This document shows positions 1 through 64,000 of a stretch of DNA of 64,000 bases, in pieces. The stretch lies in the NCBI RefSeq assembly GCF_048403405.1, contig NZ_CP183129.1, one strand, 5' to 3'. The translations under genes and the position numbers were made by a program. The notes below the pieces were generated by a model. The model was not told where the DNA came from. It searched no databases and worked only from the letters and a program-made list of their open reading frames with translations. The DNA comes from Escherichia coli (lineage in GTDB: Bacteria; Pseudomonadota; Gammaproteobacteria; Enterobacterales; Enterobacteriaceae). Each line of letters starts with the position of its first letter. Within the stretch, counting starts at the first letter, position 1.

Positions 1-130
1 ATACCTGAAAGCGAACTCCGTGGATACCGTGATGGGACCGCTGACCTGGGATGAGAAAGGCGATCTGAAAGGCTTTGAGTTCGGCGTATTTGACTGGCAC
101 GCCAACGGCACGGCGACTGATGCGAAGTAA
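1..130 (+). CDS. livJ: Leu/Ile/Val-binding periplasmic protein LivJ, C-terminal fragment (5' end outside window)
   Basis: Frame 2 reads ...[42 protein letters not shown] then TAA at 128-130; paralogous to the LivK C-terminus at 2160-2246 in this window. Confidence 0.85.
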
Positions 131-184
131 TCATTAATCGGCAACTTTGGGTTGCCGCCAAATTGCTAATATCGAGTACGTTGC

Positions 185-290
<106 letters not shown>

Positions 291-329
291 TTTCTCGTTG
301 GTCGTCACTTTTGAAATCAAACTTGACGA

Positions 330-713
330 TTAACGCTTCTCCCAGCCGCCCTGTTGTGCCGTAAATCCCAGAGCCTGCATAAACGCTGTCATCACGCCGC
401 GATCTTCCATGCCTGCATCCGCCATCCACCAGCATGAAACGCCAGGATTGTTACGCAAAACCTCTTCCAGCAGATATTGCCCCACACCGCGACGGCGGGT
501 GACTTCCCGCACGCGCAGGGAATCCAGTGCGCCCTCCGTGCCGCTTAAGGTTACCCGCACGGCCGCGAGAAGGCGCTCGTTAAAACGCGCGGCGTAGATA
601 CGGTGGTTATCGTCAACCTGTAAAGAGGAAGGGGAATACTCCGGCCAGATCTTTTGCAGGTCAATCTGGTCCTGGTCGCTAAAGTTTTCTAATCGAATGA
701 TGGTCAGCTTCAT
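330..713 (-). CDS. panM: PanD maturation factor PanM/PanZ (GNAT-fold, 127 aa)
   Basis: ORF track 127 aa MKLTIIRLENFSDQDQ...; matches recalled YhhK/PanM; position between livJ and livK as in E. coli. Confidence 0.85.
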   Translation of the reverse strand: MKLTIIRLENFSDQDQIDLQKIWPEYSPSSLQVDDNHRIYAARFNERLLAAVRVTLSGTEGALDSLRVREVTRRRGVGQYLLEEVLRNNPGVSCWWMADAGMEDRGVMTAFMQALGFTAQQGGWEKR

Positions 714-900
714 GGGGAACCCGTGTAAATCACAAAAGTGGAACCAGTGTAGCGAAATAATTTAATCGGAGGCTTTCTCTTTTTTATTTCTTTTGGCAGG
801 TGATTAATTTTTTAACAGCAATAATTACAAAGTTAAAACATTAGAGAATGAAAAATACCCAGCATAATCCCCTGAATGGTAGTGAATTATTCCGCCCTTT

Positions 901-936
901 GTGCCGTTATTTTATGCTGACAACGGCACTTTTTTC
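901..936 (+). terminator. Intrinsic terminator-like hairpin plus T-run in the panM-livK intergenic region
   Basis: gtgccgtt-attttatgctgac-aacggcac followed by tttttt; oriented on + strand upstream of livK. Confidence 0.45.
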
Positions 937-1136
937 TGTTTATCTATCAATAAATGCAGAATATTATCTGTTCTTAATCGACTGAAAAATAGGGATTTTA
1001 ATCGCTATTATCACAAAATACTGCGCTAAACCCTTAATCAGACAGGCAAAAACAGTGCAGTATAAAAAAAGAACAGTCTGATTTGTTAACACATAAAAAC
1101 AAAGCAACACAACATCACGAATGGGGATTTTTGACT

Positions 1137-2246
1137 ATGAAACGGAATGCGAAACCTATCATCGCAGGGATGATTGCACTGGCAATTTCACACACCGCTA
1201 TGGCTGACGATATTAAAGTCGCCGTTGTCGGCGCGATGTCCGGCCCGATTGCCCAGTGGGGCGATATGGAATTTAACGGCGCGCGTCAGGCGATTAAAGA
1301 CATTAATGCCAAAGGGGGAATTAAAGGCGATAAGCTGGTTGGCGTGGAATATGACGACGCCTGCGACCCGAAACAAGCCGTTGCGGTCGCCAACAAAATC
1401 GTTAACGACGGCATTAAATACGTTATTGGGCACTTGTGTTCCTCCTCTACCCAACCTGCATCAGATATCTACGAAGACGAAGGTATTCTGATGATCTCGC
1501 CGGGAGCGACCAACCCGGAGCTGACCCAACGCGGTTATCAATACATCATGCGTACTGCCGGGCTGGACTCTTCCCAGGGGCCAACGGCGGCAAAATACAT
1601 TCTTGAGACGGTGAAGCCCCAGCGCATCGCCATCATTCATGACAAACAACAGTATGGCGAAGGGCTGGCACGTTCGGTGCAGGACGGGCTGAAAGCGGCT
1701 AACGCCAACGTCGTCTTCTTCGACGGCATCACCGCTGGCGAGAAAGATTTCTCCGCGCTGATCGCCCGCCTGAAAAAAGAAAATATCGACTTCGTTTACT
1801 ACGGCGGTTACTACCCGGAAATGGGGCAGATGCTGCGCCAGGCCCGTTCTGTCGGCCTGAAAACCCAATTTATGGGGCCGGAAGGTGTGGGTAATGCGTC
1901 GTTGTCGAATATTGCTGGCGATGCTGCCGAAGGCATGTTGGTCACTATGCCAAAACGCTATGACCAGGATCCGGCAAATCAGGGCATCGTTGATGCGCTG
2001 AAAGCAGACAAGAAAGATCCGTCCGGGCCATATGTCTGGATCACTTACGCGGCGGTGCAATCTCTGGCGACTGCACTTGAGCGTACCGGCAGCGATGAGC
2101 CGCTGGCACTGGTGAAAGATTTAAAAGCTAACGGTGCAAACACCGTGATTGGGCCGCTGAACTGGGATGAAAAAGGCGATCTTAAGGGATTTGATTTTGG
2201 TGTCTTCCAGTGGCACGCCGACGGTTCATCCACGGCAGCCAAGTGA
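1137..2246 (+). CDS. livK: Leucine-specific periplasmic binding protein LivK (369 aa)
   Basis: ORF 1083..2246; native start taken at [23 protein letters not shown] (signal peptide) at 1137; type I periplasmic binding protein. Confidence 0.93.
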
Positions 2247-2253
2247 TCATCCC

Positions 2254-2280
2254 ACCGCCCGTAAAATGCGGGCGGGTTTA
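2254..2280 (+). terminator. Hairpin after livK (partial terminator / attenuator before livH)
   Basis: ccgcccg-taaaat-gcgggcgg followed by gttta, directly after the livK stop. Confidence 0.45.
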
Positions 2281-2293
2281 GAAAGGTTACCTT

Positions 2294-3220
2294 ATGTCTG
2301 AGCAGTTTTTGTATTTCTTGCAGCAGATGTTTAACGGCGTCACGCTGGGCAGTACCTACGCGCTGATAGCCATCGGCTACACCATGGTTTACGGCATTAT
2401 CGGCATGATCAACTTCGCCCACGGCGAGGTTTATATGATTGGTAGCTATGTCTCCTTTATGATCATCGCCGCACTGATGATGATGGGCATTGATACCGGC
2501 TGGCTGCTGGTGGCGGCGGGATTCGTCGGCGCAATCGTCATTGCCAGCGCCTACGGCTGGAGTATCGAACGGGTAGCCTATCGTCCGGTGCGTAACTCTA
2601 AGCGCCTGATTGCGCTTATTTCCGCAATCGGCATGTCTATCTTCCTGCAAAACTACGTTAGCCTGACCGAAGGTTCGCGCGACGTGGCGCTGCCCAGCCT
2701 GTTTAACGGTCAGTGGGTGGTGGGCCATAGCGAAAACTTCTCTGCCTCTATTACCACCATGCAGGCGGTGATATGGATTGTTACTTTCCTCGCCATGCTG
2801 GCGCTGACGATTTTCATTCGCTATTCCCGTATGGGGCGCGCCTGCCGTGCCTGCGCGGAAGATCTGAAAATGGCGAGCCTGCTTGGCATCAACACCGACC
2901 GGGTGATTGCGCTGACCTTTGTGATTGGCGCGGCGATGGCGGCGGTGGCGGGTGTGCTGCTCGGTCAGTTCTACGGCGTCATTAACCCCTACATCGGCTT
3001 TATGGCCGGGATGAAAGCCTTTACCGCTGCGGTGCTCGGTGGGATTGGCAGCATTCCGGGAGCGATGATTGGCGGCCTGATTCTGGGGATTGCGGAGGCG
3101 CTCTCTTCTGCCTATCTGAGTACGGAATATAAAGATGTGGTCTCATTCGCCCTGCTGATTCTGGTGTTGCTGGTGATGCCGACCGGTATTCTGGGTCGCC
3201 CGGAGGTAGAGAAAGTATGA
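2294..3220 (+). CDS. livH: Branched-chain amino acid ABC transporter permease LivH
   Basis: 308 aa hydrophobic [37 protein letters not shown]...; stop overlaps livM start. Confidence 0.93.
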
Positions 3221-4494
3221 AACCGATGCATATTGCAATGGCGCTGCTTTCTGCCGCGATGTTCTTTGTCCTCGCTGGCGTCTTTATGGGCGTGCAACTG
3301 GAGCTGGATGGCACCAAACTGGTGGTCGATAGCGCTTCGGATGTCCGTTGGCAGTGGGTGTTTATCGGCACGGCGGTGGTCTTTTTCTTCCAGCTTTTGC
3401 GACCGGCTTTCCAGAAAGGGTTGAAAAGCATTTCCGGACCGAAGTTTATTCTGCCAGCGATTGATGGCTCCACGGTGAAGCAAAAGCTGTTTCTCGTGGC
3501 GCTGCTGGTGCTTGCGGTGGCGTGGCCGTTTATGGTTTCACGTGGGACGGTGGATATCGCCACTCTGACCATGATCTACATTATTCTTGGTCTCGGGCTG
3601 AACGTGGTGGTAGGGCTTTCTGGTCTGCTGGTGCTCGGTTACGGCGGCTTTTACGCCATCGGCGCTTACACCTTTGCGCTGCTCAATCACTATTACGGTC
3701 TGGGGTTCTGGACCTGTCTGCCGATTGCCGGGTTAATGGCGGCGGCGGCGGGCTTCCTGCTCGGCTTTCCGGTGCTGCGTCTGCGCGGTGACTATCTGGC
3801 GATCGTTACCCTCGGTTTCGGCGAAATTGTGCGCATATTGCTGCTCAATAACACCGAAATCACCGGCGGCCCGAACGGGATCAGTCAGATCCCGAAACCG
3901 ACTTTTTTCGGCCTTGAGTTCAGCCGTACCGCTCGTGAAGGCGGCTGGGACACGTTCAGTAATTTCTTTGGCCTGAAATACGATCCCTCCGATCGTGTCA
4001 TCTTCCTCTACCTGGTGGCGTTGCTGCTGGTGGTGCTAAGCCTGTTTGTCATTAACCGCCTGCTGCGGATGCCGCTGGGGCGTGCGTGGGAAGCGTTACG
4101 TGAAGATGAAATCGCCTGCCGTTCGCTGGGCTTAAGCCCGCGTCGTATCAAGCTGACTGCCTTTACCATAAGTGCCGCGTTTGCCGGTTTTGCCGGAACG
4201 CTGTTTGCTGCGCGTCAGGGCTTTGTCAGCCCGGAATCCTTCACCTTTGCTGAATCAGCCTTTGTACTGGCGATAGTGGTGCTCGGCGGTATGGGCTCGC
4301 AATTTGCAGTGATTCTGGCGGCTGTTCTGCTGGTGGTATCGCGCGAGTTGATGCGTGATTTCAACGAATACAGCATGTTAATGCTCGGTGGTTTGATGGT
4401 GCTGATGATGATCTGGCGTCCGCAGGGCTTGCTGCCCATGACGCGCCCGCAACTGAAGCTGAAAAACGGCGCAGCGAAAGGAGAGCAGGCATGA
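3217..4494 (+). CDS. livM: Branched-chain amino acid ABC transporter permease LivM
   Basis: 425 aa membrane ORF overlapping the livH stop (ATGA) and the livG start. Confidence 0.93.
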
Positions 4495-5258
4495 GTCAGC
4501 CATTATTATCCGTTAACGGCCTGATGATGCGCTTCGGCGGCCTGCTGGCGGTGAACAACGTCAATCTCGAATTGTACCCGCAGGAGATCGTCTCGTTAAT
4601 CGGCCCTAACGGTGCCGGAAAAACCACGGTCTTCAACTGCCTGACCGGATTCTACAAACCCACCGGCGGTACCATTTTACTGCGCGATCAGCACCTGGAA
4701 GGTTTACCGGGGCAGCAAATCGCCCGCATGGGCGTGGTGCGCACCTTCCAGCATGTGCGTCTGTTCCGTGAAATGACGGTGATTGAAAACCTGCTGGTGG
4801 CGCAGCATCAGCAACTGAAAACCGGGCTGTTCTCTGGCCTGTTGAAAACGCCTTCTTTCCGTCGCGCCCAGAGCGAAGCGCTCGACCGCGCCGCTACCTG
4901 GCTTGAGCGCATTGGTTTGCTGGAACATGCCAACCGTCAGGCGAGTAACCTGGCCTATGGTGACCAGCGTCGTCTGGAGATTGCCCGCTGCATGGTGACG
5001 CAGCCGGAGATTTTAATGCTCGACGAACCTGCGGCAGGTCTTAACCCGAAAGAGACGAAAGAGCTGGATGAGCTGATTGCCGAACTGCGTAACCATCACA
5101 ACACCACTATCTTGTTGATTGAACACGATATGAAGCTGGTGATGGGGATTTCAGACAGAATTTACGTGGTCAATCAGGGGACGCCGCTGGCAAACGGTAC
5201 GCCGGAGCAGATCCGTAATAACCCGGACGTGATCCGTGCCTATTTAGGTGAGGCATAA
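4491..5258 (+). CDS. livG: Branched-chain amino acid ABC transporter ATP-binding protein LivG
   Basis: 255 aa; Walker [13 protein letters not shown] signature and Walker [11 protein letters not shown]. Confidence 0.93.
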
Positions 5259-5259
5259 G

Positions 5260-5973
5260 ATGGAAAAAGTCATGTTGTCCTTTGACAAAGTCAGCGCCCA
5301 CTACGGCAAAATCCAGGCGCTGCATGAGGTGAGCCTGCATATCAATCAGGGCGAAATTGTCACGCTGATTGGCGCGAACGGGGCGGGGAAAACCACCTTG
5401 CTCGGCACGTTATGCGGCGACCCACGCGCCACCAGCGGGCGAATTGTGTTTGATGATAAAGACATTACCGACTGGCAGACGGCGAAAATCATGCGCGAAG
5501 CGGTGGCGATTGTCCCGGAAGGACGCCGCGTCTTCTCGCGGATGACGGTGGAAGAGAACCTGGCGATGGGCGGTTTTTTTGCTGAACGTGACCAGTTCCA
5601 GGAACGCATAAAGTGGGTGTATGAACTGTTTCCACGTCTGCATGAGCGCCGTGTTCAGCGGGCGGGCACCATGTCCGGCGGTGAGCAGCAGATGCTGGCG
5701 ATTGGTCGCGCGCTGATGAGCAACCCGCGTTTATTGTTGCTTGATGAGCCATCGCTCGGTCTTGCGCCGATTATCATCCAGCAAATTTTCGACACCATCG
5801 AGCAGCTGCGCGAGCAGGGGATGACTATCTTCCTCGTTGAGCAGAACGCCAACCAGGCGCTGAAGCTCGCTGATCGCGGCTACGTTCTGGAAAACGGTCA
5901 TGTGGTGCTCTCCGATACCGGCGACGCGCTGCTGGCAAATGAAGCGGTGAGAAGTGCGTATTTAGGCGGGTAA
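5260..5973 (+). CDS. livF: Branched-chain amino acid ABC transporter ATP-binding protein LivF (237 aa)
   Basis: ORF 5248..5973; start taken at MEKVMLSFDKV (5260); Walker A GANGAGKTT; SGGEQQMLAIGRAL. Confidence 0.92.
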   Translation: MEKVMLSFDKVSAHYGKIQALHEVSLHINQGEIVTLIGANGAGKTTLLGTLCGDPRATSGRIVFDDKDITDWQTAKIMREAVAIVPEGRRVFSRMTVEENLAMGGFFAERDQFQERIKWVYELFPRLHERRVQRAGTMSGGEQQMLAIGRALMSNPRLLLLDEPSLGLAPIIIQQIFDTIEQLREQGMTIFLVEQNANQALKLADRGYVLENGHVVLSDTGDALLANEAVRSAYLGG

Positions 5974-5990
5974 TAACACGTTGATTGATA

Positions 5991-6015
5991 AGGAGTCAAA
6001 AGACTCCTTTGAGAC
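5991..6015 (+). terminator. Intrinsic terminator after livF
   Basis: aggagtc-aaaag-gactcct hairpin followed by ttgaga, 18 nt after the livF stop. Confidence 0.5.
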
Positions 6016-6035
6016 AGGTTACAAATGTAAAATTG

Positions 6036-6136
<101 letters not shown>

Positions 6137-6370
6137 AAACGATGAGCAATCTGTAGAGTTTGATTCAGACCTTCTATTTTTCCCGCTTATCCGTGCCCCA
6201 TCTCCCATTTTCCCTCACCCGTACCGTCACCGCCTTGTCATCTTTCTGACACCTTACTATCTTACAAATGTAACAAAAAAGTTATTTTTCTGTAATTCGA
6301 GCATGTCATGTTACCCCGCGAGCATAAAACGCGTGAATTCGCGCATTCGGTACAACAAGAGAGATAAACG

Positions 6371-7687
6371 ATGAAACCGTTACATTATACAGCTTCAGCA
6401 CTGGCGCTCGGACTGGCGTTAATGGGGAATGCACAGGCAGTGACGACCATTCCGTTCTGGCATTCTATGGAAGGGGAACTGGGTAAAGAGGTGGATTCTC
6501 TGGCCCAACGTTTTAACGCCGAAAACCCGGATTACAAAATTGTACCGACCTATAAAGGCAACTACGAACAGAATTTAAGCGCGGGGATTGCCGCATTTCG
6601 TACCGGCAACGCTCCGGCTATTTTGCAGGTTTATGAAGTTGGCACCGCCACCATGATGGCGTCGAAAGCCATTAAACCGGTGTATGACGTGTTTAAAGAG
6701 GCGGGGATTCAGTTCGATGAGTCGCAGTTTGTGCCGACGGTTTCAGGCTATTACTCCGACAGCAAAACCGGCCACTTACTCTCCCAGCCGTTCAACAGCT
6801 CGACTCCTGTTCTCTATTACAACAAAGACGCCTTCAAGAAAGCGGGGTTAGACCCGGAACAGCCGCCGAAAACCTGGCAGGATCTGGCGGACTATGCCGC
6901 GAAACTGAAAGCCTCCGGTATGAAGTGCGGCTACGCCAGCGGCTGGCAGGGCTGGATCCAACTGGAAAACTTTAGCGCCTGGAACGGTCTGCCGTTTGCC
7001 AGCAAAAACAACGGCTTTGACGGCACAGACGCGGTGCTGGAGTTCAACAAGCCGGAGCAGGTGAAACACATCGCTATGCTCGAAGAGATGAACAAGAAGG
7101 GCGATTTCAGCTACGTCGGGCGTAAGGATGAATCCACTGAGAAGTTCTATAACGGTGATTGCGCGATGACCACCGCCTCTTCCGGTTCTCTCGCCAACAT
7201 TCGCGAGTACGCCAAATTTAACTACGGCGTAGGCATGATGCCTTACGACGCCGATGCGAAAGATGCGCCACAAAACGCCATTATCGGCGGAGCCAGCTTG
7301 TGGGTAATGCAGGGTAAAGATAAAGAAACTTATACGGGTGTGGCGAAGTTCCTCGACTTCCTCGCGAAGCCAGAAAACGCTGCCGAGTGGCATCAGAAAA
7401 CTGGTTATCTGCCAATCACCAAAGCGGCGTATGACCTGACCCGTGAGCAGGGTTTTTATGAGAAAAACCCAGGGGCGGATACCGCGACGCGTCAGATGCT
7501 GAATAAGCCGCCGTTACCGTTCACCAAAGGGCTGCGTCTGGGTAACATGCCGCAGATCCGCGTGATTGTGGATGAAGAGCTGGAGAGCGTGTGGACCGGT
7601 AAGAAGACACCACAGCAGGCACTGGATACCGCCGTTGAGCGTGGGAACCAGTTACTGCGCCGCTTTGAGCAGTCTACGAAGTCTTAA
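6371..7687 (+). CDS. ugpB: sn-glycerol-3-phosphate ABC transporter periplasmic binding protein UgpB
   Basis: 438 aa with signal peptide [23 protein letters not shown]; first gene of the ugpBAECQ order. Confidence 0.93.
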
Positions 7688-7689
7688 TT

Positions 7690-7850
7690 CTCTTACCCTC
7701 ACCCTAACCCTCTCCCAAAGGGAGAGGGGACCGATCGGCGTGGTATCCAGGTGCCGTGTCGGTTTGCAACTTCGCTCGGTGGGAAAGTATGCACCGCCTT
7801 TCTCCCTCGCCCCTCTGGGGAGAGGGCCGGGGTGAGGGGATCACAACACG
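7690..7850. repeat. GC-rich nested palindromic intergenic element between ugpB and ugpA
   Basis: ccctctccc-aaa-gggagaggg and ccctcgcccctctggggagagggccggggtgaggg hairpins, with outer cctcaccc ... gggtgagg complementarity. Confidence 0.5.
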
Positions 7851-7862
7851 AAGAGTTTAACT

Positions 7863-8750
7863 ATGTCATCATCCCGTCCGGTGTTCCGCTCGCGCTGGCT
7901 GCCCTATTTGCTGGTCGCGCCGCAGCTCATCATCACCGTTATCTTTTTTATCTGGCCTGCGGGCGAAGCGTTGTGGTACTCGCTGCAAAGCGTCGATCCG
8001 TTTGGTTTCTCCAGCCAGTTTGTCGGCCTGGATAACTTCGTCACGCTGTTTCATGACAGCTACTATCTCGACTCCTTCTGGACGACGATAAAATTCAGCA
8101 CCTTTGTCACCGTCAGTGGTTTGCTGGTGTCGCTGTTCTTTGCGGCGCTGGTGGAGTACATCGTGCGCGGCAGCCGTTTCTATCAAACCTTGATGCTGCT
8201 GCCGTATGCCGTGGCTCCCGCCGTTGCCGCCGTATTGTGGATCTTCCTGTTTAACCCTGGTCGCGGGCTGATCACCCATTTTCTCGCTGAGTTCGGCTAC
8301 GACTGGAACCACGCGCAAAACAGCGGTCAGGCGATGTTTCTGGTGGTGTTTGCCTCGGTGTGGAAGCAAATCAGCTACAACTTTCTGTTCTTCTATGCCG
8401 CGCTGCAATCCATTCCCCGTTCGTTGATCGAAGCCGCAGCCATCGACGGTGCAGGCCCGATTCGCCGCTTCTTTAAGATTGCGCTGCCGCTTATCGCTCC
8501 GGTGAGTTTCTTCCTGCTGGTGGTGAACCTGGTGTACGCCTTCTTCGACACCTTCCCGGTGATCGACGCCGCCACGTCCGGCGGGCCGGTTCAGGCCACC
8601 ACGACGCTGATTTATAAGATTTACCGCGAAGGCTTTACCGGACTGGATCTGGCTTCGTCTGCCGCGCAGTCGGTGGTGTTGATGTTCCTCGTCATCGTGC
8701 TGACGGTGGTGCAGTTCCGCTATGTTGAAAGCAAGGTGCGTTACCAATGA
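7863..8750 (+). CDS. ugpA: sn-glycerol-3-phosphate ABC transporter permease UgpA
   Basis: 295 aa membrane protein with MalF/G-type permease fold. Confidence 0.92.
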
Positions 8751-9592
8751 TTGAGAACCGTCCGTGGCTGACAATATTCAGCCATACCATGCTGATCCTC
8801 GGGATCGCGGTGATCCTCTTCCCACTGTACGTGGCGTTTGTCGCGGCGACGCTGGATAAACAAGAAGTCTACGCCGCGCCGATGACGCTTATTCCCAGCA
8901 CGCATCTGCTGGAAAACATCCACAACATCTGGGTGAACGGGGTAGGCACGAATAGCGCGCCGTTCTGGCGGATGTTGCTTAACAGCTTTGTGATGGCGTT
9001 CAGCATTACGCTCGGCAAAATTACCGTCTCGATGCTCTCGGCCTTTGCCATTGTCTGGTTTCGTTTTCCGCTGCGTAACCTCTTCTTCTGGATGATTTTT
9101 ATCACCCTGATGCTGCCGGTTGAAGTGCGTATCTTCCCGACAGTGGAAGTCATCGCCAACCTGAAAATGCTCGACAGCTACGCCGGCTTAACGCTGCCGC
9201 TGATGGCCTCGGCGACCGCCACCTTCCTGTTCCGCCAGTTCTTTATGACGCTGCCGGATGAGCTGGTGGAAGCCGCGCGGATCGACGGCGCGTCACCAAT
9301 GCGTTTCTTTTGCGACATCGTTTTTCCGCTGTCCAAAACCAATCTGGCGGCGCTGTTTGTGATCACCTTTATCTACGGCTGGAACCAGTATTTGTGGCCG
9401 TTGTTGATTATTACCGATGTGGATCTCGGCACCACCGTGGCAGGGATTAAAGGGATGATCGCCACAGGCGAAGGCACAACGGAATGGAACTCGGTGATGG
9501 CGGCGATGTTGTTAACCCTGATCCCACCAGTAGTGATTGTTTTAGTGATGCAGCGTGCCTTCGTGCGCGGCCTGGTCGATAGTGAGAAATAA
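8747..9592 (+). CDS. ugpE: sn-glycerol-3-phosphate ABC transporter permease UgpE
   Basis: 281 aa membrane protein; start overlaps the ugpA stop. Confidence 0.92.
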
Positions 9593-9593
9593 G

Positions 9594-10664
9594 ATGGCAG
9601 GACTGAAATTACAGGCAGTAACCAAAAGCTGGGATGGCAAAACCCAGGTCATTAAACCGCTGACCCTTGATGTGGCGGATGGCGAATTTATCGTGATGGT
9701 CGGGCCGTCTGGCTGCGGGAAATCGACGTTATTGCGAATGGTGGCCGGACTGGAGCGGGTAACGACGGGCGATATCTGGATCGACCGCAAGCGTGTCACC
9801 GAAATGGAGCCGAAAGATCGCGGGATTGCGATGGTGTTCCAGAACTACGCGCTCTATCCGCATATGAGCGTAGAGGAGAACATGGCGTGGGGGCTGAAAA
9901 TTCGCGGCATGGGCAAGCAACAAATTGCCGAACGTGTTAAAGAAGCGGCGCGCATTCTGGAGCTGGACGGCCTGCTTAAGCGCCGCCCGCGTGAGCTATC
10001 TGGCGGTCAGCGTCAGCGCGTGGCGATGGGGCGTGCGATTGTGCGTGAGCCGGCAGTGTTCCTGTTTGATGAGCCGCTCTCTAACCTCGATGCCAAGTTG
10101 CGTGTGCAGATGCGTCTTGAACTGCAACAGCTGCACCGTCGCCTGAAAACGACTTCACTCTACGTTACTCACGATCAGGTTGAAGCGATGACGCTCGCCC
10201 AGCGAGTAATGGTGATGAACGGCGGCGTTGCCGAACAGATTGGCACGCCAGTTGAAGTGTACGAAAAGCCCGCCAGCCTGTTTGTGGCGAGTTTTATCGG
10301 CAGTCCGGCGATGAATCTGCTGGCAGGGCGTGTGAATAACGAAGGTACGCATTTCGAACTGGACGGCGGTATCGCGCTGCCGCTAAACGGTGGCTACCGT
10401 CAGTATGCCGGGCGTAAAATGACTCTCGGCATTCGCCCGGAACATATAGCGCTAAGCTCGCAGGCAGAAGGTGGTGTGCCGCTGGTGATGGACACGCTGG
10501 AGATCCTCGGCGCAGATAATCTGGCGCACGGACGCTGGGGCGAACAGAAGCTGGTGGTGCGACTGGCGCATCAGGAGCGCCCGACGGCAGGCAGCACGCT
10601 GTGGCTGCATCTGCCGGAAAATCAGCTGCATCTTTTTGATGGTGAAACAGGACAACGAGTATGA
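9594..10664 (+). CDS. ugpC: sn-glycerol-3-phosphate ABC transporter ATP-binding protein UgpC (356 aa)
   Basis: ORF 9555..10664; ATG at 9594 gives [13 protein letters not shown]...; Walker [10 protein letters not shown]; MalK-like C-terminal domain. Confidence 0.92.
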
Positions 10665-11404
10665 GTAACTGGCCTTATCCCCGCATCGTCGCCCATCGTG
10701 GCGGCGGTAAACTGGCCCCGGAGAACACCCTGGCAGCAATCGACGTCGGGGCAAAATACGGTCATAAGATGATCGAATTTGACGCGAAGTTATCGAAAGA
10801 TGGCGAGATCTTCCTGCTCCATGACGACAATCTTGAACGCACCAGCAACGGCTGGGGCGTCGCGGGCGATCTGAACTGGCAGGATTTACTGCGCGTGGAT
10901 GCAGGCAGTTGGTACAGCAAAGCGTTTAAAGGTGAGCCGCTACCGTTGCTTTCGCAGGTGGCGGAACGCTGTCGCGAACACGGGATGATGGCGAATATCG
11001 AAATCAAACCCACCACTGGCACCGGGCCATTAACGGGCAAAATGGTGGCGCTGGCGGCACGCGAACTGTGGGCCGATATGACGCCGCCGCTGCTGTCATC
11101 CTTTGAGATTGATGCTTTAGAAGCTGCACAACAGGCTGCACCGGAACTGCCGCGCGGTTTGTTGTTGGATGAGTGGCGCGACGACTGGCGAGAACTGACC
11201 GCGCGACTGGGCTGCGTCTCTATTCATCTCAATCATAAGTTGCTTGATAAAGCGCGAGTGATGCAGTTGAAAGACGCCGGATTACGGATTCTGGTTTATA
11301 CCGTCAATAAACCCCAGCGCGCGGCAGAGTTGCTGCGCTGGGGCGTGGATTGCATCTGCACCGATGCGATTGACGTGATTGGTCCGAACTTTACGGCCCA
11401 ATAG
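10661..11404 (+). CDS. ugpQ: Glycerophosphodiester phosphodiesterase UgpQ
   Basis: 247 aa, [23 protein letters not shown]... (GDPD family HRG motif). Confidence 0.92.
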
Positions 11405-11831
11405 TTTTCAACGGAATATCAGGCTGCGGCGTGCTGGGCTGATTCAGCATGTCGCCGTTTCTCCTCTCCGGCAACATATGCTGCTGATTCAACGAACTAT
11501 CCGGATTACGGTTGCTGTTTAACATCCCGCCGTTGGTGTTGGGCAGCATTTGCTGCCGGGCGGGATTTCGCTCCCCCGGCTGTGACTGCAACACCCGCTG
11601 AGAATTATTGTTGATCTGGTTTTCTAAATGCTGCTGTTGCAACTGCGTTTGCGTTTTCAGTTGCTGATTCAGCATCCCTTTTTGCTGGATTTGCTGCGTT
11701 TGCATTTGAGTCTGCATCCGCTGCTGGCTGGGGATCTGATATCCCGGCTGGTTGGGGTTGTTCAGAGTATTAATGGGCTGTGCAAAGCCGACAAACGGCA
11801 GGAGTGCCGTCAAAAGCAGAAGTCGTTTCAT
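11391..11831 (-). CDS. yhhA: Gln-rich secreted protein YhhA (146 aa)
   Basis: Signal peptide [17 protein letters not shown] followed by Q/N-rich low-complexity sequence; 3' end overlaps ugpQ 3' end (convergent). Confidence 0.8.
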
Positions 11832-11950
11832 CGCGTATCCTCCTCTGAAGATATTCTTTAAGTTTACTCGCTTCCCGGCAAAACGATGATTAATTCAGAG
11901 TTATATACCAGGCTTAGCTGGGGTTGCCCCTTAATCTCTGGAGAATAACG

Positions 11951-13693
11951 ATGATAAAACCGACGTTTTTACGCCGGGTAGCCATTGCTGCTCTGCTCTC
12001 AGGAAGTTGTTTTAGCGCCGCCGCCGCGCCTCCTCCGCCACCTGTTTCTTATGGCGTGGAGGAAGATGTCTTCCATCCGGTACGCGCGAAACAGGGGATG
12101 GTGGCGTCTGTAGATGCTACTGCCACTCAGGTGGGCGTGGATATCCTCAAGGAGGGCGGGAATGCCGTTGATGCTGCCGTGGCGGTGGGCTACGCGCTGG
12201 CGGTAACGCATCCGCAGGCGGGGAATCTGGGCGGCGGTGGTTTTATGCTGATCCGCTCGAAAAATGGCAATACCACCGCTATCGATTTCCGCGAAATGGC
12301 ACCCGCCAAAGCGACCCGCGATATGTTCCTTGATGATCAGGGTAACCCGGACAGCAAAAAATCACTCACTTCGCATCTGGCCTCCGGTACGCCAGGTACG
12401 GTCGCAGGTTTCTCGCTGGCGCTGGAGAAGTACGGCACCATGCCGTTAAATAAAGTGGTGCAGCCGGCGTTTAAACTGGCACGCGATGGTTTTATCGTTA
12501 ATGACGCGCTGGCTGACGATCTCAAAACCTACGGTAGCGAAGTGTTGCCGAATCACGAAAACAGCAAGGCTATCTTCTGGAAAGAGGGCGCGCCGCTGAA
12601 AAAGGGCGACAAGCTGGTGCAGGCGAACCTGGCAAAGAGCCTGGAGATGATTGCCGAAAACGGCCCGGACGAATTCTACAAAGGCACGATAGCGGAACAG
12701 ATTGCCCAGGAGATGCAGAAAAACGGTGGCTTGATCACTAAAGAAGATTTAGCGGCGTATAAAGCGGTCGAACGTACACCGATTAGCGGCGATTATCGCG
12801 GGTATCAGGTTTACTCCATGCCACCGCCATCTTCCGGCGGGATCCATATCGTACAAATCCTCAATATTCTGGAAAACTTCGATATGAAGAAATACGGCTT
12901 TGGCAGCGCCGACGCGATGCAAATCATGGCAGAAGCTGAGAAATATGCCTACGCCGACCGCTCGGAATATCTTGGCGACCCGGATTTTGTCAAAGTTCCG
13001 TGGCAGGCGCTGACCAATAAAGCCTATGCCAAATCTATTGCCGATCAAATCGATATCAATAAAGCGAAGCCATCCAGCGAAATTCGCCCCGGCAAGCTTG
13101 CGCCTTATGAGAGTAATCAAACTACCCATTACTCAGTGGTGGATAAAGACGGCAACGCGGTAGCGGTGACCTATACGCTGAACACCACCTTCGGGACGGG
13201 CATTGTCGCGGGCGAGAGCGGTATTCTGCTTAATAACCAGATGGATGATTTCTCCGCCAAACCTGGCGTACCGAACGTTTACGGGCTGGTGGGTGGTGAC
13301 GCCAACGCGGTCGGGCCGAATAAACGCCCGCTGTCGTCGATGTCCCCAACCATTGTGGTGAAAGACGGTAAAACCTGGTTAGTGACTGGTAGCCCAGGCG
13401 GTAGCCGGATCATCACTACCGTGCTGCAAATGGTGGTGAACAGCATCGATTATGGTATGAATGTCGCCGAAGCGACCAATGCACCGCGTTTCCACCATCA
13501 GTGGTTGCCGGACGAGCTGCGTGTCGAGAAAGGATTTAGCCCGGATACGCTCAAGCTGCTGGAAGCAAAAGGTCAGAAAGTGGCGCTGAAAGAGGCGATG
13601 GGCAGTACACAAAGCATTATGGTTGGGCCGGACGGTGAGCTGTACGGTGCATCCGATCCGCGCTCGGTGGATGATTTAACGGCGGGGTATTAA
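11951..13693 (+). CDS. ggt: Gamma-glutamyltranspeptidase Ggt (580 aa)
   Basis: ORF 11924..13693; start taken at MIKPTFLRRVAIAALLSG (11951); catalytic TTHYSVVD segment present. Confidence 0.93.
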   Translation: MIKPTFLRRVAIAALLSGSCFSAAAAPPPPPVSYGVEEDVFHPVRAKQGMVASVDATATQVGVDILKEGGNAVDAAVAVGYALAVTHPQAGNLGGGGFMLIRSKNGNTTAIDFREMAPAKATRDMFLDDQGNPDSKKSLTSHLASGTPGTVAGFSLALEKYGTMPLNKVVQPAFKLARDGFIVNDALADDLKTYGSEVLPNHENSKAIFWKEGAPLKKGDKLVQANLAKSLEMIAENGPDEFYKGTIAEQIAQEMQKNGGLITKEDLAAYKAVERTPISGDYRGYQVYSMPPPSSGGIHIVQILNILENFDMKKYGFGSADAMQIMAEAEKYAYADRSEYLGDPDFVKVPWQALTNKAYAKSIADQIDINKAKPSSEIRPGKLAPYESNQTTHYSVVDKDGNAVAVTYTLNTTFGTGIVAGESGILLNNQMDDFSAKPGVPNVYGLVGGDANAVGPNKRPLSSMSPTIVVKDGKTWLVTGSPGGSRIITTVLQMVVNSIDYGMNVAEATNAPRFHHQWLPDELRVEKGFSPDTLKLLEAKGQKVALKEAMGSTQSIMVGPDGELYGASDPRSVDDLTAGY

Positions 13694-13698
13694 GGTTA

Positions 13699-13726
13699 GC
13701 GGCCCTCTTCGTGGGAAGAGGGCCGT
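13699..13726. terminator. Bidirectional terminator hairpin between convergent ggt and yrhB
   Basis: ggccctcttc-gtgg-gaagagggcc perfect hairpin. Confidence 0.5.
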
Positions 13727-13730
13727 ATTG

Positions 13731-14015
13731 TCAGGGCAAGCCGAAGGTAGCCTTTTTTATTTCATAATCCTGTAGATATTCTTCCAGCGGCTTTGCCGTT
13801 CCCAGAGAATGAATTTCACCACTATCTTTATCAATAATAAAAGGTGCGTTACCAGCTAAGCGCGCGGCCTCATCTCCAGATTCAAGAAATTCTTGTGATT
13901 CGAAACAGAAATACCAGCCCTGGCTAAAACGTCCATGCAGAGTGATGACGACAGGGAGATCTGCATCATCAAGGTAATGGTTCGCTTTCGCGAATGCGTC
14001 GTGATAAGTAATCAT
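13731..14015 (-). CDS. yrhB: YrhB (94 aa small protein)
   Basis: ORF track 94 aa MITYHDAFAKANHYLDDADLPVVITLHGRF...; matches recalled YrhB and its position beside ggt. Confidence 0.75.
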   Translation of the reverse strand: MITYHDAFAKANHYLDDADLPVVITLHGRFSQGWYFCFESQEFLESGDEAARLAGNAPFIIDKDSGEIHSLGTAKPLEEYLQDYEIKKATFGLP

Positions 14016-14464
14016 AATTATAATAAATATTATTGTTGATCGTTATATTATTATTCTTGCGTTATACTTTGAGAAAAGACGCGTTCATCTTCGTCAAAGA
14101 TATTATTAAATGCTGGTTTTGAAAAAAGTTCATCGGATAATATACAGTCACGAAATAAGTATCTGCTAATATTTTGTGATTTCTTTTTCAGAACGTCGAA
14201 CGGGATTTTCTTATTTAAGATATCAGAATCTTATGATTCGGGTGAAATTCTAACTAAATCAACATGTCACTAAAATCATCATAGCCATTAGCTATTTCGG
14301 CTAAAATAGAGATTACATGTCTTCGGTCCATCTCACTTAAGGAGTGTAGTTCCGTTGTAAGTTTTTCCATAGCTTGCATTGCTAAGTTTCGAACAAGGAA
14401 TTTTCTGCTGGTAATCTCTAAAAAGATGGCATGGTTTACAATGATTTTTGTTACCTTTTGATTA

Positions 14465-14959
14465 TTATGAACAACTGTCCATGATTTCGTTTAAGAATGA
14501 AGAGAAATCACTAAACGAACTGAATATATTTTCGGTGCCAATATTATCTCTAATTTCAAAAAAGTTACTTTTAATGTCATAAGTAAATATTGAAATGCTA
14601 TCATCCCCGATCACTAACCGTTCTTGTAGATCAGGGTTTATGAAATCATCATTATTTCTATAAAATTCATTTACGGCAAAAAGGTTTTTAACTGAAGGTT
14701 CTGGAATCGAGAGGCTAAATAATCGTAATCCATTAGCTTCGAATCCATCCATTGCTCTTAAAAAAGTAAGATAATCAGGTTGATTCTTAAAAAAAATACT
14801 AACTTCATTACATAACTTCTCCAGGCAATTAGTTGAATTAGAATTAAATTCTATTTGGATTATACTTTCAATAAATGATTCCTTAAGCGGTGCTTCAAAT
14901 GGATAGTCTAAATCATTCATCATTTTTTTTAATTTATTTATTTGGGTCTTAGTCATCAT
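14465..14959 (-). CDS. Putative immunity protein for the upstream Hcp-nuclease effector (164 aa; likely intact equivalent of K-12 yrhA)
   Basis: Start ATG overlaps the stop of the upstream toxin ORF by 4 nt (ATGA); acidic, AT-rich; no recognisable catalytic motif. Immunity role inferred from context. Confidence 0.6.
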   Translation of the reverse strand: MMTKTQINKLKKMMNDLDYPFEAPLKESFIESIIQIEFNSNSTNCLEKLCNEVSIFFKNQPDYLTFLRAMDGFEANGLRLFSLSIPEPSVKNLFAVNEFYRNNDDFINPDLQERLVIGDDSISIFTYDIKSNFFEIRDNIGTENIFSSFSDFSSFLNEIMDSCS

Positions 14960-16134
14960 TTTGTGGGTTCCATAATATTTTTCATGGGAGGATAAATTGA
15001 GCCAGATGGAATGGCCCAGTGAGTGATTTTGCTTTCACCTACTAATATTCCCTTAGCTATTCGTGATTGCATGTTAGTAAAAACTTTATGATATGGTTCG
15101 TTTTCGATTAATACTAAATTTTCGAAATCGTTAGCACCACCATCATCTAGAGATAGTTTATGGTGAACATTATAATTTAGAGGAACATTGCCCTTTCTCA
15201 TTCTTAAAAGGTCTTCGGCGTTGAATCTTTCAGATGCTTCGGAGGTTTTTGCAAGTTTGATAAGAAAATTTTTTCTTACAGTTTTATTAAACTCCTTTCG
15301 TAAGTTAGCTAAGTCTTTTGAAGGTCTCTTAATGTATATTATTTCTATTATGTCTATACCATCAAGAAGTTTTTGTTGACCTCTAAGTTTGCCTAAGTAA
15401 CTATTTATTTCTGTATATGTATCAACATTAGAACGCTTTGTTAAAAGAATAGATGCTGTTGCTATCGCTATGCCCGCTGTTTTTTCATTTAGTATTTGAT
15501 CATAGCCTTTTATTGCATCTCCACCCAGTTTTTCCGCAGTATCTCTGAATCCTTCAATGTTCCCATTGTATACGCCACCAGCAGCAAGTAGCCTGCCAAT
15601 AGCTTTGCTGTTTAACGCTTTTAAACCATTATTTGTTTGGTTTTTTGAATTTGGTAAAACCAAACGGTTATAATTTTCAGGGAGTGCCAAATAGCTGAAC
15701 TCGGTATTTGCGATAAGATGTTGACAGAGGATAAATTCATAACTAACAGTTATTGTTTCTGTATCCAGTTGATTTTGAATGATCTGATGATGAATAGCCG
15801 ATAAAAAAGCGCCTCTTAGTTGTATATAATAATACTTTTCCCATCTACCAAATCTATTGATTCTATAAAAGTCAAATTCCATAAATAATTGCTCATTATT
15901 GTTAATGGAATTAATAAGTAATGGAGTGCTTTTATCAATTAATTTACAAAATGTCATACCCTGTAACTGTGAACCAAGTCCCGTATTAGTAATTCTATTT
16001 GCGAGTGAGAATGTAAATATTTCATCCTCATGCCCACTCTGCCAGCGATTACCTATAGATTCAGTAGTCCCACAACCTGCGGAGATGTTTCCTTGTTGTT
16101 CTCCCGTTACTGTCAGGTAAACAATATTACTCAT
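14956..16134 (-). CDS. yhhZ: Hcp-domain protein fused to a C-terminal HNH-type nuclease toxin domain (T6SS Hcp-effector, 392 aa)
   Basis: N-terminus is Hcp-like (MSNIVYLTVTGEQQGN...KLIDKSTPLL); C-terminus has NYNVHHKLSLDDGGANDFENLVLIENEPYH (HNH/colicin-DNase-like His motif); AT-rich. Confidence 0.75.
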   Translation of the reverse strand: MSNIVYLTVTGEQQGNISAGCGTTESIGNRWQSGHEDEIFTFSLANRITNTGLGSQLQGMTFCKLIDKSTPLLINSINNNEQLFMEFDFYRINRFGRWEKYYYIQLRGAFLSAIHHQIIQNQLDTETITVSYEFILCQHLIANTEFSYLALPENYNRLVLPNSKNQTNNGLKALNSKAIGRLLAAGGVYNGNIEGFRDTAEKLGGDAIKGYDQILNEKTAGIAIATASILLTKRSNVDTYTEINSYLGKLRGQQKLLDGIDIIEIIYIKRPSKDLANLRKEFNKTVRKNFLIKLAKTSEASERFNAEDLLRMRKGNVPLNYNVHHKLSLDDGGANDFENLVLIENEPYHKVFTNMQSRIAKGILVGESKITHWAIPSGSIYPPMKNIMEPTK

Positions 16135-16369
16135 CCATGAAAAGTCCTTTTATGGCATGCTATTTTATCAATGGAACTATTATGCTTGTTAATTGTTATT
16201 TATTTACTCCAGGAAATTGTAGGCGTATATATTAAAAAATAAAATATTACACTTTAGGACGTAATCATGAGGTAAATCTTATATATTTATTGGGAAAATA
16301 AATACATTAAAGGAAGGTATGCCGATTTTGAATGACACCCTTTTTCCATCTCAGAAAAAGGGCACTATC

Positions 16370-16858
16370 TTACTTCACCCGCGCCATATAATACGCATCG
16401 ACATATTCACCATTACGTAATGCGTACTTCTTGCCAGTCCCTTCAATCTCAAATCCAAATTTTTTATAGACCTTAATTGCTGGCGCGTTATCGATGAACA
16501 CCGTTAGCTCAATACGATCTACCCGCAACCAGTTGTCGCACATTTCAATCATCTCTCGCATCAGGGCGCTGGCGACGCCGCGATTCTTCCAACGGGAGTC
16601 GACACAAATACCAAAATCTGCAACATGACTGCGGCGTGGGCGCTGTTGCACGTCAATGGTGAGATGGCCCACGACGTCTCCATCAATACAGGCGACGAGT
16701 TGCTTGATGCCGGGGCGATCGGCGAGTCGCTCCTGCCACATATGATCGGAGGGATGAGGCACCTGTAGCGTGTTGCAATACACCTCCGGCTGGGCGTGAA
16801 TCTGCCTGATGGCCTCGTAATCCCGTGTTTCTGCGTGGCGTATCACTATCTCACTCAT
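16370..16858 (-). CDS. yhhY: GNAT N-acetyltransferase YhhY (162 aa)
   Basis: ORF 16370..16936; start taken at MSEIVIRHAETRDYEAIRQIH (16858); GNAT motif RWKNRGVASALM. Confidence 0.85.
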   Translation of the reverse strand: MSEIVIRHAETRDYEAIRQIHAQPEVYCNTLQVPHPSDHMWQERLADRPGIKQLVACIDGDVVGHLTIDVQQRPRRSHVADFGICVDSRWKNRGVASALMREMIEMCDNWLRVDRIELTVFIDNAPAIKVYKKFGFEIEGTGKKYALRNGEYVDAYYMARVK

Positions 16859-16949
16859 TCCTTTGTCCTCTTTGGGGTAAATGTCCCTTTCAACATCATT
16901 GACTTTCAAATGCGAGTCAAATGCATTTTTTTGCAAAAAGTGTTGGACA

Positions 16950-16979
16950 AGTGCGAATGAGAATGATTATTATTGTCTC
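16950..16979 (+). promoter_or_regulatory. ryhB promoter with Fur box
   Basis: gcgaatgagaatgattattattgtc matches the Fur consensus GATAATGATAATCATTATC and lies immediately upstream of the RyhB 5' end. Confidence 0.75.
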
Positions 16980-17069
16980 GCGATCAGGAAGACCCTCGCG
17001 GAGAACCTGAAAGCACGACATTGCTCACATTGCTTCCAGTATTACTTAGCCAGCCGGGTGCTGGCTTTT
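16980..17069 (+). ncRNA. ryhB: RyhB small RNA (Fur-repressed, iron-sparing regulator)
   Basis: gcgatcaggaagaccctcgcggagaacctgaaagcacgacattgctcacattgcttccagtattacttagccagccgggtgctggctttt matches recalled RyhB; ends in a GC hairpin plus U-run; lies between yhhY and yhhX. Confidence 0.9.
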
Positions 17070-17190
17070 TTTTGATCTTTCGTTTTCAATTTATCCACGG
17101 GAAGTGCTTGTGTTCGTTATGCGCACTCCAGTAGGAACCACGTCCGCTTTGCGCTAAGGTGTAAATAATCACCTTAAAAAGGACGAAATC

Positions 17191-18228
17191 ATGGTCATCA
17201 ACTGCGCCTTTATTGGCTTCGGCAAAAGCACCACCCGTTACCATCTGCCGTATGTACTTAACCGCAAGGATAGCTGGCATGTCGCGCATATTTTTCGCCG
17301 CCATGCGAAGCCGGAAGAACAGGCCCCAATTTATTCCCATATCCATTTCACCAGCGATCTCGACGAAGTGCTAAACGATCCTGATGTTAAGCTGGTTGTT
17401 GTCTGCACCCACGCGGACAGCCATTTCGAATACGCGAAGCGCGCGCTGGAAGCCGGGAAAAATGTGCTGGTCGAAAAACCGTTCACCCCGACGCTTGCCC
17501 AGGCGAAGGAGCTGTTTGAGTTGGCGAAAAGCAAAGGGCTGACCGTCACGCCGTATCAGAATCGTCGCTTTGATTCCTGCTTCCTGACAGCGAAAAAAGC
17601 GATTGAAAGCGGCAAGTTGGGAGAGATTGTCGAAGTGGAAAGCCATTTTGACTATTACCGCCCGGTGGCAGAAACCAAACCTGGACTGCCGCAGGATGGC
17701 GCGTTTTATGGCCTTGGTGTGCATACGATGGACCAGATTATTTCTCTGTTCGGTCGCCCGGATCACGTCGCTTATGACATCCGCAGCCTGCGTAATAAAG
17801 CCAATCCTGACGACACCTTTGAAGCGCAGCTGTTTTATGGCGACCTGAAAGCCATCGTCAAAACCAGCCATCTGGTGAAAATCGATTATCCGAAATTTAT
17901 CGTTCACGGTAAGAAAGGTTCGTTTATTAAATACGGTATCGACCAGCAGGAAACCAGCCTCAAGGCTAATATTATGCCGGGCGAACCGGGATTCGCGGCG
18001 GATGATTCGGTCGGTGTGCTGGAGTATGTCAATGACGAGGGCGTGACGGTCAGAGAAGAGATGAAGCCAGAAATGGGCGATTATGGGCGCGTTTATGATG
18101 CGTTGTACCAAACCATCGCCAACGGTGCGCCAAATTACGTCAAGGAATCTGAAGTTCTTACCAATCTGGAAATCCTTGAACGAGGATTTGAGCAAGCCTC
18201 TCCCTCCACAGTGACTCTCGCGAAGTAA
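17191..18228 (+). CDS. yhhX: Gfo/Idh/MocA-family NAD(P)-dependent oxidoreductase YhhX
   Basis: 345 aa; N-terminal Rossmann motif INCAFIGFGKST. Confidence 0.88.
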   Translation: MVINCAFIGFGKSTTRYHLPYVLNRKDSWHVAHIFRRHAKPEEQAPIYSHIHFTSDLDEVLNDPDVKLVVVCTHADSHFEYAKRALEAGKNVLVEKPFTPTLAQAKELFELAKSKGLTVTPYQNRRFDSCFLTAKKAIESGKLGEIVEVESHFDYYRPVAETKPGLPQDGAFYGLGVHTMDQIISLFGRPDHVAYDIRSLRNKANPDDTFEAQLFYGDLKAIVKTSHLVKIDYPKFIVHGKKGSFIKYGIDQQETSLKANIMPGEPGFAADDSVGVLEYVNDEGVTVREEMKPEMGDYGRVYDALYQTIANGAPNYVKESEVLTNLEILERGFEQASPSTVTLAK

Positions 18229-18350
18229 GTTTGATGGCCCCTCGAATAGTTCAATTTTTTTGAACAGAGGGGTCAATTTTCACCCTCTATCATCCCAGGC
18301 GGATCGGGTCCACACTAAGCCCATCGAAATCATTCAGGGGGCGAATAAAA

Positions 18351-19046
18351 ATGATCTACTTACGCAAAGCAAATGAACGTGGTCATGCAAATCATGGCTG
18401 GCTGGACTCCTGGCATACTTTCTCTTTTGCCAACTATTACGATCCGAACTTTATGGGCTTCTCCGCGCTGCGCGTGATTAACGACGACGTGATTGAAGCA
18501 GGGCAGGGCTTCGGCACTCACCCGCATAAAGATATGGAAATTTTGACCTACGTGCTGGAAGGTACTGTTGAGCATCAGGACAGCATGGGCAATAAAGAGC
18601 AGGTTCCGGCGGGTGAGTTCCAGATTATGAGTGCGGGTACGGGTATTCGTCACTCAGAGTACAACCCAAGCAGCACCGAGCGTCTGCATCTGTATCAAAT
18701 CTGGATCATGCCAGAAGAAAACGGCATTACGCCGCGTTATGAACAGCGTCGCTTCGATGCCGTACAGGGCAAACAGCTGGTGCTCTCGCCGGATGCGCGT
18801 GATGGTTCGCTGAAAGTGTATCAGGATATGGAACTGTACCGCTGGGCGCTGGTAAAAGATGAGCAGTCGGTGCATCAGATTGCCGCTGAACGCCGCGTCT
18901 GGATTCAGGTGGTGAAAGGCAATGTCACCATTAACGGCGTGAAAGCCTCGACCAGCGATGGTCTGGCAATCTGGGATGAGCAGGCAATCTCCATTCATGC
19001 GGATAGCGACAGCGAAGTGTTACTGTTCGATCTGCCGCCGGTTTAA
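18351..19046 (+). CDS. yhhW: Pirin-like quercetin 2,3-dioxygenase YhhW
   Basis: 231 aa; cupin metal-binding His residues (GFGTHPHKDMEI). Confidence 0.88.
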   Translation: MIYLRKANERGHANHGWLDSWHTFSFANYYDPNFMGFSALRVINDDVIEAGQGFGTHPHKDMEILTYVLEGTVEHQDSMGNKEQVPAGEFQIMSAGTGIRHSEYNPSSTERLHLYQIWIMPEENGITPRYEQRRFDAVQGKQLVLSPDARDGSLKVYQDMELYRWALVKDEQSVHQIAAERRVWIQVVKGNVTINGVKASTSDGLAIWDEQAISIHADSDSEVLLFDLPPV

Positions 19047-19269
19047 AACTCAACGGCATCTTTGAAGCCTGCCTTTTTGCAGGCTTCCTCGCTCGCTCCG
19101 GTCGCGTGCTGATGTACGCTTCCGGGGTTTTGCCGCGTCGTTAGCACAATGCGATGCAATTGATTTAGTGTATATCTAATAATTGTAAACAAGCACTGTT
19201 TTCCCCGGGAAGGTTCTGATGCGTCCGTGTTAAACTAAGAGAATCTATCTCTTTTGTACCTTCAGGACG

Positions 19270-20265
19270 ATGAAAAAGAAAAGACCCGTACTTCAGGATG
19301 TGGCTGACCGTGTAGGCGTGACCAAAATGACGGTCAGCCGTTTTTTACGCAACCCGGAGCAGGTTTCCGTCGCTCTACGCGGCAAGATTGCCGCCGCTCT
19401 TGATGAACTGGGTTATATTCCCAATCGCGCGCCCGATATCCTCTCTAATGCCACCAGCCGGGCGATTGGCGTCCTGTTACCTTCTCTCACCAACCAGGTT
19501 TTCGCGGAAGTATTACGCGGAATCGAAAGCGTCACCGACGCGCACGGTTATCAAACTATGCTGGCGCACTACGGTTATAAACCGGAAATGGAGCAAGAAC
19601 GCCTCGAATCAATGCTCTCATGGAATATCGATGGACTGATCCTCACCGAACGTACCCACACGCCACGCACCTTAAAGATGATTGAAGTGGCGGGGATTCC
19701 GGTGGTGGAGTTGATGGACAGCAAGTCGCCGTGCCTCGATATTGCCGTCGGTTTTGATAACTTTGAAGCGGCACGCCAGATGACCACCGCCATTATTGCT
19801 CGCGGGCATCGCCACATTGCCTATCTCGGCGCACGTCTCGACGAACGTACTATCATCAAACAGAAGGGATACGAACAGGCGATGCTGGATGCAGGCCTGG
19901 TGCCGTATAGCGTGATGGTTGAGCAATCTTCTTCTTACTCTTCCGGTATTGAACTGATTCGCCAGGCGCGGCGGGAATATCCGCAGCTGGATGGCGTGTT
20001 CTGTACCAACGATGACCTGGCGGTCGGCGCGGCGTTTGAATGCCAGCGTCTGGGGTTGAAAGTTCCTGACGATATGGCGATTGCCGGTTTCCACGGTCAT
20101 GACATTGGTCAGGTGATGGAACCACGGTTGGCGAGCGTACTGACGCCGCGTGAGCGGATGGGCAGTATTGGCGCTGAACGCCTGCTGGCGCGTATTCGTG
20201 GCGAATCTGTGACACCGAAAATGTTAGATTTAGGTTTCACCTTGTCACCGGGCGGATCTATTTAA
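19270..20265 (+). CDS. gntR: Gluconate repressor GntR (LacI family)
   Basis: 331 aa; N-terminal HTH LQDVADRVGVTKMTVSRFL; periplasmic-binding-like effector domain. Confidence 0.92.
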   Translation: MKKKRPVLQDVADRVGVTKMTVSRFLRNPEQVSVALRGKIAAALDELGYIPNRAPDILSNATSRAIGVLLPSLTNQVFAEVLRGIESVTDAHGYQTMLAHYGYKPEMEQERLESMLSWNIDGLILTERTHTPRTLKMIEVAGIPVVELMDSKSPCLDIAVGFDNFEAARQMTTAIIARGHRHIAYLGARLDERTIIKQKGYEQAMLDAGLVPYSVMVEQSSSYSSGIELIRQARREYPQLDGVFCTNDDLAVGAAFECQRLGLKVPDDMAIAGFHGHDIGQVMEPRLASVLTPRERMGSIGAERLLARIRGESVTPKMLDLGFTLSPGGSI

Positions 20266-20344
20266 GCCCACAAATTTGAAGTAGCTCACACTTATACACT
20301 TAAGGCACGGATGGATATTGCTTCTGATATTGTCCGGCCGGACA

Positions 20345-20373
20345 ATGTTACCGATAACAGTTACCCGTAACAT
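20345..20373 (+). promoter_or_regulatory. Tandem GntR operator-like palindromes in the gntKU promoter
   Basis: tgttaccgataaca and gttacccgtaac resemble the GntR operator ATGTTACCCGTAACAT; located about 35 bp upstream of the gntK start. Confidence 0.6.
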
Positions 20374-20403
20374 TTTTAATTCTTGTATTGTGGGGGCACC
20401 ACT

Positions 20404-20931
20404 TTGAGCACGACTAACCATGATCACCACATTTACGTCTTGATGGGCGTATCGGGCAGCGGCAAATCTGCGGTCGCCAGTGAAGTGGCGCATCAACTTC
20501 ATGCCGCGTTTCTTGATGGCGATTTCCTCCATCCGCGCTGCAATATCGAAAAAATGGCGTCTGGCGAACCGCTGAATGACGACGATCGCAAACCGTGGTT
20601 GCAGGCGCTGAACGACGCCGCGTTTGCTATGCAGCGCACTAATAAAGTGTCGCTGATTGTCTGTTCCGCACTGAAAAAACACTATCGCGACCTGCTACGC
20701 GCGGGTAATCCGAATCTCTCTTTCATCTACCTGAAAGGCGATTTTGATGTGATTGAAAGCCGCCTGAAAGCGCGCAAAGGCCATTTCTTTAAAACCCAAA
20801 TGTTGGTGACGCAGTTTGAAACGCTGCAGGAGCCGGGTGCGGACGAAACTGATGTACTGGTGGTAGATATCGATCAACCGCTGGAAGGTGTTGTGGCAAG
20901 CACCATTGAGGTTATTAAAAAAGGCAAATAA
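20404..20931 (+). CDS. gntK: Gluconokinase GntK (thermoresistant, 175 aa)
   Basis: ORF 20383..20931 begins at a TTG; native start taken at the TTG at 20404 giving (M)STTNHDHHIYVLMGVSGSGKS (P-loop). Confidence 0.88.
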   Translation: MSTTNHDHHIYVLMGVSGSGKSAVASEVAHQLHAAFLDGDFLHPRCNIEKMASGEPLNDDDRKPWLQALNDAAFAMQRTNKVSLIVCSALKKHYRDLLRAGNPNLSFIYLKGDFDVIESRLKARKGHFFKTQMLVTQFETLQEPGADETDVLVVDIDQPLEGVVASTIEVIKKGK

Positions 20932-20934
20932 GTA

Positions 20935-22275
20935 GTGACTACATTAACGCTTGTTTTAACAGCAGTAGGGTCTGTTTTACTGCTGCTGTTTTTAGTCATG
21001 AAGGCGCGTATGCACGCTTTCCTGGCTTTGATGGTGGTGTCCATGGGGGCTGGCCTTTTTTCCGGTATGCCGCTCGATAAAATCGCAGCGACGATGGAAA
21101 AAGGGATGGGAGGCACCCTCGGCTTCCTGGCGGTGGTTGTCGCCCTGGGAGCTATGTTTGGCAAGATCTTACATGAAACTGGCGCAGTCGATCAGATTGC
21201 CGTCAAAATGCTCAAATCCTTCGGTCACAGCCGCGCGCATTATGCCATCGGCCTTGCGGGGCTGGTCTGTGCGCTACCGCTGTTCTTTGAAGTGGCGATT
21301 GTTCTGCTGATTAGCGTTGCTTTCTCAATGGCGCGCCACACCGGTACGAACCTGGTGAAGCTGGTAATCCCATTATTCGCAGGCGTGGCGGCCGCGGCGG
21401 CATTCCTGGTACCGGGGCCAGCGCCAATGCTGCTGGCATCGCAGATGAATGCCGACTTTGGCTGGATGATCCTGATTGGCCTGTGTGCGGCAATTCCGGG
21501 AATGATTATTGCCGGGCCGCTGTGGGGTAATTTCATCAGCCGCTACGTGGAGTTGCATATTCCTGACGACATCAGCGAACCACATCTCGGTGAAGGCAAA
21601 ATGCCGTCCTTCGGATTCAGCCTGTCGCTGATCCTGTTGCCACTGGTGCTGGTGGGGCTGAAAACCATTGCCGCGCGTTTTGTGCCAGAAGGCTCTACCG
21701 CTTACGAATGGTTCGAGTTTATTGGTCATCCGTTTACCGCGATTCTGGTTGCTTGTCTGGTGGCGATTTACGGCCTGGCGATGCGTCAGGGTATGCCGAA
21801 AGATAAAGTGATGGAAATTTGCGGTCACGCGCTGCAACCGGCGGGGATCATTCTGCTGGTGATTGGTGCAGGCGGCGTGTTCAAACAGGTGCTGGTTGAC
21901 TCTGGCGTAGGTCCGGCACTGGGCGAAGCGTTAACCGGCATGGGCCTGCCGATTGCCATCACCTGCTTCGTGCTGGCCGCTGCAGTGCGCATCATTCAGG
22001 GGTCTGCAACCGTTGCCTGTTTAACGGCGGTGGGACTGGTGATGCCGGTTATTGAACAACTGAACTACTCCGGTGCGCAAATGGCGGCGCTGTCGATTTG
22101 TATCGCCGGTGGTTCGATTGTTGTCAGCCACGTTAACGACGCCGGTTTCTGGTTGTTCGGTAAATTTACCGGCGCGACTGAAGCCGAAACGCTGAAAACC
22201 TGGACCATGATGGAAACCATCCTCGGCACTGTCGGTGCCATCGTTGGGATGATTGCGTTCCAGCTGTTGAGTTAA
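20935..22275 (+). CDS. gntU: Low-affinity gluconate:H+ symporter GntU (GntP family)
   Basis: 446 aa polytopic membrane protein, paralogous to the gntT product at 61054..62370. Confidence 0.92.
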   Translation: MTTLTLVLTAVGSVLLLLFLVMKARMHAFLALMVVSMGAGLFSGMPLDKIAATMEKGMGGTLGFLAVVVALGAMFGKILHETGAVDQIAVKMLKSFGHSRAHYAIGLAGLVCALPLFFEVAIVLLISVAFSMARHTGTNLVKLVIPLFAGVAAAAAFLVPGPAPMLLASQMNADFGWMILIGLCAAIPGMIIAGPLWGNFISRYVELHIPDDISEPHLGEGKMPSFGFSLSLILLPLVLVGLKTIAARFVPEGSTAYEWFEFIGHPFTAILVACLVAIYGLAMRQGMPKDKVMEICGHALQPAGIILLVIGAGGVFKQVLVDSGVGPALGEALTGMGLPIAITCFVLAAAVRIIQGSATVACLTAVGLVMPVIEQLNYSGAQMAALSICIAGGSIVVSHVNDAGFWLFGKFTGATEAETLKTWTMMETILGTVGAIVGMIAFQLLS

Positions 22276-22285
22276 TTACTGCGAC

Positions 22286-22315
22286 AAATTACTGCGAGCT
22301 TGCTCGCAGTAATTC
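22286..22315 (+). terminator. Perfect palindrome after gntU (terminator-like, no U-tract)
   Basis: ttactgcgagc-tt-gctcgcagtaa; also a direct repeat of attactgcga (22275-22284 and 22289-22298). Confidence 0.4.
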
Positions 22316-22412
22316 ATTTCTCTTTTCACCTGTCTTCATCTTTTTGATCTTTCTCGCAAAAAGACCGGAACATTATCCGTTCTAATCACTGCGTTAACGG
22401 ACGAGGGAGAAG

Positions 22413-24512
22413 ATGATGGAGAAACACGGAGCTGAATTGCTTTTACAGCGGATGTTAGGAAATACCACCGCTACTTTCAGGGAAGGGCAATGGGAAGCCA
22501 TAGATGCAGTGGTTAATCAGCGGCGAAAACTGCTGGTTGTACAGCGCACCGGCTGGGGGAAAAGTGCCGTGTACTTCATCGCCAGTAAAATCTTCCGAGA
22601 TCGCGGCGCTGGCCCGACAATTATCATCTCTCCTTTGCTTGCCCTGATGCGTAACCAGGTTGCCGCCGCTGAACGGTTAGGTATTACGGCTGAAACGTTG
22701 AATTCTACAAACAGGGAAGAATGGCAGCGCATTAGCGATAAGTTGCTGCAAGGTGAGGTCGATTGCTTGCTGGTTTCCCCGGAACGTTTGGCAAACCAGG
22801 ACTTTATCGAAACGGTTTTGTATCCTATAGCCGATCGTATTGGCTTGCTTGTTGTCGACGAGGCGCACTGCATCTCTGATTGGGGCCACGATTTTCGCCC
22901 GGATTACCGACGTATATTAGATATTTTGCGCCAACTGCCTGCGAATACCCCTGTTCTGGGTACAACCGCGACAGCGAATAACCGTGTTGTTGAGGATATC
23001 CGTCAGCAATTGGGTGACATTGTGATTCAGCGTGGAACGCTGGCTCGCGAAAGTTTGGCGCTTGATGCCTTAGTCTTAGGAGAACAGTCATCCCGTCTGG
23101 CATGGTTAGCAACGGTTATCCCTCAGTTTTCCAAATCGGGAATTGTTTATACCCTGACGACTCGCGATGCTGAACTTGTCGCCGAGTGGTTAAGGAAAAA
23201 TGGTATCAGTGCATTTGCTTACTACAGCGGCGTGACTTGTGAAGGCGCGGAAGATTCTAATACTGCCAGGGAATATCTGGAGCAGGCACTGCTGGCAAAT
23301 AAAATCAAAGTGCTGGTCGCGACGACGGCATTAGGTATGGGGTTTGATAAACCTGATTTAGGTTTCGTCATTCATTATCAGATGCCGGGGTCTATTGTCG
23401 GTTACTACCAACAGGTGGGGCGTGCCGGGCGTGCTATAGATTCCGCAGTTGGCATATTGCTTTGTGGTGGTGAAGACCGCGCTATTCATCAATTCTTCCG
23501 TGAAAGCGCCTTTCCTGCGGAGGCGCAAATTCATGAAATACTCAACGTACTTAGCGAGAATGACGGTCTTACCCTACGAGGCATTGAACAACGGACGAAT
23601 CTTCGTTATGGGCAAATAGAAAAAGCACTGAAATTATTGGTAGCGGAAAATCCATCGCCTGTGGTGTATACCGAGAAATTATGGCGCAGAACTATCGTCA
23701 GTTTTTCTCCTGATCATGAACGAATTAACCATTTGATGAATCAGAGAAAAAGTGAGCTGGCAGACGTTGAAAGCTATATCACGACCAAGGAGTGCAAAAT
23801 GCAATTTCTGCGCCGTGCACTCGATGAGCCAAGTGCCGAACGTTGTGGTAAATGTAGTAGTTGTCTTCAGCATCCGTTATTGTCGCCCGACATTGATAGC
23901 GGCTTACTCCATGCGGCAAATTTATTTATTAAACACGCTGACCTGCCGTTAAATCTCAATAAACAGGTGGCAGCTGGGGCTTTTACGCAATACGGATTTA
24001 AAGGGAACTTGCCTGCGGGTTTACAAGGATCTACGGGGCGAATCCTTTCTCGTTGGGGAGATTCCGGGTGGGGAAAGCAGGTAGCACAGGAGAAAAAAAC
24101 GGGGCGCTTCAGTGATGAGCTGGTAGAAGCATGTGCGGAAATGGTTCGCCAACGCTGGAATCCGCATCCTGAACCAACCTGGGTATGCTGCGTTCCTTCA
24201 TTAAGACACCTCGACCTGGTTCCTGATTTTGCCCGGCGACTGGCGGCGAAACTTGGCTTACCTTTTATTGATGCCATTGAAAAAGTCGTGGACAATCCAC
24301 CGCAGAAAATGCAGCAAAACCGTTTTCACCAGTGTCAAAATCTCGACGGGGCGTTTGTGATTACCCCTCCTTTGATGCCAGGTCCGGCGTTGCTGGTTGA
24401 CGATATCGTGGATTCTGCATGGACGCTGACAGTTCTGACAGCACTGTTACGCCAGGCAGGTTGCCCGACGGTTTATCCTCTTGCCCTTGCTTCTACCTCG
24501 GTAAAAAATTGA
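22413..24512 (+). CDS. RecQ-family DNA helicase with C-terminal PRTase-like extension (699 aa); candidate toxin/effector of a PsyrTA/RqlHI-like module
   Basis: Motif 0 FREGQWEAI, Walker A TGWGKS, DEAH box VVDEAHCISDWGHDFRPDY, LGTTATA, HYQMPGSIVGYYQQVGRAGR; Zn-binding Cys cluster CKMQFLRRALDEPSAERCGKCSSC; C-terminal LLVDDIVDSAWTLTVL resembles a degenerate PRPP-binding loop. RBS GAGGGAGAAG before ATG. Not present at this locus in K-12. Confidence 0.85.
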   Translation: MMEKHGAELLLQRMLGNTTATFREGQWEAIDAVVNQRRKLLVVQRTGWGKSAVYFIASKIFRDRGAGPTIIISPLLALMRNQVAAAERLGITAETLNSTNREEWQRISDKLLQGEVDCLLVSPERLANQDFIETVLYPIADRIGLLVVDEAHCISDWGHDFRPDYRRILDILRQLPANTPVLGTTATANNRVVEDIRQQLGDIVIQRGTLARESLALDALVLGEQSSRLAWLATVIPQFSKSGIVYTLTTRDAELVAEWLRKNGISAFAYYSGVTCEGAEDSNTAREYLEQALLANKIKVLVATTALGMGFDKPDLGFVIHYQMPGSIVGYYQQVGRAGRAIDSAVGILLCGGEDRAIHQFFRESAFPAEAQIHEILNVLSENDGLTLRGIEQRTNLRYGQIEKALKLLVAENPSPVVYTEKLWRRTIVSFSPDHERINHLMNQRKSELADVESYITTKECKMQFLRRALDEPSAERCGKCSSCLQHPLLSPDIDSGLLHAANLFIKHADLPLNLNKQVAAGAFTQYGFKGNLPAGLQGSTGRILSRWGDSGWGKQVAQEKKTGRFSDELVEACAEMVRQRWNPHPEPTWVCCVPSLRHLDLVPDFARRLAAKLGLPFIDAIEKVVDNPPQKMQQNRFHQCQNLDGAFVITPPLMPGPALLVDDIVDSAWTLTVLTALLRQAGCPTVYPLALASTSVKN

Positions 24513-25714
24513 TGAATCTTTCAGCCAATGCACAAGCAACCCTCCTGCTAACCAGCGATTTTTCTCGCGCGGCGGCGAGTGAGTATAAACCTCTTAGTAA
24601 TAGTGAATGGGGGAAGTTTGCATTATGGCTGAAGCACCAACGTATCAGTCCCGCCGATCTTCTGGTGCCGCAACCGCAAGAGAAACTTACAGGCTGGAGC
24701 GATCCGCGTATTTCTCAGGAGCGTATTCTTGGCTTGCTGGCGCGTGGTCATAGTCTGGCGTTGGCGGTAGATAAGTGGCAACGCGCCGGATTATGGATCT
24801 TAACCCGCGGAGATGCCGATTATCCCGTTCGCTTGAAAAACCGATTGCGAACGGATGCTCCTCCCGTTTTATTTGGCTGCGGGAATAAAGCATTATTGCA
24901 AGCGGAAGGTATGGCGATTGTTGGCTCGCGAGATGCTCCGACTGCCGATTTGCGCTATACCCAACAACTGGCAGCGAAACTGGCCCAACAGGGGATTTGC
25001 GTTATCTCTGGTGGTGCGCGAGGTATTGATGAATGTGCAATGGCGTCGGCACTGGAGGCCGGGGGAACTGCCGTTGGCGTATTAGCTGATAGTTTGTTAA
25101 AAACAAGCACGTTAGTGAAATGGCGTAAAGGGCTTATAGCAGGCAACCTGGTGTTGATTTCACCGTTTTACCCAGAGGTACGTTTCACTGTCGGCAATGC
25201 GATGGCGCGGAATAAATATATTTATTGCCTTGCTGAAAGCGCAATGGTTGTACGTGCGGGAATGACCGGTGGAACGATAACCGGAGCGATGGAGGCGTTA
25301 AAACATCAGTGGCTGCCTGTTCTGGTTAAACCAAATCAGGATGTGCAATCAGCCAATTCACGTTTAGTAGAAAATGGGGCGTCATGGAGTGCTGAACAGG
25401 CTGAGAATGTGACGATCAGACTGCCAGATGTTCCTGGGCTGATGTATGACAGAGCACTCCGTAACGCTCAACCAGAATTGTTTTCGCTGCACGAAGATGA
25501 CGCAAATTACGCAGTAATGCCCGCGCATACCCCTGTCGATTTTTATCAACTCTTTGTGGCGGAACTGGCGATCCTTGCAAAGGAATCGATAAGTATTGAA
25601 AGGCTGGCGTCTTGTACTGGTTTAACCATCGAACAAATTAGTGTGTGGCTGAACCGCGCAGAAGAAGAGGGAAGGGTTATCCGATTGGGCGAAGGTCATT
25701 ATCAGTTCAGGTAA
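24512..25714 (+). CDS. DprA/Smf-like (SLOG-superfamily) protein (400 aa); candidate antitoxin/partner
   Basis: ORF 24419..25714; ATG at 24512 (MNLSANAQ...) overlaps the helicase TGA by 1 nt. DprA hallmarks: DADYPVRLKNRLRTDAPPVLFGCGNKALL, Rossmann segment IVGSRDAPT...ISGGARGIDECAM, C-terminal winged-helix-like region. Confidence 0.85.
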   Translation: MNLSANAQATLLLTSDFSRAAASEYKPLSNSEWGKFALWLKHQRISPADLLVPQPQEKLTGWSDPRISQERILGLLARGHSLALAVDKWQRAGLWILTRGDADYPVRLKNRLRTDAPPVLFGCGNKALLQAEGMAIVGSRDAPTADLRYTQQLAAKLAQQGICVISGGARGIDECAMASALEAGGTAVGVLADSLLKTSTLVKWRKGLIAGNLVLISPFYPEVRFTVGNAMARNKYIYCLAESAMVVRAGMTGGTITGAMEALKHQWLPVLVKPNQDVQSANSRLVENGASWSAEQAENVTIRLPDVPGLMYDRALRNAQPELFSLHEDDANYAVMPAHTPVDFYQLFVAELAILAKESISIERLASCTGLTIEQISVWLNRAEEEGRVIRLGEGHYQFR

Positions 25715-25716
25715 TA

Positions 25717-25754
25717 AAACAGGTGCCGCGTCTGGTTGTGTGCAGCACCTGTTT
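25717..25754. terminator. Hairpin between the convergent DprA-like gene and yhgN
   Basis: aaacaggtgc-(loop)-gcacctgttt inverted repeat. Confidence 0.45.
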
Positions 25755-25759
25755 GAACC

Positions 25760-26353
25760 TTACCCCTTCATCCACATTCGAATCCCGTCGAGGAACATCT
25801 GGGTTGCCATCATCACCAGAATCAATCCCATCAGGCGTTCAAGTGCATTCACCCCTTTCTCGCCCAGCAGACGTAAAAATAGCGAAGACTGTAGCAGGAT
25901 GACAAAGGTGCCGCCCCAGGCCAGTAGCAGAGCAATTACCAGATGTCCCATCTGATTCGGGTACTGATGAGACAACAACATCAGCGTGGCGAGAATAGTC
26001 GGCCCGGCGACTAACGGAATTGCCAACGGCACGATAAACGGCTCTTCACCTGCCGGAAGCCCGCTGCTATTTCCTGAAGCACTGGGGAAAATCATCTTAA
26101 TGGCGATCAGAAACAGAATGATGCCGCCAGAAATGGAGACGGTTTCTGCCCGCAGGCTAAGAAATGCCAGAATTTTCTCACCCGCAAACAGGAACACCAG
26201 CATCACCAGGAGAGCAATAAGCAACTCTCGCACCATGATTGCCCGCCGTCTTTTCGGTTCAGTATGTTTCAGTACGGACATGAAAATAGGTAGGTTTCCG
26301 AGCGGATCCATAATCAGGATCAATAAAACTGCTGCAGAAATGATTTCATTCAT
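25760..26353 (-). CDS. yhgN: MarC-family inner membrane protein YhgN
   Basis: 197 aa hydrophobic protein MNEIISAAVLLILIMDPLGNLPIFMSVL... Confidence 0.88.
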   Translation of the reverse strand: MNEIISAAVLLILIMDPLGNLPIFMSVLKHTEPKRRRAIMVRELLIALLVMLVFLFAGEKILAFLSLRAETVSISGGIILFLIAIKMIFPSASGNSSGLPAGEEPFIVPLAIPLVAGPTILATLMLLSHQYPNQMGHLVIALLLAWGGTFVILLQSSLFLRLLGEKGVNALERLMGLILVMMATQMFLDGIRMWMKG

Positions 26354-26544
26354 AACTCAAATTCCCTGATAATTGCCGCGGACTTTCTGCGTGCTAACAA
26401 AGCAGGATAAGTCGCATTACTGATGGCTTCGCTATCATTGATTAATTTCACTTGCGACTTTGGCTGCTTTTTGTATGGTGAAAGATGTGCCAAGAGGAGA
26501 CCGGCACATTTATACAGCACACATCTTTGCAGGAAAAAACGCTT

Positions 26545-27648
26545 ATGAAAAATGTTGGTTTTATCGGCTGGCGCGGTATGGTCGGCTCCGTTCTCATGCA
26601 ACGCATGGTTGAAGAGCGCGACTTCGACGCCATTCGCCCTGTCTTCTTTTCTACTTCTCAGCTTGGTCAGGCTGCGCCGTCTTTTGGCGGAACCACTGGC
26701 ACACTTCAGGATGCCTTTGATCTGGAGGCGCTAAAGGCCCTCGATATCATTGTGACCTGTCAGGGCGGCGATTATACCAACGAAATCTATCCAAAGCTTC
26801 GTGAAAGCGGATGGCAAGGTTACTGGATTGACGCAGCATCGTCTCTGCGCATGAAAGATGACGCCATCATCATTCTTGACCCCGTCAATCAGGACGTCAT
26901 TACCGACGGATTAAATAATGGCATCAGGACTTTTGTTGGCGGTAACTGTACCGTAAGCCTGATGTTGATGTCGTTGGGTGGTTTATTCGCCAATGATCTT
27001 GTTGATTGGGTGTCCGTTGCCACCTACCAGGCCGCTTCCGGCGGTGGTGCGCGACATATGCGTGAGTTATTAACCCAGATGGGCCATCTGTATGGCCATG
27101 TGGCAGATGAACTCGCGACCCCGTCCTCTGCTATTCTCGATATCGAACGCAAAGTCACAACTTTAACCCGTAGCGGTGAGCTGCCGGTGGATAACTTTGG
27201 CGTGCCGCTGGCGGGTAGCCTGATTCCGTGGATCGACAAACAGCTCGATAACGGTCAGAGCCGCGAAGAATGGAAAGGGCAGGCGGAAACCAACAAGATC
27301 CTCAACACATCTTCCGTAATTCCGGTAGATGGTTTATGTGTGCGTGTCGGGGCATTGCGCTGCCACAGCCAGGCATTCACTATTAAATTGAAAAAAGATG
27401 TGTCTATTCCGACCGTGGAAGAACTGCTGGCTGCGCACAATCCGTGGGCGAAAGTCGTTCCGAACGATCGGGAAATCACTATGCGTGAGCTAACCCCAGC
27501 TGCCGTTACCGGCACGCTGACCACGCCGGTAGGCCGCCTGCGTAAGCTGAATATGGGACCAGAGTTCCTGTCAGCCTTTACCGTGGGCGACCAGCTGCTG
27601 TGGGGGGCCGCGGAGCCGCTGCGTCGGATGCTTCGTCAACTGGCGTAA
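26545..27648 (+). CDS. asd: Aspartate-semialdehyde dehydrogenase Asd (367 aa)
   Basis: ORF 26485..27648; start taken at [17 protein letters not shown] (26545); active-site region [11 protein letters not shown]. Confidence 0.93.
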
Positions 27649-27920
27649 TCTTTATTCATTAAATCTGGGGCGCGATGCCGCCCCTGTTAGTGCGTAATAC
27701 AGGAGTAAGCGCAGATGTTTCATGATTTACCGGGAGTTAAATAGAGCATTGGCTATTCTTTAAGGGTGGCTGAATACATGAGTATTCACAGCCTTACCTG
27801 AAGTGAGGACGACGCAGAGAGGATGCACAGAGTGCTGCGCCGTTCAGGTCAAAAAAATGTCACAACCAGAAGTCAAAAATCCAGTTGGATGGGGTGACAC
27901 AATAAAACAGGAAGACAAGC

Positions 27921-30107
27921 ATGTCCGATCGTATCGATAGAGACGTGATTAACGCGCTAATTGCAGGCCATTTTGCGGATCCTTTTTCCGTACTGGGAAT
28001 GCATAAAACCACCGCGGGACTGGAAGTCCGTGCCCTTTTACCCGACGCTACCGATGTGTGGGTGATTGAACCGAAAACCGGGCGCAAACTCGCAAAACTG
28101 GAGTGTCTCGACTCCCGTGGATTCTTTAGCGGTGTCATTCCGCGACGTAAGAATTTTTTCCGCTATCAACTTGCTGTTGTCTGGCATGGTCAGCAAAATC
28201 TGATAGATGATCCTTACCGTTTTGGTCCGCTAATCCAGGAAATGGATGCCTGGCTATTATCTGAAGGTACTCACCTGCGCCCGTATGAAACCTTAGGCGC
28301 GCATGCAGATACTATGGATGGCGTCACAGGTACGCGTTTTTCTGTCTGGGCTCCAAACGCCCGTCGGGTCTCGGTGGTTGGGCAATTCAACTACTGGGAC
28401 GGTCGCCGTCATCCGATGCGCCTGCGTAAAGAGAGCGGCATCTGGGAACTGTTTATCCCTGGGGCGCATAACGGTCAGCTCTATAAATACGAGATGATTG
28501 ATGCCAATGGCAACTTGCGCCTGAAGTCCGACCCTTATGCCTTCGAAGCGCAAATGCGCCCGGAAACAGCGTCTCTTATTTGCGGGCTGCCGGAAAAGGT
28601 TGTGCAGACTGAAGAGCGCAAAAAAGCGAATCAGTTTGATGCGCCAATCTCTATTTATGAAGTTCACCTGGGCTCCTGGCGTCGCCACACCGACAACAAT
28701 TTCTGGTTAAGCTACCGCGAGCTGGCCGATCAACTGGTGCCTTATGCTAAATGGATGGGCTTTACCCACCTCGAACTGCTGCCCATTAACGAGCATCCGT
28801 TCGATGGCAGTTGGGGTTATCAGCCAACCGGCCTGTATGCACCGACCCGCCGTTTTGGTACCCGCGACGACTTCCGTTATTTCATTGATGCCGCACACGC
28901 AGCTGGTCTGAACGTGATTCTCGACTGGGTGCCAGGCCACTTCCCGACCGATGACTTTGCGCTTGCCGAATTTGATGGCACGAACTTGTATGAACACAGC
29001 GATCCGCGCGAAGGCTATCATCAGGACTGGAATACGCTGATCTACAACTATGGTCGCCGTGAAGTCAGTAACTTCCTTGTCGGTAACGCGCTTTACTGGA
29101 TTGAACGTTTTGGTATTGATGCGCTGCGCGTCGATGCGGTGGCGTCAATGATTTATCGCGACTACAGCCGTAAAGAGGGGGAGTGGATCCCGAACGAATT
29201 TGGCGGGCGCGAGAATCTTGAAGCGATTGAATTCTTGCGTAATACCAACCGTATTCTTGGTGAGCAGGTTTCCGGTGCGGTGACAATGGCGGAGGAGTCT
29301 ACCGATTTCCCTGGCGTTTCTCGTCCGCAGGACATGGGCGGTCTGGGCTTCTGGTACAAGTGGAACCTAGGCTGGATGCATGACACCCTGGACTACATGA
29401 AGCTCGACCCGGTTTATCGTCAGTATCATCACGATAAACTGACCTTCGGGATGCTCTACAACTACACTGAAAACTTCGTCCTGCCGTTGTCGCATGATGA
29501 AGTGGTCCACGGTAAAAAATCGATTCTCGACCGGATGCCGGGCGACGCATGGCAGAAATTCGCTAACCTGCGCGCCTACTATGGCTGGATGTGGGCATTC
29601 CCGGGCAAGAAACTGCTGTTCATGGGGAACGAATTTGCCCAGGGCCGCGAGTGGAACCATGACACCAGCCTCGACTGGCATCTGTTGGAAGGCGGCGATA
29701 ACTGGCACCACGGTGTCCAGCGTCTGGTGCGCGATCTGAACCTCACCTACCGCCACCATAAAGCGATGCATGAACTGGATTTTGACCCGTACGGTTTTGA
29801 ATGGCTGGTGGTGGATGACAAAGAACGCTCGGTGCTGATCTTTGTGCGTCGCGATAAAGAGGGTAACGAAATCATCGTTGCCAGTAACTTTACTCCGGTG
29901 CCGCGTCATGATTATCGCTTCGGCATTAACCAGCCGGGCAAATGGCGTGAAATCCTCAATACCGATTCCATGCACTATCACGGCAGTAATGCCGGCAATG
30001 GCGGCACGGTACACAGCGATGAGATTGCCAGCCACGGTCGTCAGCATTCACTAAGCCTGACACTACCACCGCTGGCCACTATCTGGCTGGTTCGGGAGGC
30101 AGAATGA
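27921..30107 (+). CDS. glgB: 1,4-alpha-glucan branching enzyme GlgB
   Basis: 728 aa GH13; [28 protein letters not shown]... Confidence 0.94.
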
Positions 30108-32077
30108 CACAACTCGCCATTGGCAAACCCGCACCCCTCGGCGCGCATTACGACGGTCAGGGCGTCAACTTCACACTTTTCTCCGCTCATGCCGAGCGGG
30201 TAGAACTGTGTGTCTTTGACGCCAATGGCCAGGAACATCGCTATGACTTGCCAGGGCACAGTGGCGACATTTGGCACGGTTATCTGCCGGATGCGCGCCC
30301 GGGTTTGCGTTATGGTTATCGCGTTCATGGCCCCTGGCAACCCGCCGAGGGGCATCGCTTTAACCCGGCGAAGTTGTTGATTGATCCTTGCGCGCGGCAA
30401 ATTGACGGGGAATTTAAAGATAACCCGCTGCTGCACGCCGGTCATAATGAACCTGACTATCGCGACAACGCCGCCATTGCGCCGAAATGCGTAGTGGTGG
30501 TTGATCACTATGACTGGGAGGATGATGCTCCGCCGCGCACGCCGTGGGGCAGTACCATCATTTATGAAGCCCATGTCAAAGGATTAACGTACCTGCATCC
30601 GGAGATCCCGGTCGAGATCCGTGGCACTTATAAAGCCCTGGGGCATCCGGTGATGATCAACTATTTGAAACAGTTGGGCATTACCGCGCTGGAACTGCTG
30701 CCGGTGGCGCAGTTTGCCAGCGAACCACGCCTGCAACGTATGGGTCTAAGTAACTACTGGGGTTATAACCCGGTGGCGATGTTTGCGCTGCATCCGGCGT
30801 ATGCCTGCTCCCCAGAAACGGCACTGGATGAGTTTCGCGATGCAATCAAAGCACTGCATAAAGCGGGTATCGAAGTCATTCTTGATATCGTGCTCAACCA
30901 TAGTGCGGAACTGGACCTCGACGGCCCGTTATTCTCTCTGCGTGGGATCGACAACCGTAGCTATTATTGGATAAGAGAAGACGGCGATTATCACAACTGG
31001 ACCGGTTGTGGCAACACGCTCAATTTGAGTCATCCGGCGGTGGTGGATTATGCCAGCGCCTGCCTGCGTTATTGGGTAGAAACCTGCCACGTCGATGGTT
31101 TCCGCTTTGATCTGGCGGCAGTCATGGGCCGTACGCCAGAGTTCCGTCAGGATGCGCCGTTGTTTACCGCTATCCAGAACTGCCCGGTGCTCTCGCAGGT
31201 GAAGTTAATTGCTGAACCGTGGGATATTGCTCCTGGTGGTTATCAGGTGGGAAATTTCCCGCCGCTGTTTGCCGAGTGGAACGATCATTTCCGCGATGCT
31301 GCCCGTCGTTTCTGGCTTCATTATGATTTGCCTCTGGGGGCGTTTGCCGGGCGTTTTGCTGCCTCCAGCGATGTTTTTAAACGTAATGGTCGTCTGCCGA
31401 GTGCCGCGATTAATCTCGTCACCGCGCATGACGGTTTTACGCTTCGCGACTGCGTTTGCTTCAACCATAAACATAATGAAGCAAACGGAGAAGAAAATCG
31501 CGACGGGACCAACAACAATTACAGTAACAATCATGGTAAAGAAGGGTTAGGCGGTACTCTTGACCTGGTTGAACGGCGTCGCGACAGCATTCACGCCCTG
31601 TTAACAACGTTGTTGCTCTCCCAGGGTACGCCGATGTTACTGGCCGGTGACGAACATGGTCACAGCCAGCATGGCAATAACAATGCCTACTGTCAGGATA
31701 ACCAATTAACCTGGTTGGACTGGTCGCAGGCAAGCAGTGGTTTAACCGCATTTACCGCCGCGTTAATCCATCTGCGCAAGCGCATTCCCGCTTTGGTGGA
31801 GAATCGCTGGTGGGAAGAAGGCGACGGCAATGTCCGTTGGCTAAATCGATATGCTCAACCTTTAAGCACGGATGAGTGGCAAAACGGGCCGAAACAGCTG
31901 CAAATTCTGCTCTCGGATCGCTTTTTGATCGCAATTAACGCCACGCTTGAGGTAACAGAGATTGTTTTACCTGCTGGGGAGTGGCACGCCATTCCCCCAT
32001 TCGCTGGAGAGGATAACCCAGTGATTACGGCTGTCTGGCAGGGACCTGCACACGGATTGTGTGTGTTCCAGAGATGA
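30104..32077 (+). CDS. glgX: Glycogen debranching enzyme GlgX
   Basis: 657 aa GH13; start overlaps the glgB stop. Confidence 0.93.
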
Positions 32078-32094
32078 TAAAAAAGGAGTTAGTC

Positions 32095-33390
32095 ATGGTT
32101 AGTTTAGAGAAGAACGATCACTTAATGTTGGCGCGCCAGCTGCCATTGAAATCTGTTGCCCTGATACTGGCGGGAGGACGTGGTACCCGCCTGAAGGATT
32201 TAACCAATAAGCGAGCAAAACCGGCCGTACACTTCGGCGGTAAGTTCCGCATTATCGACTTTGCGCTGTCTAACTGCATCAACTCCGGGATCCGTCGTAT
32301 GGGCGTGATCACCCAGTACCAGTCCCACACTCTGGTGCAGCACATTCAGCGCGGCTGGTCATTCTTCAATGAAGAAATGAACGAGTTTGTCGATCTGCTG
32401 CCAGCACAGCAGAGAATGAAAGGGGAAAACTGGTATCGCGGCACCGCAGATGCAGTTACCCAAAACCTCGACATTATCCGCCGTTATAAAGCGGAATACG
32501 TGGTGATCCTGGCGGGCGACCATATCTACAAGCAAGACTACTCGCGTATGCTTATCGACCACGTCGAAAAAGGCGCACGTTGCACCGTTGCTTGTATGCC
32601 AGTACCGATTGAAGAAGCCTCCGCATTTGGCGTTATGGCGGTTGATGAGAACGATAAAATTATCGAATTCGTTGAAAAACCAGCTAACCCGCCGTCAATG
32701 CCGAACGATCCGAGCAAATCTCTGGCGAGTATGGGTATCTACGTCTTTGACGCCGACTATCTGTATGAACTGCTGGAAGAAGACGATCGCGATGAGAACT
32801 CCAGCCACGACTTTGGCAAAGATTTGATTCCCAAGATCACCGAAGCCGGTCTGGCCTATGCACACCCATTCCCGCTCTCTTGCGTACAATCCGACCCGGA
32901 TGCCGAGCCGTACTGGCGCGATGTGGGTACGCTGGAAGCTTACTGGAAAGCGAACCTCGATCTGGCCTCTGTGGTGCCGGAACTGGATATGTACGATCGC
33001 AATTGGCCAATTCGCACCTACAATGAATCATTACCGCCAGCGAAATTCGTGCAGGATCGCTCCGGTAGCCACGGGATGACCCTTAACTCACTGGTATCCG
33101 GCGGTTGTGTGATCTCCGGTTCGGTGGTGGTGCAGTCCGTTCTGTTCTCGCGCGTTCGCGTGAATTCATTCTGCAACATTGATTCCGCCGTATTGTTACC
33201 GGAAGTATGGGTAGGTCGCTCGTGCCGTCTGCGCCGCTGCGTCATCGATCGTGCTTGTGTTATTCCGGAAGGCATGGTGATTGGTGAAAACGCAGAGGAA
33301 GATGCACGTCGTTTCTATCGTTCAGAAGAAGGCATCGTGCTGGTAACGCGCGAAATGCTACGGAAGTTAGGGCATAAACAGGAGCGATAA
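32095..33390 (+). CDS. glgC: Glucose-1-phosphate adenylyltransferase GlgC (431 aa)
   Basis: ORF 32059..33390; start taken at [33 protein letters not shown] (32095). Confidence 0.93.
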
Positions 33391-34823
33391 TGCAGGTTTT
33401 ACATGTATGTTCAGAGATGTTCCCGCTGCTTAAAACCGGCGGTCTGGCTGATGTTATTGGGGCATTACCCGCAGCACAAATCGCAGACGGCGTTGACGCT
33501 CGCGTACTGTTGCCTGCATTTCCCGATATTCGCCGTGGCGTGACCGATGCGCAGGTAGTATCCCGTCGTGATACCTTCGCCGGACATATCACGCTGTTGT
33601 TCGGTCATTACAACGGGGTTGGCATTTACCTGATTGACGCGCCGCATCTCTATGATCGTCCGGGAAGCCCGTATCACGATACCAACTTATTTGCCTATAC
33701 CGACAACGTATTGCGTTTTGCGCTGCTGGGGTGGGTTGGGGCAGAAATGGCTAGCGGGCTTGACCCATTCTGGCGTCCTGATGTGGTGCATGCGCACGAC
33801 TGGCATGCAGGCCTTGCGCCTGCGTATCTGGCGGCGCGCGGGCGTCCGGCGAAGTCGGTGTTTACTGTGCACAACCTGGCCTATCAAGGCATGTTTTATG
33901 CACATCACATGAATGACATCCAATTGCCATGGTCATTCTTTAATATTCATGGGCTGGAATTCAACGGACAAATCTCTTTCCTGAAGGCCGGTCTGTACTA
34001 TGCCGATCACATTACGGCGGTCAGTCCAACCTACGCTCGCGAGATCACCGAACCGCAGTTTGCCTACGGTATGGAAGGTCTGTTGCAACAGCGTCACCGT
34101 GAAGGGCGTCTTTCCGGCGTACTGAACGGCGTGGACGAGAAAATCTGGAGTCCAGAGACGGACTTACTGTTGGCCTCGCGTTACACCCGCGATACGTTGG
34201 AAGATAAAGCGGAAAATAAGCGCCAGTTACAAATCGCAATGGGGCTTAAGGTTGACGATAAAGTGCCGCTTTTTGCAGTGGTGAGCCGTCTGACCAGCCA
34301 GAAAGGTCTCGACCTGGTGCTGGAGGCCTTACCGGGTCTTCTGGAGCAGGGCGGGCAACTGGCGCTACTCGGCGCGGGCGATCCGGTGCTGCAGGAAGGT
34401 TTCCTTGCGGCGGCAGCGGAATACCCCGGCCAGGTGGGCGTTCAGATTGGCTATCACGAAGCATTTTCGCATCGCATTATGGGCGGCGCGGACGTCATTC
34501 TGGTGCCCAGCCGTTTTGAACCGTGCGGCTTAACGCAACTTTATGGATTGAAGTACGGTACGCTGCCGTTAGTGCGGCGCACCGGTGGGCTTGCTGATAC
34601 GGTTTCTGACTGTTCTCTTGAGAACCTTGCAGATGGCGTCGCCAGTGGGTTTGTCTTTGAAGATAGTAATGCCTGGTCGCTGTTACGGGCTATTCGACGT
34701 GCTTTTGTACTGTGGTCCCGTCCTTCACTGTGGCGGTTTGTGCAACGTCAGGCTATGGCAATGGATTTTAGCTGGCAGGTCGCGGCGAAGTCGTACCGTG
34801 AGCTTTACTATCGCTTGAAATAG
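33390..34823 (+). CDS. glgA: Glycogen synthase GlgA
   Basis: 477 aa; [22 protein letters not shown] (KTGGL motif). Confidence 0.94.
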
Positions 34824-37289
<2,466 letters not shown>

Positions 37290-37305
37290 GTTCGCAAAGT
37301 GGTAA

Positions 37306-37355
37306 CTGCCGTGTGTTCTCTTAAAGCTATCGTTAATGGGCACACGGCATTTTTA
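37306..37355 (+). terminator. Intrinsic terminator after glgP
   Basis: tgccgtgtg ... cacacggca hairpin followed by tttttat. Confidence 0.6.
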
Positions 37356-37773
37356 TATCAGATAAACGATATGTCATGACAATTTACAGACAGCATCGAT
37401 ATATAATTCATATTTATTAATTCTTAATAATATTTCTCATCTGAGTATGTATCATACAATAAGCATTATAAATAACTAATAAATTATTTATTATATTTAT
37501 ATATTGCCCCACTCTTCAGTTATCCTGTCTAAAATAAATCTCTTTGTTTTCAAATGACTGTATTTTTATATAAAGTCAATCATTGCGAGCATGGATTCTT
37601 TTAGTTATATTACCAAGCAGCTCATATAATATTTTCCAGCCATTCTATCTCTTATTTTTTTTCTGTGGTTAACTACACCAGCTTTATTCATTTAAATAAT
37701 GTGACTTGTTAAAGCTGAATGTAAAAATAATCGCCAATATTGCTTGGATTTTTTAACAAAAGGAAAGGTATAA

Positions 37774-38478
37774 ATGAAATTCAATCTATCTAATTTATCC
37801 GCAGTTTTACTCGCATCAGGTATGCTGATGTCAACTGCGGTAACCGCTGCGCCAGGCGATGCATCACAATTTGGTGGTGCGGATACAGACTGGAGCACCG
37901 TTGATTATCCAAAACTCACCGATATGGATAGCAACACCGATGCGATGGGCGGAAACATCCGCTTTACTGGTCGTGTGGTTAAAGCGACGTGTAAGGTTGC
38001 TACAGAATCGAAACAGATTGAAGTGGTACTGCCAGTCGTACCTTCTAACGCTTTCACGGGCATTGATACCGAAGCAACGGGTGCCAGTAACCAGACTGAC
38101 TTCAACATTAAATTGACTGATTGTAGCAATACGGACAGTCAAAATATTGAATTTCGTTTTACTGGCGTAGCAGACGGTGCCAACCAGACGCTTGCCAATG
38201 AAGTGGAAGGAGCTGCTGATGCTGATGGTACTGGCGAAGCGGGAGCTACGGGTGTAGGGATTCGTATTTATTCTAAAAACACGACAACTGATGGCCTGAT
38301 TAAGCTGAACACACAAACTCCCCAGGGGAGTAGTTCTTCAGCAGCCTACGTGATTCCTGGCGATGCAGCCACTCATGATTTTACTGCGGCATTTACCGCG
38401 GGCTATGCTCAGAACGGTAGTACCGTTGCACCAGGTCTGGTGAAATCAACGGCAAGTTTCGTCGTGCTGTACGAATAA
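37774..38478 (+). CDS. Fimbrial major subunit (chaperone-usher pilin, 234 aa)
   Basis: Signal peptide MKFNLSNLSAVLLASGMLMSTAVTAA; conserved Cys pair; C-terminal SFVVLYE resembles a pilin donor-strand-acceptor terminus; RBS aaggaaagg. Confidence 0.8.
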   Translation: MKFNLSNLSAVLLASGMLMSTAVTAAPGDASQFGGADTDWSTVDYPKLTDMDSNTDAMGGNIRFTGRVVKATCKVATESKQIEVVLPVVPSNAFTGIDTEATGASNQTDFNIKLTDCSNTDSQNIEFRFTGVADGANQTLANEVEGAADADGTGEAGATGVGIRIYSKNTTTDGLIKLNTQTPQGSSSSAAYVIPGDAATHDFTAAFTAGYAQNGSTVAPGLVKSTASFVVLYE

Positions 38479-38598
38479 TTACAGCAAGATAATTTCAGGT
38501 TACAGTTACTTGTAACCTGAAATTAATATTACATGTTTATTTGTAATAAATAGACATGCATCAGTAATTACAATTAATTTCATCTACAAGGATGCAGT

Positions 38599-39351
38599 AT
38601 GAGATGGATTTCAAAAAATAAATGTTTTTCGAATAGAAACATTAATTCTTTGCTGAAGACCCAATATATCATAAGGGCCGGTGCTCTATTTTTACTATCC
38701 GCCATATCTATCAATGCTATTGCTGCGGGTGGCTTCGGTCTTGGTTCTACGCGTCTGGTTTATCCATCTGACAGTCAGCAAATTACGCTAAGTGTACAGA
38801 ATGGTGGGGCTAACACCAGCTATTTAATCCAGTCATGGATTGATGACAATCAAAGCAGTAAAAAAAGTCAGGATTTTGTGGTTACGCCTCCTTTATTTAT
38901 GTTACCAACGCGAAAAGAAGCCTCATTGAGGATAATGTTTATTGGTAAATCACAGTTACCGACTGATCGCGAAACATTATTCTGGATGAATGTGAAAGCG
39001 ATTCCGCCAACGGATGAGAAGAATACCCAGAAAAACACGTTACAACTGGCGTTACAAAACAGAATTAAATTATTTTACCGTCCGACTAATTTACCCGTTC
39101 AAGCTGGTAAAGCACGGGATATGCTGCGATTTAAATACGAAGGTAAACAGCTAAGAGTCATTAACCCTTCTCCCTATTATCTGACGGTGACTGGAATCAG
39201 GGTGCAAGGGGCAAAATTACCCAATGCGTTTGTTCCACCGAAAAGTGACGTAACAGTGTCTTCACCAGTGATGCTAGCCGGTGAAATTACTTATCAAACT
39301 ATCAATGATTACGGTGCCACAACGGCCAGGCAAAAGGGAACGATGCAATAA
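38599..39351 (+). CDS. Periplasmic fimbrial chaperone (PapD-like)
   Basis: 250 aa; conserved chaperone segments LGSTRLVYPSDSQ and NRIKLFYRP. Confidence 0.85.
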   Translation: MRWISKNKCFSNRNINSLLKTQYIIRAGALFLLSAISINAIAAGGFGLGSTRLVYPSDSQQITLSVQNGGANTSYLIQSWIDDNQSSKKSQDFVVTPPLFMLPTRKEASLRIMFIGKSQLPTDRETLFWMNVKAIPPTDEKNTQKNTLQLALQNRIKLFYRPTNLPVQAGKARDMLRFKYEGKQLRVINPSPYYLTVTGIRVQGAKLPNAFVPPKSDVTVSSPVMLAGEITYQTINDYGATTARQKGTMQ

Positions 39352-39392
39352 ACCTGGAAGATTAAAACGTTAAAGCAACTCAGGTCAGGGAT

Positions 39393-41984
39393 ATGAACCT
39401 AAAGCTCAGAAAACTCGAACACAGGATGGCAAGGCAGAAGCAGATGAGGCGGTGTATGCTGCTTCTACTGACACTTTTGCCTGCGTGTTCAGTGGCGGGT
39501 ATGCGCTTTAACCCTGCATTCCTGTCGGGTGATACAGAAGCTGTTGCTGATTTATCTCGTTTTGAGAAAGGGATGACATATCTACCTGGTAGTTATGAGG
39601 TTGAAATATGGGTCAATGATTCGCCTTTGACATCACGTAAGGTTACTTTCAAAGCTGATGAGCAGAATCAGTTGATCCCCTGTTTTTCGCTCGATGAGTT
39701 AGTTACTTTAGGAATTAACAAAAGTGCATTGCCGGAACAGGCGCAAGCAGAGGGAAATAATTGTCTCGATTTACGTATATGGTTCGCAGAAGTTCAATAC
39801 ACTCCTGAACTGGATGCGCAACGACTCAAACTGACCTTTCCGCAGGCAATATTAAAGCATGAAGCCCGTGGTTATATTCCACCTGAGGAATGGGATAATG
39901 GTATCCCGGCCATTCTTATTAATTATGATTTTTCTGGCAACAGTGATCGTGGAGACTATGCGTCTGATAGTTATTATTTAAATCTCCGTTCAGGTTTAAA
40001 TTTAGGGGCGTGGCGTTTTCGTGATTATTCTACATGGAGTCGTTCAGGTAATTCACCGGGTAAAATTGCACATGTGAGTAGTACGTTACAACGAGTAATT
40101 ATTCCTTTTAAAAGTGAATTAACACTAGGTGATACCTGGTCTTCATCGGATGTTTTCGACAGTGTGAGTATTCGTGGTGCTAAACTTGAATCCGATGAAA
40201 ACATGCTACCCGATAGCCAAAGTGGTTTTGCCCCCACTGTGCGCGGTATTGCTAAAAGCAATGCTCAGGTAACGATCAAACAAAATGGCTATGTTATTTA
40301 TCAGACATATACTCCACCGGGACCCTTTGAAATCAACGATCTGAACCCTACGTCTTCCGCTGGGGATTTGGAAGTTACGATCAAAGAGTCTGATAATTCC
40401 GAAACTATCTATACCATTCCTTACGCCGCTGTTCCCATTCTTCAACGCGAAGGGCATATTAAATATTCGGCAACTGCCGGTAAATATCGTAGCAATAGCT
40501 ATAATCAAAACAGTCCGAATGTCTTTCAAGGAGATTTGATTTGGGGGTTACCCTGGGATATTACCGCCTACGGAGGGATGCAATACTCAAATAATTATCG
40601 GGCAATAGCACTCGGGCTTGGGTTCAACCTTGGTATGTTTGGTGCGACGTCATTTGATTTAACGCAAGCCAATAGCACGCTTGCCGATGGCAGTAAACAT
40701 CAAGGGCAATCGTACCGTTTCCTATATTCAAAATCGTTAGTGCAGACAGGTACGGCTTTTCAGATTATTGGTTATCGCTATTCGACGGAGGGATTTTATT
40801 CGTTGAGTGATACCACATACAAACAAATGTCGGGTACGGTTATCGATCCAGATACCCTTAATGAAAAAGACTATGTTTATAACTGGAATGATTTTTATAA
40901 TTTACGTTATAACAAAAGAGGAAAGTTTCAGGCAAATATATCGCAACCATTGGGCGAATATGGCTCTATGTATTTGGCGGCAAGTCAACAAACTTACTGG
41001 AATACGAATAATAAAGATACCTTGTATCAGGTCGGCTATAATACGAGTGTACATGGGATTTATTTAAATATTGCTTATAATTATAGTAAGTCACCAGGTT
41101 CAGATGCGGACAGAATCTTATCCGTAAATGTCTCATTGCCGATCAGCAATTGGTTATCACCAGCTGTCGATGGGCGTACTGCGACAAATTCTATGACAGC
41201 AACTTATGGTTATAGTCAGGATAATAGCGGTCATGTAAATCAGTATGCCGGAGTATCTGGATCGCTGCTGGAACAACATAATCTCAACTATAATATTCAA
41301 CAAAATTTTGCCAACCAGAATAATGGCGAAAATGGCTCGGTAGGGATAAATTACCGTGGTACATATGGTTCACTAAATTCTGGATACAGCTACGATAATA
41401 ATGGTAACCAGCAATTTAACTATGGTTTAAGTGGTGCCCTGGTTATTCACGAAAATGGTCTCACGTTAAGCCAGCCGTTAGGAGAAACAAATATACTGAT
41501 AAAAGCACCTGGGGCAAACAATGTAAATGTGGAACGCGGAACGGGGGTTAAAACAGACTGGCGTGGCTATGCTGTCGTACCTTATGCCACGGAATATCGG
41601 CGTAATAATATCTCTTTAGACCCTATGTCTATGAGTATGCATACAGAATTAGATGCTACTACTATGGAAGTGATACCCAGCAAAGGTGCTTTAGTTCGTG
41701 CTGAGTTTAATGCACATGTCGGTATTCGAGGTTTATTTAATGTTCATTATCGTAATAAACCAGTTCCATTTGGTGCGACGGTCAGTGTACCCACTGAGGG
41801 GACAACTCAGATTACAGGAATAGTGGGTGACAGTGGACAGGTTTATCTCTCCGGTTTGCCTTTACAAGGCATAATAAATATACAGTGGGGAGAAAGTTCT
41901 TATCAGCAATGTCGGGCAAACTATCAATTACCGGAAAGTGAGTTGGATAATGCCATTAGCTATGCAAATCTGGAGTGCCGCTAA
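39393..41984 (+). CDS. Outer membrane fimbrial usher protein
   Basis: 863 aa; N-terminal FNPAFL usher motif; beta-rich, size typical of ushers. The exact start within the first ~35 codons is uncertain. Confidence 0.88.
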   Translation: MNLKLRKLEHRMARQKQMRRCMLLLLTLLPACSVAGMRFNPAFLSGDTEAVADLSRFEKGMTYLPGSYEVEIWVNDSPLTSRKVTFKADEQNQLIPCFSLDELVTLGINKSALPEQAQAEGNNCLDLRIWFAEVQYTPELDAQRLKLTFPQAILKHEARGYIPPEEWDNGIPAILINYDFSGNSDRGDYASDSYYLNLRSGLNLGAWRFRDYSTWSRSGNSPGKIAHVSSTLQRVIIPFKSELTLGDTWSSSDVFDSVSIRGAKLESDENMLPDSQSGFAPTVRGIAKSNAQVTIKQNGYVIYQTYTPPGPFEINDLNPTSSAGDLEVTIKESDNSETIYTIPYAAVPILQREGHIKYSATAGKYRSNSYNQNSPNVFQGDLIWGLPWDITAYGGMQYSNNYRAIALGLGFNLGMFGATSFDLTQANSTLADGSKHQGQSYRFLYSKSLVQTGTAFQIIGYRYSTEGFYSLSDTTYKQMSGTVIDPDTLNEKDYVYNWNDFYNLRYNKRGKFQANISQPLGEYGSMYLAASQQTYWNTNNKDTLYQVGYNTSVHGIYLNIAYNYSKSPGSDADRILSVNVSLPISNWLSPAVDGRTATNSMTATYGYSQDNSGHVNQYAGVSGSLLEQHNLNYNIQQNFANQNNGENGSVGINYRGTYGSLNSGYSYDNNGNQQFNYGLSGALVIHENGLTLSQPLGETNILIKAPGANNVNVERGTGVKTDWRGYAVVPYATEYRRNNISLDPMSMSMHTELDATTMEVIPSKGALVRAEFNAHVGIRGLFNVHYRNKPVPFGATVSVPTEGTTQITGIVGDSGQVYLSGLPLQGIINIQWGESSYQQCRANYQLPESELDNAISYANLECR

Positions 41985-42547
41985 TGAATATATTACAAAA
42001 ATTTATTCTATTAATGTTTAGATCATTGTTCATGATGGTGATTTCATATAACGCACTGGCTAACGATACTGTAGTGGTCACATTTACAGGACAATTATTA
42101 GCGAAAACGTGTGATATTACAACTGGAAGTAAAGACCAGCCAGTAAACATGGGAACTTATGACGTCAATGATTTTTTGAATGTAGGGGATGTTTCTGGCA
42201 GCCATACATTTACGATCAATCTGGAAGGATGTCCTACAACAACCAGTACTGTTTATAGTTCAGGAGTAAGTGCTAATGTGCAGTTTACCGGGGATGCTGA
42301 TGCTATAAATACCACTTTATTACGCCTTACTTCCAGCGCGGATAGTGCAACTGGAGTGGGCATCGAAATTTTAGACAGTAATGATAAAATTATAGCAATT
42401 AATAGTGAATCAGGATTCAAAGAGTTAATTTTAAATAATAATGGCGATGCCAGTTTAACCTTTAAACTCCGCTATAAGTCAACTCAGCAAAACGTACATG
42501 CGGGACAGGCGAACGCACTATTGTACTTTGATATAGACTATCAGTGA
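41984..42547 (+). CDS. Fimbrial minor subunit
   Basis: ORF 41975..42547 begins at GTG; ATG at 41984 overlaps the usher stop and gives signal peptide MNILQKFILLMFRSLFMMVISYNALA; pilin-like Cys pair. Confidence 0.78.
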   Translation: MNILQKFILLMFRSLFMMVISYNALANDTVVVTFTGQLLAKTCDITTGSKDQPVNMGTYDVNDFLNVGDVSGSHTFTINLEGCPTTTSTVYSSGVSANVQFTGDADAINTTLLRLTSSADSATGVGIEILDSNDKIIAINSESGFKELILNNNGDASLTFKLRYKSTQQNVHAGQANALLYFDIDYQ

Positions 42548-42554
42548 GGTTAAT

Positions 42555-43079
42555 ATGACACGATATTGGAATTTAATTGCCCTATTATTCTCTGTGATAT
42601 CTATGTCATCCATTGCTGATGATACAACGCATGCAGGTGTTGTACGCATCGAAGGAATTATAACAGCAAAGACTTGTATTGTTGCCGATGAGTCTAAAAA
42701 TTTCACAGTTAACATGCCTGATGTTCCCAGTTATACGGTGAGAAATTCAGGGAGTGTTACTGAAAAAATTGGCTTCTCTTTAAAGTTAACCCGTTGTGGC
42801 AGTGATGTCAGTAATGCCAATGTCACGTTTGATGGAATACCAGTTAGTGAAGACGCAGCCCTATATAAACTGGAAGAGGGCTCAGTCGATGGGTTAGCAC
42901 TGGCTATTTTTGATAACAACAGACAAAGTATTAGTAATGGTATAAAGAGTACAAGTTATGCCCTTACACCATTGGTAGATAATACATTGCATTTCTTTGC
43001 TGCTTATAAAGCTATAAAAAATGATGTACAACCAGGAGATGCGAATGCATCAGTTTCCTTTATCGTCACTTATGATTAA
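42555..43079 (+). CDS. Fimbrial minor subunit
   Basis: 174 aa with signal peptide MTRYWNLIALLFSVISMSSIA; pilin-like C-terminus SFIVTYD. Confidence 0.78.
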   Translation: MTRYWNLIALLFSVISMSSIADDTTHAGVVRIEGIITAKTCIVADESKNFTVNMPDVPSYTVRNSGSVTEKIGFSLKLTRCGSDVSNANVTFDGIPVSEDAALYKLEEGSVDGLALAIFDNNRQSISNGIKSTSYALTPLVDNTLHFFAAYKAIKNDVQPGDANASVSFIVTYD

Positions 43080-43824
43080 CGTGCTGATATGCATTTTAAT
43101 ATGTTGCACAAATGCGCAGGCAGGAGTTGTTGTTGGCGGTACTCGTTTTGTTTACCCAGAAAAGCAGTCATCAATTTCGGTCGAGCTTAAAAATACTGCC
43201 AGTAAAGATATGCTGGTTAAAATTTCCGTGACACCTGATGATGGACGTCAGTTAAAAGGGACACTGGAATCCCAGCCTTTACTTCCAGATAAGGCGTTTA
43301 TTGCCACACCACCATTATTGGTACTTAAACAAGATAAAAATACCAAAATAAGAATCAATCGCGTGGGGGGGCAGTTACCTATAGATCGTGAGAGTTTATT
43401 TATACTGAATATTGCAGCGTTACCTGCTCAGGAACAAAACTCACAGCTTAAGAATGAAAATCAACTCCAGGTGGCTGTACGTAATAGGATGAAAATATTT
43501 TACCGCCCAGAGACGTTATCAGGTAATCCACTTGACGCTTATCAACAGTTACGCTGGTCGCGAAACAATGAAGCTGTCACCGTTTTTAACCCTACGCCCT
43601 GGTATGTGACACTCTATAATTTATCTATTGATGGTAAAAGCATAAATGGTGGCATGGTTGCACCATTTAGTCATCGCCAACAGGATTGGTGTCAGCGGCA
43701 AGGATATTGTGAGATTAACTGGCAAACACTAGATCTTTACAATAATGCCTTACCCGTATGGAGCGTAAAATTAAATGTTTTACAAAATAATGCTATTATG
43801 GGTGCAGTAGCGATACATGGATAA
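43045..43824 (+). CDS. Second periplasmic fimbrial chaperone (PapD-like)
   Basis: ORF 43021..43824; ATG at 43045 follows AGGAGA and gives MHQFPLSSLMINVLICILICCTNAQA; motifs GGTRFVYPEKQ and NRMKIFYRP. Confidence 0.82.
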   Translation: MHQFPLSSLMINVLICILICCTNAQAGVVVGGTRFVYPEKQSSISVELKNTASKDMLVKISVTPDDGRQLKGTLESQPLLPDKAFIATPPLLVLKQDKNTKIRINRVGGQLPIDRESLFILNIAALPAQEQNSQLKNENQLQVAVRNRMKIFYRPETLSGNPLDAYQQLRWSRNNEAVTVFNPTPWYVTLYNLSIDGKSINGGMVAPFSHRQQDWCQRQGYCEINWQTLDLYNNALPVWSVKLNVLQNNAIMGAVAIHG

Positions 43825-43834
43825 CTGGAGAAGC

Positions 43835-44968
43835 ATGATGCTTACTTATTTTTGGGGGAATATAAAAGCAATTTGTATATTGTTTGTTCTTTTAGTCAGT
43901 AGCTGCTATAACATAGTATATGCTGAAGATATGGGACGGGATCGCGCCTTTTGTTATCCTGGTGCACCAGGTAATAATACTACTCCTGCGACATTTTCTT
44001 ATAATTTTGGTACGGTAATTGTCTCAGATGTTAATAATAATTCGCCTGGGACAGTATTACCCTCGCAGGACTGGAAAATAGGGCATTATAAGGCTTATTG
44101 TAATTCTCTGGATGATTATGAGGTTTATTTTTCTGGTGTTTCTGGGATTGATCCGTCAGGAGCGTCTGGTGATCATCAGGGGAGCGATATATTTATTCCT
44201 TTGACTCATGAAATATCTGTCTCGACACATGTAAAGCTCTATAATAAAAATGGCACAATGACAGATAAGGCAGTACCTTTTGACAACTATAGCACCAATT
44301 ATCCAGCAGACAGAAGTAAACCATCAAGTTGGGCCTCAGGAACAGAAGGTTATATAAAAATCAGACTTGATAAAAAAATAATATCCGATATCTCAATAAA
44401 TAACGTATTGCTGGTTTCTTTGTATGTCAGCCAGTTTCCAACAGAGCACGGACCAATTCCAGTATTTAATGCTTATATTGGCAACTTAAATATTGAAGTT
44501 CCACAAGGTTGCACAATTAATGAGGGAACTAGTTTTACCGTTAATATGCCGGATGTCTGGGCCAGCGAATTAAGTCGGGCTGGTGCTGGAGTAAAACCAA
44601 CAGGTATTTCTCCAGTGGCAACCACTATTCCGATAAATTGTACGAACAAAGATATTGATGCCGTAATGACGCTGGTTTTCGATGGCAATATTTCATCAAC
44701 GAGAGATGTTAATGGTCGGCAAAGCATTATTCAGGCGGAGGATAACCCCGACGTTGGCATTATGATTATGGATAGCCAACAGGAATCCGTAGACTTAAAT
44801 GCATTGGCTGCGCATGTTGGTGTGCCATTTAAGTTAGTTGAAAACCAGGCTGAGTCAGCTCAGACGGCAGATGTGACTTTTCTGTCTCTCCCTGTAAGTA
44901 CCACAGGGCGACGCCCTGCTGCAGGCCGTTATAATGCCCTGGCTGTTTTGCGGGTGGAATACCAATGA
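43835..44968 (+). CDS. Putative fimbrial tip adhesin (two-domain pilin-like, about 377 aa)
   Basis: ORF 43817..44968; start likely MMLTYFWGNIKAICILFVLLVSS at 43835; size and terminal position fit a lectin-plus-pilin adhesin. Start uncertain by up to 6 codons. Confidence 0.7.
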   Translation: MMLTYFWGNIKAICILFVLLVSSCYNIVYAEDMGRDRAFCYPGAPGNNTTPATFSYNFGTVIVSDVNNNSPGTVLPSQDWKIGHYKAYCNSLDDYEVYFSGVSGIDPSGASGDHQGSDIFIPLTHEISVSTHVKLYNKNGTMTDKAVPFDNYSTNYPADRSKPSSWASGTEGYIKIRLDKKIISDISINNVLLVSLYVSQFPTEHGPIPVFNAYIGNLNIEVPQGCTINEGTSFTVNMPDVWASELSRAGAGVKPTGISPVATTIPINCTNKDIDAVMTLVFDGNISSTRDVNGRQSIIQAEDNPDVGIMIMDSQQESVDLNALAAHVGVPFKLVENQAESAQTADVTFLSLPVSTTGRRPAAGRYNALAVLRVEYQ

Positions 44969-45312
44969 TGTGTGAGTCAGTGCAGAATCGGATTAGCCCG
45001 TTTTTAGCCATCGGTAGGGTAAAGTTTGATGGAAAATATGGGTTATGTGCCGATGTATCCCACAATGAAATAACCCTCGAGGGAAAGGAATCAGCGCGAT
45101 GAACAAATTCACGGTGTTTTGCTGCTAGGTGTGGTATTTCTCGGCTTTATTATTGTACCGTTCTTGATATGGCCGACGGTGGTTGCGCTGGCTGCTTGTA
45201 TTATTACGCTGAGTTTTCTGGGGAGATACTGTTCTCTATCCCGCTCATGATCAGGCATATTTCACTTCTGGAATTACAACTTTGGTTATCGGTTGTATAT
45301 GCGCTTTGTCCA

Positions 45313-45419
45313 TGCCGGATGCGACGTGAACGTCTTATTGGCCTACAAAATCATGCAAATTCAATATATTGCATAAACCACGTAGGCCTGATAAGCGTAG
45401 CGCATCAGGCAGTTTTTTT
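45313..45419. repeat. REP/BIME element with trailing T-run (terminator-like on + strand)
   Basis: tgccggatgcgacgtgaacgtcttattggcctac ... gtaggcctgataagcgtagcgcatcaggc followed by agttttttt. Confidence 0.6.
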
Positions 45420-45474
45420 GTTTATCATCAGTCTCAGGTCAGATTGAAATCTGACCTGACCACCTTACGTTAAA

Positions 45475-46980
45475 TCACGAAGCCAGCGATAACCTCTGCT
45501 GCGTATACTCCACTAGCCACTGACTCACACGAGATTGTTGATCCGCATTCAGCCACATGCCTTGTTTTGTGCGACGCCACAGGGCATCGTCGGCACGGCG
45601 GACCCATTCGTGATCCACCAGGTATTTCAGTTCCGCTTCGTAGAACTCATGACCGAAATCCTCCCCGAGGTCGCTTATCGCCCCCGCATTGCCGAGCAGC
45701 AGTTCGCTGTTGCTGCCGTAGGTGCGCGCGTAGTGACGTGCCAGCGATTCGGTCAGGAATGGGTAACGGCGGCGCAGGCGAGCGGCATAATCGTCGCGGT
45801 CGCCTTCAATGGCACCACCCGGCAGCACGCTCTCTTTCGTCCACGCCGGGCCAATACCCTGATAATATGGCGTCAGTTTTTCCAGCGCATGTTCCGCCAG
45901 TTTGCGGTAGGTCGTCAGCTTACCGCCGAATACCGACAGCAGCGGCGCTTTGCCGTTTTCATCATGGATATCAAGCGTGTAATCACGAGTAATAGCCTGC
46001 GGCGAGTCGGACTCATCATCACATAGCGGACGCACGCCGGAGTAGGTCCAGACGATATCGTCCCGGCTTAACTGCTTTTTAAAGTGCGTGTTATACACTT
46101 TCAGCAGGTAATTGATTTCACTCTCTTCAATCTTCACGGCTTTCGGATCACCTTTGTATTCCACATCGGTGGTGCCGATGATGGAAAACTCGTCCATCCA
46201 CGGGATCACGAACACAATACGTTTATCTTCGTTTTGCAGAATGTAGGCTTGCTTCTGGGTATGTACGCGTGGCACTACAATATGGCTGCCTTTGATCAGG
46301 CGAATGCCATAAGGCGAAGGCAGATGCATCCCCTCGTCGAAGAACTGTTTCACCCACGGGCCGGTGGCGTTCACGAGGCCGCGCGCTTGCCAGCTATATT
46401 TTTTGCCGGTATCGATATCTTCCGCTTCCACAATCCACAGGCCGTTTTCGCGGCGAGCAGAAGTGGCACGAGTACGGGTAAGCACTTCACCGCCTTTACG
46501 CACCACCATCTGGGCGTTGGCGAGTACCAGACGGGCGTCGTCTACCCAACAGTCGGAATATTCGAATCCGCGCTTAATTTCCGGTTTTAATACTGAATTT
46601 GCGCCAAAACGCAAACCGGTTGATCCCGGTAGGCTGGTGCGTTTACCCAGATGATCGTACATAAACAGACCAATCCGAATCATCCACGCCGGGCGCAGAT
46701 GCGGACGATGCGGCAGGCGAAAACGCATCGGGAAGGCGATATGCGGGGCCATTTTCAGCAGCACTTCACGTTCAGCCAGCGCCTCGCTGACCAGGCGGAA
46801 TTCATAGTGCTCAAGGTAGCGTAGGCCACCGTGAATGAGTTTTGAACTGGCGGAGGAGGTCGCGCAAGCGAGATCCTGCGCCTCCAGCATCAGCACGGAT
46901 AAACCGCGTCCAGCGGCGTCTGCCGCGATACCAGCACCATTGATGCCGCCACCTATCACAATCAGATCTTTGGTTTCCAT
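45475..46980 (-). CDS. glpD: Aerobic glycerol-3-phosphate dehydrogenase GlpD (501 aa)
   Basis: ORF 45475..46995; native start taken at METKDLIVIGGGINGAGIAADAAGRGL (FAD-binding GxGxxG). Confidence 0.93.
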   Translation of the reverse strand: METKDLIVIGGGINGAGIAADAAGRGLSVLMLEAQDLACATSSASSKLIHGGLRYLEHYEFRLVSEALAEREVLLKMAPHIAFPMRFRLPHRPHLRPAWMIRIGLFMYDHLGKRTSLPGSTGLRFGANSVLKPEIKRGFEYSDCWVDDARLVLANAQMVVRKGGEVLTRTRATSARRENGLWIVEAEDIDTGKKYSWQARGLVNATGPWVKQFFDEGMHLPSPYGIRLIKGSHIVVPRVHTQKQAYILQNEDKRIVFVIPWMDEFSIIGTTDVEYKGDPKAVKIEESEINYLLKVYNTHFKKQLSRDDIVWTYSGVRPLCDDESDSPQAITRDYTLDIHDENGKAPLLSVFGGKLTTYRKLAEHALEKLTPYYQGIGPAWTKESVLPGGAIEGDRDDYAARLRRRYPFLTESLARHYARTYGSNSELLLGNAGAISDLGEDFGHEFYEAELKYLVDHEWVRRADDALWRRTKQGMWLNADQQSRVSQWLVEYTQQRLSLAS

Positions 46981-47013
46981 GCTGCCCTCATTCACTTTCG
47001 TTAAAGCTCATAA

Positions 47014-47031
47014 ATGTTCGTTATCGAACAT
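47014..47031. promoter_or_regulatory. GlpR operator-like perfect palindrome in the glpD-glpE divergent control region
   Basis: atgttcgttatcgaacat (ATGTTCG-TTAT-CGAACAT), matching the glp operator half-site TGTTCGA. Confidence 0.6.
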
Positions 47032-47091
47032 ATTAGCAAAGAATCGCGCTTTAGGTAACATTGAAAAAACATTTTAGAGTGATATGTATAA

Positions 47092-47496
<405 letters not shown>

Positions 47497-47528
47497 CGCT
47501 TTATACTGTCCCCTTTTGTGTGGAATAA

Positions 47529-48371
<843 letters not shown>

Positions 48372-48387
48372 TTCCAGGGATTTATAA

Positions 48388-49146
48388 ATGAAACAAACAC
48401 AACGTCACAACGGTATTATCGAACTGGTTAAACAGCAGGGTTATGTCAGTACCGAGGAACTGGTGGAGCACTTCTCCGTCAGCCCGCAGACTATTCGTCG
48501 CGACCTCAACGAGCTGGCAGAGCAAAACCTGATCCTGCGGCATCATGGCGGCGCGGCGCTGCCTTCCAGTTCGGTTAACACGCCGTGGCACGATCGTAAA
48601 GCCACCCAGACCGAAGAAAAAGAGCGCATCGCCCGCAAAGTGGCGGAGCAAATCCCCAACGGCTCGACGCTGTTTATCGATATCGGCACCACCCCGGAAG
48701 CGGTGGCGCACGCGCTGCTTAATCACAGCAATTTGCGCATTGTCACCAACAATCTCAACGTCGCTAACACGTTGATGGTAAAAGAAGATTTTCGCATTAT
48801 TCTCGCCGGTGGCGAATTACGTAGCCGCGATGGTGGGATCATAGGCGAAGCGACGCTCGATTTTATCTCCCAGTTCCGCCTTGATTTCGGCATTCTGGGG
48901 ATTAGTGGCATCGATAGCGACGGCTCGCTGCTGGAGTTCGATTACCACGAAGTTCGCACCAAACGCGCCATTATTGAGAACTCGCGCCACGTTATGCTGG
49001 TTGTCGATCACTCGAAATTTGGCCGTAACGCGATGGTCAATATGGGCAGTATCAGCATGGTAGATGCCGTCTACACCGACGCCCCGCCGCCAGTAAGCGT
49101 CATGCAGGTGCTGACGGACCATCATATTCAACTGGAGCTGTGCTGA
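48388..49146 (+). CDS. glpR: Glycerol-3-phosphate regulon repressor GlpR (DeoR family)
   Basis: 252 aa; N-terminal HTH VSTEELVEHFSVSPQTIRRDLNEL. Confidence 0.92.
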   Translation: MKQTQRHNGIIELVKQQGYVSTEELVEHFSVSPQTIRRDLNELAEQNLILRHHGGAALPSSSVNTPWHDRKATQTEEKERIARKVAEQIPNGSTLFIDIGTTPEAVAHALLNHSNLRIVTNNLNVANTLMVKEDFRIILAGGELRSRDGGIIGEATLDFISQFRLDFGILGISGIDSDGSLLEFDYHEVRTKRAIIENSRHVMLVVDHSKFGRNAMVNMGSISMVDAVYTDAPPPVSVMQVLTDHHIQLELC

Positions 49147-50726
49147 TCCTGCACGGCTTCCCACGTCAGACCAAAACGCGCCAGGTATTTGCGTAGCCGA
49201 TCTGCGTCGTTGACGCTGGCTTTGCCCTGGCGCGAAACATCAAAAAGCTGGCGACCGGCAGCAGAAAGCGATTTTGCCTGGCGGCAGATAGCGATAACGT
49301 GTTCCAGTTGCAGCCGATCAAAGAGGTCGATGTTTTCTGCCTCAGCGCCCAGCAGTTGCGTAAGCGCGGAGGGACGGCTCTCCTGCCAGTTATAGCGCAG
49401 ACGATTTATCTCATCTTCTACGGTTTCCAGAGTAATGCGCCCGCTATCGGCAAAGGTTGCCATCCGCGTGACGCTGGCAGAAAGTTCGCGAAAGTTACCG
49501 CGCCATGTTGCCTGGGGAGATGTCGCAAAAGCCAGCCAGGCGCGCCGTGCTTCGGTGTTAAAACGCACGCTGTCGCCGGTGAGTGAGGCGTGGCGCTCCA
49601 CTTCATAATCCAGGTTAGGTTCAATATCTTCCTGGCGCTGGCGCAGTCCCGGCAGGGTGAAGGTCCAGAGATTGATCCGCGCGTACAGATCTTCGCGAAA
49701 TTTGCCTTCAGCAACCAGCTGGCGCAAATCGCGCACCGTTCCGGCGATCAGCTGAAAATCACTGCTCACCTGGCGATCGCTGCCAAATGGGTAAAAGGTT
49801 TTCTCTTCAATGGCTTTCAGCAACATCGCCTGTTCGTCTGCGCCCAGTTCGCCAATCTCATCAAGAAACAACATGCCACCGTTGGCGCTGCGTAATAATC
49901 CTTCACGAGATTCCCGCGCCCCGGTAAACGCGCCTTTCACATGACCAAACAGCGTCGACATGGCGGTATCGCCGCGCAGGGTGGCGCAGTTCACTTCTAC
50001 AAATGCGCCGCTAAACTGATGCCGCGCCTGTTTCAATTCAAAGATGCGTCGTGCCAGAAATGACTTGCCCGCCCCGGTCGGGCCGTTGAGCAGGATCGGT
50101 GCGCGGGATTTAATCGCCACTTTTTCGATCTGCTCAATCATGCGGTTGAAGTGGGGGTTACGCGTGGCAATGCCGGATTTGAGGAAATCGAGGGTTTGCT
50201 GGCGTTCCTCGGCAAAGCGGCTGGCGATGGCGTTATAACGGCTTAAATCGAGATCGATAATCGTCACTTCACCTGCGCCGCGCGGTTGTTCTTTTTTGCG
50301 CGGTGGTGAAGATTGTATCAACCGGGCGGGTAGATAACGCGCTTCTGCCAGCAGAAACCAGCAAATCTGCGCGACGTGGGTACCGGTGGTGATGTGAATT
50401 AAATAGTCTTCTTTTTCTGGCTGGAACGCGTAACCACGGGCGAAATCATGCAGGCAGGCGTAAACCTCTTCGAAATCCCACGGGTTATGCAGTTCTATCT
50501 CAACGCCCACCACTTCTGTTTCTGGCGAAACGCTGGCGATATCGCGTTTAAGCGTTTCGAATAGCGAGCGCGAGCGGGCGTCGTGCAATAATTCCAGCCG
50601 ATCGATAACTAACGATTCTTGCTGGCATAGACAGAGTGTCGGACGCCATTTTGACCAGCGCTGACTGCCGCGCCCGGCATAATCCAGCACGGTACCGACA
50701 AAGCCAAAAGCCACTGTTTTACGCAT
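49128..50726 (-). CDS. rtcR: Sigma-54-dependent transcriptional activator RtcR
   Basis: 532 aa; AAA+ sigma-54 interaction domain (LLNGPTGAGKS; GAFTGA); 3' end overlaps the glpR 3' end. Confidence 0.9.
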   Translation of the reverse strand: MRKTVAFGFVGTVLDYAGRGSQRWSKWRPTLCLCQQESLVIDRLELLHDARSRSLFETLKRDIASVSPETEVVGVEIELHNPWDFEEVYACLHDFARGYAFQPEKEDYLIHITTGTHVAQICWFLLAEARYLPARLIQSSPPRKKEQPRGAGEVTIIDLDLSRYNAIASRFAEERQQTLDFLKSGIATRNPHFNRMIEQIEKVAIKSRAPILLNGPTGAGKSFLARRIFELKQARHQFSGAFVEVNCATLRGDTAMSTLFGHVKGAFTGARESREGLLRSANGGMLFLDEIGELGADEQAMLLKAIEEKTFYPFGSDRQVSSDFQLIAGTVRDLRQLVAEGKFREDLYARINLWTFTLPGLRQRQEDIEPNLDYEVERHASLTGDSVRFNTEARRAWLAFATSPQATWRGNFRELSASVTRMATFADSGRITLETVEDEINRLRYNWQESRPSALTQLLGAEAENIDLFDRLQLEHVIAICRQAKSLSAAGRQLFDVSRQGKASVNDADRLRKYLARFGLTWEAVQDQHSSS

Positions 50727-50852
50727 CTTAGATATCCTTATAAAAGACGATATTTCATTATCGGTAAATCGGCTTTGCGGGAAATCTCCGTTTACGGACG
50801 TAAAGATTTAATCTTTTTAGAAACAATAAATTAATCTGCTTATTTAATTTTC

Positions 50853-50868
50853 TGGCACGACGGTTGCA
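50853..50868 (+). promoter_or_regulatory. Sigma-54 (-24/-12) promoter of rtcBA
   Basis: TGGCAC-gacgg-TTGCA matches the sigma-54 consensus TGGCAC-N5-TTGCW; about 37 bp upstream of the rtcB start, divergent from rtcR. Confidence 0.8.
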
Positions 50869-50904
50869 ATTATCAGGACATACCAACGAAAAGAGAAAAA
50901 CAAA

Positions 50905-52131
50905 ATGAATTACGAATTACTGACCACTGAAAATGCCCCGGTAAAAATGTGGACCAAAGGCGTGCCGGTAGAAGCCGATGCGCGTCAGCAACTTATTAAT
51001 ACGGCGAAGATGCCGTTTATTTTCAAACATATTGCGGTAATGCCTGATGTACACCTGGGTAAAGGTTCCACCATTGGTAGCGTGATCCCGACCAAAGGGG
51101 CGATTATTCCGGCGGCGGTGGGCGTGGATATCGGTTGTGGAATGAACGCGCTGCGCACCGCGTTAACGGCGGCTGACCTGCCTGAAAACCTGGCAGAACT
51201 GCGTCAGGCGATTGAAACTGCCGTGCCGCACGGGCGTACTACCGGACGTTGTAAACGTGATAAAGGCGCATGGGAAAATCCGCCTGTTAACGTCGATGCG
51301 AAATGGGCTGAGCTGGAAGCCGGTTATCAGTGGTTAACGCAAAAATATCCCCGTTTCCTTAACACTAACAACTATAAACACCTGGGAACGCTGGGAACGG
51401 GTAACCACTTTATTGAAATCTGCCTTGATGAATCGGACCAGGTGTGGATTATGCTGCACTCCGGTTCACGCGGAATCGGTAATGCCATCGGAACTTACTT
51501 TATCGATCTGGCGCAAAAAGAGATGCAGGAAACGCTTGAAACATTGCCGTCGCGTGATCTGGCGTACTTTATGGAAGGTACGGAATACTTTGATGATTAC
51601 CTGAAAGCCGTGGCCTGGGCGCAGCTTTTTGCCAGCCTTAACCGCGATGCGATGATGGAAAACGTGGTAACGGCGTTGCAGAGCATTACGCAGAAAACGG
51701 TCAGACAGCCACAAACGCTGGCGATGGAAGAGATCAACTGTCACCACAACTATGTGCAAAAAGAACAGCACTTTGGTGAAGAGATCTACGTGACGCGTAA
51801 AGGCGCGGTGTCTGCGCGTGCTGGTCAATATGGAATTATTCCCGGTTCGATGGGGGCGAAGAGCTTTATCGTCCGTGGGCTGGGAAATGAAGAGTCGTTC
51901 TGTTCGTGCAGCCACGGTGCCGGGCGGGTTATGAGCCGTACCAAAGCGAAAAAACTGTTCAGCGTGGAAGATCAAATTCGTGCCACCGCGCATGTGGAAT
52001 GCCGTAAAGATGCCGAAGTGATCGACGAAATCCCGATGGCGTATAAAGATATTGATGCGGTGATGGCGGCACAAAGCGATCTGGTGGAAGTTATCTACAC
52101 CCTGCGTCAGGTGGTGTGCGTAAAAGGATAA
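50905..52131 (+). CDS. rtcB: RNA-splicing ligase RtcB
   Basis: 408 aa; MNYELLTTENAPVKMWTKGVPVEADARQQL; His-rich metal site NCHHNY. Confidence 0.93.
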   Translation: MNYELLTTENAPVKMWTKGVPVEADARQQLINTAKMPFIFKHIAVMPDVHLGKGSTIGSVIPTKGAIIPAAVGVDIGCGMNALRTALTAADLPENLAELRQAIETAVPHGRTTGRCKRDKGAWENPPVNVDAKWAELEAGYQWLTQKYPRFLNTNNYKHLGTLGTGNHFIEICLDESDQVWIMLHSGSRGIGNAIGTYFIDLAQKEMQETLETLPSRDLAYFMEGTEYFDDYLKAVAWAQLFASLNRDAMMENVVTALQSITQKTVRQPQTLAMEEINCHHNYVQKEQHFGEEIYVTRKGAVSARAGQYGIIPGSMGAKSFIVRGLGNEESFCSCSHGAGRVMSRTKAKKLFSVEDQIRATAHVECRKDAEVIDEIPMAYKDIDAVMAAQSDLVEVIYTLRQVVCVKG

Positions 52132-53151
<1,020 letters not shown>

Positions 53152-53163
53152 TATAAAGATGTA

Positions 53164-53189
53164 AGCCGGATCCGACGTATTATCCGGCT
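53164..53189. terminator. Hairpin between convergent rtcA and malT
   Basis: gccggat-ccgacgtattat-atccggc inverted repeat. Confidence 0.45.
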
Positions 53190-53193
53190 AAAC

Positions 53194-55905
<2,712 letters not shown>

Positions 55906-56408
55906 TCACTTCACTGTGGAAAATGAGGAAATATTATTTTTTTTGCGCTTCGTAATTAATGGTTATAAGGTCGGCCAGAAACCTTTCTAATGCAAGCGAT
56001 GACGTTTTTTTATGTGTCTGAATTTGCACTCTGTCACAATTCCAAATATTTATTAATGACTCACCTAAAACGACGCTGATACAGCGTGAATGCTGGGTTG
56101 TACGGTATTTCCCTTATGTTCATCAGATTCATTTAAGCAAGGGTTTCTTTTTCATTCCTGATGAAAGTGCTATCTAAAAAGATGATCTTAATAAATCTAT
56201 TAAGAATGAGATGGAGCACACTGGATATTTTACTTATGAAACTGTTTCACTCCTTTACTTAATTTATAGAGTTACCTTCCGCTTTTTGAAAATACGCAAC
56301 GGCCATTTTTTGCACTTAGATACAGATTTTCTGCGCTGTATGGCATTGATTTGCTGCTAATCCTGTGGTTTGCACTAGCTTTAAGTGGTCGAGATCACAT
56401 TTCCTTGC

Positions 56409-56450
56409 TCATCCCCGCAACTCCTCCCTGCCTAATCCCCCGCAGGATGA
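56409..56450. promoter_or_regulatory. MalT-box motifs in the malPQ promoter
   Basis: ggatgagga (56445-56453) and inverted ctcatcccc (56409-56417) match the MalT box core GGA(T/G)GA; about 70 bp upstream of malP. Confidence 0.5.
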
Positions 56451-56497
56451 GGAAGGTCAACATCGAGCCTGGCAAACTAGCGATAACGTTGTGTTGA

Positions 56498-58915
<2,418 letters not shown>

Positions 58916-58924
58916 GGAAGCTCG

Positions 58925-61006
58925 ATGGAAAGCAAACGTCTGGATAATGCCGCGCTGGCGGCGGGGATTAGCCCCAATTACATCAATGCCCACGGTAAAC
59001 CGCAGTCGATTAGCGCCGAAACCAAACGGCGTTTGCTTGACGCGATGCATCAACGTACCGCCACGAAAGTGGCGGTAACGCCAGTCCCGAATGTCATGGT
59101 TTATACCAGCGGCAAAAAAATGCCGATGGTGGTGGAGGGCAGCGGCGAATATAGCTGGCTGCTGACCACCGAAGAAGGAACGCAGTACAAAGGCCATGTA
59201 ACGGGGGGCAAAGCGTTCAATCTACCGACGAAGCTGCCGGAAGGTTATCACACGCTGACACTCACCCAGGACGACCAGCGCGCGCATTGCCGGGTGATTG
59301 TCGCCCCGAAACGCTGTTACGAACCGCAGGCGTTGCTGAACAAACAAAAGCTGTGGGGTGCCTGCGTTCAGCTTTATACGCTGCGATCGGAAAAAAACTG
59401 GGGTATTGGGGATTTTGGCGATCTCAAAGCGATGCTGGTGGATGTGGCAAAACGTGGCGGGTCGTTCATCGGTCTGAACCCGATTCATGCGCTCTATCCG
59501 GCAAATCCGGAAAGTGCCAGCCCGTATAGCCCGTCTTCTCGCCGTTGGCTGAATGTGATTTATATCGACGTTAACGCCGTTGAAGATTTCCATCTTAGCG
59601 AAGAGGCTCAGGCCTGGTGGAAGTTGCCGACCACGCAACAGACGCTGCAACAGGCGCGGGATGCCGACTGGGTCGATTACTCCACGGTTACCGCCCTAAA
59701 AATGACAGCATTACGAATGGCGTGGAAAGGTTTCGCGCAACGTGATGATGAACAGATGGCCGCGTTTCGCCAGTTTGTTGCAGAGCAAGGCGACAGCCTG
59801 TTCTGGCAGGCGGCGTTTGACGCACTACATGCCCAGCAAGTGAAAGAGGACGAAATGCGCTGGGGCTGGCCTGCATGGCCAGAGATGTATCAGAACGTGG
59901 ATTCACCAGAAGTGCGCCAGTTCTGCGAAGAACATCGTGATGACGTCGATTTTTATCTCTGGTTGCAGTGGCTGGCTTACAGCCAGTTTGCCGCCTGCTG
60001 GGAGATAAGCCAGGGCTATGAAATGCCGATTGGCTTGTATCGTGATCTGGCGGTTGGCGTAGCGGAAGGTGGGGCGGAAACCTGGTGCGACCGTGAACTG
60101 TATTGCCTGAAAGCGTCGGTAGGCGCACCGCCGGATATCCTCGGCCCGTTGGGGCAGAACTGGGGATTGCCGCCAATGGACCCGCATATTATCACCGCGC
60201 GTGCCTATGAACCGTTTATCGAGCTGTTGCGTGCCAATATGCAAAACTGCGGCGCATTACGAATTGACCATGTGATGTCGATGCTGCGTTTGTGGTGGAT
60301 ACCGTATGGCGAGACGGCAGATCAGGGGGCATATGTTCACTATCCGGTGGATGATCTGCTCTCGATTCTGGCACTCGAAAGTAAGCGTCATCGCTGTATG
60401 GTGATTGGTGAAGATCTCGGTACCGTACCGGTAGAGATTGTCGGTAAGCTGCGCAGCAGCGGTGTGTACTCCTACAAAGTGCTCTATTTCGAAAACGACC
60501 ACGAGAAGACATTCCGCTCACCGAAAGCGTACCCAGAGCAGTCGATGGCGGTTGCGGCGACACACGACCTGCCTACGCTACGCGGTTACTGGGAGAGCGG
60601 GGATCTAACGCTGGGCAAAACTCTGGGCCTGTATCCGGATGAAGTGGTACTGCGCGGTCTGTATCAGGATCGCGAACTGGCGAAGCAAGGGCTGCTGGAT
60701 GCACTGCATAAATATGGTTGTCTGCCAAAACGTGCCGGGCATAAGGCATCGTTGATGTCGATGACGCCGACGCTGAACCGTGGTTTGCAGCGCTACATTG
60801 CCGACAGTAACAGTGCTCTGTTAGGACTACAGCCGGAAGACTGGCTGGATATGGCCGAACCGGTGAATATTCCTGGCACCAGTTACCAGTATAAAAACTG
60901 GCGACGCAAGCTTTCCGCAACGCTTGAGGTGATGTTTGCCGATGATGGCGTGAACAAGTTGCTGAAGGATTTGGACAGACGGCGCAGAGCGGCAGCGAAG
61001 AAGTAG
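58925..61006 (+). CDS. malQ: 4-alpha-glucanotransferase (amylomaltase) MalQ
   Basis: 693 aa; MESKRLDNAALAAGISPNYINAHGKPQSIS. Confidence 0.93.
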   Translation: MESKRLDNAALAAGISPNYINAHGKPQSISAETKRRLLDAMHQRTATKVAVTPVPNVMVYTSGKKMPMVVEGSGEYSWLLTTEEGTQYKGHVTGGKAFNLPTKLPEGYHTLTLTQDDQRAHCRVIVAPKRCYEPQALLNKQKLWGACVQLYTLRSEKNWGIGDFGDLKAMLVDVAKRGGSFIGLNPIHALYPANPESASPYSPSSRRWLNVIYIDVNAVEDFHLSEEAQAWWKLPTTQQTLQQARDADWVDYSTVTALKMTALRMAWKGFAQRDDEQMAAFRQFVAEQGDSLFWQAAFDALHAQQVKEDEMRWGWPAWPEMYQNVDSPEVRQFCEEHRDDVDFYLWLQWLAYSQFAACWEISQGYEMPIGLYRDLAVGVAEGGAETWCDRELYCLKASVGAPPDILGPLGQNWGLPPMDPHIITARAYEPFIELLRANMQNCGALRIDHVMSMLRLWWIPYGETADQGAYVHYPVDDLLSILALESKRHRCMVIGEDLGTVPVEIVGKLRSSGVYSYKVLYFENDHEKTFRSPKAYPEQSMAVAATHDLPTLRGYWESGDLTLGKTLGLYPDEVVLRGLYQDRELAKQGLLDALHKYGCLPKRAGHKASLMSMTPTLNRGLQRYIADSNSALLGLQPEDWLDMAEPVNIPGTSYQYKNWRRKLSATLEVMFADDGVNKLLKDLDRRRRAAAKK

Positions 61007-61020
61007 TAGGGTGCGGTTGA

Positions 61021-61045
61021 TGCCGGATGCGATGCATCCGGCAGT
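61021..61045. terminator. REP-like bidirectional terminator hairpin between malQ and gntT
   Basis: gccggatgc-gatgcatccggc hairpin. Confidence 0.5.
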
Positions 61046-61053
61046 CAGTGTTA

Positions 61054-62370
61054 TCAAATCACCATATTCAGCAGCAGACAGCCTACCAGACCGCACACCG
61101 AGATAATGGTTTCCAGCATCGACCAGGATTTGATGGTCTCGCCGATAGTCAGGTTAAAGTACTCTTTGAACAGCCAGAAGCCCGGATCGTTCACGTGAGA
61201 GAAAATCACACTACCGGAACCAACCGCAATAACCATCAGCTCCGGGCTAACACCCGTCGTTGCAATCAGCGGTGCCGCGATACCACCCGCAGTGATTGCC
61301 GCAACGGTTGCGGAACCCAGCGCGATACGCAGTACGGCAGCAATCGACCAGGCCATCAGCAGCGGAGAAATGTTGGTTTCGTGCATCATGGAAGCAATGT
61401 ATTTGTCCACGCCGCTGTCTACCAGCACCTGCTTGAACGCACCGCCACCACCGATAATCAACAGCATCATCGCAATGATTTTGATGGAAGAAACCAGCGT
61501 GTCGTTAATCTGATCCATTGAACGACCACGGTTCAGACCAAAGGTGAACATCGCAATCAGTACGGCAATCAGCGTAGCCATTACTGGGTCACCGAGGAAC
61601 TCCGCTACCGGCAGGAAAGCGTGACCTTTCGGCAGGATCATTTCGGCAATCGCACGCATCGCCATCAGTACAACCGGCACCAGAGAGGTCCAGACGCTGA
61701 CGCCAAAACTCGGCATCTCTTCTTCGCTGAAGGTTTTCGCGCTGTAGAGACCTTCCGGAATTGGCTTATCGATACCTTTCAACACGCGAGCGTAAACCGG
61801 ACCGGCGAGAATCACGGTCGGGATTGCCAGAATAGTACCGTACAGCAGGGTTTTACCCATATCGGCATTGAAAATGGTGGCAATCGCAGTCGGACCCGGA
61901 TGCGGTGGCAGGAAGCCGTGGGTCACAGACAGTGCAGCCGCCATTGGTACACCAACATACAGCAGTGGAATATTCGCGGAAGCCGCGATGGTAAACACCA
62001 GCGGCAGCATCAGCACGAAACCCACTTCATAGAACAGGGCAAAACCAACGGTAAAACCGGTCAGTACCACCGCCCACTGGATGTGTTTTTTACCAAATTT
62101 AGCAATCAGCGTGGTGGCGATACGTTGTGCGCCACCGCAGTCTGCCAGCATTTTGCCCAGCATCGCGCCAAAACCCATGATCAGGGCAAGGCTACCGAGC
62201 GTCCCGCCGACACCGGCTTTGATGGAGCCAATAACTTTATCCAGCGGCATTCCTTGCATTAATCCAACAGCAAGCGCCACGAGGACGAGAGCGATGAAGC
62301 CGTTCATTTTGAAACGGATCATCAGGAGCAACAACAAGATTACACCGATAGCAACAATGACTAATGGCAT
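61054..62370 (-). CDS. gntT: High-affinity gluconate transporter GntT (GntP family)
   Basis: 438 aa; MPLVIVAIGVILLLLLMIRFKMNGFIALVLVALAVGLMQGMPLDKV; paralogous to GntU. Confidence 0.92.
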   Translation of the reverse strand: MPLVIVAIGVILLLLLMIRFKMNGFIALVLVALAVGLMQGMPLDKVIGSIKAGVGGTLGSLALIMGFGAMLGKMLADCGGAQRIATTLIAKFGKKHIQWAVVLTGFTVGFALFYEVGFVLMLPLVFTIAASANIPLLYVGVPMAAALSVTHGFLPPHPGPTAIATIFNADMGKTLLYGTILAIPTVILAGPVYARVLKGIDKPIPEGLYSAKTFSEEEMPSFGVSVWTSLVPVVLMAMRAIAEMILPKGHAFLPVAEFLGDPVMATLIAVLIAMFTFGLNRGRSMDQINDTLVSSIKIIAMMLLIIGGGGAFKQVLVDSGVDKYIASMMHETNISPLLMAWSIAAVLRIALGSATVAAITAGGIAAPLIATTGVSPELMVIAVGSGSVIFSHVNDPGFWLFKEYFNLTIGETIKSWSMLETIISVCGLVGCLLLNMVI

Positions 62371-62525
62371 GATTTACCTGGCCTTTCATTTGTTATGGGT
62401 AACGTCAATTTTCTGACGACAAACTCTAATTATCCCAATCGGGAACAGAGATATTGCGGCACCACGACTGATACCCACTAAAACTAATTATTGTAGTCAG
62501 ATGTCAGGAGTATGTTTGGTACCCA

Positions 62526-62546
62526 CGTGAATGATACGGGTAACAT
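62526..62546 (-). promoter_or_regulatory. GntR operator in the gntT promoter
   Basis: Minus-strand atgttacccgtatcattcac matches the GntR operator ATGTTACCCGTATCAT; a second near-palindrome tgttatgggtaacg lies at 62391-62404. Confidence 0.65.
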
Positions 62547-62674
62547 CCGGCGTTTGAGAATCACCAGAGCGGGGTAAATTTAAATTATGAGAGGTTGGTC
62601 ATATTATCGCGGGGAAACGAAGGGAAGGGGTTGCCAAAGCAATGCTGCGCCAACGTCTGGCTCATGTTCAACGT

Positions 62675-62730
<56 letters not shown>

Positions 62731-63306
62731 TTAGTAGTAGGAGTGCTCGCCGCGCTGGTGTTCGGTGAGATCGCGCACACCTTTCAGCTCCGGGAATTCG
62801 TTCAGCAGCTGCTTCTCGATCCCTTCTTTCAGCGTCACATCTACCATGGAACAACCGTTACAGCCGCCGCCAAATTGCAGAATGGCGTAACCGTCTTCGG
62901 TGATTTCCATCAGCGAAACGCGACCACCGTGACCAGCAAGCTGTGGGTTGATCTGCGACTGCAGCATATACTCCACGCGCTCCATCAGCGGTGCATCGTC
63001 TGCGACTTTACGCATTTTGGCGTTAGGCGCTTTCAGCGTTAACTGGGAACCCAACTGGTCTGTAACAAAGTCGATCTCTGCATCTTCCAGGTAAGGAGCG
63101 CTTAACTCATCAACATACGCGGTCAGCAGGTCAAATTTCAGGGCAGTGTCGGTGGCTTCTACAGCGTCCGGCGGACAATAAGAAACGCCACATTCAGCGT
63201 TAGGCGTGCCAGGGTTAATCACAAATACGCGGATTTGTGTCCCTTCTTCCTGATTTGCCAGCAGTTTGGCAAAGTGCGCTTGTGCAGCATCGGAAATACG
63301 GATCAT
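62731..63306 (-). CDS. nfuA: Fe-S cluster carrier protein NfuA
   Basis: 191 aa; [16 protein letters not shown]...; Nfu CxxC motif [15 protein letters not shown]. Confidence 0.93.
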
Positions 63307-63364
63307 AGTAATGGCCTAATAGTTGACTATTTTAGTTGGTTATAATACGCCCATCATCGAGGCT

Positions 63365-64000
<636 letters not shown>

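Follow-up and report, generated by a model that had tools for sequence, protein, structure and literature searches.

[quoted passage not shown]

The window (the whole 64,000-nucleotide stretch of E. coli DNA that was analyzed) contained two adjacent, codirectional genes within a segment that replaces an intergenic spacer of strain K-12. The segment and its genes were as follows.

22276..25759, no strand assigned: 3,484-bp rqlHI-bearing segment in place of the 56-bp gntU-yhgN spacer of K-12
[quoted passage not shown]
24512..25714, plus strand: rqlI (psyrA), probable DprA-like antitoxin of 400 aa (PADLOC PsyrA; Pfam DNA_processg_A)

Counted from the first ATG, the rqlH open reading frame (ORF) encoded 699 aa, and its translation ended in ...PGPALLVDDIVDSAWTLTVLTALLRQAGCPTVYPLALASTSVKN; RefSeq and the published numbering begin at the second ATG (22416), which gives 698 aa. 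The ATG of rqlI overlapped the TGA stop codon of rqlH (TGATG junction). The RefSeq start of rqlI lies 31 codons upstream, at 24419, for a product of 431 aa, and published RqlI comprises residues 1 to 400 (Russell & Mulvey 2015, PMC4670107). The PADLOC model for PsyrT (PDLC03928) matched RqlH with an E value of 0 (1068 bits; aa 3 to 698 on profile positions 4 to 687 of 689), and that for PsyrA (PDLC03927) matched RqlI at 2.2e-201 (aa 32 to 431 of the long ORF; profile positions 1 to 397 of 398). The RqlH motifs GKS (49 to 51), DEAH (149), and DIVD (664) coincide with published K49, D148, and D663 once numbering starts at the second ATG. Because both PADLOC matches were near full length and the residue numbering fits that of published ExPEC RqlH, the locus is very likely the E. 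coli chromosomal operon rqlH-rqlI, known also as PsyrTA, a toxin-antitoxin and antiphage system.

RqlI contained a Pfam DNA_processg_A domain (8.9e-50), in agreement with a first-pass annotation of this DNA in which the partner had been called DprA, as well as SLOG cluster4, and it also matched the ShosA model at 3.9e-27. Scores against housekeeping DprA models fell below cutoff (TIGR00732, 102.5 of 191.15 bits; PRK10736, 80.2 of 495), and RqlI is, as judged from these profiles, a DprA-like paralogue distinct from DprA itself.

RqlH-RqlI of ExPEC F11 (PsyrTA; Sberro 2013, Russell & Mulvey 2015, Millman 2022) is encoded by the same two-gene operon in the same species and shares with the window locus a RecQ core, a linker, a four-cysteine zinc module, a PRTase domain, and a 400-aa DprA-like partner. 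There was no substantive difference between the two, the window carrying a less common allele with the RefSeq start of the partner placed further upstream. On its own, RqlH is genotoxic, causing SOS induction, filamentation, and mutagenesis; its toxicity requires the PRTase domain, the isolated domain being insufficient, and is worse in helicase mutants (PMC4670107). RqlI, whose coimmunoprecipitation with RqlH depends on aa 509 to 690, neutralizes this toxicity, and deletion of rqlI from ExPEC F11 under native expression led to RqlH-dependent DNA stress and in vivo fitness defects (PMC4670107). Heterologously expressed PsyrTA protected against phages, and transformation with a psyrA deletion failed (Millman 2022 preprint). 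Since no protection from the tested phages could be detected when PsyrTA was deleted or overexpressed in the native E. coli host NILS69, defense by this system may be narrow or context dependent.

Within RqlH, all on the plus strand, the following regions were annotated.

22473..23483, plus strand: SF2 RecQ-type ATPase/helicase core, aa ~21 to 357 (Pfam DEAD and Helicase_C; TIGR01389)
23742..23867, plus strand: probable RecQ-type tetracysteine zinc-binding module, aa 444 to 485 (Pfam RecQ_Zn_bind, E = 0.0014)
23880..24509, plus strand: predicted ComF-like type I PRTase domain with N-terminal hood, aa 490 to 699
24282..24356, plus strand: conserved flexible-loop segment KVVDNPPQKMQQNRFHQCQNLDGAF, aa 624 to 648, with the R..N-L-x-x-A-F motif in common with GntX/ComF
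24390..24425, plus strand: PRPP loop LLVDDIVDSAWT, aa 660 to 671, the second Asp being published D663

The helicase core comprised Pfam DEAD (aa 24 to 195; 5e-25) and Helicase_C (aa 240 to 341; 4e-13) domains. RqlH scored 252.8 bits against TIGR00614 (recQ_fam), over the 219.8 cutoff, and 296 against the canonical recQ equivalog (TIGR01389, aligned at aa 10 to 366), under the cutoff of 640. No ComFA model matched RqlH in the equivalog profile search. The zinc module, N-terminal of the PRTase domain, was a weak match to RecQ_Zn_bind and contained Cys461, 478, 481, and 484 in the spacing C-x16-C-x2-C-x2-C; it agrees with the zinc domain reported for RqlH of M. smegmatis. The gap between the end of Helicase_C (aa 341) and this module (444 to 485) accommodates the ~90-aa linker of the RqlH clade. 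Pfam gave no match in RqlH to HRDC or RQC, domains of the kind that the first-pass annotation had named as contrary to its proposal of a PRTase fold, and a C terminus of the RQC/HRDC or winged-helix kind was rejected on this ground and on the basis of fold searches headed by PRTases alone. RqlH thus has the features of its clade, namely a RecQ-family ATPase core, a linker and zinc module without HRDC, and a C-terminal ComF-like PRTase domain. The founding member of this architecture, RqlH of M. smegmatis (Ordonez, Unciuleac & Shuman 2012, PMC3378886), has been described as a RecQ-like ATPase with an RqlH-specific linker, a tetracysteine zinc module, and a ComF-like PRTase domain, without HRDC; it is a 3'-5' helicase whose activity resides in aa 1 to 505, the C-terminal domain being dispensable for unwinding. 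Mycobacterial and many Gram-positive rqlH genes, unlike that of the window, lack a DprA-like partner (PMC4670107).

A PRTase-like domain had been proposed at the C terminus in the first-pass annotation (23900 to 24512, RqlH residues ~497 to 699), and the proposal was borne out by several searches. Pfam Pribosyltran matched RqlH weakly as a single sequence (E = 0.0087 for the whole protein and 0.0011 for the C-terminal domain alone) whereas at E ≤ 0.001 all but 2 of the 52 family members gave a match, the strongest at 1.2e-9. A family profile of the C-terminal domain matched the PRPP loop of B. subtilis PRPP synthetase (E = 8.4e-4). The domain has the elements of a type I PRT fold, with a central parallel sheet and a PRPP loop (four hydrophobic residues, two acidic residues, and [ST]-[AG]-x-T), and in the fold searches only PRTases stood at the top. 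The comparison gene of the first-pass annotation, which is no part of the rqlHI system, was found in the same window.

63365..64000, minus strand: gntX, housekeeping ComF-family PRTase-like gene, cut by the window end, with a translation that contains VIVDDVVTTGSTVAEI

The C-terminal domain aligned with the GntX of the window by hhalign (92% probability, E = 6e-7, 66 columns) and by pairwise BLASTP (26% identity over 76 aa, E = 2e-5). GntX (NF008616) was also its top family-model match, but at 15.3 bits against a cutoff of 304. Because of this score and the fusion to a 490-aa helicase, the domain, already described as ComF-like by Ordonez 2012 (PMC3378886), is ComF-like in fold and lies outside the ComF family proper. 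A single-sequence PDB search returned marginal matches (best E = 0.28), and the family profile reached no ComFC or ShosT chain in the PDB at E ≤ 1. Structural modeling indicates that ComFC, rather than ShosT, is the closest structural kin of the domain.

The PRPP loop of RqlH aligned with DDIIDTAGT of the active B. subtilis PRPP synthetase, in which the canonical form is D-[ST]-[AG]-x-T, and residues D174, D175, D178, S179, W181, and T182 (numbered in the 210-aa piece) were invariant across 52 homologues. On these motif grounds a decayed or inactive loop was rejected; the DSAWT of RqlH is, by sequence comparison, a conservative form of the canonical loop, which is predicted to be intact. The loop is functionally required, because the substitutions DIVD663EVME and D663A abolish RqlH toxicity (Russell & Mulvey 2015, PMC4670107). 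The suggestion that DSAWT marks a binding-only or inactive fold is therefore unsupported, with PRPP or nucleotide binding and catalysis by the RqlH PRT domain being putative activities. The flexible-loop segment aligned with GntX (...RLRKRNLKNAF), contained 11 residues invariant in the same 52 homologues (K135, N139, Q142, K143, N147, C152, N154, L155, D156, G157, and F159), and was predicted at low pLDDT, in line with a mobile loop.

These comparisons bear on the proposal that the pair is a repurposed transformation-like module that handles incoming single-stranded DNA (ssDNA) and does not act as a toxin, with the helicase standing in for ComFA, a dead, binding-only PRT domain for ComFC, and the partner for DprA. 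The kinship of the PRT domain to ComFC and GntX and the DprA domain of RqlI favor it, as does the ability of ComFC to bind PRPP, NMPs, and ssDNA, its catalytic versus regulatory role being debated (PMC9005727); the analogy was itself raised in print by Russell & Mulvey 2015 and Iyer 2017. The parallel with ComFA/ComFC/DprA (ComFC structure 7P0H; E. coli has GntX as its ComF homologue) stood at the domain level but weakened beyond it, as the helicase is of the RecQ family rather than ComFA and equivalog scores were far under cutoff (GntX, 15 versus 304 bits; DprA, 102 versus 191 bits). ComFC is a free-standing protein (family of ~200 to 250 aa) with an N-terminal zinc finger, whereas the RqlH PRT domain is fused to a helicase and preceded by a zinc module that is probably of the RecQ type. 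The canonical, invariant PRPP loop gave no sign of decay. Natural transformation is not known in E. coli, which also counts against this reading. A housekeeping gntX is already present in the window, and the organism has a canonical dprA as well (PMC4670107). The competence trio serves DNA uptake, whereas the experiments published on RqlHI describe toxin-antitoxin behavior, genotoxicity of RqlH countered by RqlI, and phage defense rather than DNA uptake (PMC4670107 for the toxicity and its neutralization). A repurposed transformation module is thus quite improbable as the function of the pair.

The ShosTA system resembles PsyrTA in pairing a PRTase-domain toxin that needs its PRPP site with a DprA-like antitoxin (PMC12961424). 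By this likeness, an active RqlH PRT domain could use up PRPP or make an aberrant nucleotide, starving purine and pyrimidine synthesis and damaging DNA indirectly, with the helicase as a regulatory or sensor appendage. ShosT requires PRPP binding for toxicity and reportedly disturbs purine metabolism (PMC12961424), PsyrA is homologous to ShosA, and the RqlH loop is apparently intact and indispensable for toxicity, as the D663A substitution demonstrates. The isolated RqlH PRT domain, however, is nontoxic, contrary to what a free enzyme predicts (PMC4670107). The PADLOC ShosT models also gave no detectable match to the sequence of the C-terminal domain, and RqlH lacks the pyrophosphatase domain that is fused to the PRTase in ShosT. 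A metabolic toxin of the ShosT type accordingly appears unlikely.

The rqlHI segment was present in 1651 of 5426 complete E. coli genomes (~30%) at 95 to 100% identity, annotated as a RecQ-family helicase and DprA; the allele in the window was less common, with ≥99% identity in 12 of the 1651 genomes and 95 to 99% in the remainder. Homology to K-12 broke off immediately past the stop codon of gntU and set in again at that of yhgN. A hairpin with a 12-bp stem lay just past gntU (22287 to 22314), and a promoter scan found no sigma-70 consensus match upstream of rqlH. The RqlH C-terminal domain occurred in 11 of 72,556 plasmid records and in no phage record, and no integrase, IS, or direct repeat was found at the insert borders; a mobile-element origin of the insert was rejected on these grounds. 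A DprA-like gene lay 1 to 2 nt downstream of the rqlH homologue at three distant loci, indicating a conserved partner. Apparent stand-alone PRT-domain homologues on long contigs, considered as candidate free ComFC-like toxins, proved to be rqlH split by IS or a nonsense codon.

Several of these observations would suit a mainly housekeeping helicase of DNA repair or recombination (the role put forward for mycobacterial RqlH), in which the PRT domain is a nucleotide-sensing regulator and the toxin-antitoxin and defense phenotypes are by-products of overexpression. Homologues of RqlH are found widely, often with no RqlI, and their annotation is almost always that of a chromosomal RecQ-family helicase; the domain is rare on plasmids and absent from the phage records, the E. 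coli insert is unflanked by integrase or IS, and deletion in NILS69 had no phage phenotype. The existence of homologues without RqlI, such as those of mycobacteria (PMC4670107, PMC3378886), speaks for an additional, nontoxic housekeeping role of the helicase-PRT fusion. As the main role in E. coli, however, this is very doubtful. DNA stress and fitness defects followed rqlI deletion in F11 at native expression (PMC4670107), and no psyrA deletion was obtained (Millman 2022 preprint). Furthermore, the pair is a discrete accessory insert in only ~30% of E. coli genomes, and rqlH was split by IS in 2 of 3 metagenomic loci, loci that were picked for short products, which fits counterselection of a toxin.

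For the toxin-antitoxin system, a mechanism can be proposed that we consider about evenly balanced between right and wrong. The RqlH helicase would track along ssDNA or replication and recombination intermediates and so place a putative PRPP- or nucleotide-binding PRT domain on DNA. RqlI would cap this domain as long as the cell is uninfected. The related antitoxin ShosA, which is DprA-like, acts through ssDNA and RecA (PMC12961424), and by analogy with ShosTA, phage-induced ssDNA or a perturbation of RecA or SSB might titrate or release RqlI. The freed, helicase-tethered PRT domain would then cause DNA damage or replication arrest, leading to abortive infection.

Publications from 2012 to 2022 had already described the fusion, the importance of the VDD/DIVD motif as seen in mutants, the physical interaction with RqlI, and the ComF/DprA analogy, and the locus represents a known system found again. 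A structure that appears ComFC-like rather than ShosT-like leaves its classification the same and would slightly sharpen the choice of experiments.

The window, from the E. coli chromosome, carried the gene order yhhX, yhhW, gntR, gntK, gntU, two extra genes, yhgN, asd, and glgB. The two extra genes, rqlH and rqlI, lay in a 3,484-bp segment (22276-25759) that substitutes for the spacer of only 56 bp between gntU and yhgN in K-12. Homology to K-12 was lost immediately 3' of the gntU stop codon and regained at the yhgN stop codon, indicating a clean replacement; no mobility genes, integrase, IS, or direct repeats were found there. A hairpin with a 12-bp stem (22287-22314) directly followed gntU. 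Features of the window were as follows:

14465-16134, minus strand: genes for a 392-aa Hcp1/TssD-domain protein and a 164-aa YrhA-family protein (very low GC, 0.315)
22413..24512, plus strand: rqlH ORF, 699 aa, the 3' third of which is the feature studied
37774-44968, plus strand: chaperone-usher fimbrial operon of seven genes, after the glg genes (low GC, 0.39-0.46)
63365-64000, minus strand: partial gntX, containing VIVDDVVTTGSTVAEI

The seven fimbrial genes specify one major and two minor subunits, two chaperones, an 863-aa usher, and a FimH/LpfD-like adhesin; the operon probably represents an accessory fimbrial island, possibly the ExPEC 'auf' cluster. In the 392-aa protein, the Hcp1/TssD domain occupies the first 147 residues and is followed by a C-terminal extension of ~245 aa; the YrhA-family protein comes next, and the pair looks like an orphan Hcp-toxin with its immunity protein of the yhhZ/yrhA type.

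The helicase was covered end to end by the PADLOC PsyrT model (E = 0, 1068 bits), and the next ORF matched the PsyrA model (2.2e-201). Profile scores placed the helicase in the RecQ family (NCBIfam TIGR00614, 252.8 versus a cutoff of 219.8), apart from canonical RecQ (296, under the cutoff of 640). Along RqlH, Pfam placed DEAD and Helicase_C first; about 100 residues separate them from a RecQ zinc-binding module (Cys461/478/481/484, spaced C-x16-C-x2-C-x2-C), which the phosphoribosyltransferase (PRTase, or PRT) domain follows. No HRDC was detected by Pfam. The partner contained a DNA_processg_A domain (8.9e-50) and scored well below the DprA equivalog cutoffs, and so is a DprA-like paralogue. 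In the 699-aa ORF, GKS was located at 49-51, DEAH at 149, and DIVD at 664; counting from the second ATG gave K49, D148, and D663, in agreement with published numbering, which identifies the protein as the published F11 RqlH. The RefSeq/PGAP start of the DprA-like gene (ATG 24419) gives 431 aa and a 94-nt overlap with rqlH. In that ORF the PsyrA match begins only at residue 32, and published RqlI has 400 aa; both favour a start at ATG 24512, which shares bases with the TGA stop of rqlH (TGATG), and RefSeq has probably made the gene 31 codons too long.

The rqlHI feature is already known. Ordonez et al. (PMC3378886) reported the domain fusion and showed that RqlH is a 3'-5' helicase whose PRTase domain is dispensable for unwinding, and Russell and Mulvey (2015; PMC4670107) studied the operon in E. 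coli F11. Millman et al. (2022) placed PsyrTA (RqlHI) among phage-defence systems, noting the DprA-like antitoxin and PRTase toxin. In other work, in a native host (NILS69), neither PsyrTA deletion nor overexpression gave detectable protection against the phages tested. The demonstrated biology is that of a toxin-antitoxin pair, genotoxicity, and defence, and not the transformation-like module proposed in the first-pass annotation.

The rqlH translation terminates in ...PGPALLVDDIVDSAWTLTVLTALLRQAGCPTVYPLALASTSVKN, as that annotation had quoted. From the single sequence, the PRTase signal was marginal: Pfam Pribosyltran (PF00156) gave E = 0.0087 with whole RqlH and 0.0011 with the C-domain (residues 490-699), and the best phmmer match among PDB sequences reached only E = 0.28. 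The resemblance was solid at the profile level once relatives were included. With residues 490-699 as the query, 852 homologues were recovered, 52 of which were aligned; PF00156 matched 50 of these 52 at E ≤ 0.001. The family profile matched the PRPP loop of B. subtilis PRPP synthetase (E = 8.4e-4), and hhalign aligned the C-domain with the window GntX (92% probability, E = 6e-7) across the PRPP loop and the R..N-L-x-x-A-F segment ahead of it (pairwise BLASTP, 26% identity over 76 residues, E = 2e-5). The AlphaFold2 model of residues 490-699 was confident (pLDDT 85.6, pTM 0.83), and all 50 Foldseek matches listed from the PDB were PRTases, with H. pylori ComFC (7p0h) ranked 3 and ShosT 22 among them. 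An RQC/HRDC fold, named beforehand as refuting, was not found at the RqlH C terminus by Foldseek or Pfam; sequence profiles and Foldseek point to a PRTase. The first-pass observation of a PRTase-like C terminus is therefore confirmed.

Its interpretation is partly supported. The inference from DSAWT to an inactive or binding-only PRTase is unfounded on alignment: the corresponding loop in the active B. subtilis enzyme is DDIIDTAGT; D174, D175, D178, S179, W181, and T182 (C-domain numbering) were invariant in the 52 homologues; and DIVD663EVME and D663A each abolish RqlH toxicity (PMC4670107). The mirroring of ComFA/ComFC/DprA, drawn explicitly in the discussion of Russell and Mulvey (2015; PMC4670107) and again by Iyer et al. 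(2017), holds as a domain-level analogy and in the fold data. It does not extend to the helicase, which is RecQ-type, or to family membership of the C-domain, which scored 15 bits against the 304-bit GntX cutoff; the resemblance lies in fold and motifs.

Of 5426 complete E. coli genomes, 1651 carried the 3.5-kb rqlHI segment (query, window 22300-25800), on the chromosome every time. Only 12 of the 1651 copies were ≥99% identical to that in the window (the other 1639, 95-99%), which makes it a minority allele. The C-domain occurred in 11 of 72,556 plasmid records, including haloarchaeal plasmids and nearly all annotated as RecQ-family helicase, and in no phage records. E. coli plasmid NZ_OX030731.1 (38870-39478) encodes a divergent RqlH-type C-domain (61% identity) annotated as RecQ-family helicase, and chromosome NZ_OX030728.1 carries an rqlHI copy identical to that of the window; as the accessions are neighbouring, a single strain may hold two PsyrTA-type systems. 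On long metagenomic contigs, three distantly homologous rqlH genes (C-domain identity, 54-60%) were broken after the part encoding the helicase core and before that encoding the PRT domain:

L003, 2191-6978: disrupted rqlH locus
L004, 2213-6971: disrupted rqlH locus
L005, 3651-7089: disrupted rqlH locus

A DDE transposase (IS) insertion splits two of these genes, and an in-frame TAG interrupts the third; the loci were picked for short products, and the disruption frequency is thus meaningless. The informative feature is the conserved neighbour, a DprA-like gene intact 1-2 nt downstream in all three.

RqlH toxicity is lost without the PRTase domain (aa 509-690) and also requires the rest of RqlH, helicase-dead K49A and D148A proteins worsen damage, and RqlI, which binds directly via the PRTase domain, coprecipitates with RqlH only when that domain is present (PMC4670107). 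The main rival explanation, a ShosT-like drain of PRPP by the PRT domain, is weakened by the isolated domain being nontoxic (PMC4670107), by the lack of C-domain sequence matches to ShosT models, and by lower predicted structural similarity to ShosT. On the model, ComFC is the nearest solved structure, and the PsyrT PRT domain is structurally ComFC-type rather than ShosT-type, the sole nuance added here; ComFC binds PRPP and NMPs, and its PRT domain may be either catalytic or regulatory (PMC9005727). PsyrA is homologous to ShosA (3.9e-27), and the DprA-like antitoxin of ShosTA works via ssDNA and RecA (PMC12961424). We infer a scheme of localisation, capping, and release, in which the helicase would carry the PRT domain onto ssDNA or replication intermediates, RqlI would cap it, and, by analogy with ShosTA, phage-induced ssDNA or RecA/SSB perturbation would free it from RqlI.

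Follow-up and report, generated by a model that had tools for sequence, protein, structure and literature searches.

The junction of rqlH and rqlI, the two genes of a toxin–antitoxin-like module of Escherichia coli, is best explained as a site of translational termination–reinitiation, an overall reading that we hold to be likely on the evidence of sequence comparison. Ribosomes that terminate rqlH at the UGA at 24510–24512 would most likely reinitiate on the overlapping AUG at 24512–24514, probably helped by a weak SD-like motif, GGTR at −12 to −9, that is conserved across the family; the synthesis of the antitoxin, RqlI, would thereby be tied to that of the toxin, RqlH, in time, place and amount. 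The window, i.e. the whole stretch of E. coli DNA that was analysed, is 64,000 nucleotides long, and all coordinates refer to it (Table 1).

Table 1. Coordinates of the rqlHI locus, its edges and the elements at the gene junction
Feature	Position	Strand	Details
Terminator-like hairpin after gntU	22287..22314	+	Left edge of the rqlHI insert
rqlH/psyrT, RecQ-family helicase with C-terminal PRTase toxin domain	22416..24512	+	698 aa; PGAP, PADLOC, Pfam
PRTase (toxic) domain region, RqlH residues 509–690	23940..24485	+	Limits from PMC4670107; PRPP-loop motif LLVDDIVDSAWT
N-terminal extension of the DprA-like protein according to RefSeq/PGAP	24419..24511	+	93 nt; without counterpart in homologs; weak SD match at 24419
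GGTA, weak SD-like motif in the last helicase codons (TCG GTA)	24500..24503	+	−12 to −9 from the rqlI ATG
A AAA AAT, A6 run, in-frame X_XXY_YYZ heptamer	24503..24509	+	Directly before the rqlH stop
TGATGA junction	24510..24515	+	rqlH stop 24510–24512; rqlI start 24512–24514; second in-frame rqlH stop 24513–24515
rqlI/psyrA, DprA/SLOG-like antitoxin	24512..25714	+	400 aa; PADLOC, Pfam, invariant Met-Asn N-terminus
Inverted repeat, 13-nt arms	25717..25754	.	Separates the rqlI stop from that of convergent yhgN; probable terminator, right edge of the insert

The gene pair is the known phage-defence-associated, toxin–antitoxin-like module RqlH/RqlI, or PsyrT/PsyrA (the latter designation reportedly goes back to Sberro in 2013 and Millman in 2022); the pair has already been characterized, and the locus in the window is an allele of the same system. 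The PADLOC PsyrT model matches the helicase with an E-value of 0 (residues 3–698 of the 699-residue ORF on model positions 4–687 of 689), and the PsyrA model matches RqlI over its full length at 1.6e-201. Within RqlH, Pfam recognizes DEAD, Helicase_C and RecQ_Zn_bind, together with a weak Pribosyltran match (E = 4.5e-4, under the gathering cut-off); within RqlI, it recognizes DNA_processg_A (5.8e-50, residues 89–292) and SLOG cluster4, a C-terminal HTH being represented by sub-threshold matches alone (E 0.03–0.2). The PRPP-loop DIVD was found in the window protein at residue 663 of the 698-residue form of RqlH; DIVD663 is the published PRTase motif, of which mutants have been made (PMC4670107). 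An adjacent in-frame ATG at 22413 would yield 699 residues instead, the ORF from 22413 to 24512 comprising 699 codons ended by the TGA at 24510–24512. Neither gene reaches the score of its housekeeping counterpart: the helicase passes the recQ_fam subfamily model of NCBIfam but scores 296.3, below the cut-off of 640.2, with the recQ equivalog TIGR01389, and RqlI scores 102.7, below the cut-off of 191.15, with the equivalog TIGR00732 for DprA. In the window, the two genes share a strand, and the toxin gene directly precedes that of the antitoxin. In the PDB copy searched, there was no solved structure of PsyrT or PsyrA, the matches being limited to RecQ cores, DprA and ShosA.

In strain F11, rqlH and rqlI were found on one transcript by RT-PCR (PMC4670107). 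The same study gives 698 residues for RqlH and 400 for RqlI, and it reports that RqlH is toxic without RqlI, that the toxicity maps to the C-terminal PRTase domain, which is genotoxic, and that RqlI binds and neutralizes this domain, without which the two proteins do not co-immunoprecipitate. It describes the genes as 'close to or overlapping', and places them more than 2 kb apart in rare genomes (Russell & Mulvey, PMC4670107); the junction, the start annotation and translational coupling lay outside its analysis. PsyrTA is catalogued among defence systems; a psyrA deletion was not transformable, possibly owing to toxicity, and PsyrTA of E. coli NILS69 gave no protection against the phages tested. 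The first-pass annotation had called the layout typical of translationally coupled toxin–antitoxin or effector–immunity pairs; a toxin–antitoxin-like nature agrees with the PADLOC matches and with the ortholog in PMC4670107, whereas the reasoning from layout to function does not stand, since overlaps of −1 and −4 nt are the most frequent spacings in ordinary operons.

Across the junction the sequence reads ...TCG GTA AAA AAT TGA TGA ATC..., and because the rqlI ATG begins on the last base of the rqlH TGA, base 24512 is shared and the genes overlap by 1 nt; direct reading thus confirms that a shared-base TGATG joins the helicase and DprA-like genes, as had been pointed out before. Judged by homology, the ATG at 24512–24514 is the true rqlI start: a Met-Asn start is common to 28/28 aligned homologs (invariant M32/N33 in the alignment), positions 1–397 of 398 in the PADLOC PsyrA model align to residues 1–400 counted from this ATG, and the length of RqlI is given as 400 residues (Russell & Mulvey, PMC4670107). 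In placing the start here, the first-pass annotation did better than RefSeq. The RefSeq/PGAP CDS for the DprA-like gene (24419..25714, 431 aa) opens at an in-frame upstream ATG and has 94 nt in common with the helicase gene, which would make the TGATG merely an internal Met codon. PGAP annotates this start in the genome of the window and in other E. coli genomes, the 431-residue form represents a protein cluster with 3041 members, and the reading frame is open from 24419 onward; nevertheless, we regard the longer product as highly improbable. The extension is present in no homolog outside E. coli, all of which begin at Met-Asn, and many relatives have in-frame stops 3–48 nt upstream of the Met-Asn ATG, most of them being without an upstream start codon; on these grounds, the start at 24419 was rejected. 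Moreover, its ATG is formed within GCA TGG, the Ala-Trp codons of the conserved helicase PRPP loop, the RqlI shown to be functional in PMC4670107 is the 400-residue form, and the PsyrA model match begins at 24512. Going by the alignment with homologs, the 93-nt stretch 24419–24511 most likely contributes nothing to the RqlI protein. The RefSeq/PGAP model of the antitoxin gene has 31 codons too many, which was the case in 4/4 intact E. coli records inspected; the overlong model produces a spurious 94-nt overlap, and because of it an A7 variant of the junction is recorded as a frameshift of the DprA-like gene.

This variant, from strain WP4-S17-ESBL-03, fuses the helicase frame to the rqlI frame, and it enters into the case for a programmed −1 frameshift on A_AAA_AAU (24503–24509), promoted by the UGA beside it (a 'shifty stop') and giving rise to some RqlH–RqlI fusion. 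A slip by one base would give a fusion protein, as rqlI lies in the −1 frame of rqlH and this frame stays open across the junction: the heptamer abuts the stop in the proper frame, translation after slippage would continue as ...K K L M N L S... into rqlI, whose frame is free of stops over the 111 nt preceding its ATG, and in the one A7 genome the fusion frame is genomic. We nevertheless find this proposal scarcely credible. The heptamer is confined to the E. coli, Silvania and Klebsiella grimontii lineages, with GTG AAA GAC TCA in most relatives, and in many relatives a stop in the rqlI frame stands right before the ATG; it is chiefly on these two counts, a heptamer unconserved in the family and a frame closed upstream, that the fusion was judged unlikely. 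Furthermore, RNA folding round the junction revealed no downstream stimulatory structure, and the A7 genome has a second indel and may reflect a sequencing error. AAU is also a poor slip codon compared with AAG.

As a layout, a single TGATG does not exceed chance: it occurs 166 times on the plus strand of the window. Same-strand neighbours are spaced at −8 to +6 nt in 12 of 39 pairs there, those of the metabolic operons liv, ugp and glg included, the genome-wide baseline for E. coli being 24% (PMC10666635), and −4 and −1 nt are the most frequent spacings of ordinary same-strand operon genes (PMC10666635). Overlaps of −1 or −4 nt are seen in livHMG, ugpAE, ugpCQ, glgBX and glgCA, with glgC and glgA sharing 1 nt exactly as rqlH and rqlI do. 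Eight ordinary operon pairs of the window overlap by 1 or 4 nt, so such an overlap is unfit for calling toxin–antitoxin or effector–immunity pairs, and the earlier claim that the layout marks a toxin–antitoxin pair fails on the example of the liv, ugp and glg operons. The same frequencies favour an alternative that we consider somewhat unlikely, namely that the overlap is a neutral by-product of operon compaction and that ribosomes initiate RqlI de novo in the ordinary way. A precedent exists in bioBF of E. coli, where a downstream gene with a weak SD is initiated de novo despite the overlap (Huber et al.). Additionally, ATGA follows automatically from the invariant Met-Asn start: with ATG AAY, the ATGA always supplies the helicase frame with a TGA, at or just before which the helicase ends.

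What compaction accounts for less well is the persistence of the junction across the family. The stop-to-start distance lies within −4 to +6 nt in 80/80 evaluable loci (79 homologous loci plus the window), a count that overstates independence because the loci are phylogenetically related; the classes are −4 (50 loci), −1 (16), 0 (1), +1 (12) and +6 (1). The same close spacing is kept in 31/31 representatives chosen to be <80% identical in the C-terminus of the helicase, and the loci cover gamma- and alpha-proteobacteria as well as MAGs labelled Chloroflexi and Acidobacteria; in these comparisons, the conservation of the junction goes beyond chance. Clades in which the second codon is other than Asn (MI.., MT.., MD.., MH..) still retain −4, −1 or +1 spacing, and in the +1 clade the helicase frame is shifted relative to rqlI, yet the distance remains ≤1 nt; both observations speak against a neutral by-product of compaction. 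The helicase 3' end reads AAT TGA TGA in E. coli and AAT GGA TGA in a close relative, which suggests that the −1 overlap of E. coli derives by a single substitution from the 4-nt ATGA typical of the family, leaving tandem stops; the second in-frame stop, TGA at 24513–24515, is that of the family-typical ATGA overlap.

The codons that carry the GGTR motif also argue against compaction alone. In a synonymous-site comparison anchored at the helicase C-terminus, 20/22 non-redundant homologs have G as the last base of the Ser/Thr codon (background 98/510), and 22/22 have GTR for Val (background 286/549), giving Fisher p-values for NCG GTR of 3e-12 and 1.6e-6, respectively, a significance that kinship among the loci inflates. 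This constraint at synonymous sites indicates selection on a translational signal. The duplex of the rqlI SD with the 3' end of 16S rRNA has an energy of −3.1 kcal/mol, compared with a median of −5.5 kcal/mol for the other listed starts (an approximate comparison, as the first 16 of these starts were read 1 nt off; the rqlI value and the rows after those 16 are correct), and a match of this strength in E. coli is too weak for efficient independent initiation. A scan of 22000–26500 for sigma-70-like sites found none on the plus strand, but as it also missed the operon's own promoter, this is weak evidence against an internal one. Folding of 24452–24571 gave no unusual mRNA structure that would hide the rqlI start or force the two genes to be coupled (z = −0.98), and there was no Rfam match at the junction.

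Termination–reinitiation, the reading that we favour, fits what is known of comparable overlaps: it has been demonstrated experimentally in 4/5 native E. coli pairs with 4-nt overlaps, it collapses once the stop–start distance reaches ~20 nt, and short overlaps are enriched among the subunits of heteromeric complexes (PMC6728339, PMC10666635). The toxic domain emerges from the ribosome after the rest of RqlH, so that RqlI made at the same place could capture it at once, in a complex of roughly 1:1. With the toxin gene first, coupling would cap the antitoxin rather than the toxin; for each RqlH made, reinitiation in this order would supply no more than one RqlI, which would be a strange arrangement for a system in need of surplus antitoxin. 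The strict conservation of the junction and of GGTR suggests a definite way in which PsyrTA/RqlHI may fix its toxin:antitoxin ratio. A stronger version builds on the toxin-first order, the spacing of −4 to +6 nt in every homologous locus and the conserved GGTR: antitoxin synthesis would depend obligatorily on ribosomes fresh from the toxin, assembly would be co-translational and 1:1, and the system would turn toxic whenever reinitiation was perturbed, for instance by a phage interfering with termination or initiation, such that the junction would form part of an infection sensor. We put this forward as an unlikely extension of the coupling model.

The rqlHI pair lies in an accessory insert of 3.48 kb (22276–25759) that separates gntU from yhgN and is carried by ~30% of complete E. 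coli genomes (the 80-mer 24472–24551 was matched in 1650/5426 genomes); at the empty site in E. coli 042, 56 nt alone separate the gntU and yhgN stop codons. UTI89, CFT073 and F11 are rqlHI-positive strains. Where present, the locus is 96–100% identical across E. coli genomes, and the 60-mer round the junction (24472–24531) is identical in three other E. coli strains. Elsewhere, near 16.1–17.2 kb, the window differs from NZ_CP103479 by one base, the source of the 1-nt offset in the 16 starts mentioned above. The helicase gene is broken in O157:H7 and in the homologous locus L041, a toxin-only decay that fits toxin–antitoxin logic. A further homologous locus, L021, is disrupted.

The type II operons relBE and mazEF likewise consist of adjacent, co-transcribed genes, often with overlapping cistrons, whose products bind one another and of which the toxin is harmful alone; in canonical type II pairs, the antitoxin gene is upstream and the proteins are of about 100 residues. 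By contrast, rqlHI has a 698-residue toxin encoded upstream and a 400-residue antitoxin downstream, which places it outside the canonical type II class, and its double deletion raises persisters rather than lowering them (PMC4670107). ShosT–ShosA (PMC11961720, PMC12961424) is another combination of a PRTase-containing toxin with a DprA-like antitoxin: ShosA matches RqlI (3e-27 with PADLOC; 6e-8 for PDB 9vzo), and expression of ShosT causes DNA damage and filamentation. Unlike RqlH, ShosT is without a RecQ helicase, and strong binding of ShosA to ShosT is reportedly lacking (type IV), in contrast to the co-immunoprecipitation of RqlI with RqlH. The reinitiation pairs of Huber et al. (2019, 2023) resemble rqlHI in their same-strand spacing of −1 or −4 nt, in an SD-like motif within the upstream gene and in heteromeric products; coupling was measured in those pairs, whereas in rqlHI it is predicted, and the SD-like motif of E. 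coli rqlHI ranks with the weakest of the window. The closest counterpart is RqlH–RqlI of the extraintestinal pathogenic E. coli strain F11 (PMC4670107), which is of the same species and has the same gene order, the same RecQ-like helicase with PRTase domain and DIVD at 663, and a second gene that likewise encodes a 400-residue DprA-like protein, the two adjacent genes being set apart from their neighbours; between it and the locus in the window, there is essentially no difference.

The helicase and DprA-like genes are almost certainly the rqlH-rqlI operon, or PsyrTA, that has been described in extraintestinal pathogenic E. coli. The helicase gives a full-length match to PADLOC PsyrT (E = 0) and carries the Pfam domains DEAD, Helicase_C and RecQ_Zn_bind, whereas its C-terminal PRTase domain gives a weak Pfam match only; the PRPP-loop motif mutated by Russell and Mulvey, DIVD, is present at residue 663 (PMC4670107). 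The DprA-like protein matches PADLOC PsyrA (1.6 × 10−201) and contains DNA_processg_A together with SLOG cluster 4. Housekeeping RecQ and DprA were rejected, as both proteins score below the corresponding NCBIfam equivalog cut-offs. [quoted passage not shown] PsyrTA has also been counted among the toxin-antitoxin systems with anti-phage activity; a psyrA deletion was not transformable, with toxicity a possible cause, and the PsyrTA copy of E. coli NILS69 failed to protect against the phages it was tested with.

The module is found in approximately 1650 of 5426 complete E. coli genomes, and is chromosomal in every case. The genes gntU and yhgN lie 56 nt apart in E. coli 042, a strain without the module; here, the place of this spacer is taken, precisely from one stop codon to the other, by a 3.48-kb segment (22276-25759) with hairpins of its own at both edges. 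The window is chromosomal E. coli DNA, and its region 22300-25800 is 100% identical to that of E. coli strain 4621 (NZ_CP103479), relative to which there is a 1-base indel somewhere in 16134-17191. In E. coli O157:H7 BB24-1 (locus L087, 416-3742), a frameshift and an internal stop have broken the helicase gene into at least three ORF pieces, and in Rheinheimera soli (locus L041, ~3880-5190), a 39-codon helicase remnant adjoins rqlI with TAATG kept; rqlI is intact in both. Decay that begins with the toxin is the usual pattern for toxin-antitoxin systems.

At the junction (24498-24521: TCG GTA AAA AAT TGA TGA ATC TTT), the 699-codon helicase ORF (22413-24512) is closed by TGA at 24510-24512, and the A at 24512 is shared with the ATG at 24512-24514; the 1-nt overlap described in the first-pass annotation is therefore real. 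The choice of this ATG for the DprA-like gene likewise holds. RefSeq/PGAP begins the gene at ATG 24419, from where the frame is open, for a product of 431 aa and an overlap of 94 nt with the helicase gene; the same start was used in all four of the intact E. coli records that were inspected, and a cluster of 3041 proteins has the 431-aa form as its representative. We regard it as very improbable that this is the true start: the 31-codon extension (24419-24511) is found in no homolog and overlaps the helicase PRPP-loop codons, whereas all 28 aligned homologs (52-72% identity) begin at the Met-Asn of 24512-24517. Moreover, position 1 of the PADLOC PsyrA model aligns to the Met of ATG 24512, in relatives the frame is interrupted by stops 3-48 nt ahead of the rqlI ATG, with another start mostly absent, and the RqlI used in experiments has 400 aa (PMC4670107). 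From this homology against the longer form, the 24419 start is probably a systematic misannotation by RefSeq/PGAP.

The helicase stop and rqlI start were located in 80 homologous loci from one-genome-per-species contigs. None of the 79 evaluable loci, nor the window, has a stop/start distance beyond +6 nt, and the counts per class indicate that the junction type has switched many times, always inside the working range of termination-reinitiation.

Distance from helicase stop to rqlI start (negative, overlap) in 79 evaluable loci plus the window, omitting L041 with its 39-codon helicase remnant; representatives share <80% identity in the helicase C-terminus (n = 31)
Distance (nt)	Overlap	Loci	Representatives
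-4	ATGA	50	13
-1		16	10
0		1	1
+1		12	6
+6		1	1

In most gammaproteobacterial homologs rqlI starts ATG AAY, so that the ATGA always supplies a TGA in the helicase frame. Silvania, the closest relative (locus L001), has AAT GGA TGA where E. coli has AAT TGA TGA; judged by this comparison, one substitution turned the 4-nt overlap typical of the family into the 1-nt overlap, with the old stop kept as a tandem stop.

Such an overlap is, however, a non-specific cue. It had been read as the sign of a toxin-antitoxin pair; PADLOC and the published RqlHI work uphold the pair itself, but not the overlap as its hallmark, as 12 of the 39 same-strand neighbouring pairs of the window lie within -8 to +6 nt. 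Genome-wide, the figure for E. coli is 24% (PMC10666635). Six window pairs have the 4-nt ATGA overlap (livH/M, livM/G, ugpA/E, ugpC/Q, glgB/X, and yrhA with an Hcp-like gene), and the TGATG pentamer occurs 166 times on the plus strand. In the internal control glgC/glgA, stop and start likewise overlap by 1 nt (TAATG, 33388-33392), preceded by a good Shine-Dalgarno sequence (CAGGAG): the layout is ordinary.

Ribosomes terminating at the rqlH UGA would reinitiate on the overlapping rqlI AUG, and we consider such coupling reasonably likely. Of five native E. coli pairs overlapping by 4 nt, four have been shown to use termination-reinitiation; it disappears once stop and start are ~20 nt apart, and subunits of heteromeric complexes are enriched for it (PMC6728339, PMC10666635). 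The Shine-Dalgarno match of rqlI is poor (GGT only, -3.1 kcal/mol), among the weakest of the window gene starts with reliable coordinates. That the overlap is a neutral by-product, with rqlI initiating de novo, has a precedent in bioBF, and we think it unlikely here, albeit worth keeping in mind. No promoter-like site was found on the plus strand in or near the operon, in a scan that also missed the operon's own promoter, which makes this negative a weak one, and mRNA folding around the rqlI start revealed no unusual structure.

The weak signal is constrained at synonymous positions. Among non-redundant homologs with an S/T-V helicase C-terminus, G is the last base of the Ser/Thr codon in 20/22 (background 98/510, p = 3 × 10−12) and Val is encoded by GTG or GTA in 22/22 (background 286/549, p = 1.6 × 10−6), p-values that ignore phylogenetic relatedness; nearby Leu and Ala codons vary freely. 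The resulting GGTR is fixed at -12 to -9 from the rqlI ATG in both the -4 and -1 classes, and the +1 clade has GGAG or GGGG instead, 7-10 nt upstream. A -1 frameshift on the in-frame slippery heptamer A_AAA_AAT (24503-24509), just before UGA, would fuse RqlH to RqlI; this is highly improbable, as only the lineages of E. coli, Silvania and Klebsiella grimontii have the heptamer, and the rqlI frame is closed shortly upstream of the ATG in many relatives. In strain WP4-S17-ESBL-03 (locus L083, 2601-2681), the A6 run (24503-24508) is A7, which brings the helicase gene and rqlI into one frame (ORF 542-2884); this may be a homopolymer sequencing error, because a second indel comes after.

Elsewhere in the window, at 14465-16134 (minus strand), an annotated 392-aa T6SS tube protein, the Hcp-like TssD, is long enough for a C-terminal extension; its gene and the downstream yrhA share 4 nt (ATGA), and yrhB and a yrhD pseudogene come next. 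It is possible that TssD/yrhA is an Hcp-toxin/immunity pair, a genuine candidate for the effector-immunity type that the first-pass annotation had in mind. A seven-gene chaperone-usher fimbrial operon (37774-44968) between glgP and glpD, followed by a frameshifted pseudogene (45107-45321), is probably a further accessory insert; the 35-nt overlap of its subunit (42555-43079) and chaperone (43045-43824) genes may be a start-site call issue. RyhB (17009-17073, between yhhY and yhhX; 83 bits) and ES036/CssrF (45347-45389, upstream of glpD; 43.6 bits) both score above the Rfam gathering score, and an IS1 copy with its programmed frameshift lies upstream of livK (~183-880). The product of gntX (63365-64000, minus strand, cut by the window end), annotated as 'DNA utilization protein GntX', is a ComF-family PRTase-like protein; among housekeeping proteins, it is the relative of the competence-type PRTase domain considered for RqlH.

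The RqlHI system, its operon structure and coupling at -1/-4 overlaps in general are all published and thus already known; the present analysis adds the corrected rqlI start codon, the quantified junction conservation and the synonymous constraint on GGTR. RqlHI differs from canonical toxin-antitoxin systems in gene order and protein size (PMC4670107). Because the toxin gene is upstream, coupling would hold RqlI at or below the molar amount of RqlH, and in a stable 1:1 complex the C-terminal toxic domain would be captured while emerging; such an equimolar ceiling fits a 1:1 complex better than the excess of labile antitoxin of the classical systems.

What the first reader, a model, noticed from the sequence alone, without database searches (positions are those of the whole stretch)
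37290..44968. Accessory seven-gene chaperone-usher fimbrial operon with two chaperones, inserted between glgP and glpD
After the glgP terminator there is a ~480-bp extremely AT-rich region (typical of H-NS-silenced horizontally acquired promoters), then major subunit, chaperone, usher, two minor subunits, a second chaperone and a putative tip adhesin, all on the + strand and low in GC. As I recall, K-12 has only a short gap here. The second chaperone placed just before the adhesin suggests a dedicated adhesin or minor-subunit chaperone. I cannot assign the operon to a named fimbrial type from sequence alone.
Basis: partly seen in the sequence, partly recalled or inferred. Interest (0 to 1): 0.55.

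Follow-up and report, generated by a model that had tools for sequence, protein, structure and literature searches.

The report
Auf fimbrial operon, 042-type allele
The seven genes between glgP and glpD are an intact copy of the already-named but poorly understood Auf chaperone-usher fimbrial operon of E. coli, in the divergent form carried by strain 042 and about 4% of complete genomes, so this is an ordinary accessory adhesin locus and not a new system.

Summary
Window 37774-44968 (+) holds seven intact genes: major pilin, chaperone, usher, two minor pilins, a second chaperone and a two-domain adhesin. A 484-bp leader of 28% GC precedes them, between glgP and glpD. K-12 has only 615 bp with yzgL at this site.

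The operon can be named. It is aufABCDEFG (Auf fimbriae, first described in UPEC CFT073), which occupies this same site in B2 strains. The window carries a divergent allele, about 75% nt and 67-84% aa identical to the Nissle/B2 allele. The same allele occurs in phylogroup-D strain 042, whose operon Wurpel et al. 2013 already list as Auf. Among 5426 complete E. coli genomes, 228 carry this allele, 558 carry B2-type alleles, and the rest carry a PstS-like gene or its yzgL remnant.

The two alleles are saturated at synonymous sites (dS 1.4-2.5, against 0.11 in glgP). dN/dS is 0.06-0.13, so both are ancient and under purifying selection.

The second chaperone pairs with YcbF of the Elf operon. It travels with the two minor-pilin genes, not with the adhesin gene.

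H-NS silencing and the receptor remain untested.

Verdict: already known, low interest, with some modest side observations.

The parts
37307..37355 (+). glgP intrinsic terminator-like hairpin followed by a U-run. It lies inside the island-specific sequence; K-12 has a different terminator here.
   Evidence: inverted repeat I4; fold -20.6 kcal/mol, z -2.8; K-12 homology ends at 37293
37290..37773 (+). AT-rich (28% GC) leader and regulatory region of the operon. Only the promoter-proximal ~200 bp align with the B2 allele. It has no GATC sites and no fimS-like inverted repeats.
   Evidence: megablast matches to B2 alleles start at query position 280 (window 37569)
37583..37630 (+). Candidate sigma-70 promoter elements: TTGCGA-17-TATATT at 37583-37611 and a perfect TATAAT at 37625-37630. 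Both are largely conserved in the Nissle allele. These are consensus matches only, and no transcription start site is known.
37742..37773 (+). 5' UTR and ribosome-binding block (GCTTGGATTTTTTAACAAAAGGAAAGGTATAA). It is almost invariant in three lineages whose coding DNA is only about 70-75% identical.
37774..38478 (+). aufA, major pilin (234 aa). Predicted signal peptide 1-25 (read from the sequence by eye), then about 28 extra acidic residues before the donor-strand motif GGNIRFTGRVV. Fimbrial domain at 62-233.
   Evidence: 84% aa to Nissle AufA; identical protein WP_000671312.1 in strain 042
38490..38558 (+). Two intercistronic hairpins just after the aufA stop codon: a 16-bp stem at 38490-38525 and a 12-bp stem at 38532-38558. 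The first is conserved in three lineages with compensatory changes. Inferred role: attenuator or mRNA-stability element that sets a high AufA-to-machinery ratio.
   Evidence: z -5.4; 13 pairs, 2 compensatory, 0 broken
38599..39351 (+). aufB, primary periplasmic chaperone (250 aa), of FimC/BcfB/ElfD type. It keeps the conserved Arg (GSTRLVYP) and Lys (NRIKLFYRP) motifs.
   Evidence: (78% to Nissle AufB, 44% to ElfD)
39393..41984 (+). aufC, outer-membrane usher (863 aa), with PapC_N, Usher pore and PapC_C domains.
   Evidence: 81% to Nissle AufC, 50% to ElfC; NF011740, 1078 bits against a cut-off of 995
41984..42547 (+). aufD, minor pilin (187 aa; the longest ORF starts at 41975). Its start overlaps the aufC stop. 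Nearest NCBIfam model is FimF; the Elf counterpart is YcbU.
42555..43079 (+). aufE, minor pilin (174 aa). Nearest NCBIfam model is FimF; the Elf counterpart is YcbV.
43045..43824 (+). aufF, second periplasmic chaperone (259 aa; the longest ORF starts at 43021). It overlaps aufE by 35 nt. It has PapD_N and PapD_C domains and keeps the Arg (GGTRFVYP) and Lys (NRMKIFYRP) motifs. It is the counterpart of YcbF.
   Evidence: 39% to YcbF, against 31-32% to ElfD/AufB; identical WP_001306326.1 in 042
43838..44968 (+). aufG, two-domain tip adhesin (376 aa; the longest ORF starts at 43817). N-terminal receptor-binding domain about 30-216, C-terminal pilin domain 217-376.
   Evidence: LpfD 5afo, E 9e-18; pLDDT 89; Foldseek top hit LpfD, E 1e-21; then CupB6, FimH, F17-G
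45107..45321 (+). Frameshifted remnant of the third of three hypothetical genes. In B2 strains these genes lie between aufG and glpD, and at least the first two are also present (the second truncated by IS1) in the one non-auf strain examined.
   Evidence: (77% over 177 bp to Nissle L002 13057-13231)

Best explanation
This is the Auf chaperone-usher fimbrial operon (aufABCDEFG) at its usual chromosomal site between glgP and glpD. The window carries the divergent '042-type' allele instead of the CFT073/Nissle (B2) allele.

Shown here:
- All seven genes are intact.
- Their products carry the domains of a gamma-1 type chaperone-usher pathway. These are a pilin, a PapD-like chaperone, a PapC/FimD-like usher, two FimF-like minor pilins, a second PapD-like chaperone and a two-domain LpfD/FimH-like adhesin.
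- The operon has been under strong purifying selection.

Inferred from the established chaperone-usher mechanism (Fim and Pap):
- Subunits cross the inner membrane via Sec.
- AufB and/or AufF cap each subunit's incomplete Ig fold by donor-strand complementation.
- The usher AufC first recruits the adhesin AufG, which ends up at the tip.
- AufD and AufE act as adaptors, and many AufA copies are then polymerised by donor-strand exchange.
- The conserved hairpin after aufA probably keeps AufA in excess over the assembly machinery.
- The AT-rich leader is a likely target of nucleoid-protein silencing. In CFT073 the only known positive input is the PapB-family protein TosR (PMC5956150).

Second chaperone: AufF belongs to a separate YcbF-like chaperone lineage that is syntenic with the two minor-pilin genes. 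I therefore think it more likely serves the minor or adaptor subunits than the adhesin alone.

Origin: the two alleles are far older than the E. coli core genome. They most likely exchange by homologous recombination through the conserved flanks.
For: Location and identity:
- Both the window allele and the B2 allele sit between glgP and glpD.
- BEN2908's glpD..glgP region is named as the auf operon in PMC12928451.
- Wurpel 2013 Table S2 lists EC042_3692, ECUMN_3889 and EFER_3402 as Auf.
- Strain 042 encodes AufA and AufF proteins identical to the window's.

Protein identities: 67-84% to Nissle Auf, against 25-50% to K-12 Elf.

Domains and structure:
- The AufG model has pLDDT 89, and its best PDB match is LpfD.

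Selection and divergence:
- dS is 1.4-2.5 and dN/dS 0.06-0.13 for all seven genes, against glgP dS 0.11.
- Identity drops from 97-99% to 60-75% exactly at the glgP stop codon.

Distribution: 228 genomes carry the window allele, 558 carry B2-type alleles, and 4670 match the K-12 yzgL/PstS-like junction sequence.

Regulatory features:
- The post-aufA hairpin is conserved with compensatory changes.
- The conserved 5' UTR block is shown.

Chaperone pairing and gene order: AufB pairs with ElfD and AufF with YcbF. The minor-minor-chaperone2 block is conserved in Elf and in Franconibacter locus L016, where the adhesin-like gene follows the usher.
Against: - No expression, piliation or binding data exist for this allele.
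- Even for the CFT073 allele, an auf mutant had no defect in murine UTI, and no receptor is known (PMC5956150).
- Some carriers have disrupted copies: aufB is frameshifted in 042, IS5 interrupts the usher in EC6868, and ETEC6333 has a partial copy. The operon is therefore dispensable in some lineages.
- H-NS control rests only on base composition.
- The promoter sites are consensus matches, no more frequent than in shuffled sequence.
- The role assigned to AufF rests on synteny and on a few lineages.
- The phylogroup of most carriers was not determined. Only 042 is known to be D. GN02461 is chuA-positive.
Confidence: 0.9

Rival explanations
1. The operon is a cryptic, decaying relic that makes no fimbriae in this strain. 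The seven open frames survive only by chance or because the operon arrived recently.
For: Disrupted copies occur in other carriers (aufB frameshift in 042; IS5 in the usher of EC6868 and a partial copy in ETEC6333). Auf is poorly expressed in vitro, and the auf mutant shows no phenotype in murine UTI (PMC5956150). The AT-rich leader is compatible with permanent silencing.
Against: All seven genes are intact here. dN/dS is 0.06-0.13 across alleles that are saturated at synonymous sites, which shows long-term purifying selection on every gene. The catalytic and anchoring motifs of both chaperones are kept. The regulatory hairpin and the 5' UTR are conserved.
Confidence: 0.12
2. It is a recent horizontal insertion into a previously empty glgP-glpD gap, and not an old resident allele of a variable locus.
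For: GC is 41% against 52% in the flanks, and the composition and identity boundary falls sharply at the glgP stop. The operon is absent from K-12 and present in only 14% of genomes.
Against: - No integrase, tRNA, IS or flanking direct repeats were found at the borders.
- The same site holds Auf alleles in both B2 and D strains. E. fergusonii also has an Auf operon, but its site was not checked here.
- The alleles differ by dS > 1.4 while the flanks differ by 0.11.
- The 'empty' state is itself derived. Most strains have a PstS-like gene plus hypothetical genes at this site. K-12's yzgL appears to be a remnant of that gene, and the window keeps a remnant of a downstream gene.
Confidence: 0.2
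3. The second chaperone AufF is a dedicated chaperone for the adhesin AufG, as its position just upstream of aufG suggests.
For: aufF lies immediately before aufG, with a 13-nt gap. AufG is an unusually large two-domain subunit. AufF keeps the functional chaperone motifs.
Against: In Elf and in Franconibacter locus L016, the AufF counterpart follows the two minor-pilin genes at the 3' end, while the adhesin-like gene sits directly after the usher. The conserved neighbours of this chaperone lineage are therefore the minor pilins. AufF and AufE are the two fastest-evolving products (67% and 71% identity), whereas AufG is among the slowest (82%).
Confidence: 0.25
4. The operon belongs to the Elf/Ycb (laminin-binding) fimbrial type and not to Auf.
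For: The usher exceeds the curated cut-off of NCBIfam NF011740, the model on which ElfC scores 1757 bits. Wurpel 2013 call Auf and Ycb closely related.
Against: - Identity to ElfC is 50%, against 81% to Nissle AufC.
- The locus differs: elf lies between ssuE and pyrD.
- The gene order differs.
- ElfA and ElfG are only 25-31% identical to AufA and AufG.
Confidence: 0.02

Closest known systems
Auf fimbriae of UPEC CFT073 / Nissle 1917 (aufABCDEFG, c4207-c4214; Buckles et al. 2004, cited from memory; PMC5956150; PMC3559732)
   Same: Same chromosomal site (glgP-glpD), same seven genes in the same order, and every product 67-84% identical. Also shared are the elongated AufA N-terminus, the post-aufA hairpin and the 5' UTR block.
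   Different: About 25% nucleotide divergence, with saturated synonymous sites. The distal 280 bp of the leader cannot be aligned. B2 strains keep three hypothetical genes between aufG and glpD, of which the window has only a remnant. The known regulator TosR is encoded by the tos operon of UPEC strains such as CFT073, and I did not check whether this strain has it.
Auf operon of EAEC 042 (EC042_3692 region; listed as Auf in Wurpel et al. 2013, Table S2)
   Same: The same allele. AufA and AufF proteins are identical, the other genes are close variants, and the same remnant gene lies next to glpD. Overall identity over window 38312-56000 is 98.5%.
   Different: In 042 aufB is frameshifted, whereas the window copy is intact.
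Elf/Ycb fimbriae of E. coli K-12 (elfADCG-ycbUVF)
   Same: Nearest paralogous operon, with usher 50%, primary chaperone 44% and second chaperone 39% identical. Both have two chaperones and a minor-minor-chaperone2 block. The usher passes the same NCBIfam equivalog model.
   Different: - Different locus (ssuE-pyrD).
- The adhesin-like gene follows the usher instead of ending the operon.
- The major subunit is normal-sized (179 aa).
- elfC is present in 4035 of 5426 genomes, against 786 for auf.
- Wurpel 2013 report the two as mutually exclusive.
Long polar fimbriae adhesin LpfD (PDB 5AFO) and type 1 fimbriae FimH/FimC/FimD
   Same: AufG has the same two-domain adhesin architecture. LpfD is the best match by both sequence and fold, and FimH, CupB6 and F17-G follow. 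The pilins, chaperones and usher match Fim-family models.
   Different: AufG is only 22% identical to LpfD and 12-15% to FimH in the structural alignments. Its N-terminal domain has no Pfam match. Its receptor is unknown. The Fim and Lpf operons have a single chaperone (from memory).

Membership tests
Chaperone-usher fimbrial operon (classical, gamma-1 type) | Outer-membrane usher with an N-terminal domain, a pore/plug domain and a C-terminal domain | tested here: met
   Pfam PapC_N 39-181, Usher 195-772, PapC_C 783-848. Full-length NCBIfam usher equivalog above its cut-off.
Chaperone-usher fimbrial operon (classical, gamma-1 type) | PapD-like periplasmic chaperone with the conserved Arg and Lys that anchor the subunit C-terminus | tested here: met
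   Both chaperones match FimC/BcfB/YcbF-type models. AufF has PapD_N and PapD_C. The motifs STRLVYP/RIKLFYRP (AufB) and GTRFVYP/RMKIFYRP (AufF) are read directly from the translations. Their equivalence to PapD R8/K112 is from memory.
Chaperone-usher fimbrial operon (classical, gamma-1 type) | Pilin subunits with the Fimbrial (PF00419) fold and an N-terminal donor strand | tested here: met
   AufA has a Fimbrial domain at 62-233. AufD and AufE give full-length hits to FimF/FimA/FimI models. The donor-strand motif GGNIRFTGRVV precedes the domain.
Chaperone-usher fimbrial operon (classical, gamma-1 type) | Two-domain tip adhesin (receptor-binding domain plus pilin domain) | tested here: met
   The AlphaFold2 model has pLDDT 89 and two beta domains. 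Foldseek gives LpfD E 1.4e-21 over 350 columns, followed by CupB6, FimH and F17-G lectin domains. Pfam Fimbrial covers 217-376 only.
Chaperone-usher fimbrial operon (classical, gamma-1 type) | Assembly of a surface filament | not testable with these tools
   Needs electron microscopy or immunodetection.
Auf fimbrial type (Wurpel 2013: usher phylogeny plus locus position) | Locus position between glpD and glgP | tested here: met
   PMC12928451 names the glpD..glgP region as the auf operon.
Auf fimbrial type (Wurpel 2013: usher phylogeny plus locus position) | Usher groups with Auf ushers and not with other types | tested here: met
   81% identity to Nissle AufC, against 50% to ElfC and 43-54% to the best ushers of other genera. 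The same allele in 042 is listed as Auf in Table S2. No formal tree was built.
Auf fimbrial type (Wurpel 2013: usher phylogeny plus locus position) | Gene order aufA-B-C-D-E-F-G with two chaperones and a terminal adhesin | tested here: met
   One-to-one best hits to the Nissle genes, in order. The order is also kept in metagenomic relatives L037 and L038.
Auf fimbrial type (Wurpel 2013: usher phylogeny plus locus position) | Regulation as described for CFT073 (up-regulation by TosR) | not tested
   The window does not include a tos locus. The promoter-proximal 200 bp are about 76% conserved with the B2 allele.
Elf/Ycb fimbrial type | Locus ssuE-pyrD and gene order elfA-D-C-G-ycbU-V-F | tested here: not met
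   Different locus and different gene order. Only the usher HMM threshold is passed.
Phase-variable fimbrial operons (fimS invertible switch, or pap-type Dam/Lrp switch) | Inverted repeats flanking a promoter segment of about 300 bp plus a recombinase, or paired GATC sites upstream | tested here: not met
   There are no GATC sites in 37290-37773. The only inverted repeats are short and AT-rich or belong to the glgP terminator. No recombinase gene is adjacent.

The most novel reading that the evidence does not exclude
Auf may be an old, functionally maintained adhesin system whose two chaperones divide the labour. On this reading the YcbF-like AufF serves the adaptor/minor subunits and AufB serves the rod and adhesin. 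The receptor-binding head would then be diversified by allele replacement and domain shuffling. On that view the 042-type operon is a separate receptor or antigenic variant that surveys based on the CFT073 sequence have missed. This could explain why Auf is reported as almost exclusive to B2.
Probability: 0.3. Interest if true: 0.4.

Novelty: already known. Interest (0 to 1): 0.2.

Why it matters
The finding matters little as a discovery. The operon type has been named since 2004, and this allele was already catalogued as Auf in strains 042 and UMN026. Identical sequences sit in more than 200 RefSeq genomes.

The practical point is that the 042-type allele is only about 75% identical in DNA to the CFT073 reference. 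PCR or BLAST screens that use the B2 sequence may therefore score its carriers as auf-negative. That could bias the reported link between Auf and B2/UPEC strains.

The deep divergence combined with strong purifying selection argues that Auf does something useful, even though no phenotype has been found. The conserved minor-minor-chaperone2 module also gives a concrete, testable hypothesis for why this fimbrial subgroup keeps two chaperones.

Tried and rejected
- **Usher scan of species-representative genomes.** It returned only paralogous ushers of 43-54% identity in Citrobacter, Salmonella, Klebsiella, Franconibacter and others. The exact peptide patterns missed other Escherichia species, so I could not confirm the allele or site of the E. 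fergusonii Auf operon listed by Wurpel.
- **Records not available.** UMN026 (NC_011751.1) is not in the genome collection. Buckles et al. 2004 (PMC427398) is not held.
- **Literature search by locus tag** (EC042_369x, ECUMN_388x/389x) found nothing. I therefore have no published expression or H-NS data for this allele.
- **Phase-variation switch.** I looked for one and rejected it: there are no GATC sites, no fimS-like repeats and no recombinase gene.
- **Terminator after aufG.** The fold is no better than shuffled sequence.
- **Rfam.** No RNA family lies inside the operon. Only RyhB and an ES036 match lie elsewhere in the window.
- **Minus-strand ORFs** inside the operon (37864-38316, 40206-40529, 44473-44727) have no support and overlap the fimbrial genes. 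I treated them as spurious.
- **Promoter scan.** Hits are no more frequent than in shuffled sequence, so I report them only as candidates.
- **K-12 gap sequence.** It shows no homology to the auf island beyond the shared edges. I therefore dropped the idea that yzgL is an auf scar. It appears instead to be a remnant of the PstS-like gene found at this site in most strains.

Full report
**1. The observation**

A complete E. coli genome, GN02461 (NZ_CP095533.1, a blood isolate), matches the query 37290-44968 at 100%. Its PGAP annotation gives seven intact genes there:

| Gene | Window coordinates | Annotated product |
|---|---|---|
| 1 | 37774-38478 | fimbrial protein |
| 2 | 38599-39351 | chaperone |
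| 3 | 39393-41984 | usher |
| 4 | 41984-42547 | fimbrial protein |
| 5 | 42555-43079 | fimbrial protein |
| 6 | 43045-43824 | chaperone |
| 7 | 43838-44968 | fimbrial protein |

- glgP ends at 37289, and glpD is at 45475-46995 on the minus strand.
- The 484-bp leader is 28% GC, the operon 41% and the rest of the window 52%.
- A hairpin followed by a U-run right after glgP (37307-37355) folds at -20.6 kcal/mol, z -2.8.
- K-12 has only 615 bp between glgP and glpD, containing yzgL. K-12 homology to the window stops at 37293 and resumes at 45300.

**2. What the genes encode**

- NCBIfam and Pfam place every product in the classical chaperone-usher pathway.
- The usher has PapC_N, Usher and PapC_C domains. 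It scores 1078 bits on NF011740, whose cut-off is 995.
- Both chaperones match PapD-like models. Both keep the conserved Arg and Lys motifs, read directly from the translations. Their equivalence to PapD R8/K112 is from memory.
- AufA, AufD and AufE carry the Fimbrial domain.
- The last gene has a Fimbrial pilin domain only in residues 217-376.
- I built an AlphaFold2 model of that last protein on a 62-sequence alignment. It has pLDDT 89 and two beta-rich domains.
- The model's best solved match is the two-domain adhesin LpfD (5AFO, E 1.4e-21 over 350 columns). CupB6, FimH and F17-G lectin domains follow.
- A sequence search of the PDB also finds only LpfD.

**3. Naming the operon**

- Megablast against 5426 complete E. 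coli genomes finds the region in 786 of them, always on the chromosome. In 228 the identity is at least 95% (211 at 99% or more). In 558 it is about 75%, and these include Nissle 1917 and ATCC 25922.
- In Nissle the 75% version lies at the same site, glgP to glpD.
- The BEN2908 genome paper names the glpD..glgP region as the auf operon, with AufA as major subunit, AufD/E as minor subunits, AufB/F as chaperones, AufC as usher and AufG as adhesin (PMC12928451).
- Wurpel et al. 2013 (PMC3559732) define fimbrial types by usher phylogeny plus locus position. Their Table S2 lists Auf in most of their B2 strains (8 of 11), in phylogroup-D strains UMN026 and 042, and in E. fergusonii.
- I fetched the 042 locus. 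It has the same layout, the same downstream remnant gene, and AufA and AufF proteins identical to the window's (WP_000671312.1 and WP_001306326.1). Its aufB is frameshifted.
- The window's products are 84, 78, 81, 81, 71, 67 and 82% identical to Nissle AufA-G. They are only 25-50% identical to the K-12 Elf/Ycb proteins.

The window therefore holds the Auf operon in the allele I-type, and published work already files that allele under Auf. GN02461 is chuA-positive. That excludes phylogroups A, B1 and C and fits a D-like background.

**4. The locus is a variable site, not a simple insertion**

- A query spanning K-12's glgP-yzgL junction matches 4670 genomes. Only 1261 cover at least 80% of it, that is, the K-12-like yzgL state.
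- In the rows listed for the remainder, a full-length PstS-family gene lies under the match. In the one example I fetched it is followed by a YbbD-family gene and a further gene that IS1 truncates.
- In B2 strains three hypothetical genes (236, 255 and 201 aa) lie between aufG and glpD. The window keeps only a frameshifted remnant of the third, at 45107-45321.
- Auf therefore occupies the position of the PstS-like gene. K-12's short gap is itself a deletion product.
- I saw no integrase, tRNA or IS at the borders, and no direct repeats in the left-border region I scanned.

**5. Age of the alleles and selection on them**

- Identity to the Nissle allele falls from 97-99% inside glgP to 60-75% exactly at the glgP stop codon. 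It stays there through aufG.
- A Nei-Gojobori calculation gives dS of 1.4-2.5 (saturated) and dN/dS of 0.06-0.13 for all seven genes. glgP has dS 0.11.
- The two alleles are thus far older than the divergence of the surrounding core genome, and each gene has been under purifying selection. This argues against a decaying relic.
- It also suggests that whole alleles are exchanged by homologous recombination through the flanks. That last step is inference.

**6. Further lineages**

- The 5.8-billion-protein search with AufG returns only ten proteins. The full-length ones are 68-99% identical to the window's AufG; the other two are a fragment and a distant 23% hit.
- At the 50%-cluster level the family has a single full-length representative. 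The next relatives are about 30% identical.
- P0003 and P0004 share 98-99% of the pilin domain with B2 AufG but only 74-76% of the receptor-binding domain. The adhesin head is therefore shuffled independently of the rest.
- This probably explains the megablast hits that stop at query position 6480, near the end of aufF. I did not check the AufG sequences of those genomes.
- Metagenomic contigs L037 and L038 carry a third lineage, about 69% nt identical, with the same seven-gene order. L037 has two tandem aufG paralogues.

**7. Regulatory features**

- The leader has no GATC sites, no fimS-like repeats and no adjacent recombinase. I find no sign of the two classical phase switches.
- Only the promoter-proximal ~200 bp align between alleles. 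They contain a TTGCGA-17-TATATT match and a perfect TATAAT. Such matches are no more frequent than in shuffled sequence, so they are only candidates.
- The ~30 nt before the aufA start codon are almost invariant in three lineages.
- Directly after aufA there is a perfect 16-bp hairpin, and a second one follows it (z -5.4). The first is kept in the Nissle allele and in the third lineage. Two pairs there change in a compensatory way and none is broken.
- By analogy with fim and pap (from memory), I infer that this hairpin attenuates read-through or stabilises the aufA message.
- H-NS silencing is plausible from composition alone. The only regulator reported for auf is TosR in CFT073, which raises auf mRNA by 2.6-6.6 log2-fold. 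The same paper reports no fitness defect for an auf mutant in murine UTI (PMC5956150).

**8. The second chaperone**

- AufB pairs with ElfD (44%) and AufF with YcbF (39%). The cross-comparisons are 29-33%. NCBIfam agrees. The chaperone duplication therefore predates the split between Auf and Elf.
- In Elf and in a Franconibacter operon (L016) the order is usher, adhesin-like gene, minor pilin, minor pilin, second chaperone.
- In single-chaperone relatives from Citrobacter and Salmonella the adhesin-like gene also follows the usher.
- Only Auf places the adhesin gene last. The conserved module is minor-minor-chaperone2.
- Adjacency of aufF to aufG is therefore a derived feature of Auf and weak evidence for an adhesin-specific chaperone.
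- I consider a role with the minor or adaptor subunits somewhat more likely, but nothing here tests it.

**9. Comparison, novelty and verdict**

- The operon meets every defining feature of the Auf type that can be tested here: locus, usher affinity and gene order. It fails the Elf criteria of locus and order.
- It is a known, named operon, and this allele has been catalogued before. The specific points that may be under-appreciated are:
  - the depth of the allelic split;
  - the mosaic adhesin head;
  - the conserved hairpin and 5' UTR;
  - the likelihood that screens based on the CFT073 sequence miss the 042-type allele. Auf is reported as 'nearly exclusive' to B2 in PMC8767327.
- At population scale elfC is in 4035 genomes and auf in 786 of 5426. 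This is compatible with, but does not prove, the mutual exclusivity stated by Wurpel et al..
- Verdict: interest 0.2; novelty: already known.

Noticed in passing
window 22416-25714 (+): Two overlapping genes lie between yhgN and gntU: a RecQ-family helicase (698 aa, also a weak DpdF-like hit) and a DprA-like protein (431 aa). I do not recall them at this position in K-12. They may be a small accessory or defence-like pair.
   Followed up: partly
window 38490-38558: Strong hairpins lie immediately after the aufA stop codon. The first (16 bp) is conserved in three Auf lineages with compensatory base changes, and is probably a stoichiometry-setting attenuator or stabiliser.
   Followed up: yes
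window 37742-37773: The ~30 nt upstream of the aufA start codon are almost invariant across three lineages whose coding DNA is 70-75% identical. This suggests a conserved translational or regulatory element.
   Followed up: partly
window 37849-37938 (AufA residues 26-55): Mature AufA carries about 28 extra, acidic residues between the predicted signal-peptide cleavage site and the donor-strand motif, making it 234 aa against roughly 180 for typical pilins. The segment is conserved in the B2 allele, and family models start matching only at residues 50-59.
   Followed up: partly
proteins P0002-P0004 (AufG variants), aligned to window 43838-44968: AufG is mosaic. Variants P0003 and P0004 share 98-99% of the pilin domain with B2 AufG but only 74-76% of the N-terminal receptor-binding domain. 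This probably explains the E. coli genomes whose megablast match stops near the end of aufF.
   Followed up: partly
L037 6869-9184; L038: Metagenomic (Logan) contigs carry a third Auf-like lineage, about 69% nt identical, with the same gene order. L037 has two tandem aufG paralogues. Both contigs begin and end in the same hairpin-containing repeat and not in glgP/glpD, so the host and site are unknown.
   Followed up: partly
window 44969-45474; L002 11544-13632; L042 3143-5616: The glgP-glpD gap is a multi-state variable site:
- a PstS-family gene plus a YbbD-family gene and a further (truncated) hypothetical gene in the non-auf example fetched (L042);
- auf plus three hypothetical genes in B2;
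- auf plus a remnant in the window;
- only yzgL in K-12.
yzgL appears to be the 5' remnant of the PstS-like gene.
   Followed up: partly
window 45347-45389 (+): An Rfam ES036 (CssrF) sRNA match (43.6 bits, gathering score 37.6) lies in the REP-like sequence just downstream of glpD.
   Followed up: no
window 17009-17073 (+): A RyhB sRNA gene (83 bits) lies at its usual place between yhhX and yhhY.
   Followed up: no
window ~14955-16133 (record NZ_CP095533.1 4974297-4975966): An Hcp1-family 'tssD' gene (yhhZ-like, 392 aa) is followed by yrhA and fragments. This is an orphan Hcp-toxin-like module, as annotated by PGAP.
   Followed up: no

What the first reader, a model, noticed from the sequence alone, without database searches (positions are those of the whole stretch)
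45099..45250. Possible frameshifted small hydrophobic ORF with a strong RBS downstream of the fimbrial operon
ATG at 45099 is preceded by gggaaaggaa at good spacing but runs only 9 codons (MNKFTVFCC) to TAG. One frame over, from the T-run at 45117-45120, the reading continues as LLLGVVFLGFIIVPFLIWPTVVALAACIITLSFLGRYCSLSRS, a plausible single-pass membrane peptide. This looks like a small membrane protein gene interrupted by a 1-nt indel in a homopolymer (true pseudogene, sequencing error or slippage site), or an unannotated small protein starting at TTG 45119.
Basis: seen in the sequence. Interest (0 to 1): 0.35.

Follow-up and report, generated by a model that had tools for sequence, protein, structure and literature searches.

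The report
Decayed gene scar beside fimbrial operon
The "frameshifted small membrane-protein gene" is an inactive scar made from the start of one larger E. coli gene fused to a fragment of another, so it is an ordinary pseudogene that RefSeq already flags as such.

Summary
ATG 45099 sits behind an AAGGA ribosome-binding site and runs 9 codons to a TAG. A hydrophobic 43-codon frame follows at 45119-45250.

The window is E. coli, and the site is the variable glgP-glpD gap. Other strains carry a three-gene operon there:
- gene 1: a membrane-anchored PstS-family protein, 502 aa
- gene 2: a PstS-family lipoprotein, 330 aa
- gene 3: an uncharacterised membrane protein, about 200 aa

In the window an auf-type fimbrial island has replaced almost all of gene 1. 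What remains is a composite scar:
- the last codons of gene 1
- the RBS and first 11 codons of gene 2, with a 1-nt deletion (CACCGG to CACGG) that is not in the T-run
- a deletion of about 982 bp that fuses gene 2 to codon 12 of gene 3
- gene 3 codons 12-70, with a second 1-nt deletion in a G-run
- a 433-bp deletion running into a REP/BIME element

All 227 complete E. coli genomes with this allele share both 1-nt deletions, so sequencing error is excluded. No ~50-aa ancestral gene exists. PGAP annotates the site as a "frameshifted; incomplete" pseudogene. Interest is low.

The parts
45017..45073 (+). 3' tail of 'gene 1', the membrane-anchored PstS-family protein that is 502 aa when intact. It reads ...ENMGYVPMYPTMK and stops at TAA 45071-45073. 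Everything upstream of it was replaced by the fimbrial island.
   Evidence: blastn against N96, O157 and PEC403. Alignments A4 and A6. Translation. The intact gene 1 ends ...VEDVGYVPLYPTMK*.
45085..45089 (+). Shine-Dalgarno AAGGA of 'gene 2', 9 nt before the ATG. It is conserved in intact operons as gagagaaaggaatcagcgcaATG.
45099..45134 (+). Start codon and first ~11 codons (the lipoprotein signal peptide) of 'gene 2', a PstS-family lipoprotein that is 330 aa when intact. A 1-nt deletion after 45112 (CACCGG to CACGG) creates the 9-codon ORF 45099-45128 (MNKFTVFCC*). The original frame continues as GVLLLG in frame +2.
   Evidence: The intact gene 2 starts ATGAATAAATTCACCGGTGTTTTACTATTAGGT, giving MNKFTGVLLLGTALLAGC. 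Alignment A4. The repaired translation reads MNKFTGVLLLG....
45129..45141 (.). Junction of deletion D1, about 982 bp (N96 L010 3964-4945). It removed the rest of gene 2 and the first 11 codons of gene 3, and fused the two reading frames in frame. The flanking homologies overlap by about 7 nt.
   Evidence: blastn HSP ends: window 45017-45141 matches L010 3838-3963, and window 45135-45307 matches L010 4946-5119.
45135..45307 (+). Codons ~12-70 of 'gene 3', the uncharacterised membrane protein that is ~200 aa when intact. A 1-nt deletion at the G-run 45220-45223 moves the true frame from +2 (ORF 45119-45250) to +1 (inside ORF 45169-45447).
   Evidence: Alignments A1 and A3. 90% nt identity to N96 gene 3. 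The repaired fragment is 71-75% identical to intact proteins at the amino-acid level.
45300..45307 (.). Junction of deletion D2, 433 bp (N96 L010 5120-5552). It removed gene 3 codons ~71-200, the stop codon and 38 bp downstream. It ends at the left edge of a REP/BIME element.
   Evidence: window 45300-45500 matches L010 5553-5752. Alignment A1.
45308..45415 (.). REP/BIME (RIP-type) repetitive element between the scar and the end of glpD. It provides the spurious C-terminal 'coding' part of ORF 45169-45447.
   Evidence: This segment matches a median of 19 places per E. coli genome. Rfam ES036/CssrF hit at 45347-45389, 43.6 bits against a gathering score of 37.6.
37294..45016 (+). Context: a seven-gene auf-type chaperone-usher fimbrial island. 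It replaces the glgP terminator region and all but the last ~57 nt of gene 1.
   Evidence: Homology with non-fimbrial alleles stops at 37293-37298 and resumes at 45017-45023. Gene content. The auf operon lies between glpD and glgP (PMC12928451).
45475..46995 (-). Context: glpD, the conserved right-hand boundary of the variable locus.

Best explanation
The feature is a non-functional composite pseudogene scar in the E. coli glgP-glpD variable locus.

The ancestral arrangement is still intact in many strains: glgP > gene 1 (PstS-family protein with an N-terminal membrane domain, 502 aa) > gene 2 (PstS-family lipoprotein, 330 aa) > gene 3 (uncharacterised polytopic membrane protein, ~200 aa) < glpD.

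In the window's lineage five changes have occurred (their order is not resolved here):
- An auf-type fimbrial island replaced gene 1, except its last ~19 codons.
- A deletion of about 982 bp fused the RBS, ATG and first 11 codons of gene 2 in frame to codon 12 of gene 3.
- A 433-bp deletion removed gene 3 codons 71-200 and ended in a REP/BIME element.
- A 1-nt deletion occurred at 45112/45113 (CC to C).
- A 1-nt deletion occurred at the G-run 45220-45223.

These changes spread the remaining coding sequence over three frames. The 'strong RBS + 9-codon ORF' is the orphaned start of gene 2. The 'hydrophobic peptide' is the first two transmembrane segments of gene 3.

Shown: homology, breakpoints, lesions, and their fixation in 227 genomes.
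Inferred: that the scar has no function. At most, the 9-codon ORF is translated incidentally on read-through transcripts from the fimbrial operon.
For: - PGAP annotates the identical sequence in NZ_CP062824.1 as a pseudogene, 'hypothetical protein; frameshifted; incomplete; missing C-terminus', at positions equal to window 45107-45321. Three other strains carry the same annotation.
- Intact ~200-aa orthologues sit at the same position, next to glpD, in PEC403, O157:H7, EC71, 30COLEC and N96.
- Alignment A1 shows the +5-nt frame change, the -1 nt change and a gap of about 440 bp.
- The gene 2 start in intact strains matches window 45076-45130, apart from one missing C. Its product begins MNKFTGVLLLGTALLAGC.
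- blastn maps four collinear homology blocks and two deletions.
- The repaired translation MNKFTGVLLLG|VVFLGFIIVPFLIWPTVVALAACIITLSFLGEILFSIPLMIRHISLLELQLWLSVVYAL is 71-75% identical to intact gene 3 proteins.
- Queries carrying either 1-nt repair find no exact match. All 227 allele carriers lack the C. The 228 records closest to the second repaired query lack the G; the other 17 matches, one of which was inspected (N96), appear to be intact gene 3 alleles of other strains. Four strains aligned base by base share every lesion.
- The 227 genomes with this adhesin allele equal in number the 227 genomes with the scar.
- No promoter-like site was found in 44800-45600. No terminator-like site lies between the adhesin stop and the scar.
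Against: - The RBS and ATG are intact and well spaced, so the 9-codon ORF could be translated.
- The D1 fusion is in frame. That has a 1-in-3 chance of arising by accident, but it could hint that a fusion protein once existed.
- The scar sequence is highly conserved among the 227 genomes. This is expected for a young allele and so is uninformative about selection.
- No expression data exist for this allele.
Confidence: 0.93

Rival explanations
1. A functional, unannotated small membrane protein of 43 aa, either starting at TTG 45119 or produced from ATG 45099 by ribosomal slippage on the T-run.
For: The frame is open for 43 codons and strongly hydrophobic. An RBS-bearing ATG lies 20 nt upstream. 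The sequence is invariant in the four carriers aligned.
Against: - There is no Shine-Dalgarno sequence before TTG 45119.
- The hydrophobicity is inherited from TM1-TM2 of a 200-aa protein.
- The C-terminus (GRYCSLSRS*) is out-of-frame product created by the second 1-nt deletion.
- The T-run is also T4 in intact gene 2, where it is read straight through.
- GUG UUU UGC is not a canonical X XXY YYZ slippery heptamer, and a -1 slip would re-pair tRNA-Phe on GUU (inference from the sequence).
- Gene callers in public data give inconsistent products here, from 49 to 115 aa.
Confidence: 0.03
2. A sequencing or assembly error in a homopolymer of an otherwise intact gene.
For: The second lesion lies in a G-run, and homopolymers are error-prone.
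Against: - Both 1-nt deletions are present in all 227 independent complete genomes with this allele.
- Even after both repairs the gene lacks about 1.4 kb.
Confidence: 0.01
3. The orphaned RBS plus 9-codon ORF has been co-opted as a short leader or 3'-UTR mini-ORF. In this role it would influence the stability of the fimbrial mRNA 3' end, or convergent transcription with glpD.
For: The RBS and ATG are intact. No terminator separates the ORF from the fimbrial adhesin gene, so it is probably co-transcribed. REP/BIME elements lie downstream.
Against: - No evidence of selection: codon 2 varies (AAC/AAA, N/K) and the spacer varies (C/T) among carriers.
- ORFs called on metagenome and sequencing-run assemblies (P0016, P0017) imply a changed G-run in the RBS region; this is inferred from their protein sequences, not from their DNA.
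- The signals are fully explained as inheritance from gene 2.
Confidence: 0.03

Closest known systems
RefSeq/PGAP pseudogene annotations at this exact site, e.g. IMQ31_RS23730 in NZ_CP062824.1 (also AC5G19_RS16795, H7R48_RS25925, V6S27_RS12995)
   Same: Same sequence and same call: 'hypothetical protein; frameshifted; incomplete; missing C-terminus'.
   Different: PGAP models it only against the ~200-aa gene 3 family. It does not record that the start codon, RBS and first 11 codons come from the neighbouring PstS-family lipoprotein gene. It also does not record the two large deletions.
E. coli K-12 yzgL (b3427), 'putative uncharacterized protein YzgL', 93 aa, between glgP and glpD
   Same: Same locus and the same kind of object: a deletion scar of the same three-gene operon that leaves a hydrophobic ORF. 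K-12 keeps gene 1 codons 1-~74, fused to the last ~60 nt of gene 3 and read out of frame.
   Different: It retains different pieces: the gene 1 N-terminus rather than the gene 2 start plus the gene 3 N-terminus. It is one 2.8-kb deletion with no fimbrial island. YzgL is only 20% identical to the window fragment, because the two derive from different genes.
Intact Escherichia ~200-aa hypothetical membrane protein (WP_000981061.1, WP_061092826.1, WP_000981269.1, WP_063100091.1, WP_000589347.1)
   Same: Window 45135-45307 is homologous to codons 12-70 (87-90% nt identity to the PstS-PstS-type alleles, 73% to the EC71 type). It occupies the same position next to glpD.
   Different: The window copy lacks codons 1-11 and 71-200 and carries a frameshift. 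The family itself has no Pfam or NCBIfam model and no known function. Every hit that carries an organism name is from Escherichia; many metagenome hits are unnamed.
auf (aufABCDEFG) fimbrial locus of UPEC/APEC, between glpD and glgP
   Same: Same insertion site, same seven-gene order, and the same right-hand junction inside the end of gene 1 (PMC12928451).
   Different: - The classical allele was seen in an O2:K1 APEC strain and is taken here to be the B2 type. It is found in 558 genomes, and its adhesin gene is 77-79% identical at the nucleotide level.
- In the two loci inspected, that allele is followed by three intact genes (236, 255 and 201 aa).
- The window's allele, found in 227 genomes, is followed only by the scar.

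Membership tests
Gene 3 family (Escherichia ~200-aa hypothetical membrane protein next to glpD) | Sequence homology to family members | tested here: met
   Window 45135-45307 is 87-90% identical at the nucleotide level to N96, O157 and PEC403 gene 3. The repaired peptide is 71-75% identical at the amino-acid level.
Gene 3 family (Escherichia ~200-aa hypothetical membrane protein next to glpD) | Conserved position: the last gene before convergent glpD | tested here: met
Gene 3 family (Escherichia ~200-aa hypothetical membrane protein next to glpD) | Uninterrupted ORF of 196-201 aa with its own start | tested here: not met
   The window copy lacks codons 1-11 and 71-200 and has a 1-nt deletion at 45220-45223. 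It is therefore a pseudogene fragment, not a functional member.
PstS-family lipoprotein ('gene 2', WP_001032214.1-like) | Conserved RBS, start and lipoprotein signal peptide (MNKFTGVLLLG..LAGC) | tested here: inconclusive
   The RBS, ATG and 11 codons are present with one missing C. The lipobox itself is deleted.
PstS-family lipoprotein ('gene 2', WP_001032214.1-like) | PBP_like_2 / PstS substrate-binding domain | tested here: not met
   In the intact protein the domain spans residues 94-320. That whole region is deleted in the window (D1).
Independent small membrane-protein gene (sORF) | Own start codon with a ribosome-binding site | tested here: not met
   The sequence upstream of TTG 45119 (aaattcacggtgt) has no Shine-Dalgarno sequence. 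The only RBS serves ATG 45099 in another frame.
Independent small membrane-protein gene (sORF) | Conservation of the short ORF as such in related genomes | tested here: not met
   Outside the 227-genome allele, the homologous DNA is part of 330-aa and 200-aa genes. No ~50-aa ORF exists there.
Independent small membrane-protein gene (sORF) | Evidence of translation | not testable with these tools
   No ribosome-profiling or proteomic data are available for carrier strains. K-12 lacks this allele.
Programmed ribosomal frameshift site | A slippery sequence at the frame junction that homologues need in order to make the full product | tested here: not met
   The T4 run is identical in intact gene 2, which is read in a single frame. 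The frame change comes from a lost C five bases upstream.
REP/BIME repetitive extragenic element (right flank) | Multi-copy dispersed element in the E. coli chromosome | tested here: met
   Window 45300-45473 matches 5-42 places per genome, median 19. Rfam ES036 scores above its gathering threshold.

The most novel reading that the evidence does not exclude
The scar is not inert. Its intact RBS and ATG drive translation on the 3' end of the fimbrial (auf-type) transcript. The product would be either the 9-residue peptide or, through low-level frame slippage, a signal-peptide-TM fusion micro-protein. This has been retained in the 227-genome lineage because it affects fimbrial mRNA stability or envelope physiology.
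Probability: 0.03. Interest if true: 0.3.

Novelty: already known. Interest (0 to 1): 0.07.

Why it matters
It matters little biologically. This is an example of gene decay at a known recombination and indel hotspot, the glp-glg region of E. coli.

It has some practical value for annotation:
- A good RBS followed by a hydrophobic ORF can be a chimeric remnant of two neighbouring genes.
- The 92-aa ORF 45169-45447, and the 49-115-aa 'proteins' that gene callers make here, are artefacts.
- K-12's yzgL is the same kind of scar.

The intact three-gene PstS-like operon, seen here only in Escherichia, remains uncharacterised. It is the more interesting object, but it is not present in this window.

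Tried and rejected
Rejected: intact gene 2 has the same T4, and the lost base is a C at 45112/13.
- **First alignment against gene 3 alone.** This suggested an unexplained '+5 nt' in a divergent N-terminus. The puzzle was resolved once the gene 2 start was compared.
- **YzgL as a homologue of the window peptide.** Rejected: identity is only 20%. YzgL derives from the gene 1 N-terminus instead.
- **Pfam and NCBIfam scans of the intact gene 3.** No family was found, only a sub-threshold 'septation inhibitor' hit of 20 bits against a cut-off of 120.
- **Protein search with the repaired 70-aa fragment.** It returned only fragmentary ORF calls. No intact protein has this N-terminus.
- **Metagenome contigs L008 and L009.** They carry deletion D2 without the frameshifts. 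This may mean D2 is the older event, but chimeric assembly cannot be excluded, so nothing rests on it.
- **Promoter and terminator scan.** It found nothing relevant in 44969-45475.
- **Literature search for yzgL and the locus.** It gave only passing mentions, plus confirmation that auf lies between glpD and glgP and that the region is a structural hotspot.

Full report
**Observation.**
- ATG 45099 follows agggaaagga. The AAGGA core is 45085-45089, with a 9-nt spacer.
- The ATG opens a 9-codon ORF, MNKFTVFCC, that stops at TAG 45126-45128.
- One frame over, TTG 45119..45250 encodes the hydrophobic 43-mer (M)LLGVVFLGFIIVPFLIWPTVVALAACIITLSFLGRYCSLSRS.

**Genomic setting.** The window is E. coli.
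- glgP ends at 37289. A seven-gene chaperone-usher fimbrial operon runs from 37774 to 44968.
- glpD is convergent at 45475-46995, followed by glpE.
- A complete genome identical over 44969-45474 (NZ_CP062824.1) carries a PGAP pseudogene at the positions equal to window 45107-45321. Its note reads 'hypothetical protein; frameshifted; incomplete; partial in the middle of a contig; missing C-terminus'. Three other strains have the same annotation.

**What the intact locus looks like.** Many strains have no fimbrial operon in the glgP-glpD gap. Instead they carry three same-strand genes:
- Gene 1 is a 502-aa 'PstS family' protein with an N-terminal membrane domain.
- Gene 2 is a 330-aa PstS-family lipoprotein with a PBP_like_2 domain (1e-29).
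- Gene 3 is a ~200-aa hypothetical membrane protein.

A second allele class (EC71) replaces gene 2 with two hypothetical genes and keeps a diverged gene 3. Some homologue of window 45040-45300 is found in 4136 of 5426 complete E. coli genomes. The window's own version is found in only 227.

**Anatomy of the scar.** Alignment with intact gene 3 showed three things:
- Window 45135-45307 corresponds to codons 12-70.
- A 1-nt deletion lies near the G-run 45220-45223. It moves the true frame into ORF 45169-45447, which reads ...EILFSIPLMIRHISLLELQLWLSVVYAL.
- About 440 bp are missing after 45307.

The N-terminal 35 nt did not fit gene 3; relative to it they showed an unexplained '+5 nt'. Comparison with the start of gene 2 resolved this.
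- Intact strains read ...gggctatgtgccgctgtatccaacaatgaaataacgctcgagagaaaggaatcagcgcaATGAATAAATTCACCGGTGTTTTACTATTAGGT. This encodes MNKFTGVLLLGTALLAGC, a lipoprotein signal peptide.
- The window matches this stretch from 45017 to about 45134, except for one missing C (CACCGG to CACGG, after 45112).
- The RBS and ATG therefore belong to gene 2. The end of gene 1 (...GYVPMYPTMK*, stop at 45071-45073) lies just upstream.

blastn against strain N96 gives four collinear blocks:
- 37230-37293: the end of glgP
- 45017-45141: the gene 1 tail, the intergenic region and gene 2 codons 1-14
- 45135-45307: gene 3 nt 35-208
- 45300-45500: the intergenic REP region and the end of glpD

These blocks define two deletions. 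D1 is about 982 bp and D2 is 433 bp. The flanking homologies overlap by 7-8 nt at each junction.

Repairing both 1-nt deletions gives MNKFTGVLLLG|VVFLGFIIVPFLIWPTVVALAACIITLSFLGEILFSIPLMIRHISLLELQLWLSVVYAL. This is 71-75% identical to intact gene 3 proteins. The D1 fusion is in frame.

**Real mutation or error?**
- A 72-nt query with the C restored matched all 227 carriers, each over 71 nt and with at least one gap. None matched exactly.
- A 68-nt query with the G restored matched 228 records that lack the G. It also matched 17 records of equal length at about 94% identity. The one inspected, N96, carries an intact gene 3 in a complete three-gene operon.
- Four carriers aligned base by base share every lesion and both junctions. 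They differ at only 7 scattered single-base positions across the 512 aligned columns, including N/K at codon 2 of the 9-codon ORF.
- The lesions are therefore fixed in this allele lineage.
- The number of genomes with the window's adhesin allele (227) equals the number with the scar.

**Fimbrial context.**
- The auf operon of ExPEC is reported to lie between glpD and glgP (PMC12928451).
- The window's operon has the auf gene order. Its adhesin gene is 77-79% identical at the nucleotide level to an allele found in 558 genomes, including an O2:K1 APEC strain.
- In the two loci of that allele inspected, three intact genes (236, 255 and 201 aa) follow the adhesin gene.
- Both alleles retain the same short tail of gene 1, so the island's right junction is shared.

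**The parent family.**
- Gene 3 has no Pfam or NCBIfam family.
- Its homologues are all labelled 'hypothetical' or 'putative membrane protein'. The hits that carry an organism name are from E. coli, E. albertii, E. marmotae and other Escherichia.
- A simple hydropathy scan places its first hydrophobic block at residues 4-52. This is the part retained in the window.

**Rivals.**
- An independent small protein from TTG 45119 is unlikely. It has no Shine-Dalgarno sequence, its C-terminus is out-of-frame product, and no conserved short ORF exists elsewhere.
- Programmed frameshifting is not supported, because homologues read the same T4 run in a single frame.
- Sequencing error is excluded.
- Incidental translation of the 9-codon ORF on read-through fimbrial transcripts is plausible, since no terminator-like site intervenes. 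It remains untested.

**Verdict.** This is an ordinary, already-annotated pseudogene at a known structural hotspot (PMC13185298). Here it is resolved in more detail as a chimeric scar of two genes. Interest is low.

Noticed in passing
L004 (NC_000913.3) 4725-5006, minus strand; compare L010 2386-2610 and 5455-5514: K-12 yzgL (b3427, 93 aa) is itself a deletion scar of the same operon. Gene 1 codons 1-~74 are fused by a deletion of about 2.84 kb to the last ~60 nt of gene 3, which is read out of frame. Its RefSeq label, 'putative uncharacterized protein', hides this.
   Followed up: yes
window 37774-44968: The fimbrial operon is an auf-type cluster with seven genes: major subunit, chaperone, usher, two minor subunits, a second chaperone and an adhesin. 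It is a divergent allele. Its adhesin gene is only 77-79% identical at the nucleotide level to the common allele (558 genomes), and the window's allele is found in 227 of 5426 complete genomes.
   Followed up: partly
window 45169-45447 (+): This 92-aa ORF is spurious. Its middle is gene 3 coding sequence, and its last ~45 codons are a read-through of REP/BIME repeats. Equivalent ORFs are deposited as 'conserved hypothetical protein' (for example E. coli B354, P0021).
   Followed up: yes
window 45347-45389 (+): Rfam ES036 (CssrF) sRNA scores above its gathering threshold (43.6 vs 37.6 bits) inside the BIME. From my own knowledge, this sequence (tgcaaattcaatatattgca) looks like the IHF-binding central motif of RIP/BIME-1 elements. 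The hit probably marks the repeat family rather than a locus-specific sRNA.
   Followed up: no
window 45434-45459: A perfect 12-nt inverted repeat (TCAGGTCAGATT / AATCTGACCTGA, 2-nt loop) lies 16 nt beyond the glpD stop codon. It could be a glpD 3'-end hairpin. It has no adjacent U-run, so it is not a canonical intrinsic terminator.
   Followed up: no
L008 13-360 and L009 332-676 (metagenome contigs): These contigs carry the same 433-bp deletion junction (D2) but neither 1-nt deletion. They have normal gene 3 N-termini and give 114-115-aa ORFs. This suggests D2 predates the frameshifts and has spread by recombination, but chimeric metagenome assembly is not excluded.
   Followed up: partly
L003 1441-2949, L003 2975-3967, L003 3970-4575: The intact three-gene operon has two PstS-like binding domains, one fused to a ~200-aa membrane domain and one a lipoprotein, plus a 200-aa membrane protein. 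It has no ABC permease or ATPase. Gene 3 homologues with an organism name are all from Escherichia. The operon appears to be uncharacterised.
   Followed up: partly

Follow-up and report, generated by a model that had tools for sequence, protein, structure and literature searches.

What does it mean when two pairs of convergent genes on one stretch of chromosome share the nucleotides of their 3' ends? The window analysed here, a stretch of 64,000 nucleotides of the Escherichia coli chromosome (RefSeq assembly GCF_048403405.1, contig NZ_CP183129.1), lies in reverse orientation relative to K-12 and carries, in order, liv, ugpBAECQ, yhhA, ggt and, further on, glg, glpD, glpEGR, rtcR, rtcBA and malT. 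Two of its operons end inside a gene on the other strand: glpR runs tail-to-tail into rtcR, and ugpQ into yhhA (Table 1). The original prediction held that such overlaps leave no room for terminators, that the transcripts must therefore be mutually antisense at their 3' ends, and that this could cause transcriptional interference or processing by RNase III. Here, we propose, at a probability of roughly 80%, that these are two ordinary convergent coding-sequence (CDS) overlaps of the E. coli core genome, in which the antisense complementarity is real but a by-product of tight packing.

The overlaps themselves are exact. Read codon by codon, glpR stops at a TGA at 49144-49146 (GlpR ending in HHIQLELC) and rtcR at a TGA at 49130-49128 (TCA on the plus strand; RtcR ending in VQDQHSSS), with the codons of RtcR (D)QHSSS and its stop being the antisense of the codons of GlpR (I)QLELC and its stop. 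At the other junction, ugpQ stops at a TAG at 11402-11404 (UgpQ ending in GPNFTAQ) and yhhA at a TAA at 11393-11391 (TTA on the plus strand; YhhA ending in LKTIGP), and the UgpQ tail F-TAQ with its stop is the antisense reading of YhhA TIGP and its stop. Both overlaps are identical in the RefSeq annotation of strain TUM14771, which matches the window at 99.99% identity over 64 kb (7 mismatches, 1 gap), and they recur in the RefSeq annotation of K-12 MG1655, about 96% identical to the window in the regions compared, with the same 19 bp between rtcR (3558268..3559866) and glpR (3559848..3560605) and the same 14 bp between yhhA (3586943..3587383) and ugpQ (3587370..3588113). Hence the predicted lengths hold by open reading frames, by codon reading and by RefSeq annotation of both strains. 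True stop codons cannot lie upstream of these positions because it is the first in-frame stop that closes an open reading frame, and both frames are borne out by orthologues. As in the definition of convergent overlapping pairs, each pair consists of opposite-strand protein-coding genes with common 3' nucleotides, and the partners are genuine and conserved.

Table 1. Genes, overlaps and transcript-end features at the two convergent junctions (window coordinates)
Feature	Position	Strand	Basis or remark
glpR CDS, glycerol-3-phosphate regulon repressor, DeoR-family, 252 aa	48388..49146	+	ORF calling, RefSeq; last gene of glpEGR
rtcR CDS, sigma-54 activator of rtcBA, 532 aa	49128..50726	-	ORF calling, RefSeq, orthologues
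glpR/rtcR tail-to-tail CDS overlap, 19 bp	49128..49146	both	Direct codon reading, RefSeq
Perfect 22-nt RNA duplex captured by p19, RNase III-type product, inside glpR	48679..48700	both	PMC7373196 Table S3
glpR-strand 3' extension antisense to rtcR	49147..49480	+	Published Rho region, coarse resolution
Long imperfect hairpin followed by CGUUUUGG, rtcR sense strand	49171..49232	-	dG -21.6 kcal/mol
ugpQ CDS, glycerophosphodiester phosphodiesterase, 247 aa	10661..11404	+	ORF calling, RefSeq; last gene of ugpBAECQ
yhhA CDS, DUF2756, 146 aa, Q-rich	11391..11831	-	ORF calling, RefSeq, Pfam
ugpQ/yhhA tail-to-tail CDS overlap, 14 bp	11391..11404	both	Direct codon reading, RefSeq
H1, stem-loop of 12-13 bp (11426..11455) followed by GUUUCUCCUCUCC	11426..11468	+	Candidate ugp terminator; terminator scan
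H2, GC-rich stem-loop of 10 bp (11311..11344) followed by UUAUUGAC	11303..11344	-	Candidate yhhA terminator; folding

How might such overlaps have arisen? An RtcR query against species-representative genomes found rtcR adjoining glpR in Escherichia sp., E. whittamii, E. albertii, Klebsiella oxytoca, Intestinirhabdus alba and Superficieibacter electus, with the two genes convergent and overlapping in all of them. The overlap is 19 bp in the Escherichia species and in K. oxytoca, 35 bp in Intestinirhabdus, in which a small deletion shifts the rtcR frame, and 139 bp in Superficieibacter, in which the rtcR TGA has become TGC; these last two shifts are thus the behaviour expected of a drifting, unconstrained stop. 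Since the alignment of RtcR to distant orthologues (Pseudomonas, Verrucomicrobia, Desulfobulbia) ends at about residue 526, the last six residues (DQHSSS, 527-532) are a non-conserved tail, and this tail is the antisense reading of the conserved C-terminal codons of GlpR. Orthologues in Salmonella, Yokenella, Enterobacter, Citrobacter and Phytobacter have the same yhhA/ugpQ arrangement. The overlap measures 14 bp in E. coli and 17 bp in Citrobacter tructae, and Salmonella, Yokenella, Enterobacter sp. SA187 and Phytobacter share a 4-bp TTAA stop-on-stop; a 91-bp gap with a REP-like insert keeps the two genes apart in Buttiauxella. In the cross-genus alignment, the YhhA C-terminus, IPLKT(I/V)xP and stop, is conserved and the UgpQ residues past GPNF are variable. 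One gene of each pair thus carries a short, non-conserved C-terminal tail (DQHSSS in RtcR, TAQ in UgpQ), the frame of which, having no stop of its own, crosses in antisense into the conserved final codons of the partner and runs to the first chance stop. The comparison shows both junctions to be consistent with standard stop-codon drift and 3' extension.

The frequency of the overlaps also fits with their being ordinary. E. coli has been counted as having 75 convergent overlapping CDS pairs (Huvet & Stumpf 2014, PMC4161906). The window annotation holds 8 convergent CDS pairs among its 55 features, with gaps of 47, 42, -19, 153, 45, 37, -14 and 199 bp, the other convergent pairs thus including typical gaps of 37-47 bp, unlike the two overlapping pairs. 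Extrapolated from these 8 pairs among 55 features, a genome would hold about 600 convergent pairs, which puts the overlap rate at roughly 12% (75 of the extrapolated ~600), and at that rate the probability of finding 2 overlapping pairs among 8 in one window is about 0.25. Two overlaps per window are no excess over chance. Antisense frames entering the 3' end of each gene reach a stop after a few to a few dozen bases, and an overlap of 14-19 bp is the expected outcome where a gene lacks its own stop. Across the species, 5422 of 5426 complete E. coli genomes carry both junctions, and the 19-bp overlap is retained in a divergent rtcR allele within E. coli.

We also considered whether the absence of any difference from K-12 over 49123..49202 might signal selection on the overlap itself, and rejected it: the 80 nt around the overlap (49098..49177) range from 90 to 100% identity across E. 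coli, and other Escherichia species differ from the window strain around the glpR/rtcR overlap. As a separate observation, the 2.5-kb glpR-rtcR query is unusually divergent in E. coli (90-95% identity in 1187 genomes, 95-99% in 4231), and the 3' half of rtcR differs by up to about 12%, in parts, between K-12 and the window strain. Among E. coli database proteins, YhhA varies in length from 96 to 165 aa, which suggests expansion and contraction of internal repeats.

If the overlaps are ordinary, where do the transcripts end? The argument that terminators have no room fails because it takes for granted that they must be intergenic. Rho sites and hairpins can sit in the neighbouring gene, such that a CDS overlap does not equate to the absence of a terminator and is no reason to flag a pair as anomalous. 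At ugpQ/yhhA, candidate hairpins lie inside the partner CDS, and in K-12 glpR uses Rho inside rtcR. The latter is based on the data of Adams et al. (2021, PMC7815308), whose Rho termination regions include one on the glpR strand that they class as antisense to rtcR, with reads upstream and downstream of 154 and 29 without bicyclomycin and of 153 and 256 with it, and a Rho score of 8.9 (p 2.7e-27; PMC7815308 Supp. file 2). Its best coordinate, K-12 3559514 (-), maps to window position 49480, 334 nt beyond the glpR stop, a position that is approximate given that the scoring compares 800-nt windows.

The Rho data come from MG1655, in which glpR is a pseudogene owing to a 1-bp deletion at the position corresponding to window 48538 (K-12 3560455) that halts translation at nt 318 of 758; the window strain has an intact glpR, and Rho may load earlier or differently in MG1655 than it does there. 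From the K-12 data, we infer for the window strain that glpEGR transcripts would enter rtcR in antisense and that Rho would stop them within the first few hundred nucleotides. A hairpin scan and folding found no strong intrinsic terminator candidate past the glpR stop (49147..49480), and folding found no terminator-like structure after the rtcR stop (z -0.04). Nor was a clear rut signature seen after the four stop codons, with C/G ratios of 0.7-1.5 in 80-nt windows falling within background (90th percentile 1.55). The imperfect hairpin at the 3' end of rtcR (Table 1) is among the 10 best candidates for a hairpin with a U-tail in the window and ends some 40-50 nt before the rtcR stop. It is probably a by-product of the rtcR coding sequence; if active, it would yield an rtcR mRNA without a stop codon. 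Curated K-12 Term-seq lists hold no 3' ends in 3559500-3560099, which low expression in the conditions used could explain.

At the ugpQ/yhhA junction, each strand has a candidate hairpin of its own. H1 begins 22 nt past the ugpQ stop, inside yhhA, and its stem-loop followed by GUUUCUCC fits the pattern of a GC-rich stem-loop and then a U-rich tract on the transcribed strand; its dG is -27.1 with flanks (z -2.9) and -16.6 for the stem alone, and it is only partly conserved across genera. H2 begins 47 nt past the yhhA stop, within ugpQ codons, and has the sequence make-up of an intrinsic terminator (dG -23.4 to -24.5, z -3.5). It ranks 4th of 360 hairpin and U-tail candidates on both strands of the window (128 kb of strand), which puts it among clear intergenic terminators (that behind ggt, for example), with equally strong candidates occurring at about 0.017 per 100 nt. 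Thus, ugp transcripts would end at H1 and yhhA transcripts at H2, each within the CDS of the partner, these embedded candidate hairpins being the most likely ends; if both are used, the two mRNAs would be complementary over about 165 nt (11303..11468). Curated K-12 Term-seq lists hold no 3' ends in 3587000-3588099, a range that includes H1 and H2, and here too low expression could be the explanation.

The H2 hairpin is found in 8 of 8 genera, and we considered its conservation as proof of a terminator. This was rejected because the arms are codons of conserved UgpQ residues (PQR / RWG), because Buttiauxella, with its genes 91 bp apart, still has the hairpin, and because the U-tract is not conserved; the conservation is explicable by coding constraint alone. 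In Enterobacter sp. SA187, paired Q>G and W>A replacements in UgpQ keep the H2 stem intact, a co-substitution that could equally reflect a contact between the two residues in the UgpQ protein. As an observation in its own right, published Term-seq from two growth conditions has an RNA 3' end, independent of Rho, that falls 51 nt into the yhhA ORF, at about window position 11780 (-), or K-12 3586994 (+) (PMC7815308, Supp. files 1 and 3); it may come from early termination, or from processing, in the signal-peptide codons.

What might the antisense RNA do? If both genes of a pair are transcribed through their stops, their mRNAs are complementary over at least 19 or 14 nt, so that mutual antisense at the 3' ends follows by logic, as had been predicted; the yhhA-ugpQ overlap and the glpR-strand extension have in addition been published (PMC12288877, PMC7815308). 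One option is that the pairs are regulatory excludons, in which whichever gene is transcribed more strongly would repress the other, by transcriptional interference and by RNase III cutting the RNA duplex, with ugp, induced by phosphate starvation, repressing yhhA and constitutive glpEGR repressing rtcR. We consider this option, both examples included, unlikely. yhhA-ugpQ is indeed among the 165 convergent excludons that ExcludonFinder detected in at least 50% of 58 MG1655 RNA-seq samples (PMC12288877 Table 1), a set in which the predicted terminators overlap the neighbouring gene in 146 of the 165 pairs, but rtcR-glpR is absent from that list (PMC12288877). Excludon pairs are reported to have higher synteny (PMC12288877), and across Enterobacteriaceae both pairs stay packed tail-to-tail; the length of the overlap, however, is not conserved, and Buttiauxella has its spacer. 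Moreover, yhhA and ugpQ/C/E rise together at stationary-phase entry in O157:H7 (published population-level array data), which is not what mutual exclusion predicts.

The evidence from double-stranded RNA bears on the same option. RNA of the glpR strand covers several hundred nucleotides antisense to rtcR (PMC7815308), and an RNase III-type duplex captured by p19 maps within glpR with 1 mismatch to the window (PMC7373196). This duplex shows that some antisense RNA covers glpR, reaching about 450 nt into the gene and being cut by RNase III, but the signal is at the detection limit, with 1.1 and 1.5 RPM on the two strands and so barely over the cut-off of 1 RPM (Huang et al., PMC7373196), and it lies about 450 nt upstream of the glpR stop, away from the overlap. 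No p19 duplexes for rtcR, yhhA or ugpQ were among the matches listed (PMC7373196 Table S3). As a class, convergent 3' overlaps are poor in p19-captured dsRNA, with about 38-fold less of it than at divergent overlaps (PMC7373196), and validation of convergent excludons by p19 was described as "not feasible" (PMC12288877). A sigma-70 promoter scan around both junctions returned 0 sites and hence no sign of an independent antisense promoter.

Natural deletions of the rtc locus also speak against regulation of this kind. About 577 of 5425 complete E. coli genomes (about 10%) cover less than 80% of the glpR-rtcR query and appear to lack most of rtcR with glpR intact. The two deletions that we inspected, one of them corresponding to window 49221..53011, take out rtcB entirely together with most of rtcR and part of rtcA, and the deleted alleles keep an rtcR 3' remnant of 93 or 399 nt, fused to an rtcA 3' remnant and still overlapping the intact glpR by 19 bp; at least two different rtc deletions thus exist in E. 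coli. With rtcR mostly deleted and glpR intact, glpR does not require an active rtcR partner. The suggestion of interference or RNase III processing at the overlaps themselves is not supported by these data. Interference or cleavage at either pair is probably weak, because the genes are poorly or conditionally expressed. Should the regulatory coupling be true nonetheless (ugp versus yhhA, glpEGR versus rtcR), it would add one more excludon and no new principle.

Returning to the reading of ordinary overlaps with embedded transcript ends, a further option is that the embedded signals are selected, dual-use sequence, with H2 a working yhhA terminator written in UgpQ codons and with Rho-limited readthrough from glpEGR setting the basal level of RtcR. 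We regard this as improbable; if it were true, glycerol and phosphate metabolism would be linked to RNA repair through the basal RtcR level.

Could converging RNA polymerases terminate each other at the overlap? Ju et al. in 2019 reportedly used SEnd-seq to describe bidirectional terminators between convergent E. coli genes. Such terminators are Rho-independent and most efficient for highly expressed pairs, and a collision model exists for convergent E. coli pairs that needs a stem-loop in the nascent RNA (bioRxiv 10.1101/2022.10.23.513370). The likeness to our pairs lies in the convergent genes, the 3'-overlapping transcripts and the involvement of a stem-loop, H1 and H2 flanking the ugpQ/yhhA junction. 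Nevertheless, we judge collision-driven bidirectional termination to be highly improbable here. The model works best for highly expressed pairs, and glpR, rtcR, ugpQ and yhhA are weakly or conditionally expressed. Unlike the SEnd-seq terminators, neither pair has an intergenic hairpin common to both strands: at ugpQ/yhhA, a single intergenic hairpin with an A-tract and a U-tract is absent, there being no intergenic DNA, and H1 and H2 are separate hairpins at a distance of some 80 nt, both of them with a U-rich tail on a single strand only. The signal on the glpR strand is, moreover, Rho-dependent.

That one gene of each pair ends earlier or is no gene at all, as the non-conserved RtcR and UgpQ tails inside the overlaps and the uncharacterised, low-complexity and length-variable yhhA might suggest, has a chance close to nil and is effectively refuted, as the stops are those of long, conserved ORFs, orthologues of all four genes hold the same frame throughout, YhhA has a Pfam match (DUF2756) as well as its conserved C-terminus, and the curated K-12 annotation agrees.

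How do the two ordinary overlaps compare with what has been described? Convergent overlapping pairs are a described class (Huvet & Stumpf 2014, PMC4161906; PairWise Neighbours database, PMC2716372), and both pairs resemble it in having a short 3' overlap (4-19 bp in most relatives) and in stop loss or drift. They fall within the 75 reported for E. coli with no substantive difference; the 139-bp rtcR extension in Superficieibacter is unusual for the class. Set against published excludons (PMC12288877), yhhA-ugpQ is alike, being listed and having predicted terminators inside the transcription unit of the neighbour, whereas rtcR-glpR is unlike, being unlisted, and in the available array data the yhhA and ugp genes are co-induced. 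The glpR-strand signal is one of many bicyclomycin-sensitive regions antisense to a convergent gene (PMC7815308), with the difference that it was measured in a strain with a glpR pseudogene and that the window lacks a clear C-rich rut element. The overlaps are thus already known, from curated K-12 annotation, as members of a described class and, for one pair, from a published map; no paper describing the rtcR/glpR overlap explicitly turned up in a search of the literature.

A number of other features were observed in the window. A search of the whole window against Rfam at gathering thresholds returned RyhB (17009..17073, +, 83 bits) and ES036/CssrF (45347..45389, +, 43.6 bits) only, neither of them near an overlap; the latter sRNA is opposite in strand to glpD and lies just past its 3' end. 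In K-12, Genomic SELEX has placed a peak of RpoF (sigma-28) holoenzyme inside ugpQ (U00096.2, 3585866) and a peak of RpoS in the ggt-yhhA spacer (PMC5493296). Between glgP and glpD, seven genes (37774..44968, +) form a chaperone-usher fimbrial operon. Finally, a two-gene insert between yhgN and gntU (22413..25714, +), annotated in RefSeq as a RecQ-family helicase and DprA, matches PsyrT (E=0, full length) and PsyrA (E 2e-201) in PADLOC, a known toxin-antitoxin and anti-phage pair, with its two ORFs overlapping by 94 bp.

Follow-up and report, generated by a model that had tools for sequence, protein, structure and literature searches.

The closest described system is the rtcBA RNA-repair operon of Escherichia coli K-12, whose promoter PrtcBA depends on the activator RtcR. 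In the sigma-54 ChIP-seq study of strain MG1655 the bound site OS35 was attributed to rtcB, 28 nt away, and was flagged as a previously confirmed promoter (Bonocora et al. 2015, PMC4591121). Two later papers document that PrtcBA activity depends on RtcR and sigma-54: reporters built on the K-12 fragment need RtcR for expression, and RtcR without its CARF domain is constitutively active (PMC5175333, PMC9650030). The second paper also mentions an enhancer and an IHF site for the rtc promoter, and coordinates for these do not appear in the text and supplements consulted (PMC9650030).

An orthologous RtcR-dependent sigma-54 promoter, rsrp, is described in Salmonella Typhimurium. Its sequence, TGGCACGCTGGTTGCAAT, differs from the E. 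coli element in two spacer bases, lies upstream of rsr and divergent from rtcR, and binds sigma-54 (PMC3844500). Transcripts of the operon were raised 71-fold in a microarray for sigma-54-dependent transcripts in which a constitutive enhancer-binding protein was expressed, and the promoter was chosen by Samuels et al. because it was without a predicted sigma-70 promoter (PMC3844500). For rtcR of Salmonella itself, a divergent promoter of the sigma-70 type is described (PMC9879122). The Salmonella operon consists of rsr, the Y-RNA genes yrlBA and then rtcBA (rsr-yrlBA-rtcBA), whereas E. coli is without rsr-yrlBA, so that rtcB comes directly after the leader.

The pspF-pspA pair is likewise built on a divergent activator gene, an enhancer near or overlapping the promoter of the activator, an IHF-assisted loop and feedback of an operon product on the activator. 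The parallel between Rtc and Psp feedback is drawn in PMC9650030. The two activators differ in their control, as PspF has no N-terminal regulatory domain and is under the control of PspA, whereas RtcR is controlled via a CARF-like domain.

The rtcR-rtcBA locus and its sigma-54 element

The window, that is the whole stretch of 64,000 nucleotides that was analysed, is from E. coli but not from K-12. Over the 801 bp that surround the site, identity is 95.3% with K-12 and 100% with strain TUM14771. Colinearity with TUM14771 extends over the whole window, at 99.987% identity, and the RefSeq annotation of that strain therefore applies directly to it. The genes and the promoter features of the locus are as follows.

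49128-50726, minus strand: rtcR, sigma-54 enhancer-binding activator of 532 aa (profile matches and RefSeq annotation of the near-identical strain)
50905-52131, plus strand: rtcB, RNA ligase, first gene of the operon (open reading frame and annotation)
52135-53151, plus strand: rtcA, RNA 3'-terminal phosphate cyclase (start as in RefSeq; the in-frame ATG at 52132 could also serve)
50853-50868, plus strand: sigma-54 -24/-12 element TGGCACGACGGTTGCA (exact motif, identity with K-12 OS35, conservation)
50852-50870, plus strand: extended conserved form CTGGCACGACGGTTGCAAT (alignment)
50879, plus strand: predicted transcription start, +1 = C with A at -1 (geometry)
50879-50904, plus strand: predicted rtcB leader of 26 nt (2-bp deletion relative to K-12 between 50880 and 50881)

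The gene layout was found to be that of an rtcR-rtcBA RNA repair locus, with RtcR divergent from an operon of the RtcB ligase and the RtcA cyclase. Convergent malT follows rtcA, and glpR-glpG-glpE lies beyond rtcR. The profile matches of RtcA and RtcR (NCBIfam, Pfam) exceeded the cut-offs. RtcR scored 852 bits on NCBIfam NF038308 (cut-off 650) and carries the Pfam domains RtcR/CARF-like at residues 2-185 and Sigma54_activat (PF00158, AAA+ sigma-54 interaction) at 187-354, with a Walker A motif starting at residue 215 and GAFTGA at 265-270. RtcB matched RtcB-family NCBIfam models only below the curated cut-offs, the best E-value being 4.6e-136; RefSeq gives it the name RtcB. A terminator scan after rtcA returned one weak candidate, inside malT, which was set aside. 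The rtcR/rtcB locus is present with the same annotation in 4,833 of 5,426 complete E. coli genomes. In E. coli NRZ100600 an IS1 stands in place of the promoter, rtcBA, malT and the 5' end of rtcR, so that malP is directly next; this loss shows that some isolates can do without the Rtc system altogether.

Other loci of the window were also recorded. The mapped TUM14771 annotation places a seven-gene chaperone-usher fimbrial operon at about 37774-44968, between glpD and glgP, which is presumably not part of the K-12 map of the region. Overlapping genes for a RecQ-family helicase and a DprA-like protein, mapped in the same way, lie at about 22416-25714 between yhgN and gntU, and this segment looks like a small strain-specific island. 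Two small RNAs reached the Rfam gathering score: RyhB (17009-17073, plus strand, 83 bits), between yhhX and yhhY, and ES036/CssrF (45347-45389, plus strand, 43.6 bits), just past the 3' end of glpD and on the opposite strand.

The original prediction had proposed a -24/-12 consensus with correct spacing at 50853-50868, upstream of rtcB and divergent from rtcR, and both points were borne out. The element carries TGGCAC at 50853-50858 and TTGCA at 50864-50868; the GG at 50854-50855 and the GC at 50866-50867 have the canonical -24/-12 spacing. The range 50727-50904 is the exact 178-bp gap between rtcR on the minus strand and rtcBA on the plus strand, as the open reading frames and profile matches confirm. 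TGGCACGACGGTTGCA lies on the strand of rtcB (plus) and ends 36 nt before its ATG, and the plus strand through the promoter region reads ...TTTTCTGGCACGACGGTTGCAATTATCAGGACATACC... The window was scanned for the motif in the form TGGCAC-N5-TTGCW, i.e. TGGCACNNNNNTTGCW, and TGGCACGACGGTTGCA was the sole exact match on both strands of the 64 kb (0.08 expected). With one mismatch allowed, five matches were found against 2.96 expected, which is not above chance; the four matches with one mismatch (at 1666, 10241, 15583 and 63756) were not taken as promoters since their count is close to that of chance. The weight therefore rests on the exact match and its context.

A further sigma-54-related sequence is present in the window: AAGGCATGTTTTATGCA at 33886-33902 (plus strand), inside glgA, is identical to the intragenic sigma-54 ChIP-seq site IS43. 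The K-12 ChIP score of IS43 is 49 and that of the rtcB promoter is 17 (Bonocora et al. 2015, PMC4591121).

The conservation of the element was analysed by a DNA-pattern scan of species-representative genomes with CTGGCACGNNGGTTGCAAT, followed by tblastn with the RtcR and RtcB of the window. The 19-mer of the extended form adjoins a divergent RtcR in E. albertii, E. whittamii and two further Escherichia species, and also in Klebsiella spallanzanii and Intestinirhabdus alba, where RtcR is 84% identical. It adjoins a divergent RtcR orthologue in two Chitinimonas species, and the exact 19-mer CTGGCACGGCGGTTGCAAT stands beside a divergent RtcR (54-55% identical) in three Riflebacteria metagenome-assembled genomes. 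The core promoter is thus conserved between these genomes and Proteobacteria, but the upstream repeat differs, being of the A/T-rich TATATAAAATTATATA type in Riflebacteria, and for this reason they were left out of the enterobacterial enhancer definition. Across Escherichia, Klebsiella and Intestinirhabdus the -24/-12 element is invariant except for one spacer base. Alignment of eight enterobacterial control regions gave only two blocks common to the three genera, namely the -24/-12 element with its immediate flanks and an inverted repeat farther upstream.

In comparison with K-12 PrtcBA, the 19-mer, the gene order, the divergent rtcR and the candidate enhancer repeat are all identical in the window. 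The 17-mer CTGGCACGACGGTTGCA is identical to OS35 of K-12 MG1655 (PMC4591121). The established RtcR-dependent sigma-54 control of the RNA repair operon, which the original prediction had invoked, is in accordance with the K-12 ChIP-seq and reporter papers; that interpretation was correct and was already known. The element is almost certainly the sigma-54 (RpoN) promoter of the rtcBA RNA-repair operon. As such it is established knowledge and a textbook regulatory call, and no discovery.

The primary start-site paper for PrtcBA is that of Genschik et al. 1998 (PMID 9738023), which the studies named above cite. In this strain rtcB transcription is predicted to start at about C50879, which lies 12 nt downstream of the C (50867) of the -12 GC, with A50878 and C50879 at -1/+1. 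This prediction agrees with the use of an ApC dinucleotide to prime native PrtcBA at -1/+1, as given in PMC9650030, and with the distance of 28 nt to rtcB tabulated for K-12. The K-12 leader is the same as that of the window except for the deletion of 2 bp at +2/+3 in the window, owing to which 28 nt in K-12 become 26 nt here. Part of the leader, AACGrAAAnGrG, is kept even where the first downstream gene is not rtcB, as in Klebsiella and Intestinirhabdus. In K. spallanzanii and I. alba about 1.9-2.1 kb separate the promoter from rtcB, and this gap is assumed to hold the Salmonella-type rsr-yrlBA-rtcBA arrangement. The sharing of the leader motif with E. coli would fit a history in which Escherichia lost rsr-yrlBA and kept the leader.

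Candidate sites between rtcR and the promoter

The remaining features of the intergenic region, three of which have no assigned strand, are listed below.

50746-50763: candidate RtcR enhancer (UAS), inverted repeat GACGATA-N6-TATCG (cross-genus conservation)
50782-50799: block AAATCTCCGTTTACGGAC (conservation in Escherichia)
50821-50833, plus strand: IHF-like site AAACAATAAATTA, centred near -52 (one mismatch to WATCAANNNNTTR)
50827/50828: point at which 8 bp present in K-12 and other Escherichia are missing (alignment)

The inverted repeat at 50746-50763 is the best candidate for the RtcR enhancer. It is centred at a distance of 29.5 bp from the start codon of rtcR, and 98.5 bp separate this centre from the first G of the -24 GG downstream. 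The repeat lies about 123 bp upstream of +1; the UAS of a sigma-54 promoter is expected about 80-150 bp away. In K. spallanzanii and I. alba it takes the form AAAGACGATA-N6-TATCGTCTTT with perfect 10-bp arms, in Escherichia the form AAAGACGATA-N6-TATCGgtaaa with the core CGATA-N6-TATCG, and in Chitinimonas CGATA-N6-TATC is found in the same place beside rtcR. Between genera the 6-nt spacer varies and the arms stay constant, as would be expected of a dimeric helix-turn-helix site. GACGATA-N6-TATCG occurs once in the window. A repeat finder run on the intergenic region returned short A/T-rich repeats only, missing CGATA-N6-TATCG since in E. coli it has arms of 5 bp; the core was found solely by the cross-genus alignment. 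Since the repeat is so near the rtcR ATG, bound RtcR would sit on the rtcR leader or promoter, and this suggests that rtcR may be autoregulated through it.

The block AAATCTCCGTTTACGGAC is kept in six of the seven aligned Escherichia, with one substitution in K-12, and is retained in E. whittamii, where the flanks have diverged; in the alignment it is absent from Klebsiella and Intestinirhabdus. It contains TCCGT/ACGGA inverted arms and may be part of the rtcR promoter or a further binding site. Minus-strand candidates for the rtcR promoter were picked out by eye (TTTACC-17-TTTTAT, and GATAAT with a poor -35) and were too weak to call. The search for the IHF consensus returned a single match with one mismatch, which is not significant alone (0.53 expected; 40% of shuffles had at least one), and an IHF site in the spacer is accordingly treated as putative.

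The rare 8-bp deletion and the spacing of the candidate enhancer

Besides the 2-bp deletion in the leader, a few SNPs separate the window from K-12 in this region. The one unusual feature is that the A/T-rich spacer of the window is 8 bp shorter, owing to a deletion after 50827, than in K-12 and all other Escherichia compared. The bases lost make up one unit of an imperfect tandem repeat, GAATTAAA/AAATTAAG, and the distance between UAS and promoter is shortened by their loss. In seven taxa of three genera the centre of the inverted repeat and the -24 GG are 104.5-106.5 bp apart, compared with 98.5 bp in the window. The DNA between repeat and promoter is barely conserved in the seven taxa despite this steady distance. 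Of at least 4,095 complete E. coli genomes, 4,080 have the long form and about 15 the short allele; an 81-nt probe matched 10 of the latter at 99% identity or more and 5 at 95-99%.

Dependence on the face of the helix is established for IHF-assisted sigma-54 promoters such as nifH. It is possible, albeit unlikely, that the promoter is genuine but has been attenuated or re-tuned in this lineage by the deletion, which falls between the enhancer/IHF region and the -24 element. Eight base pairs are about three quarters of a helical turn and would rotate the bound activator relative to the polymerase; the steady spacing elsewhere and the rarity of the short allele point in the same direction. However, the enhancer assignment behind the spacing argument is itself one that we infer, and the same kind of repeat in Chitinimonas lies 129.5 bp from the GG (counted by hand from the sequences), so that the spacing is not universally fixed. 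The genes rtcR, rtcB and rtcA are intact in the short-allele strains, which argues against decay of the system. A measurable effect of the deletion on inducibility is consequently regarded as doubtful. The broader proposal, that the deletion is a natural cis-regulatory variant altering the strength or threshold of RNA-repair induction and that GACGATA-N6-TATCG is an unpublished RtcR site autoregulating rtcR, is speculative and held to be improbable.

Proposed mechanism and implications

The preferred reading, an RtcR-dependent sigma-54 promoter of rtcBA, would operate as follows. The sigma-54 holoenzyme would bind the GG(-24)/GC(-12) at 50854-50867 as a closed complex, and the CARF-like N-terminal domain of the divergently encoded RtcR would keep this activator inactive. 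In response to a signal, for example damaged tRNA ends or RtcAB, RtcR would oligomerise on the upstream enhancer, placed here at the candidate inverted repeat 50746-50763. By DNA looping, probably aided by an IHF bend in the A/T-rich spacer, the GAFTGA loop of RtcR would contact sigma-54, and ATP hydrolysis would open the promoter. Transcription would then begin at about C50879. What the present analysis contributes to this scheme is the motif and the finding that it occurs once in the window, together with the gene context, the domains of RtcR and the cross-genus conservation. The literature contributes sigma-54 binding and RtcR dependence in K-12, and the start site, the identity of the enhancer and the IHF site are what we infer.

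Transcription of rtcBA mainly from an RtcR-independent promoter of the sigma-70 type, with the sigma-54 site in a minor role, is very improbable. It would draw on PMC9650030, where some Rtc-inducing conditions are said to act without RtcR, possibly via other promoters; RtcR-independent induction in Salmonella is there called 'likely due to ... the use of alternative promoters', and native PrtcBA is described as very weak in vitro despite its consensus look. Against it, a sigma-70 scan of both strands at 50600-51000 gave no hexamer pair for an alternative rtcB promoter or for rtcR. The activity of the K-12 fragment in reporters depends on RtcR (PMC5175333, PMC9650030), and the lack of a predicted sigma-70 promoter was the very ground on which Samuels et al. 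selected the Salmonella orthologue (PMC3844500). That TGGCACGACGGTTGCA is a chance match without function, for which an exact TGGCACNNNNNTTGCW match in 8 of 100 dinucleotide-preserving shuffles of the window might speak, is effectively refuted by the published ChIP-seq and reporter data, as sigma-54 binds the identical sequence in living K-12 cells (PMC4591121), its position and orientation beside a dedicated sigma-54 activator fit, and it is conserved across genera where the flanking DNA is not.

With the sigma-54 promoter of rtcBA so identified, the result indicates that a first-stage reader is able to spot a real promoter of this class in raw sequence. For workers on the Rtc system the cross-genus comparison makes a small addition, a concrete and testable candidate for the RtcR binding site. 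The natural spacing variant could help to examine how far activation by RtcR depends on helical phase, and if looping is phase-dependent here, the inducibility of RNA repair could differ in this lineage of E. coli.
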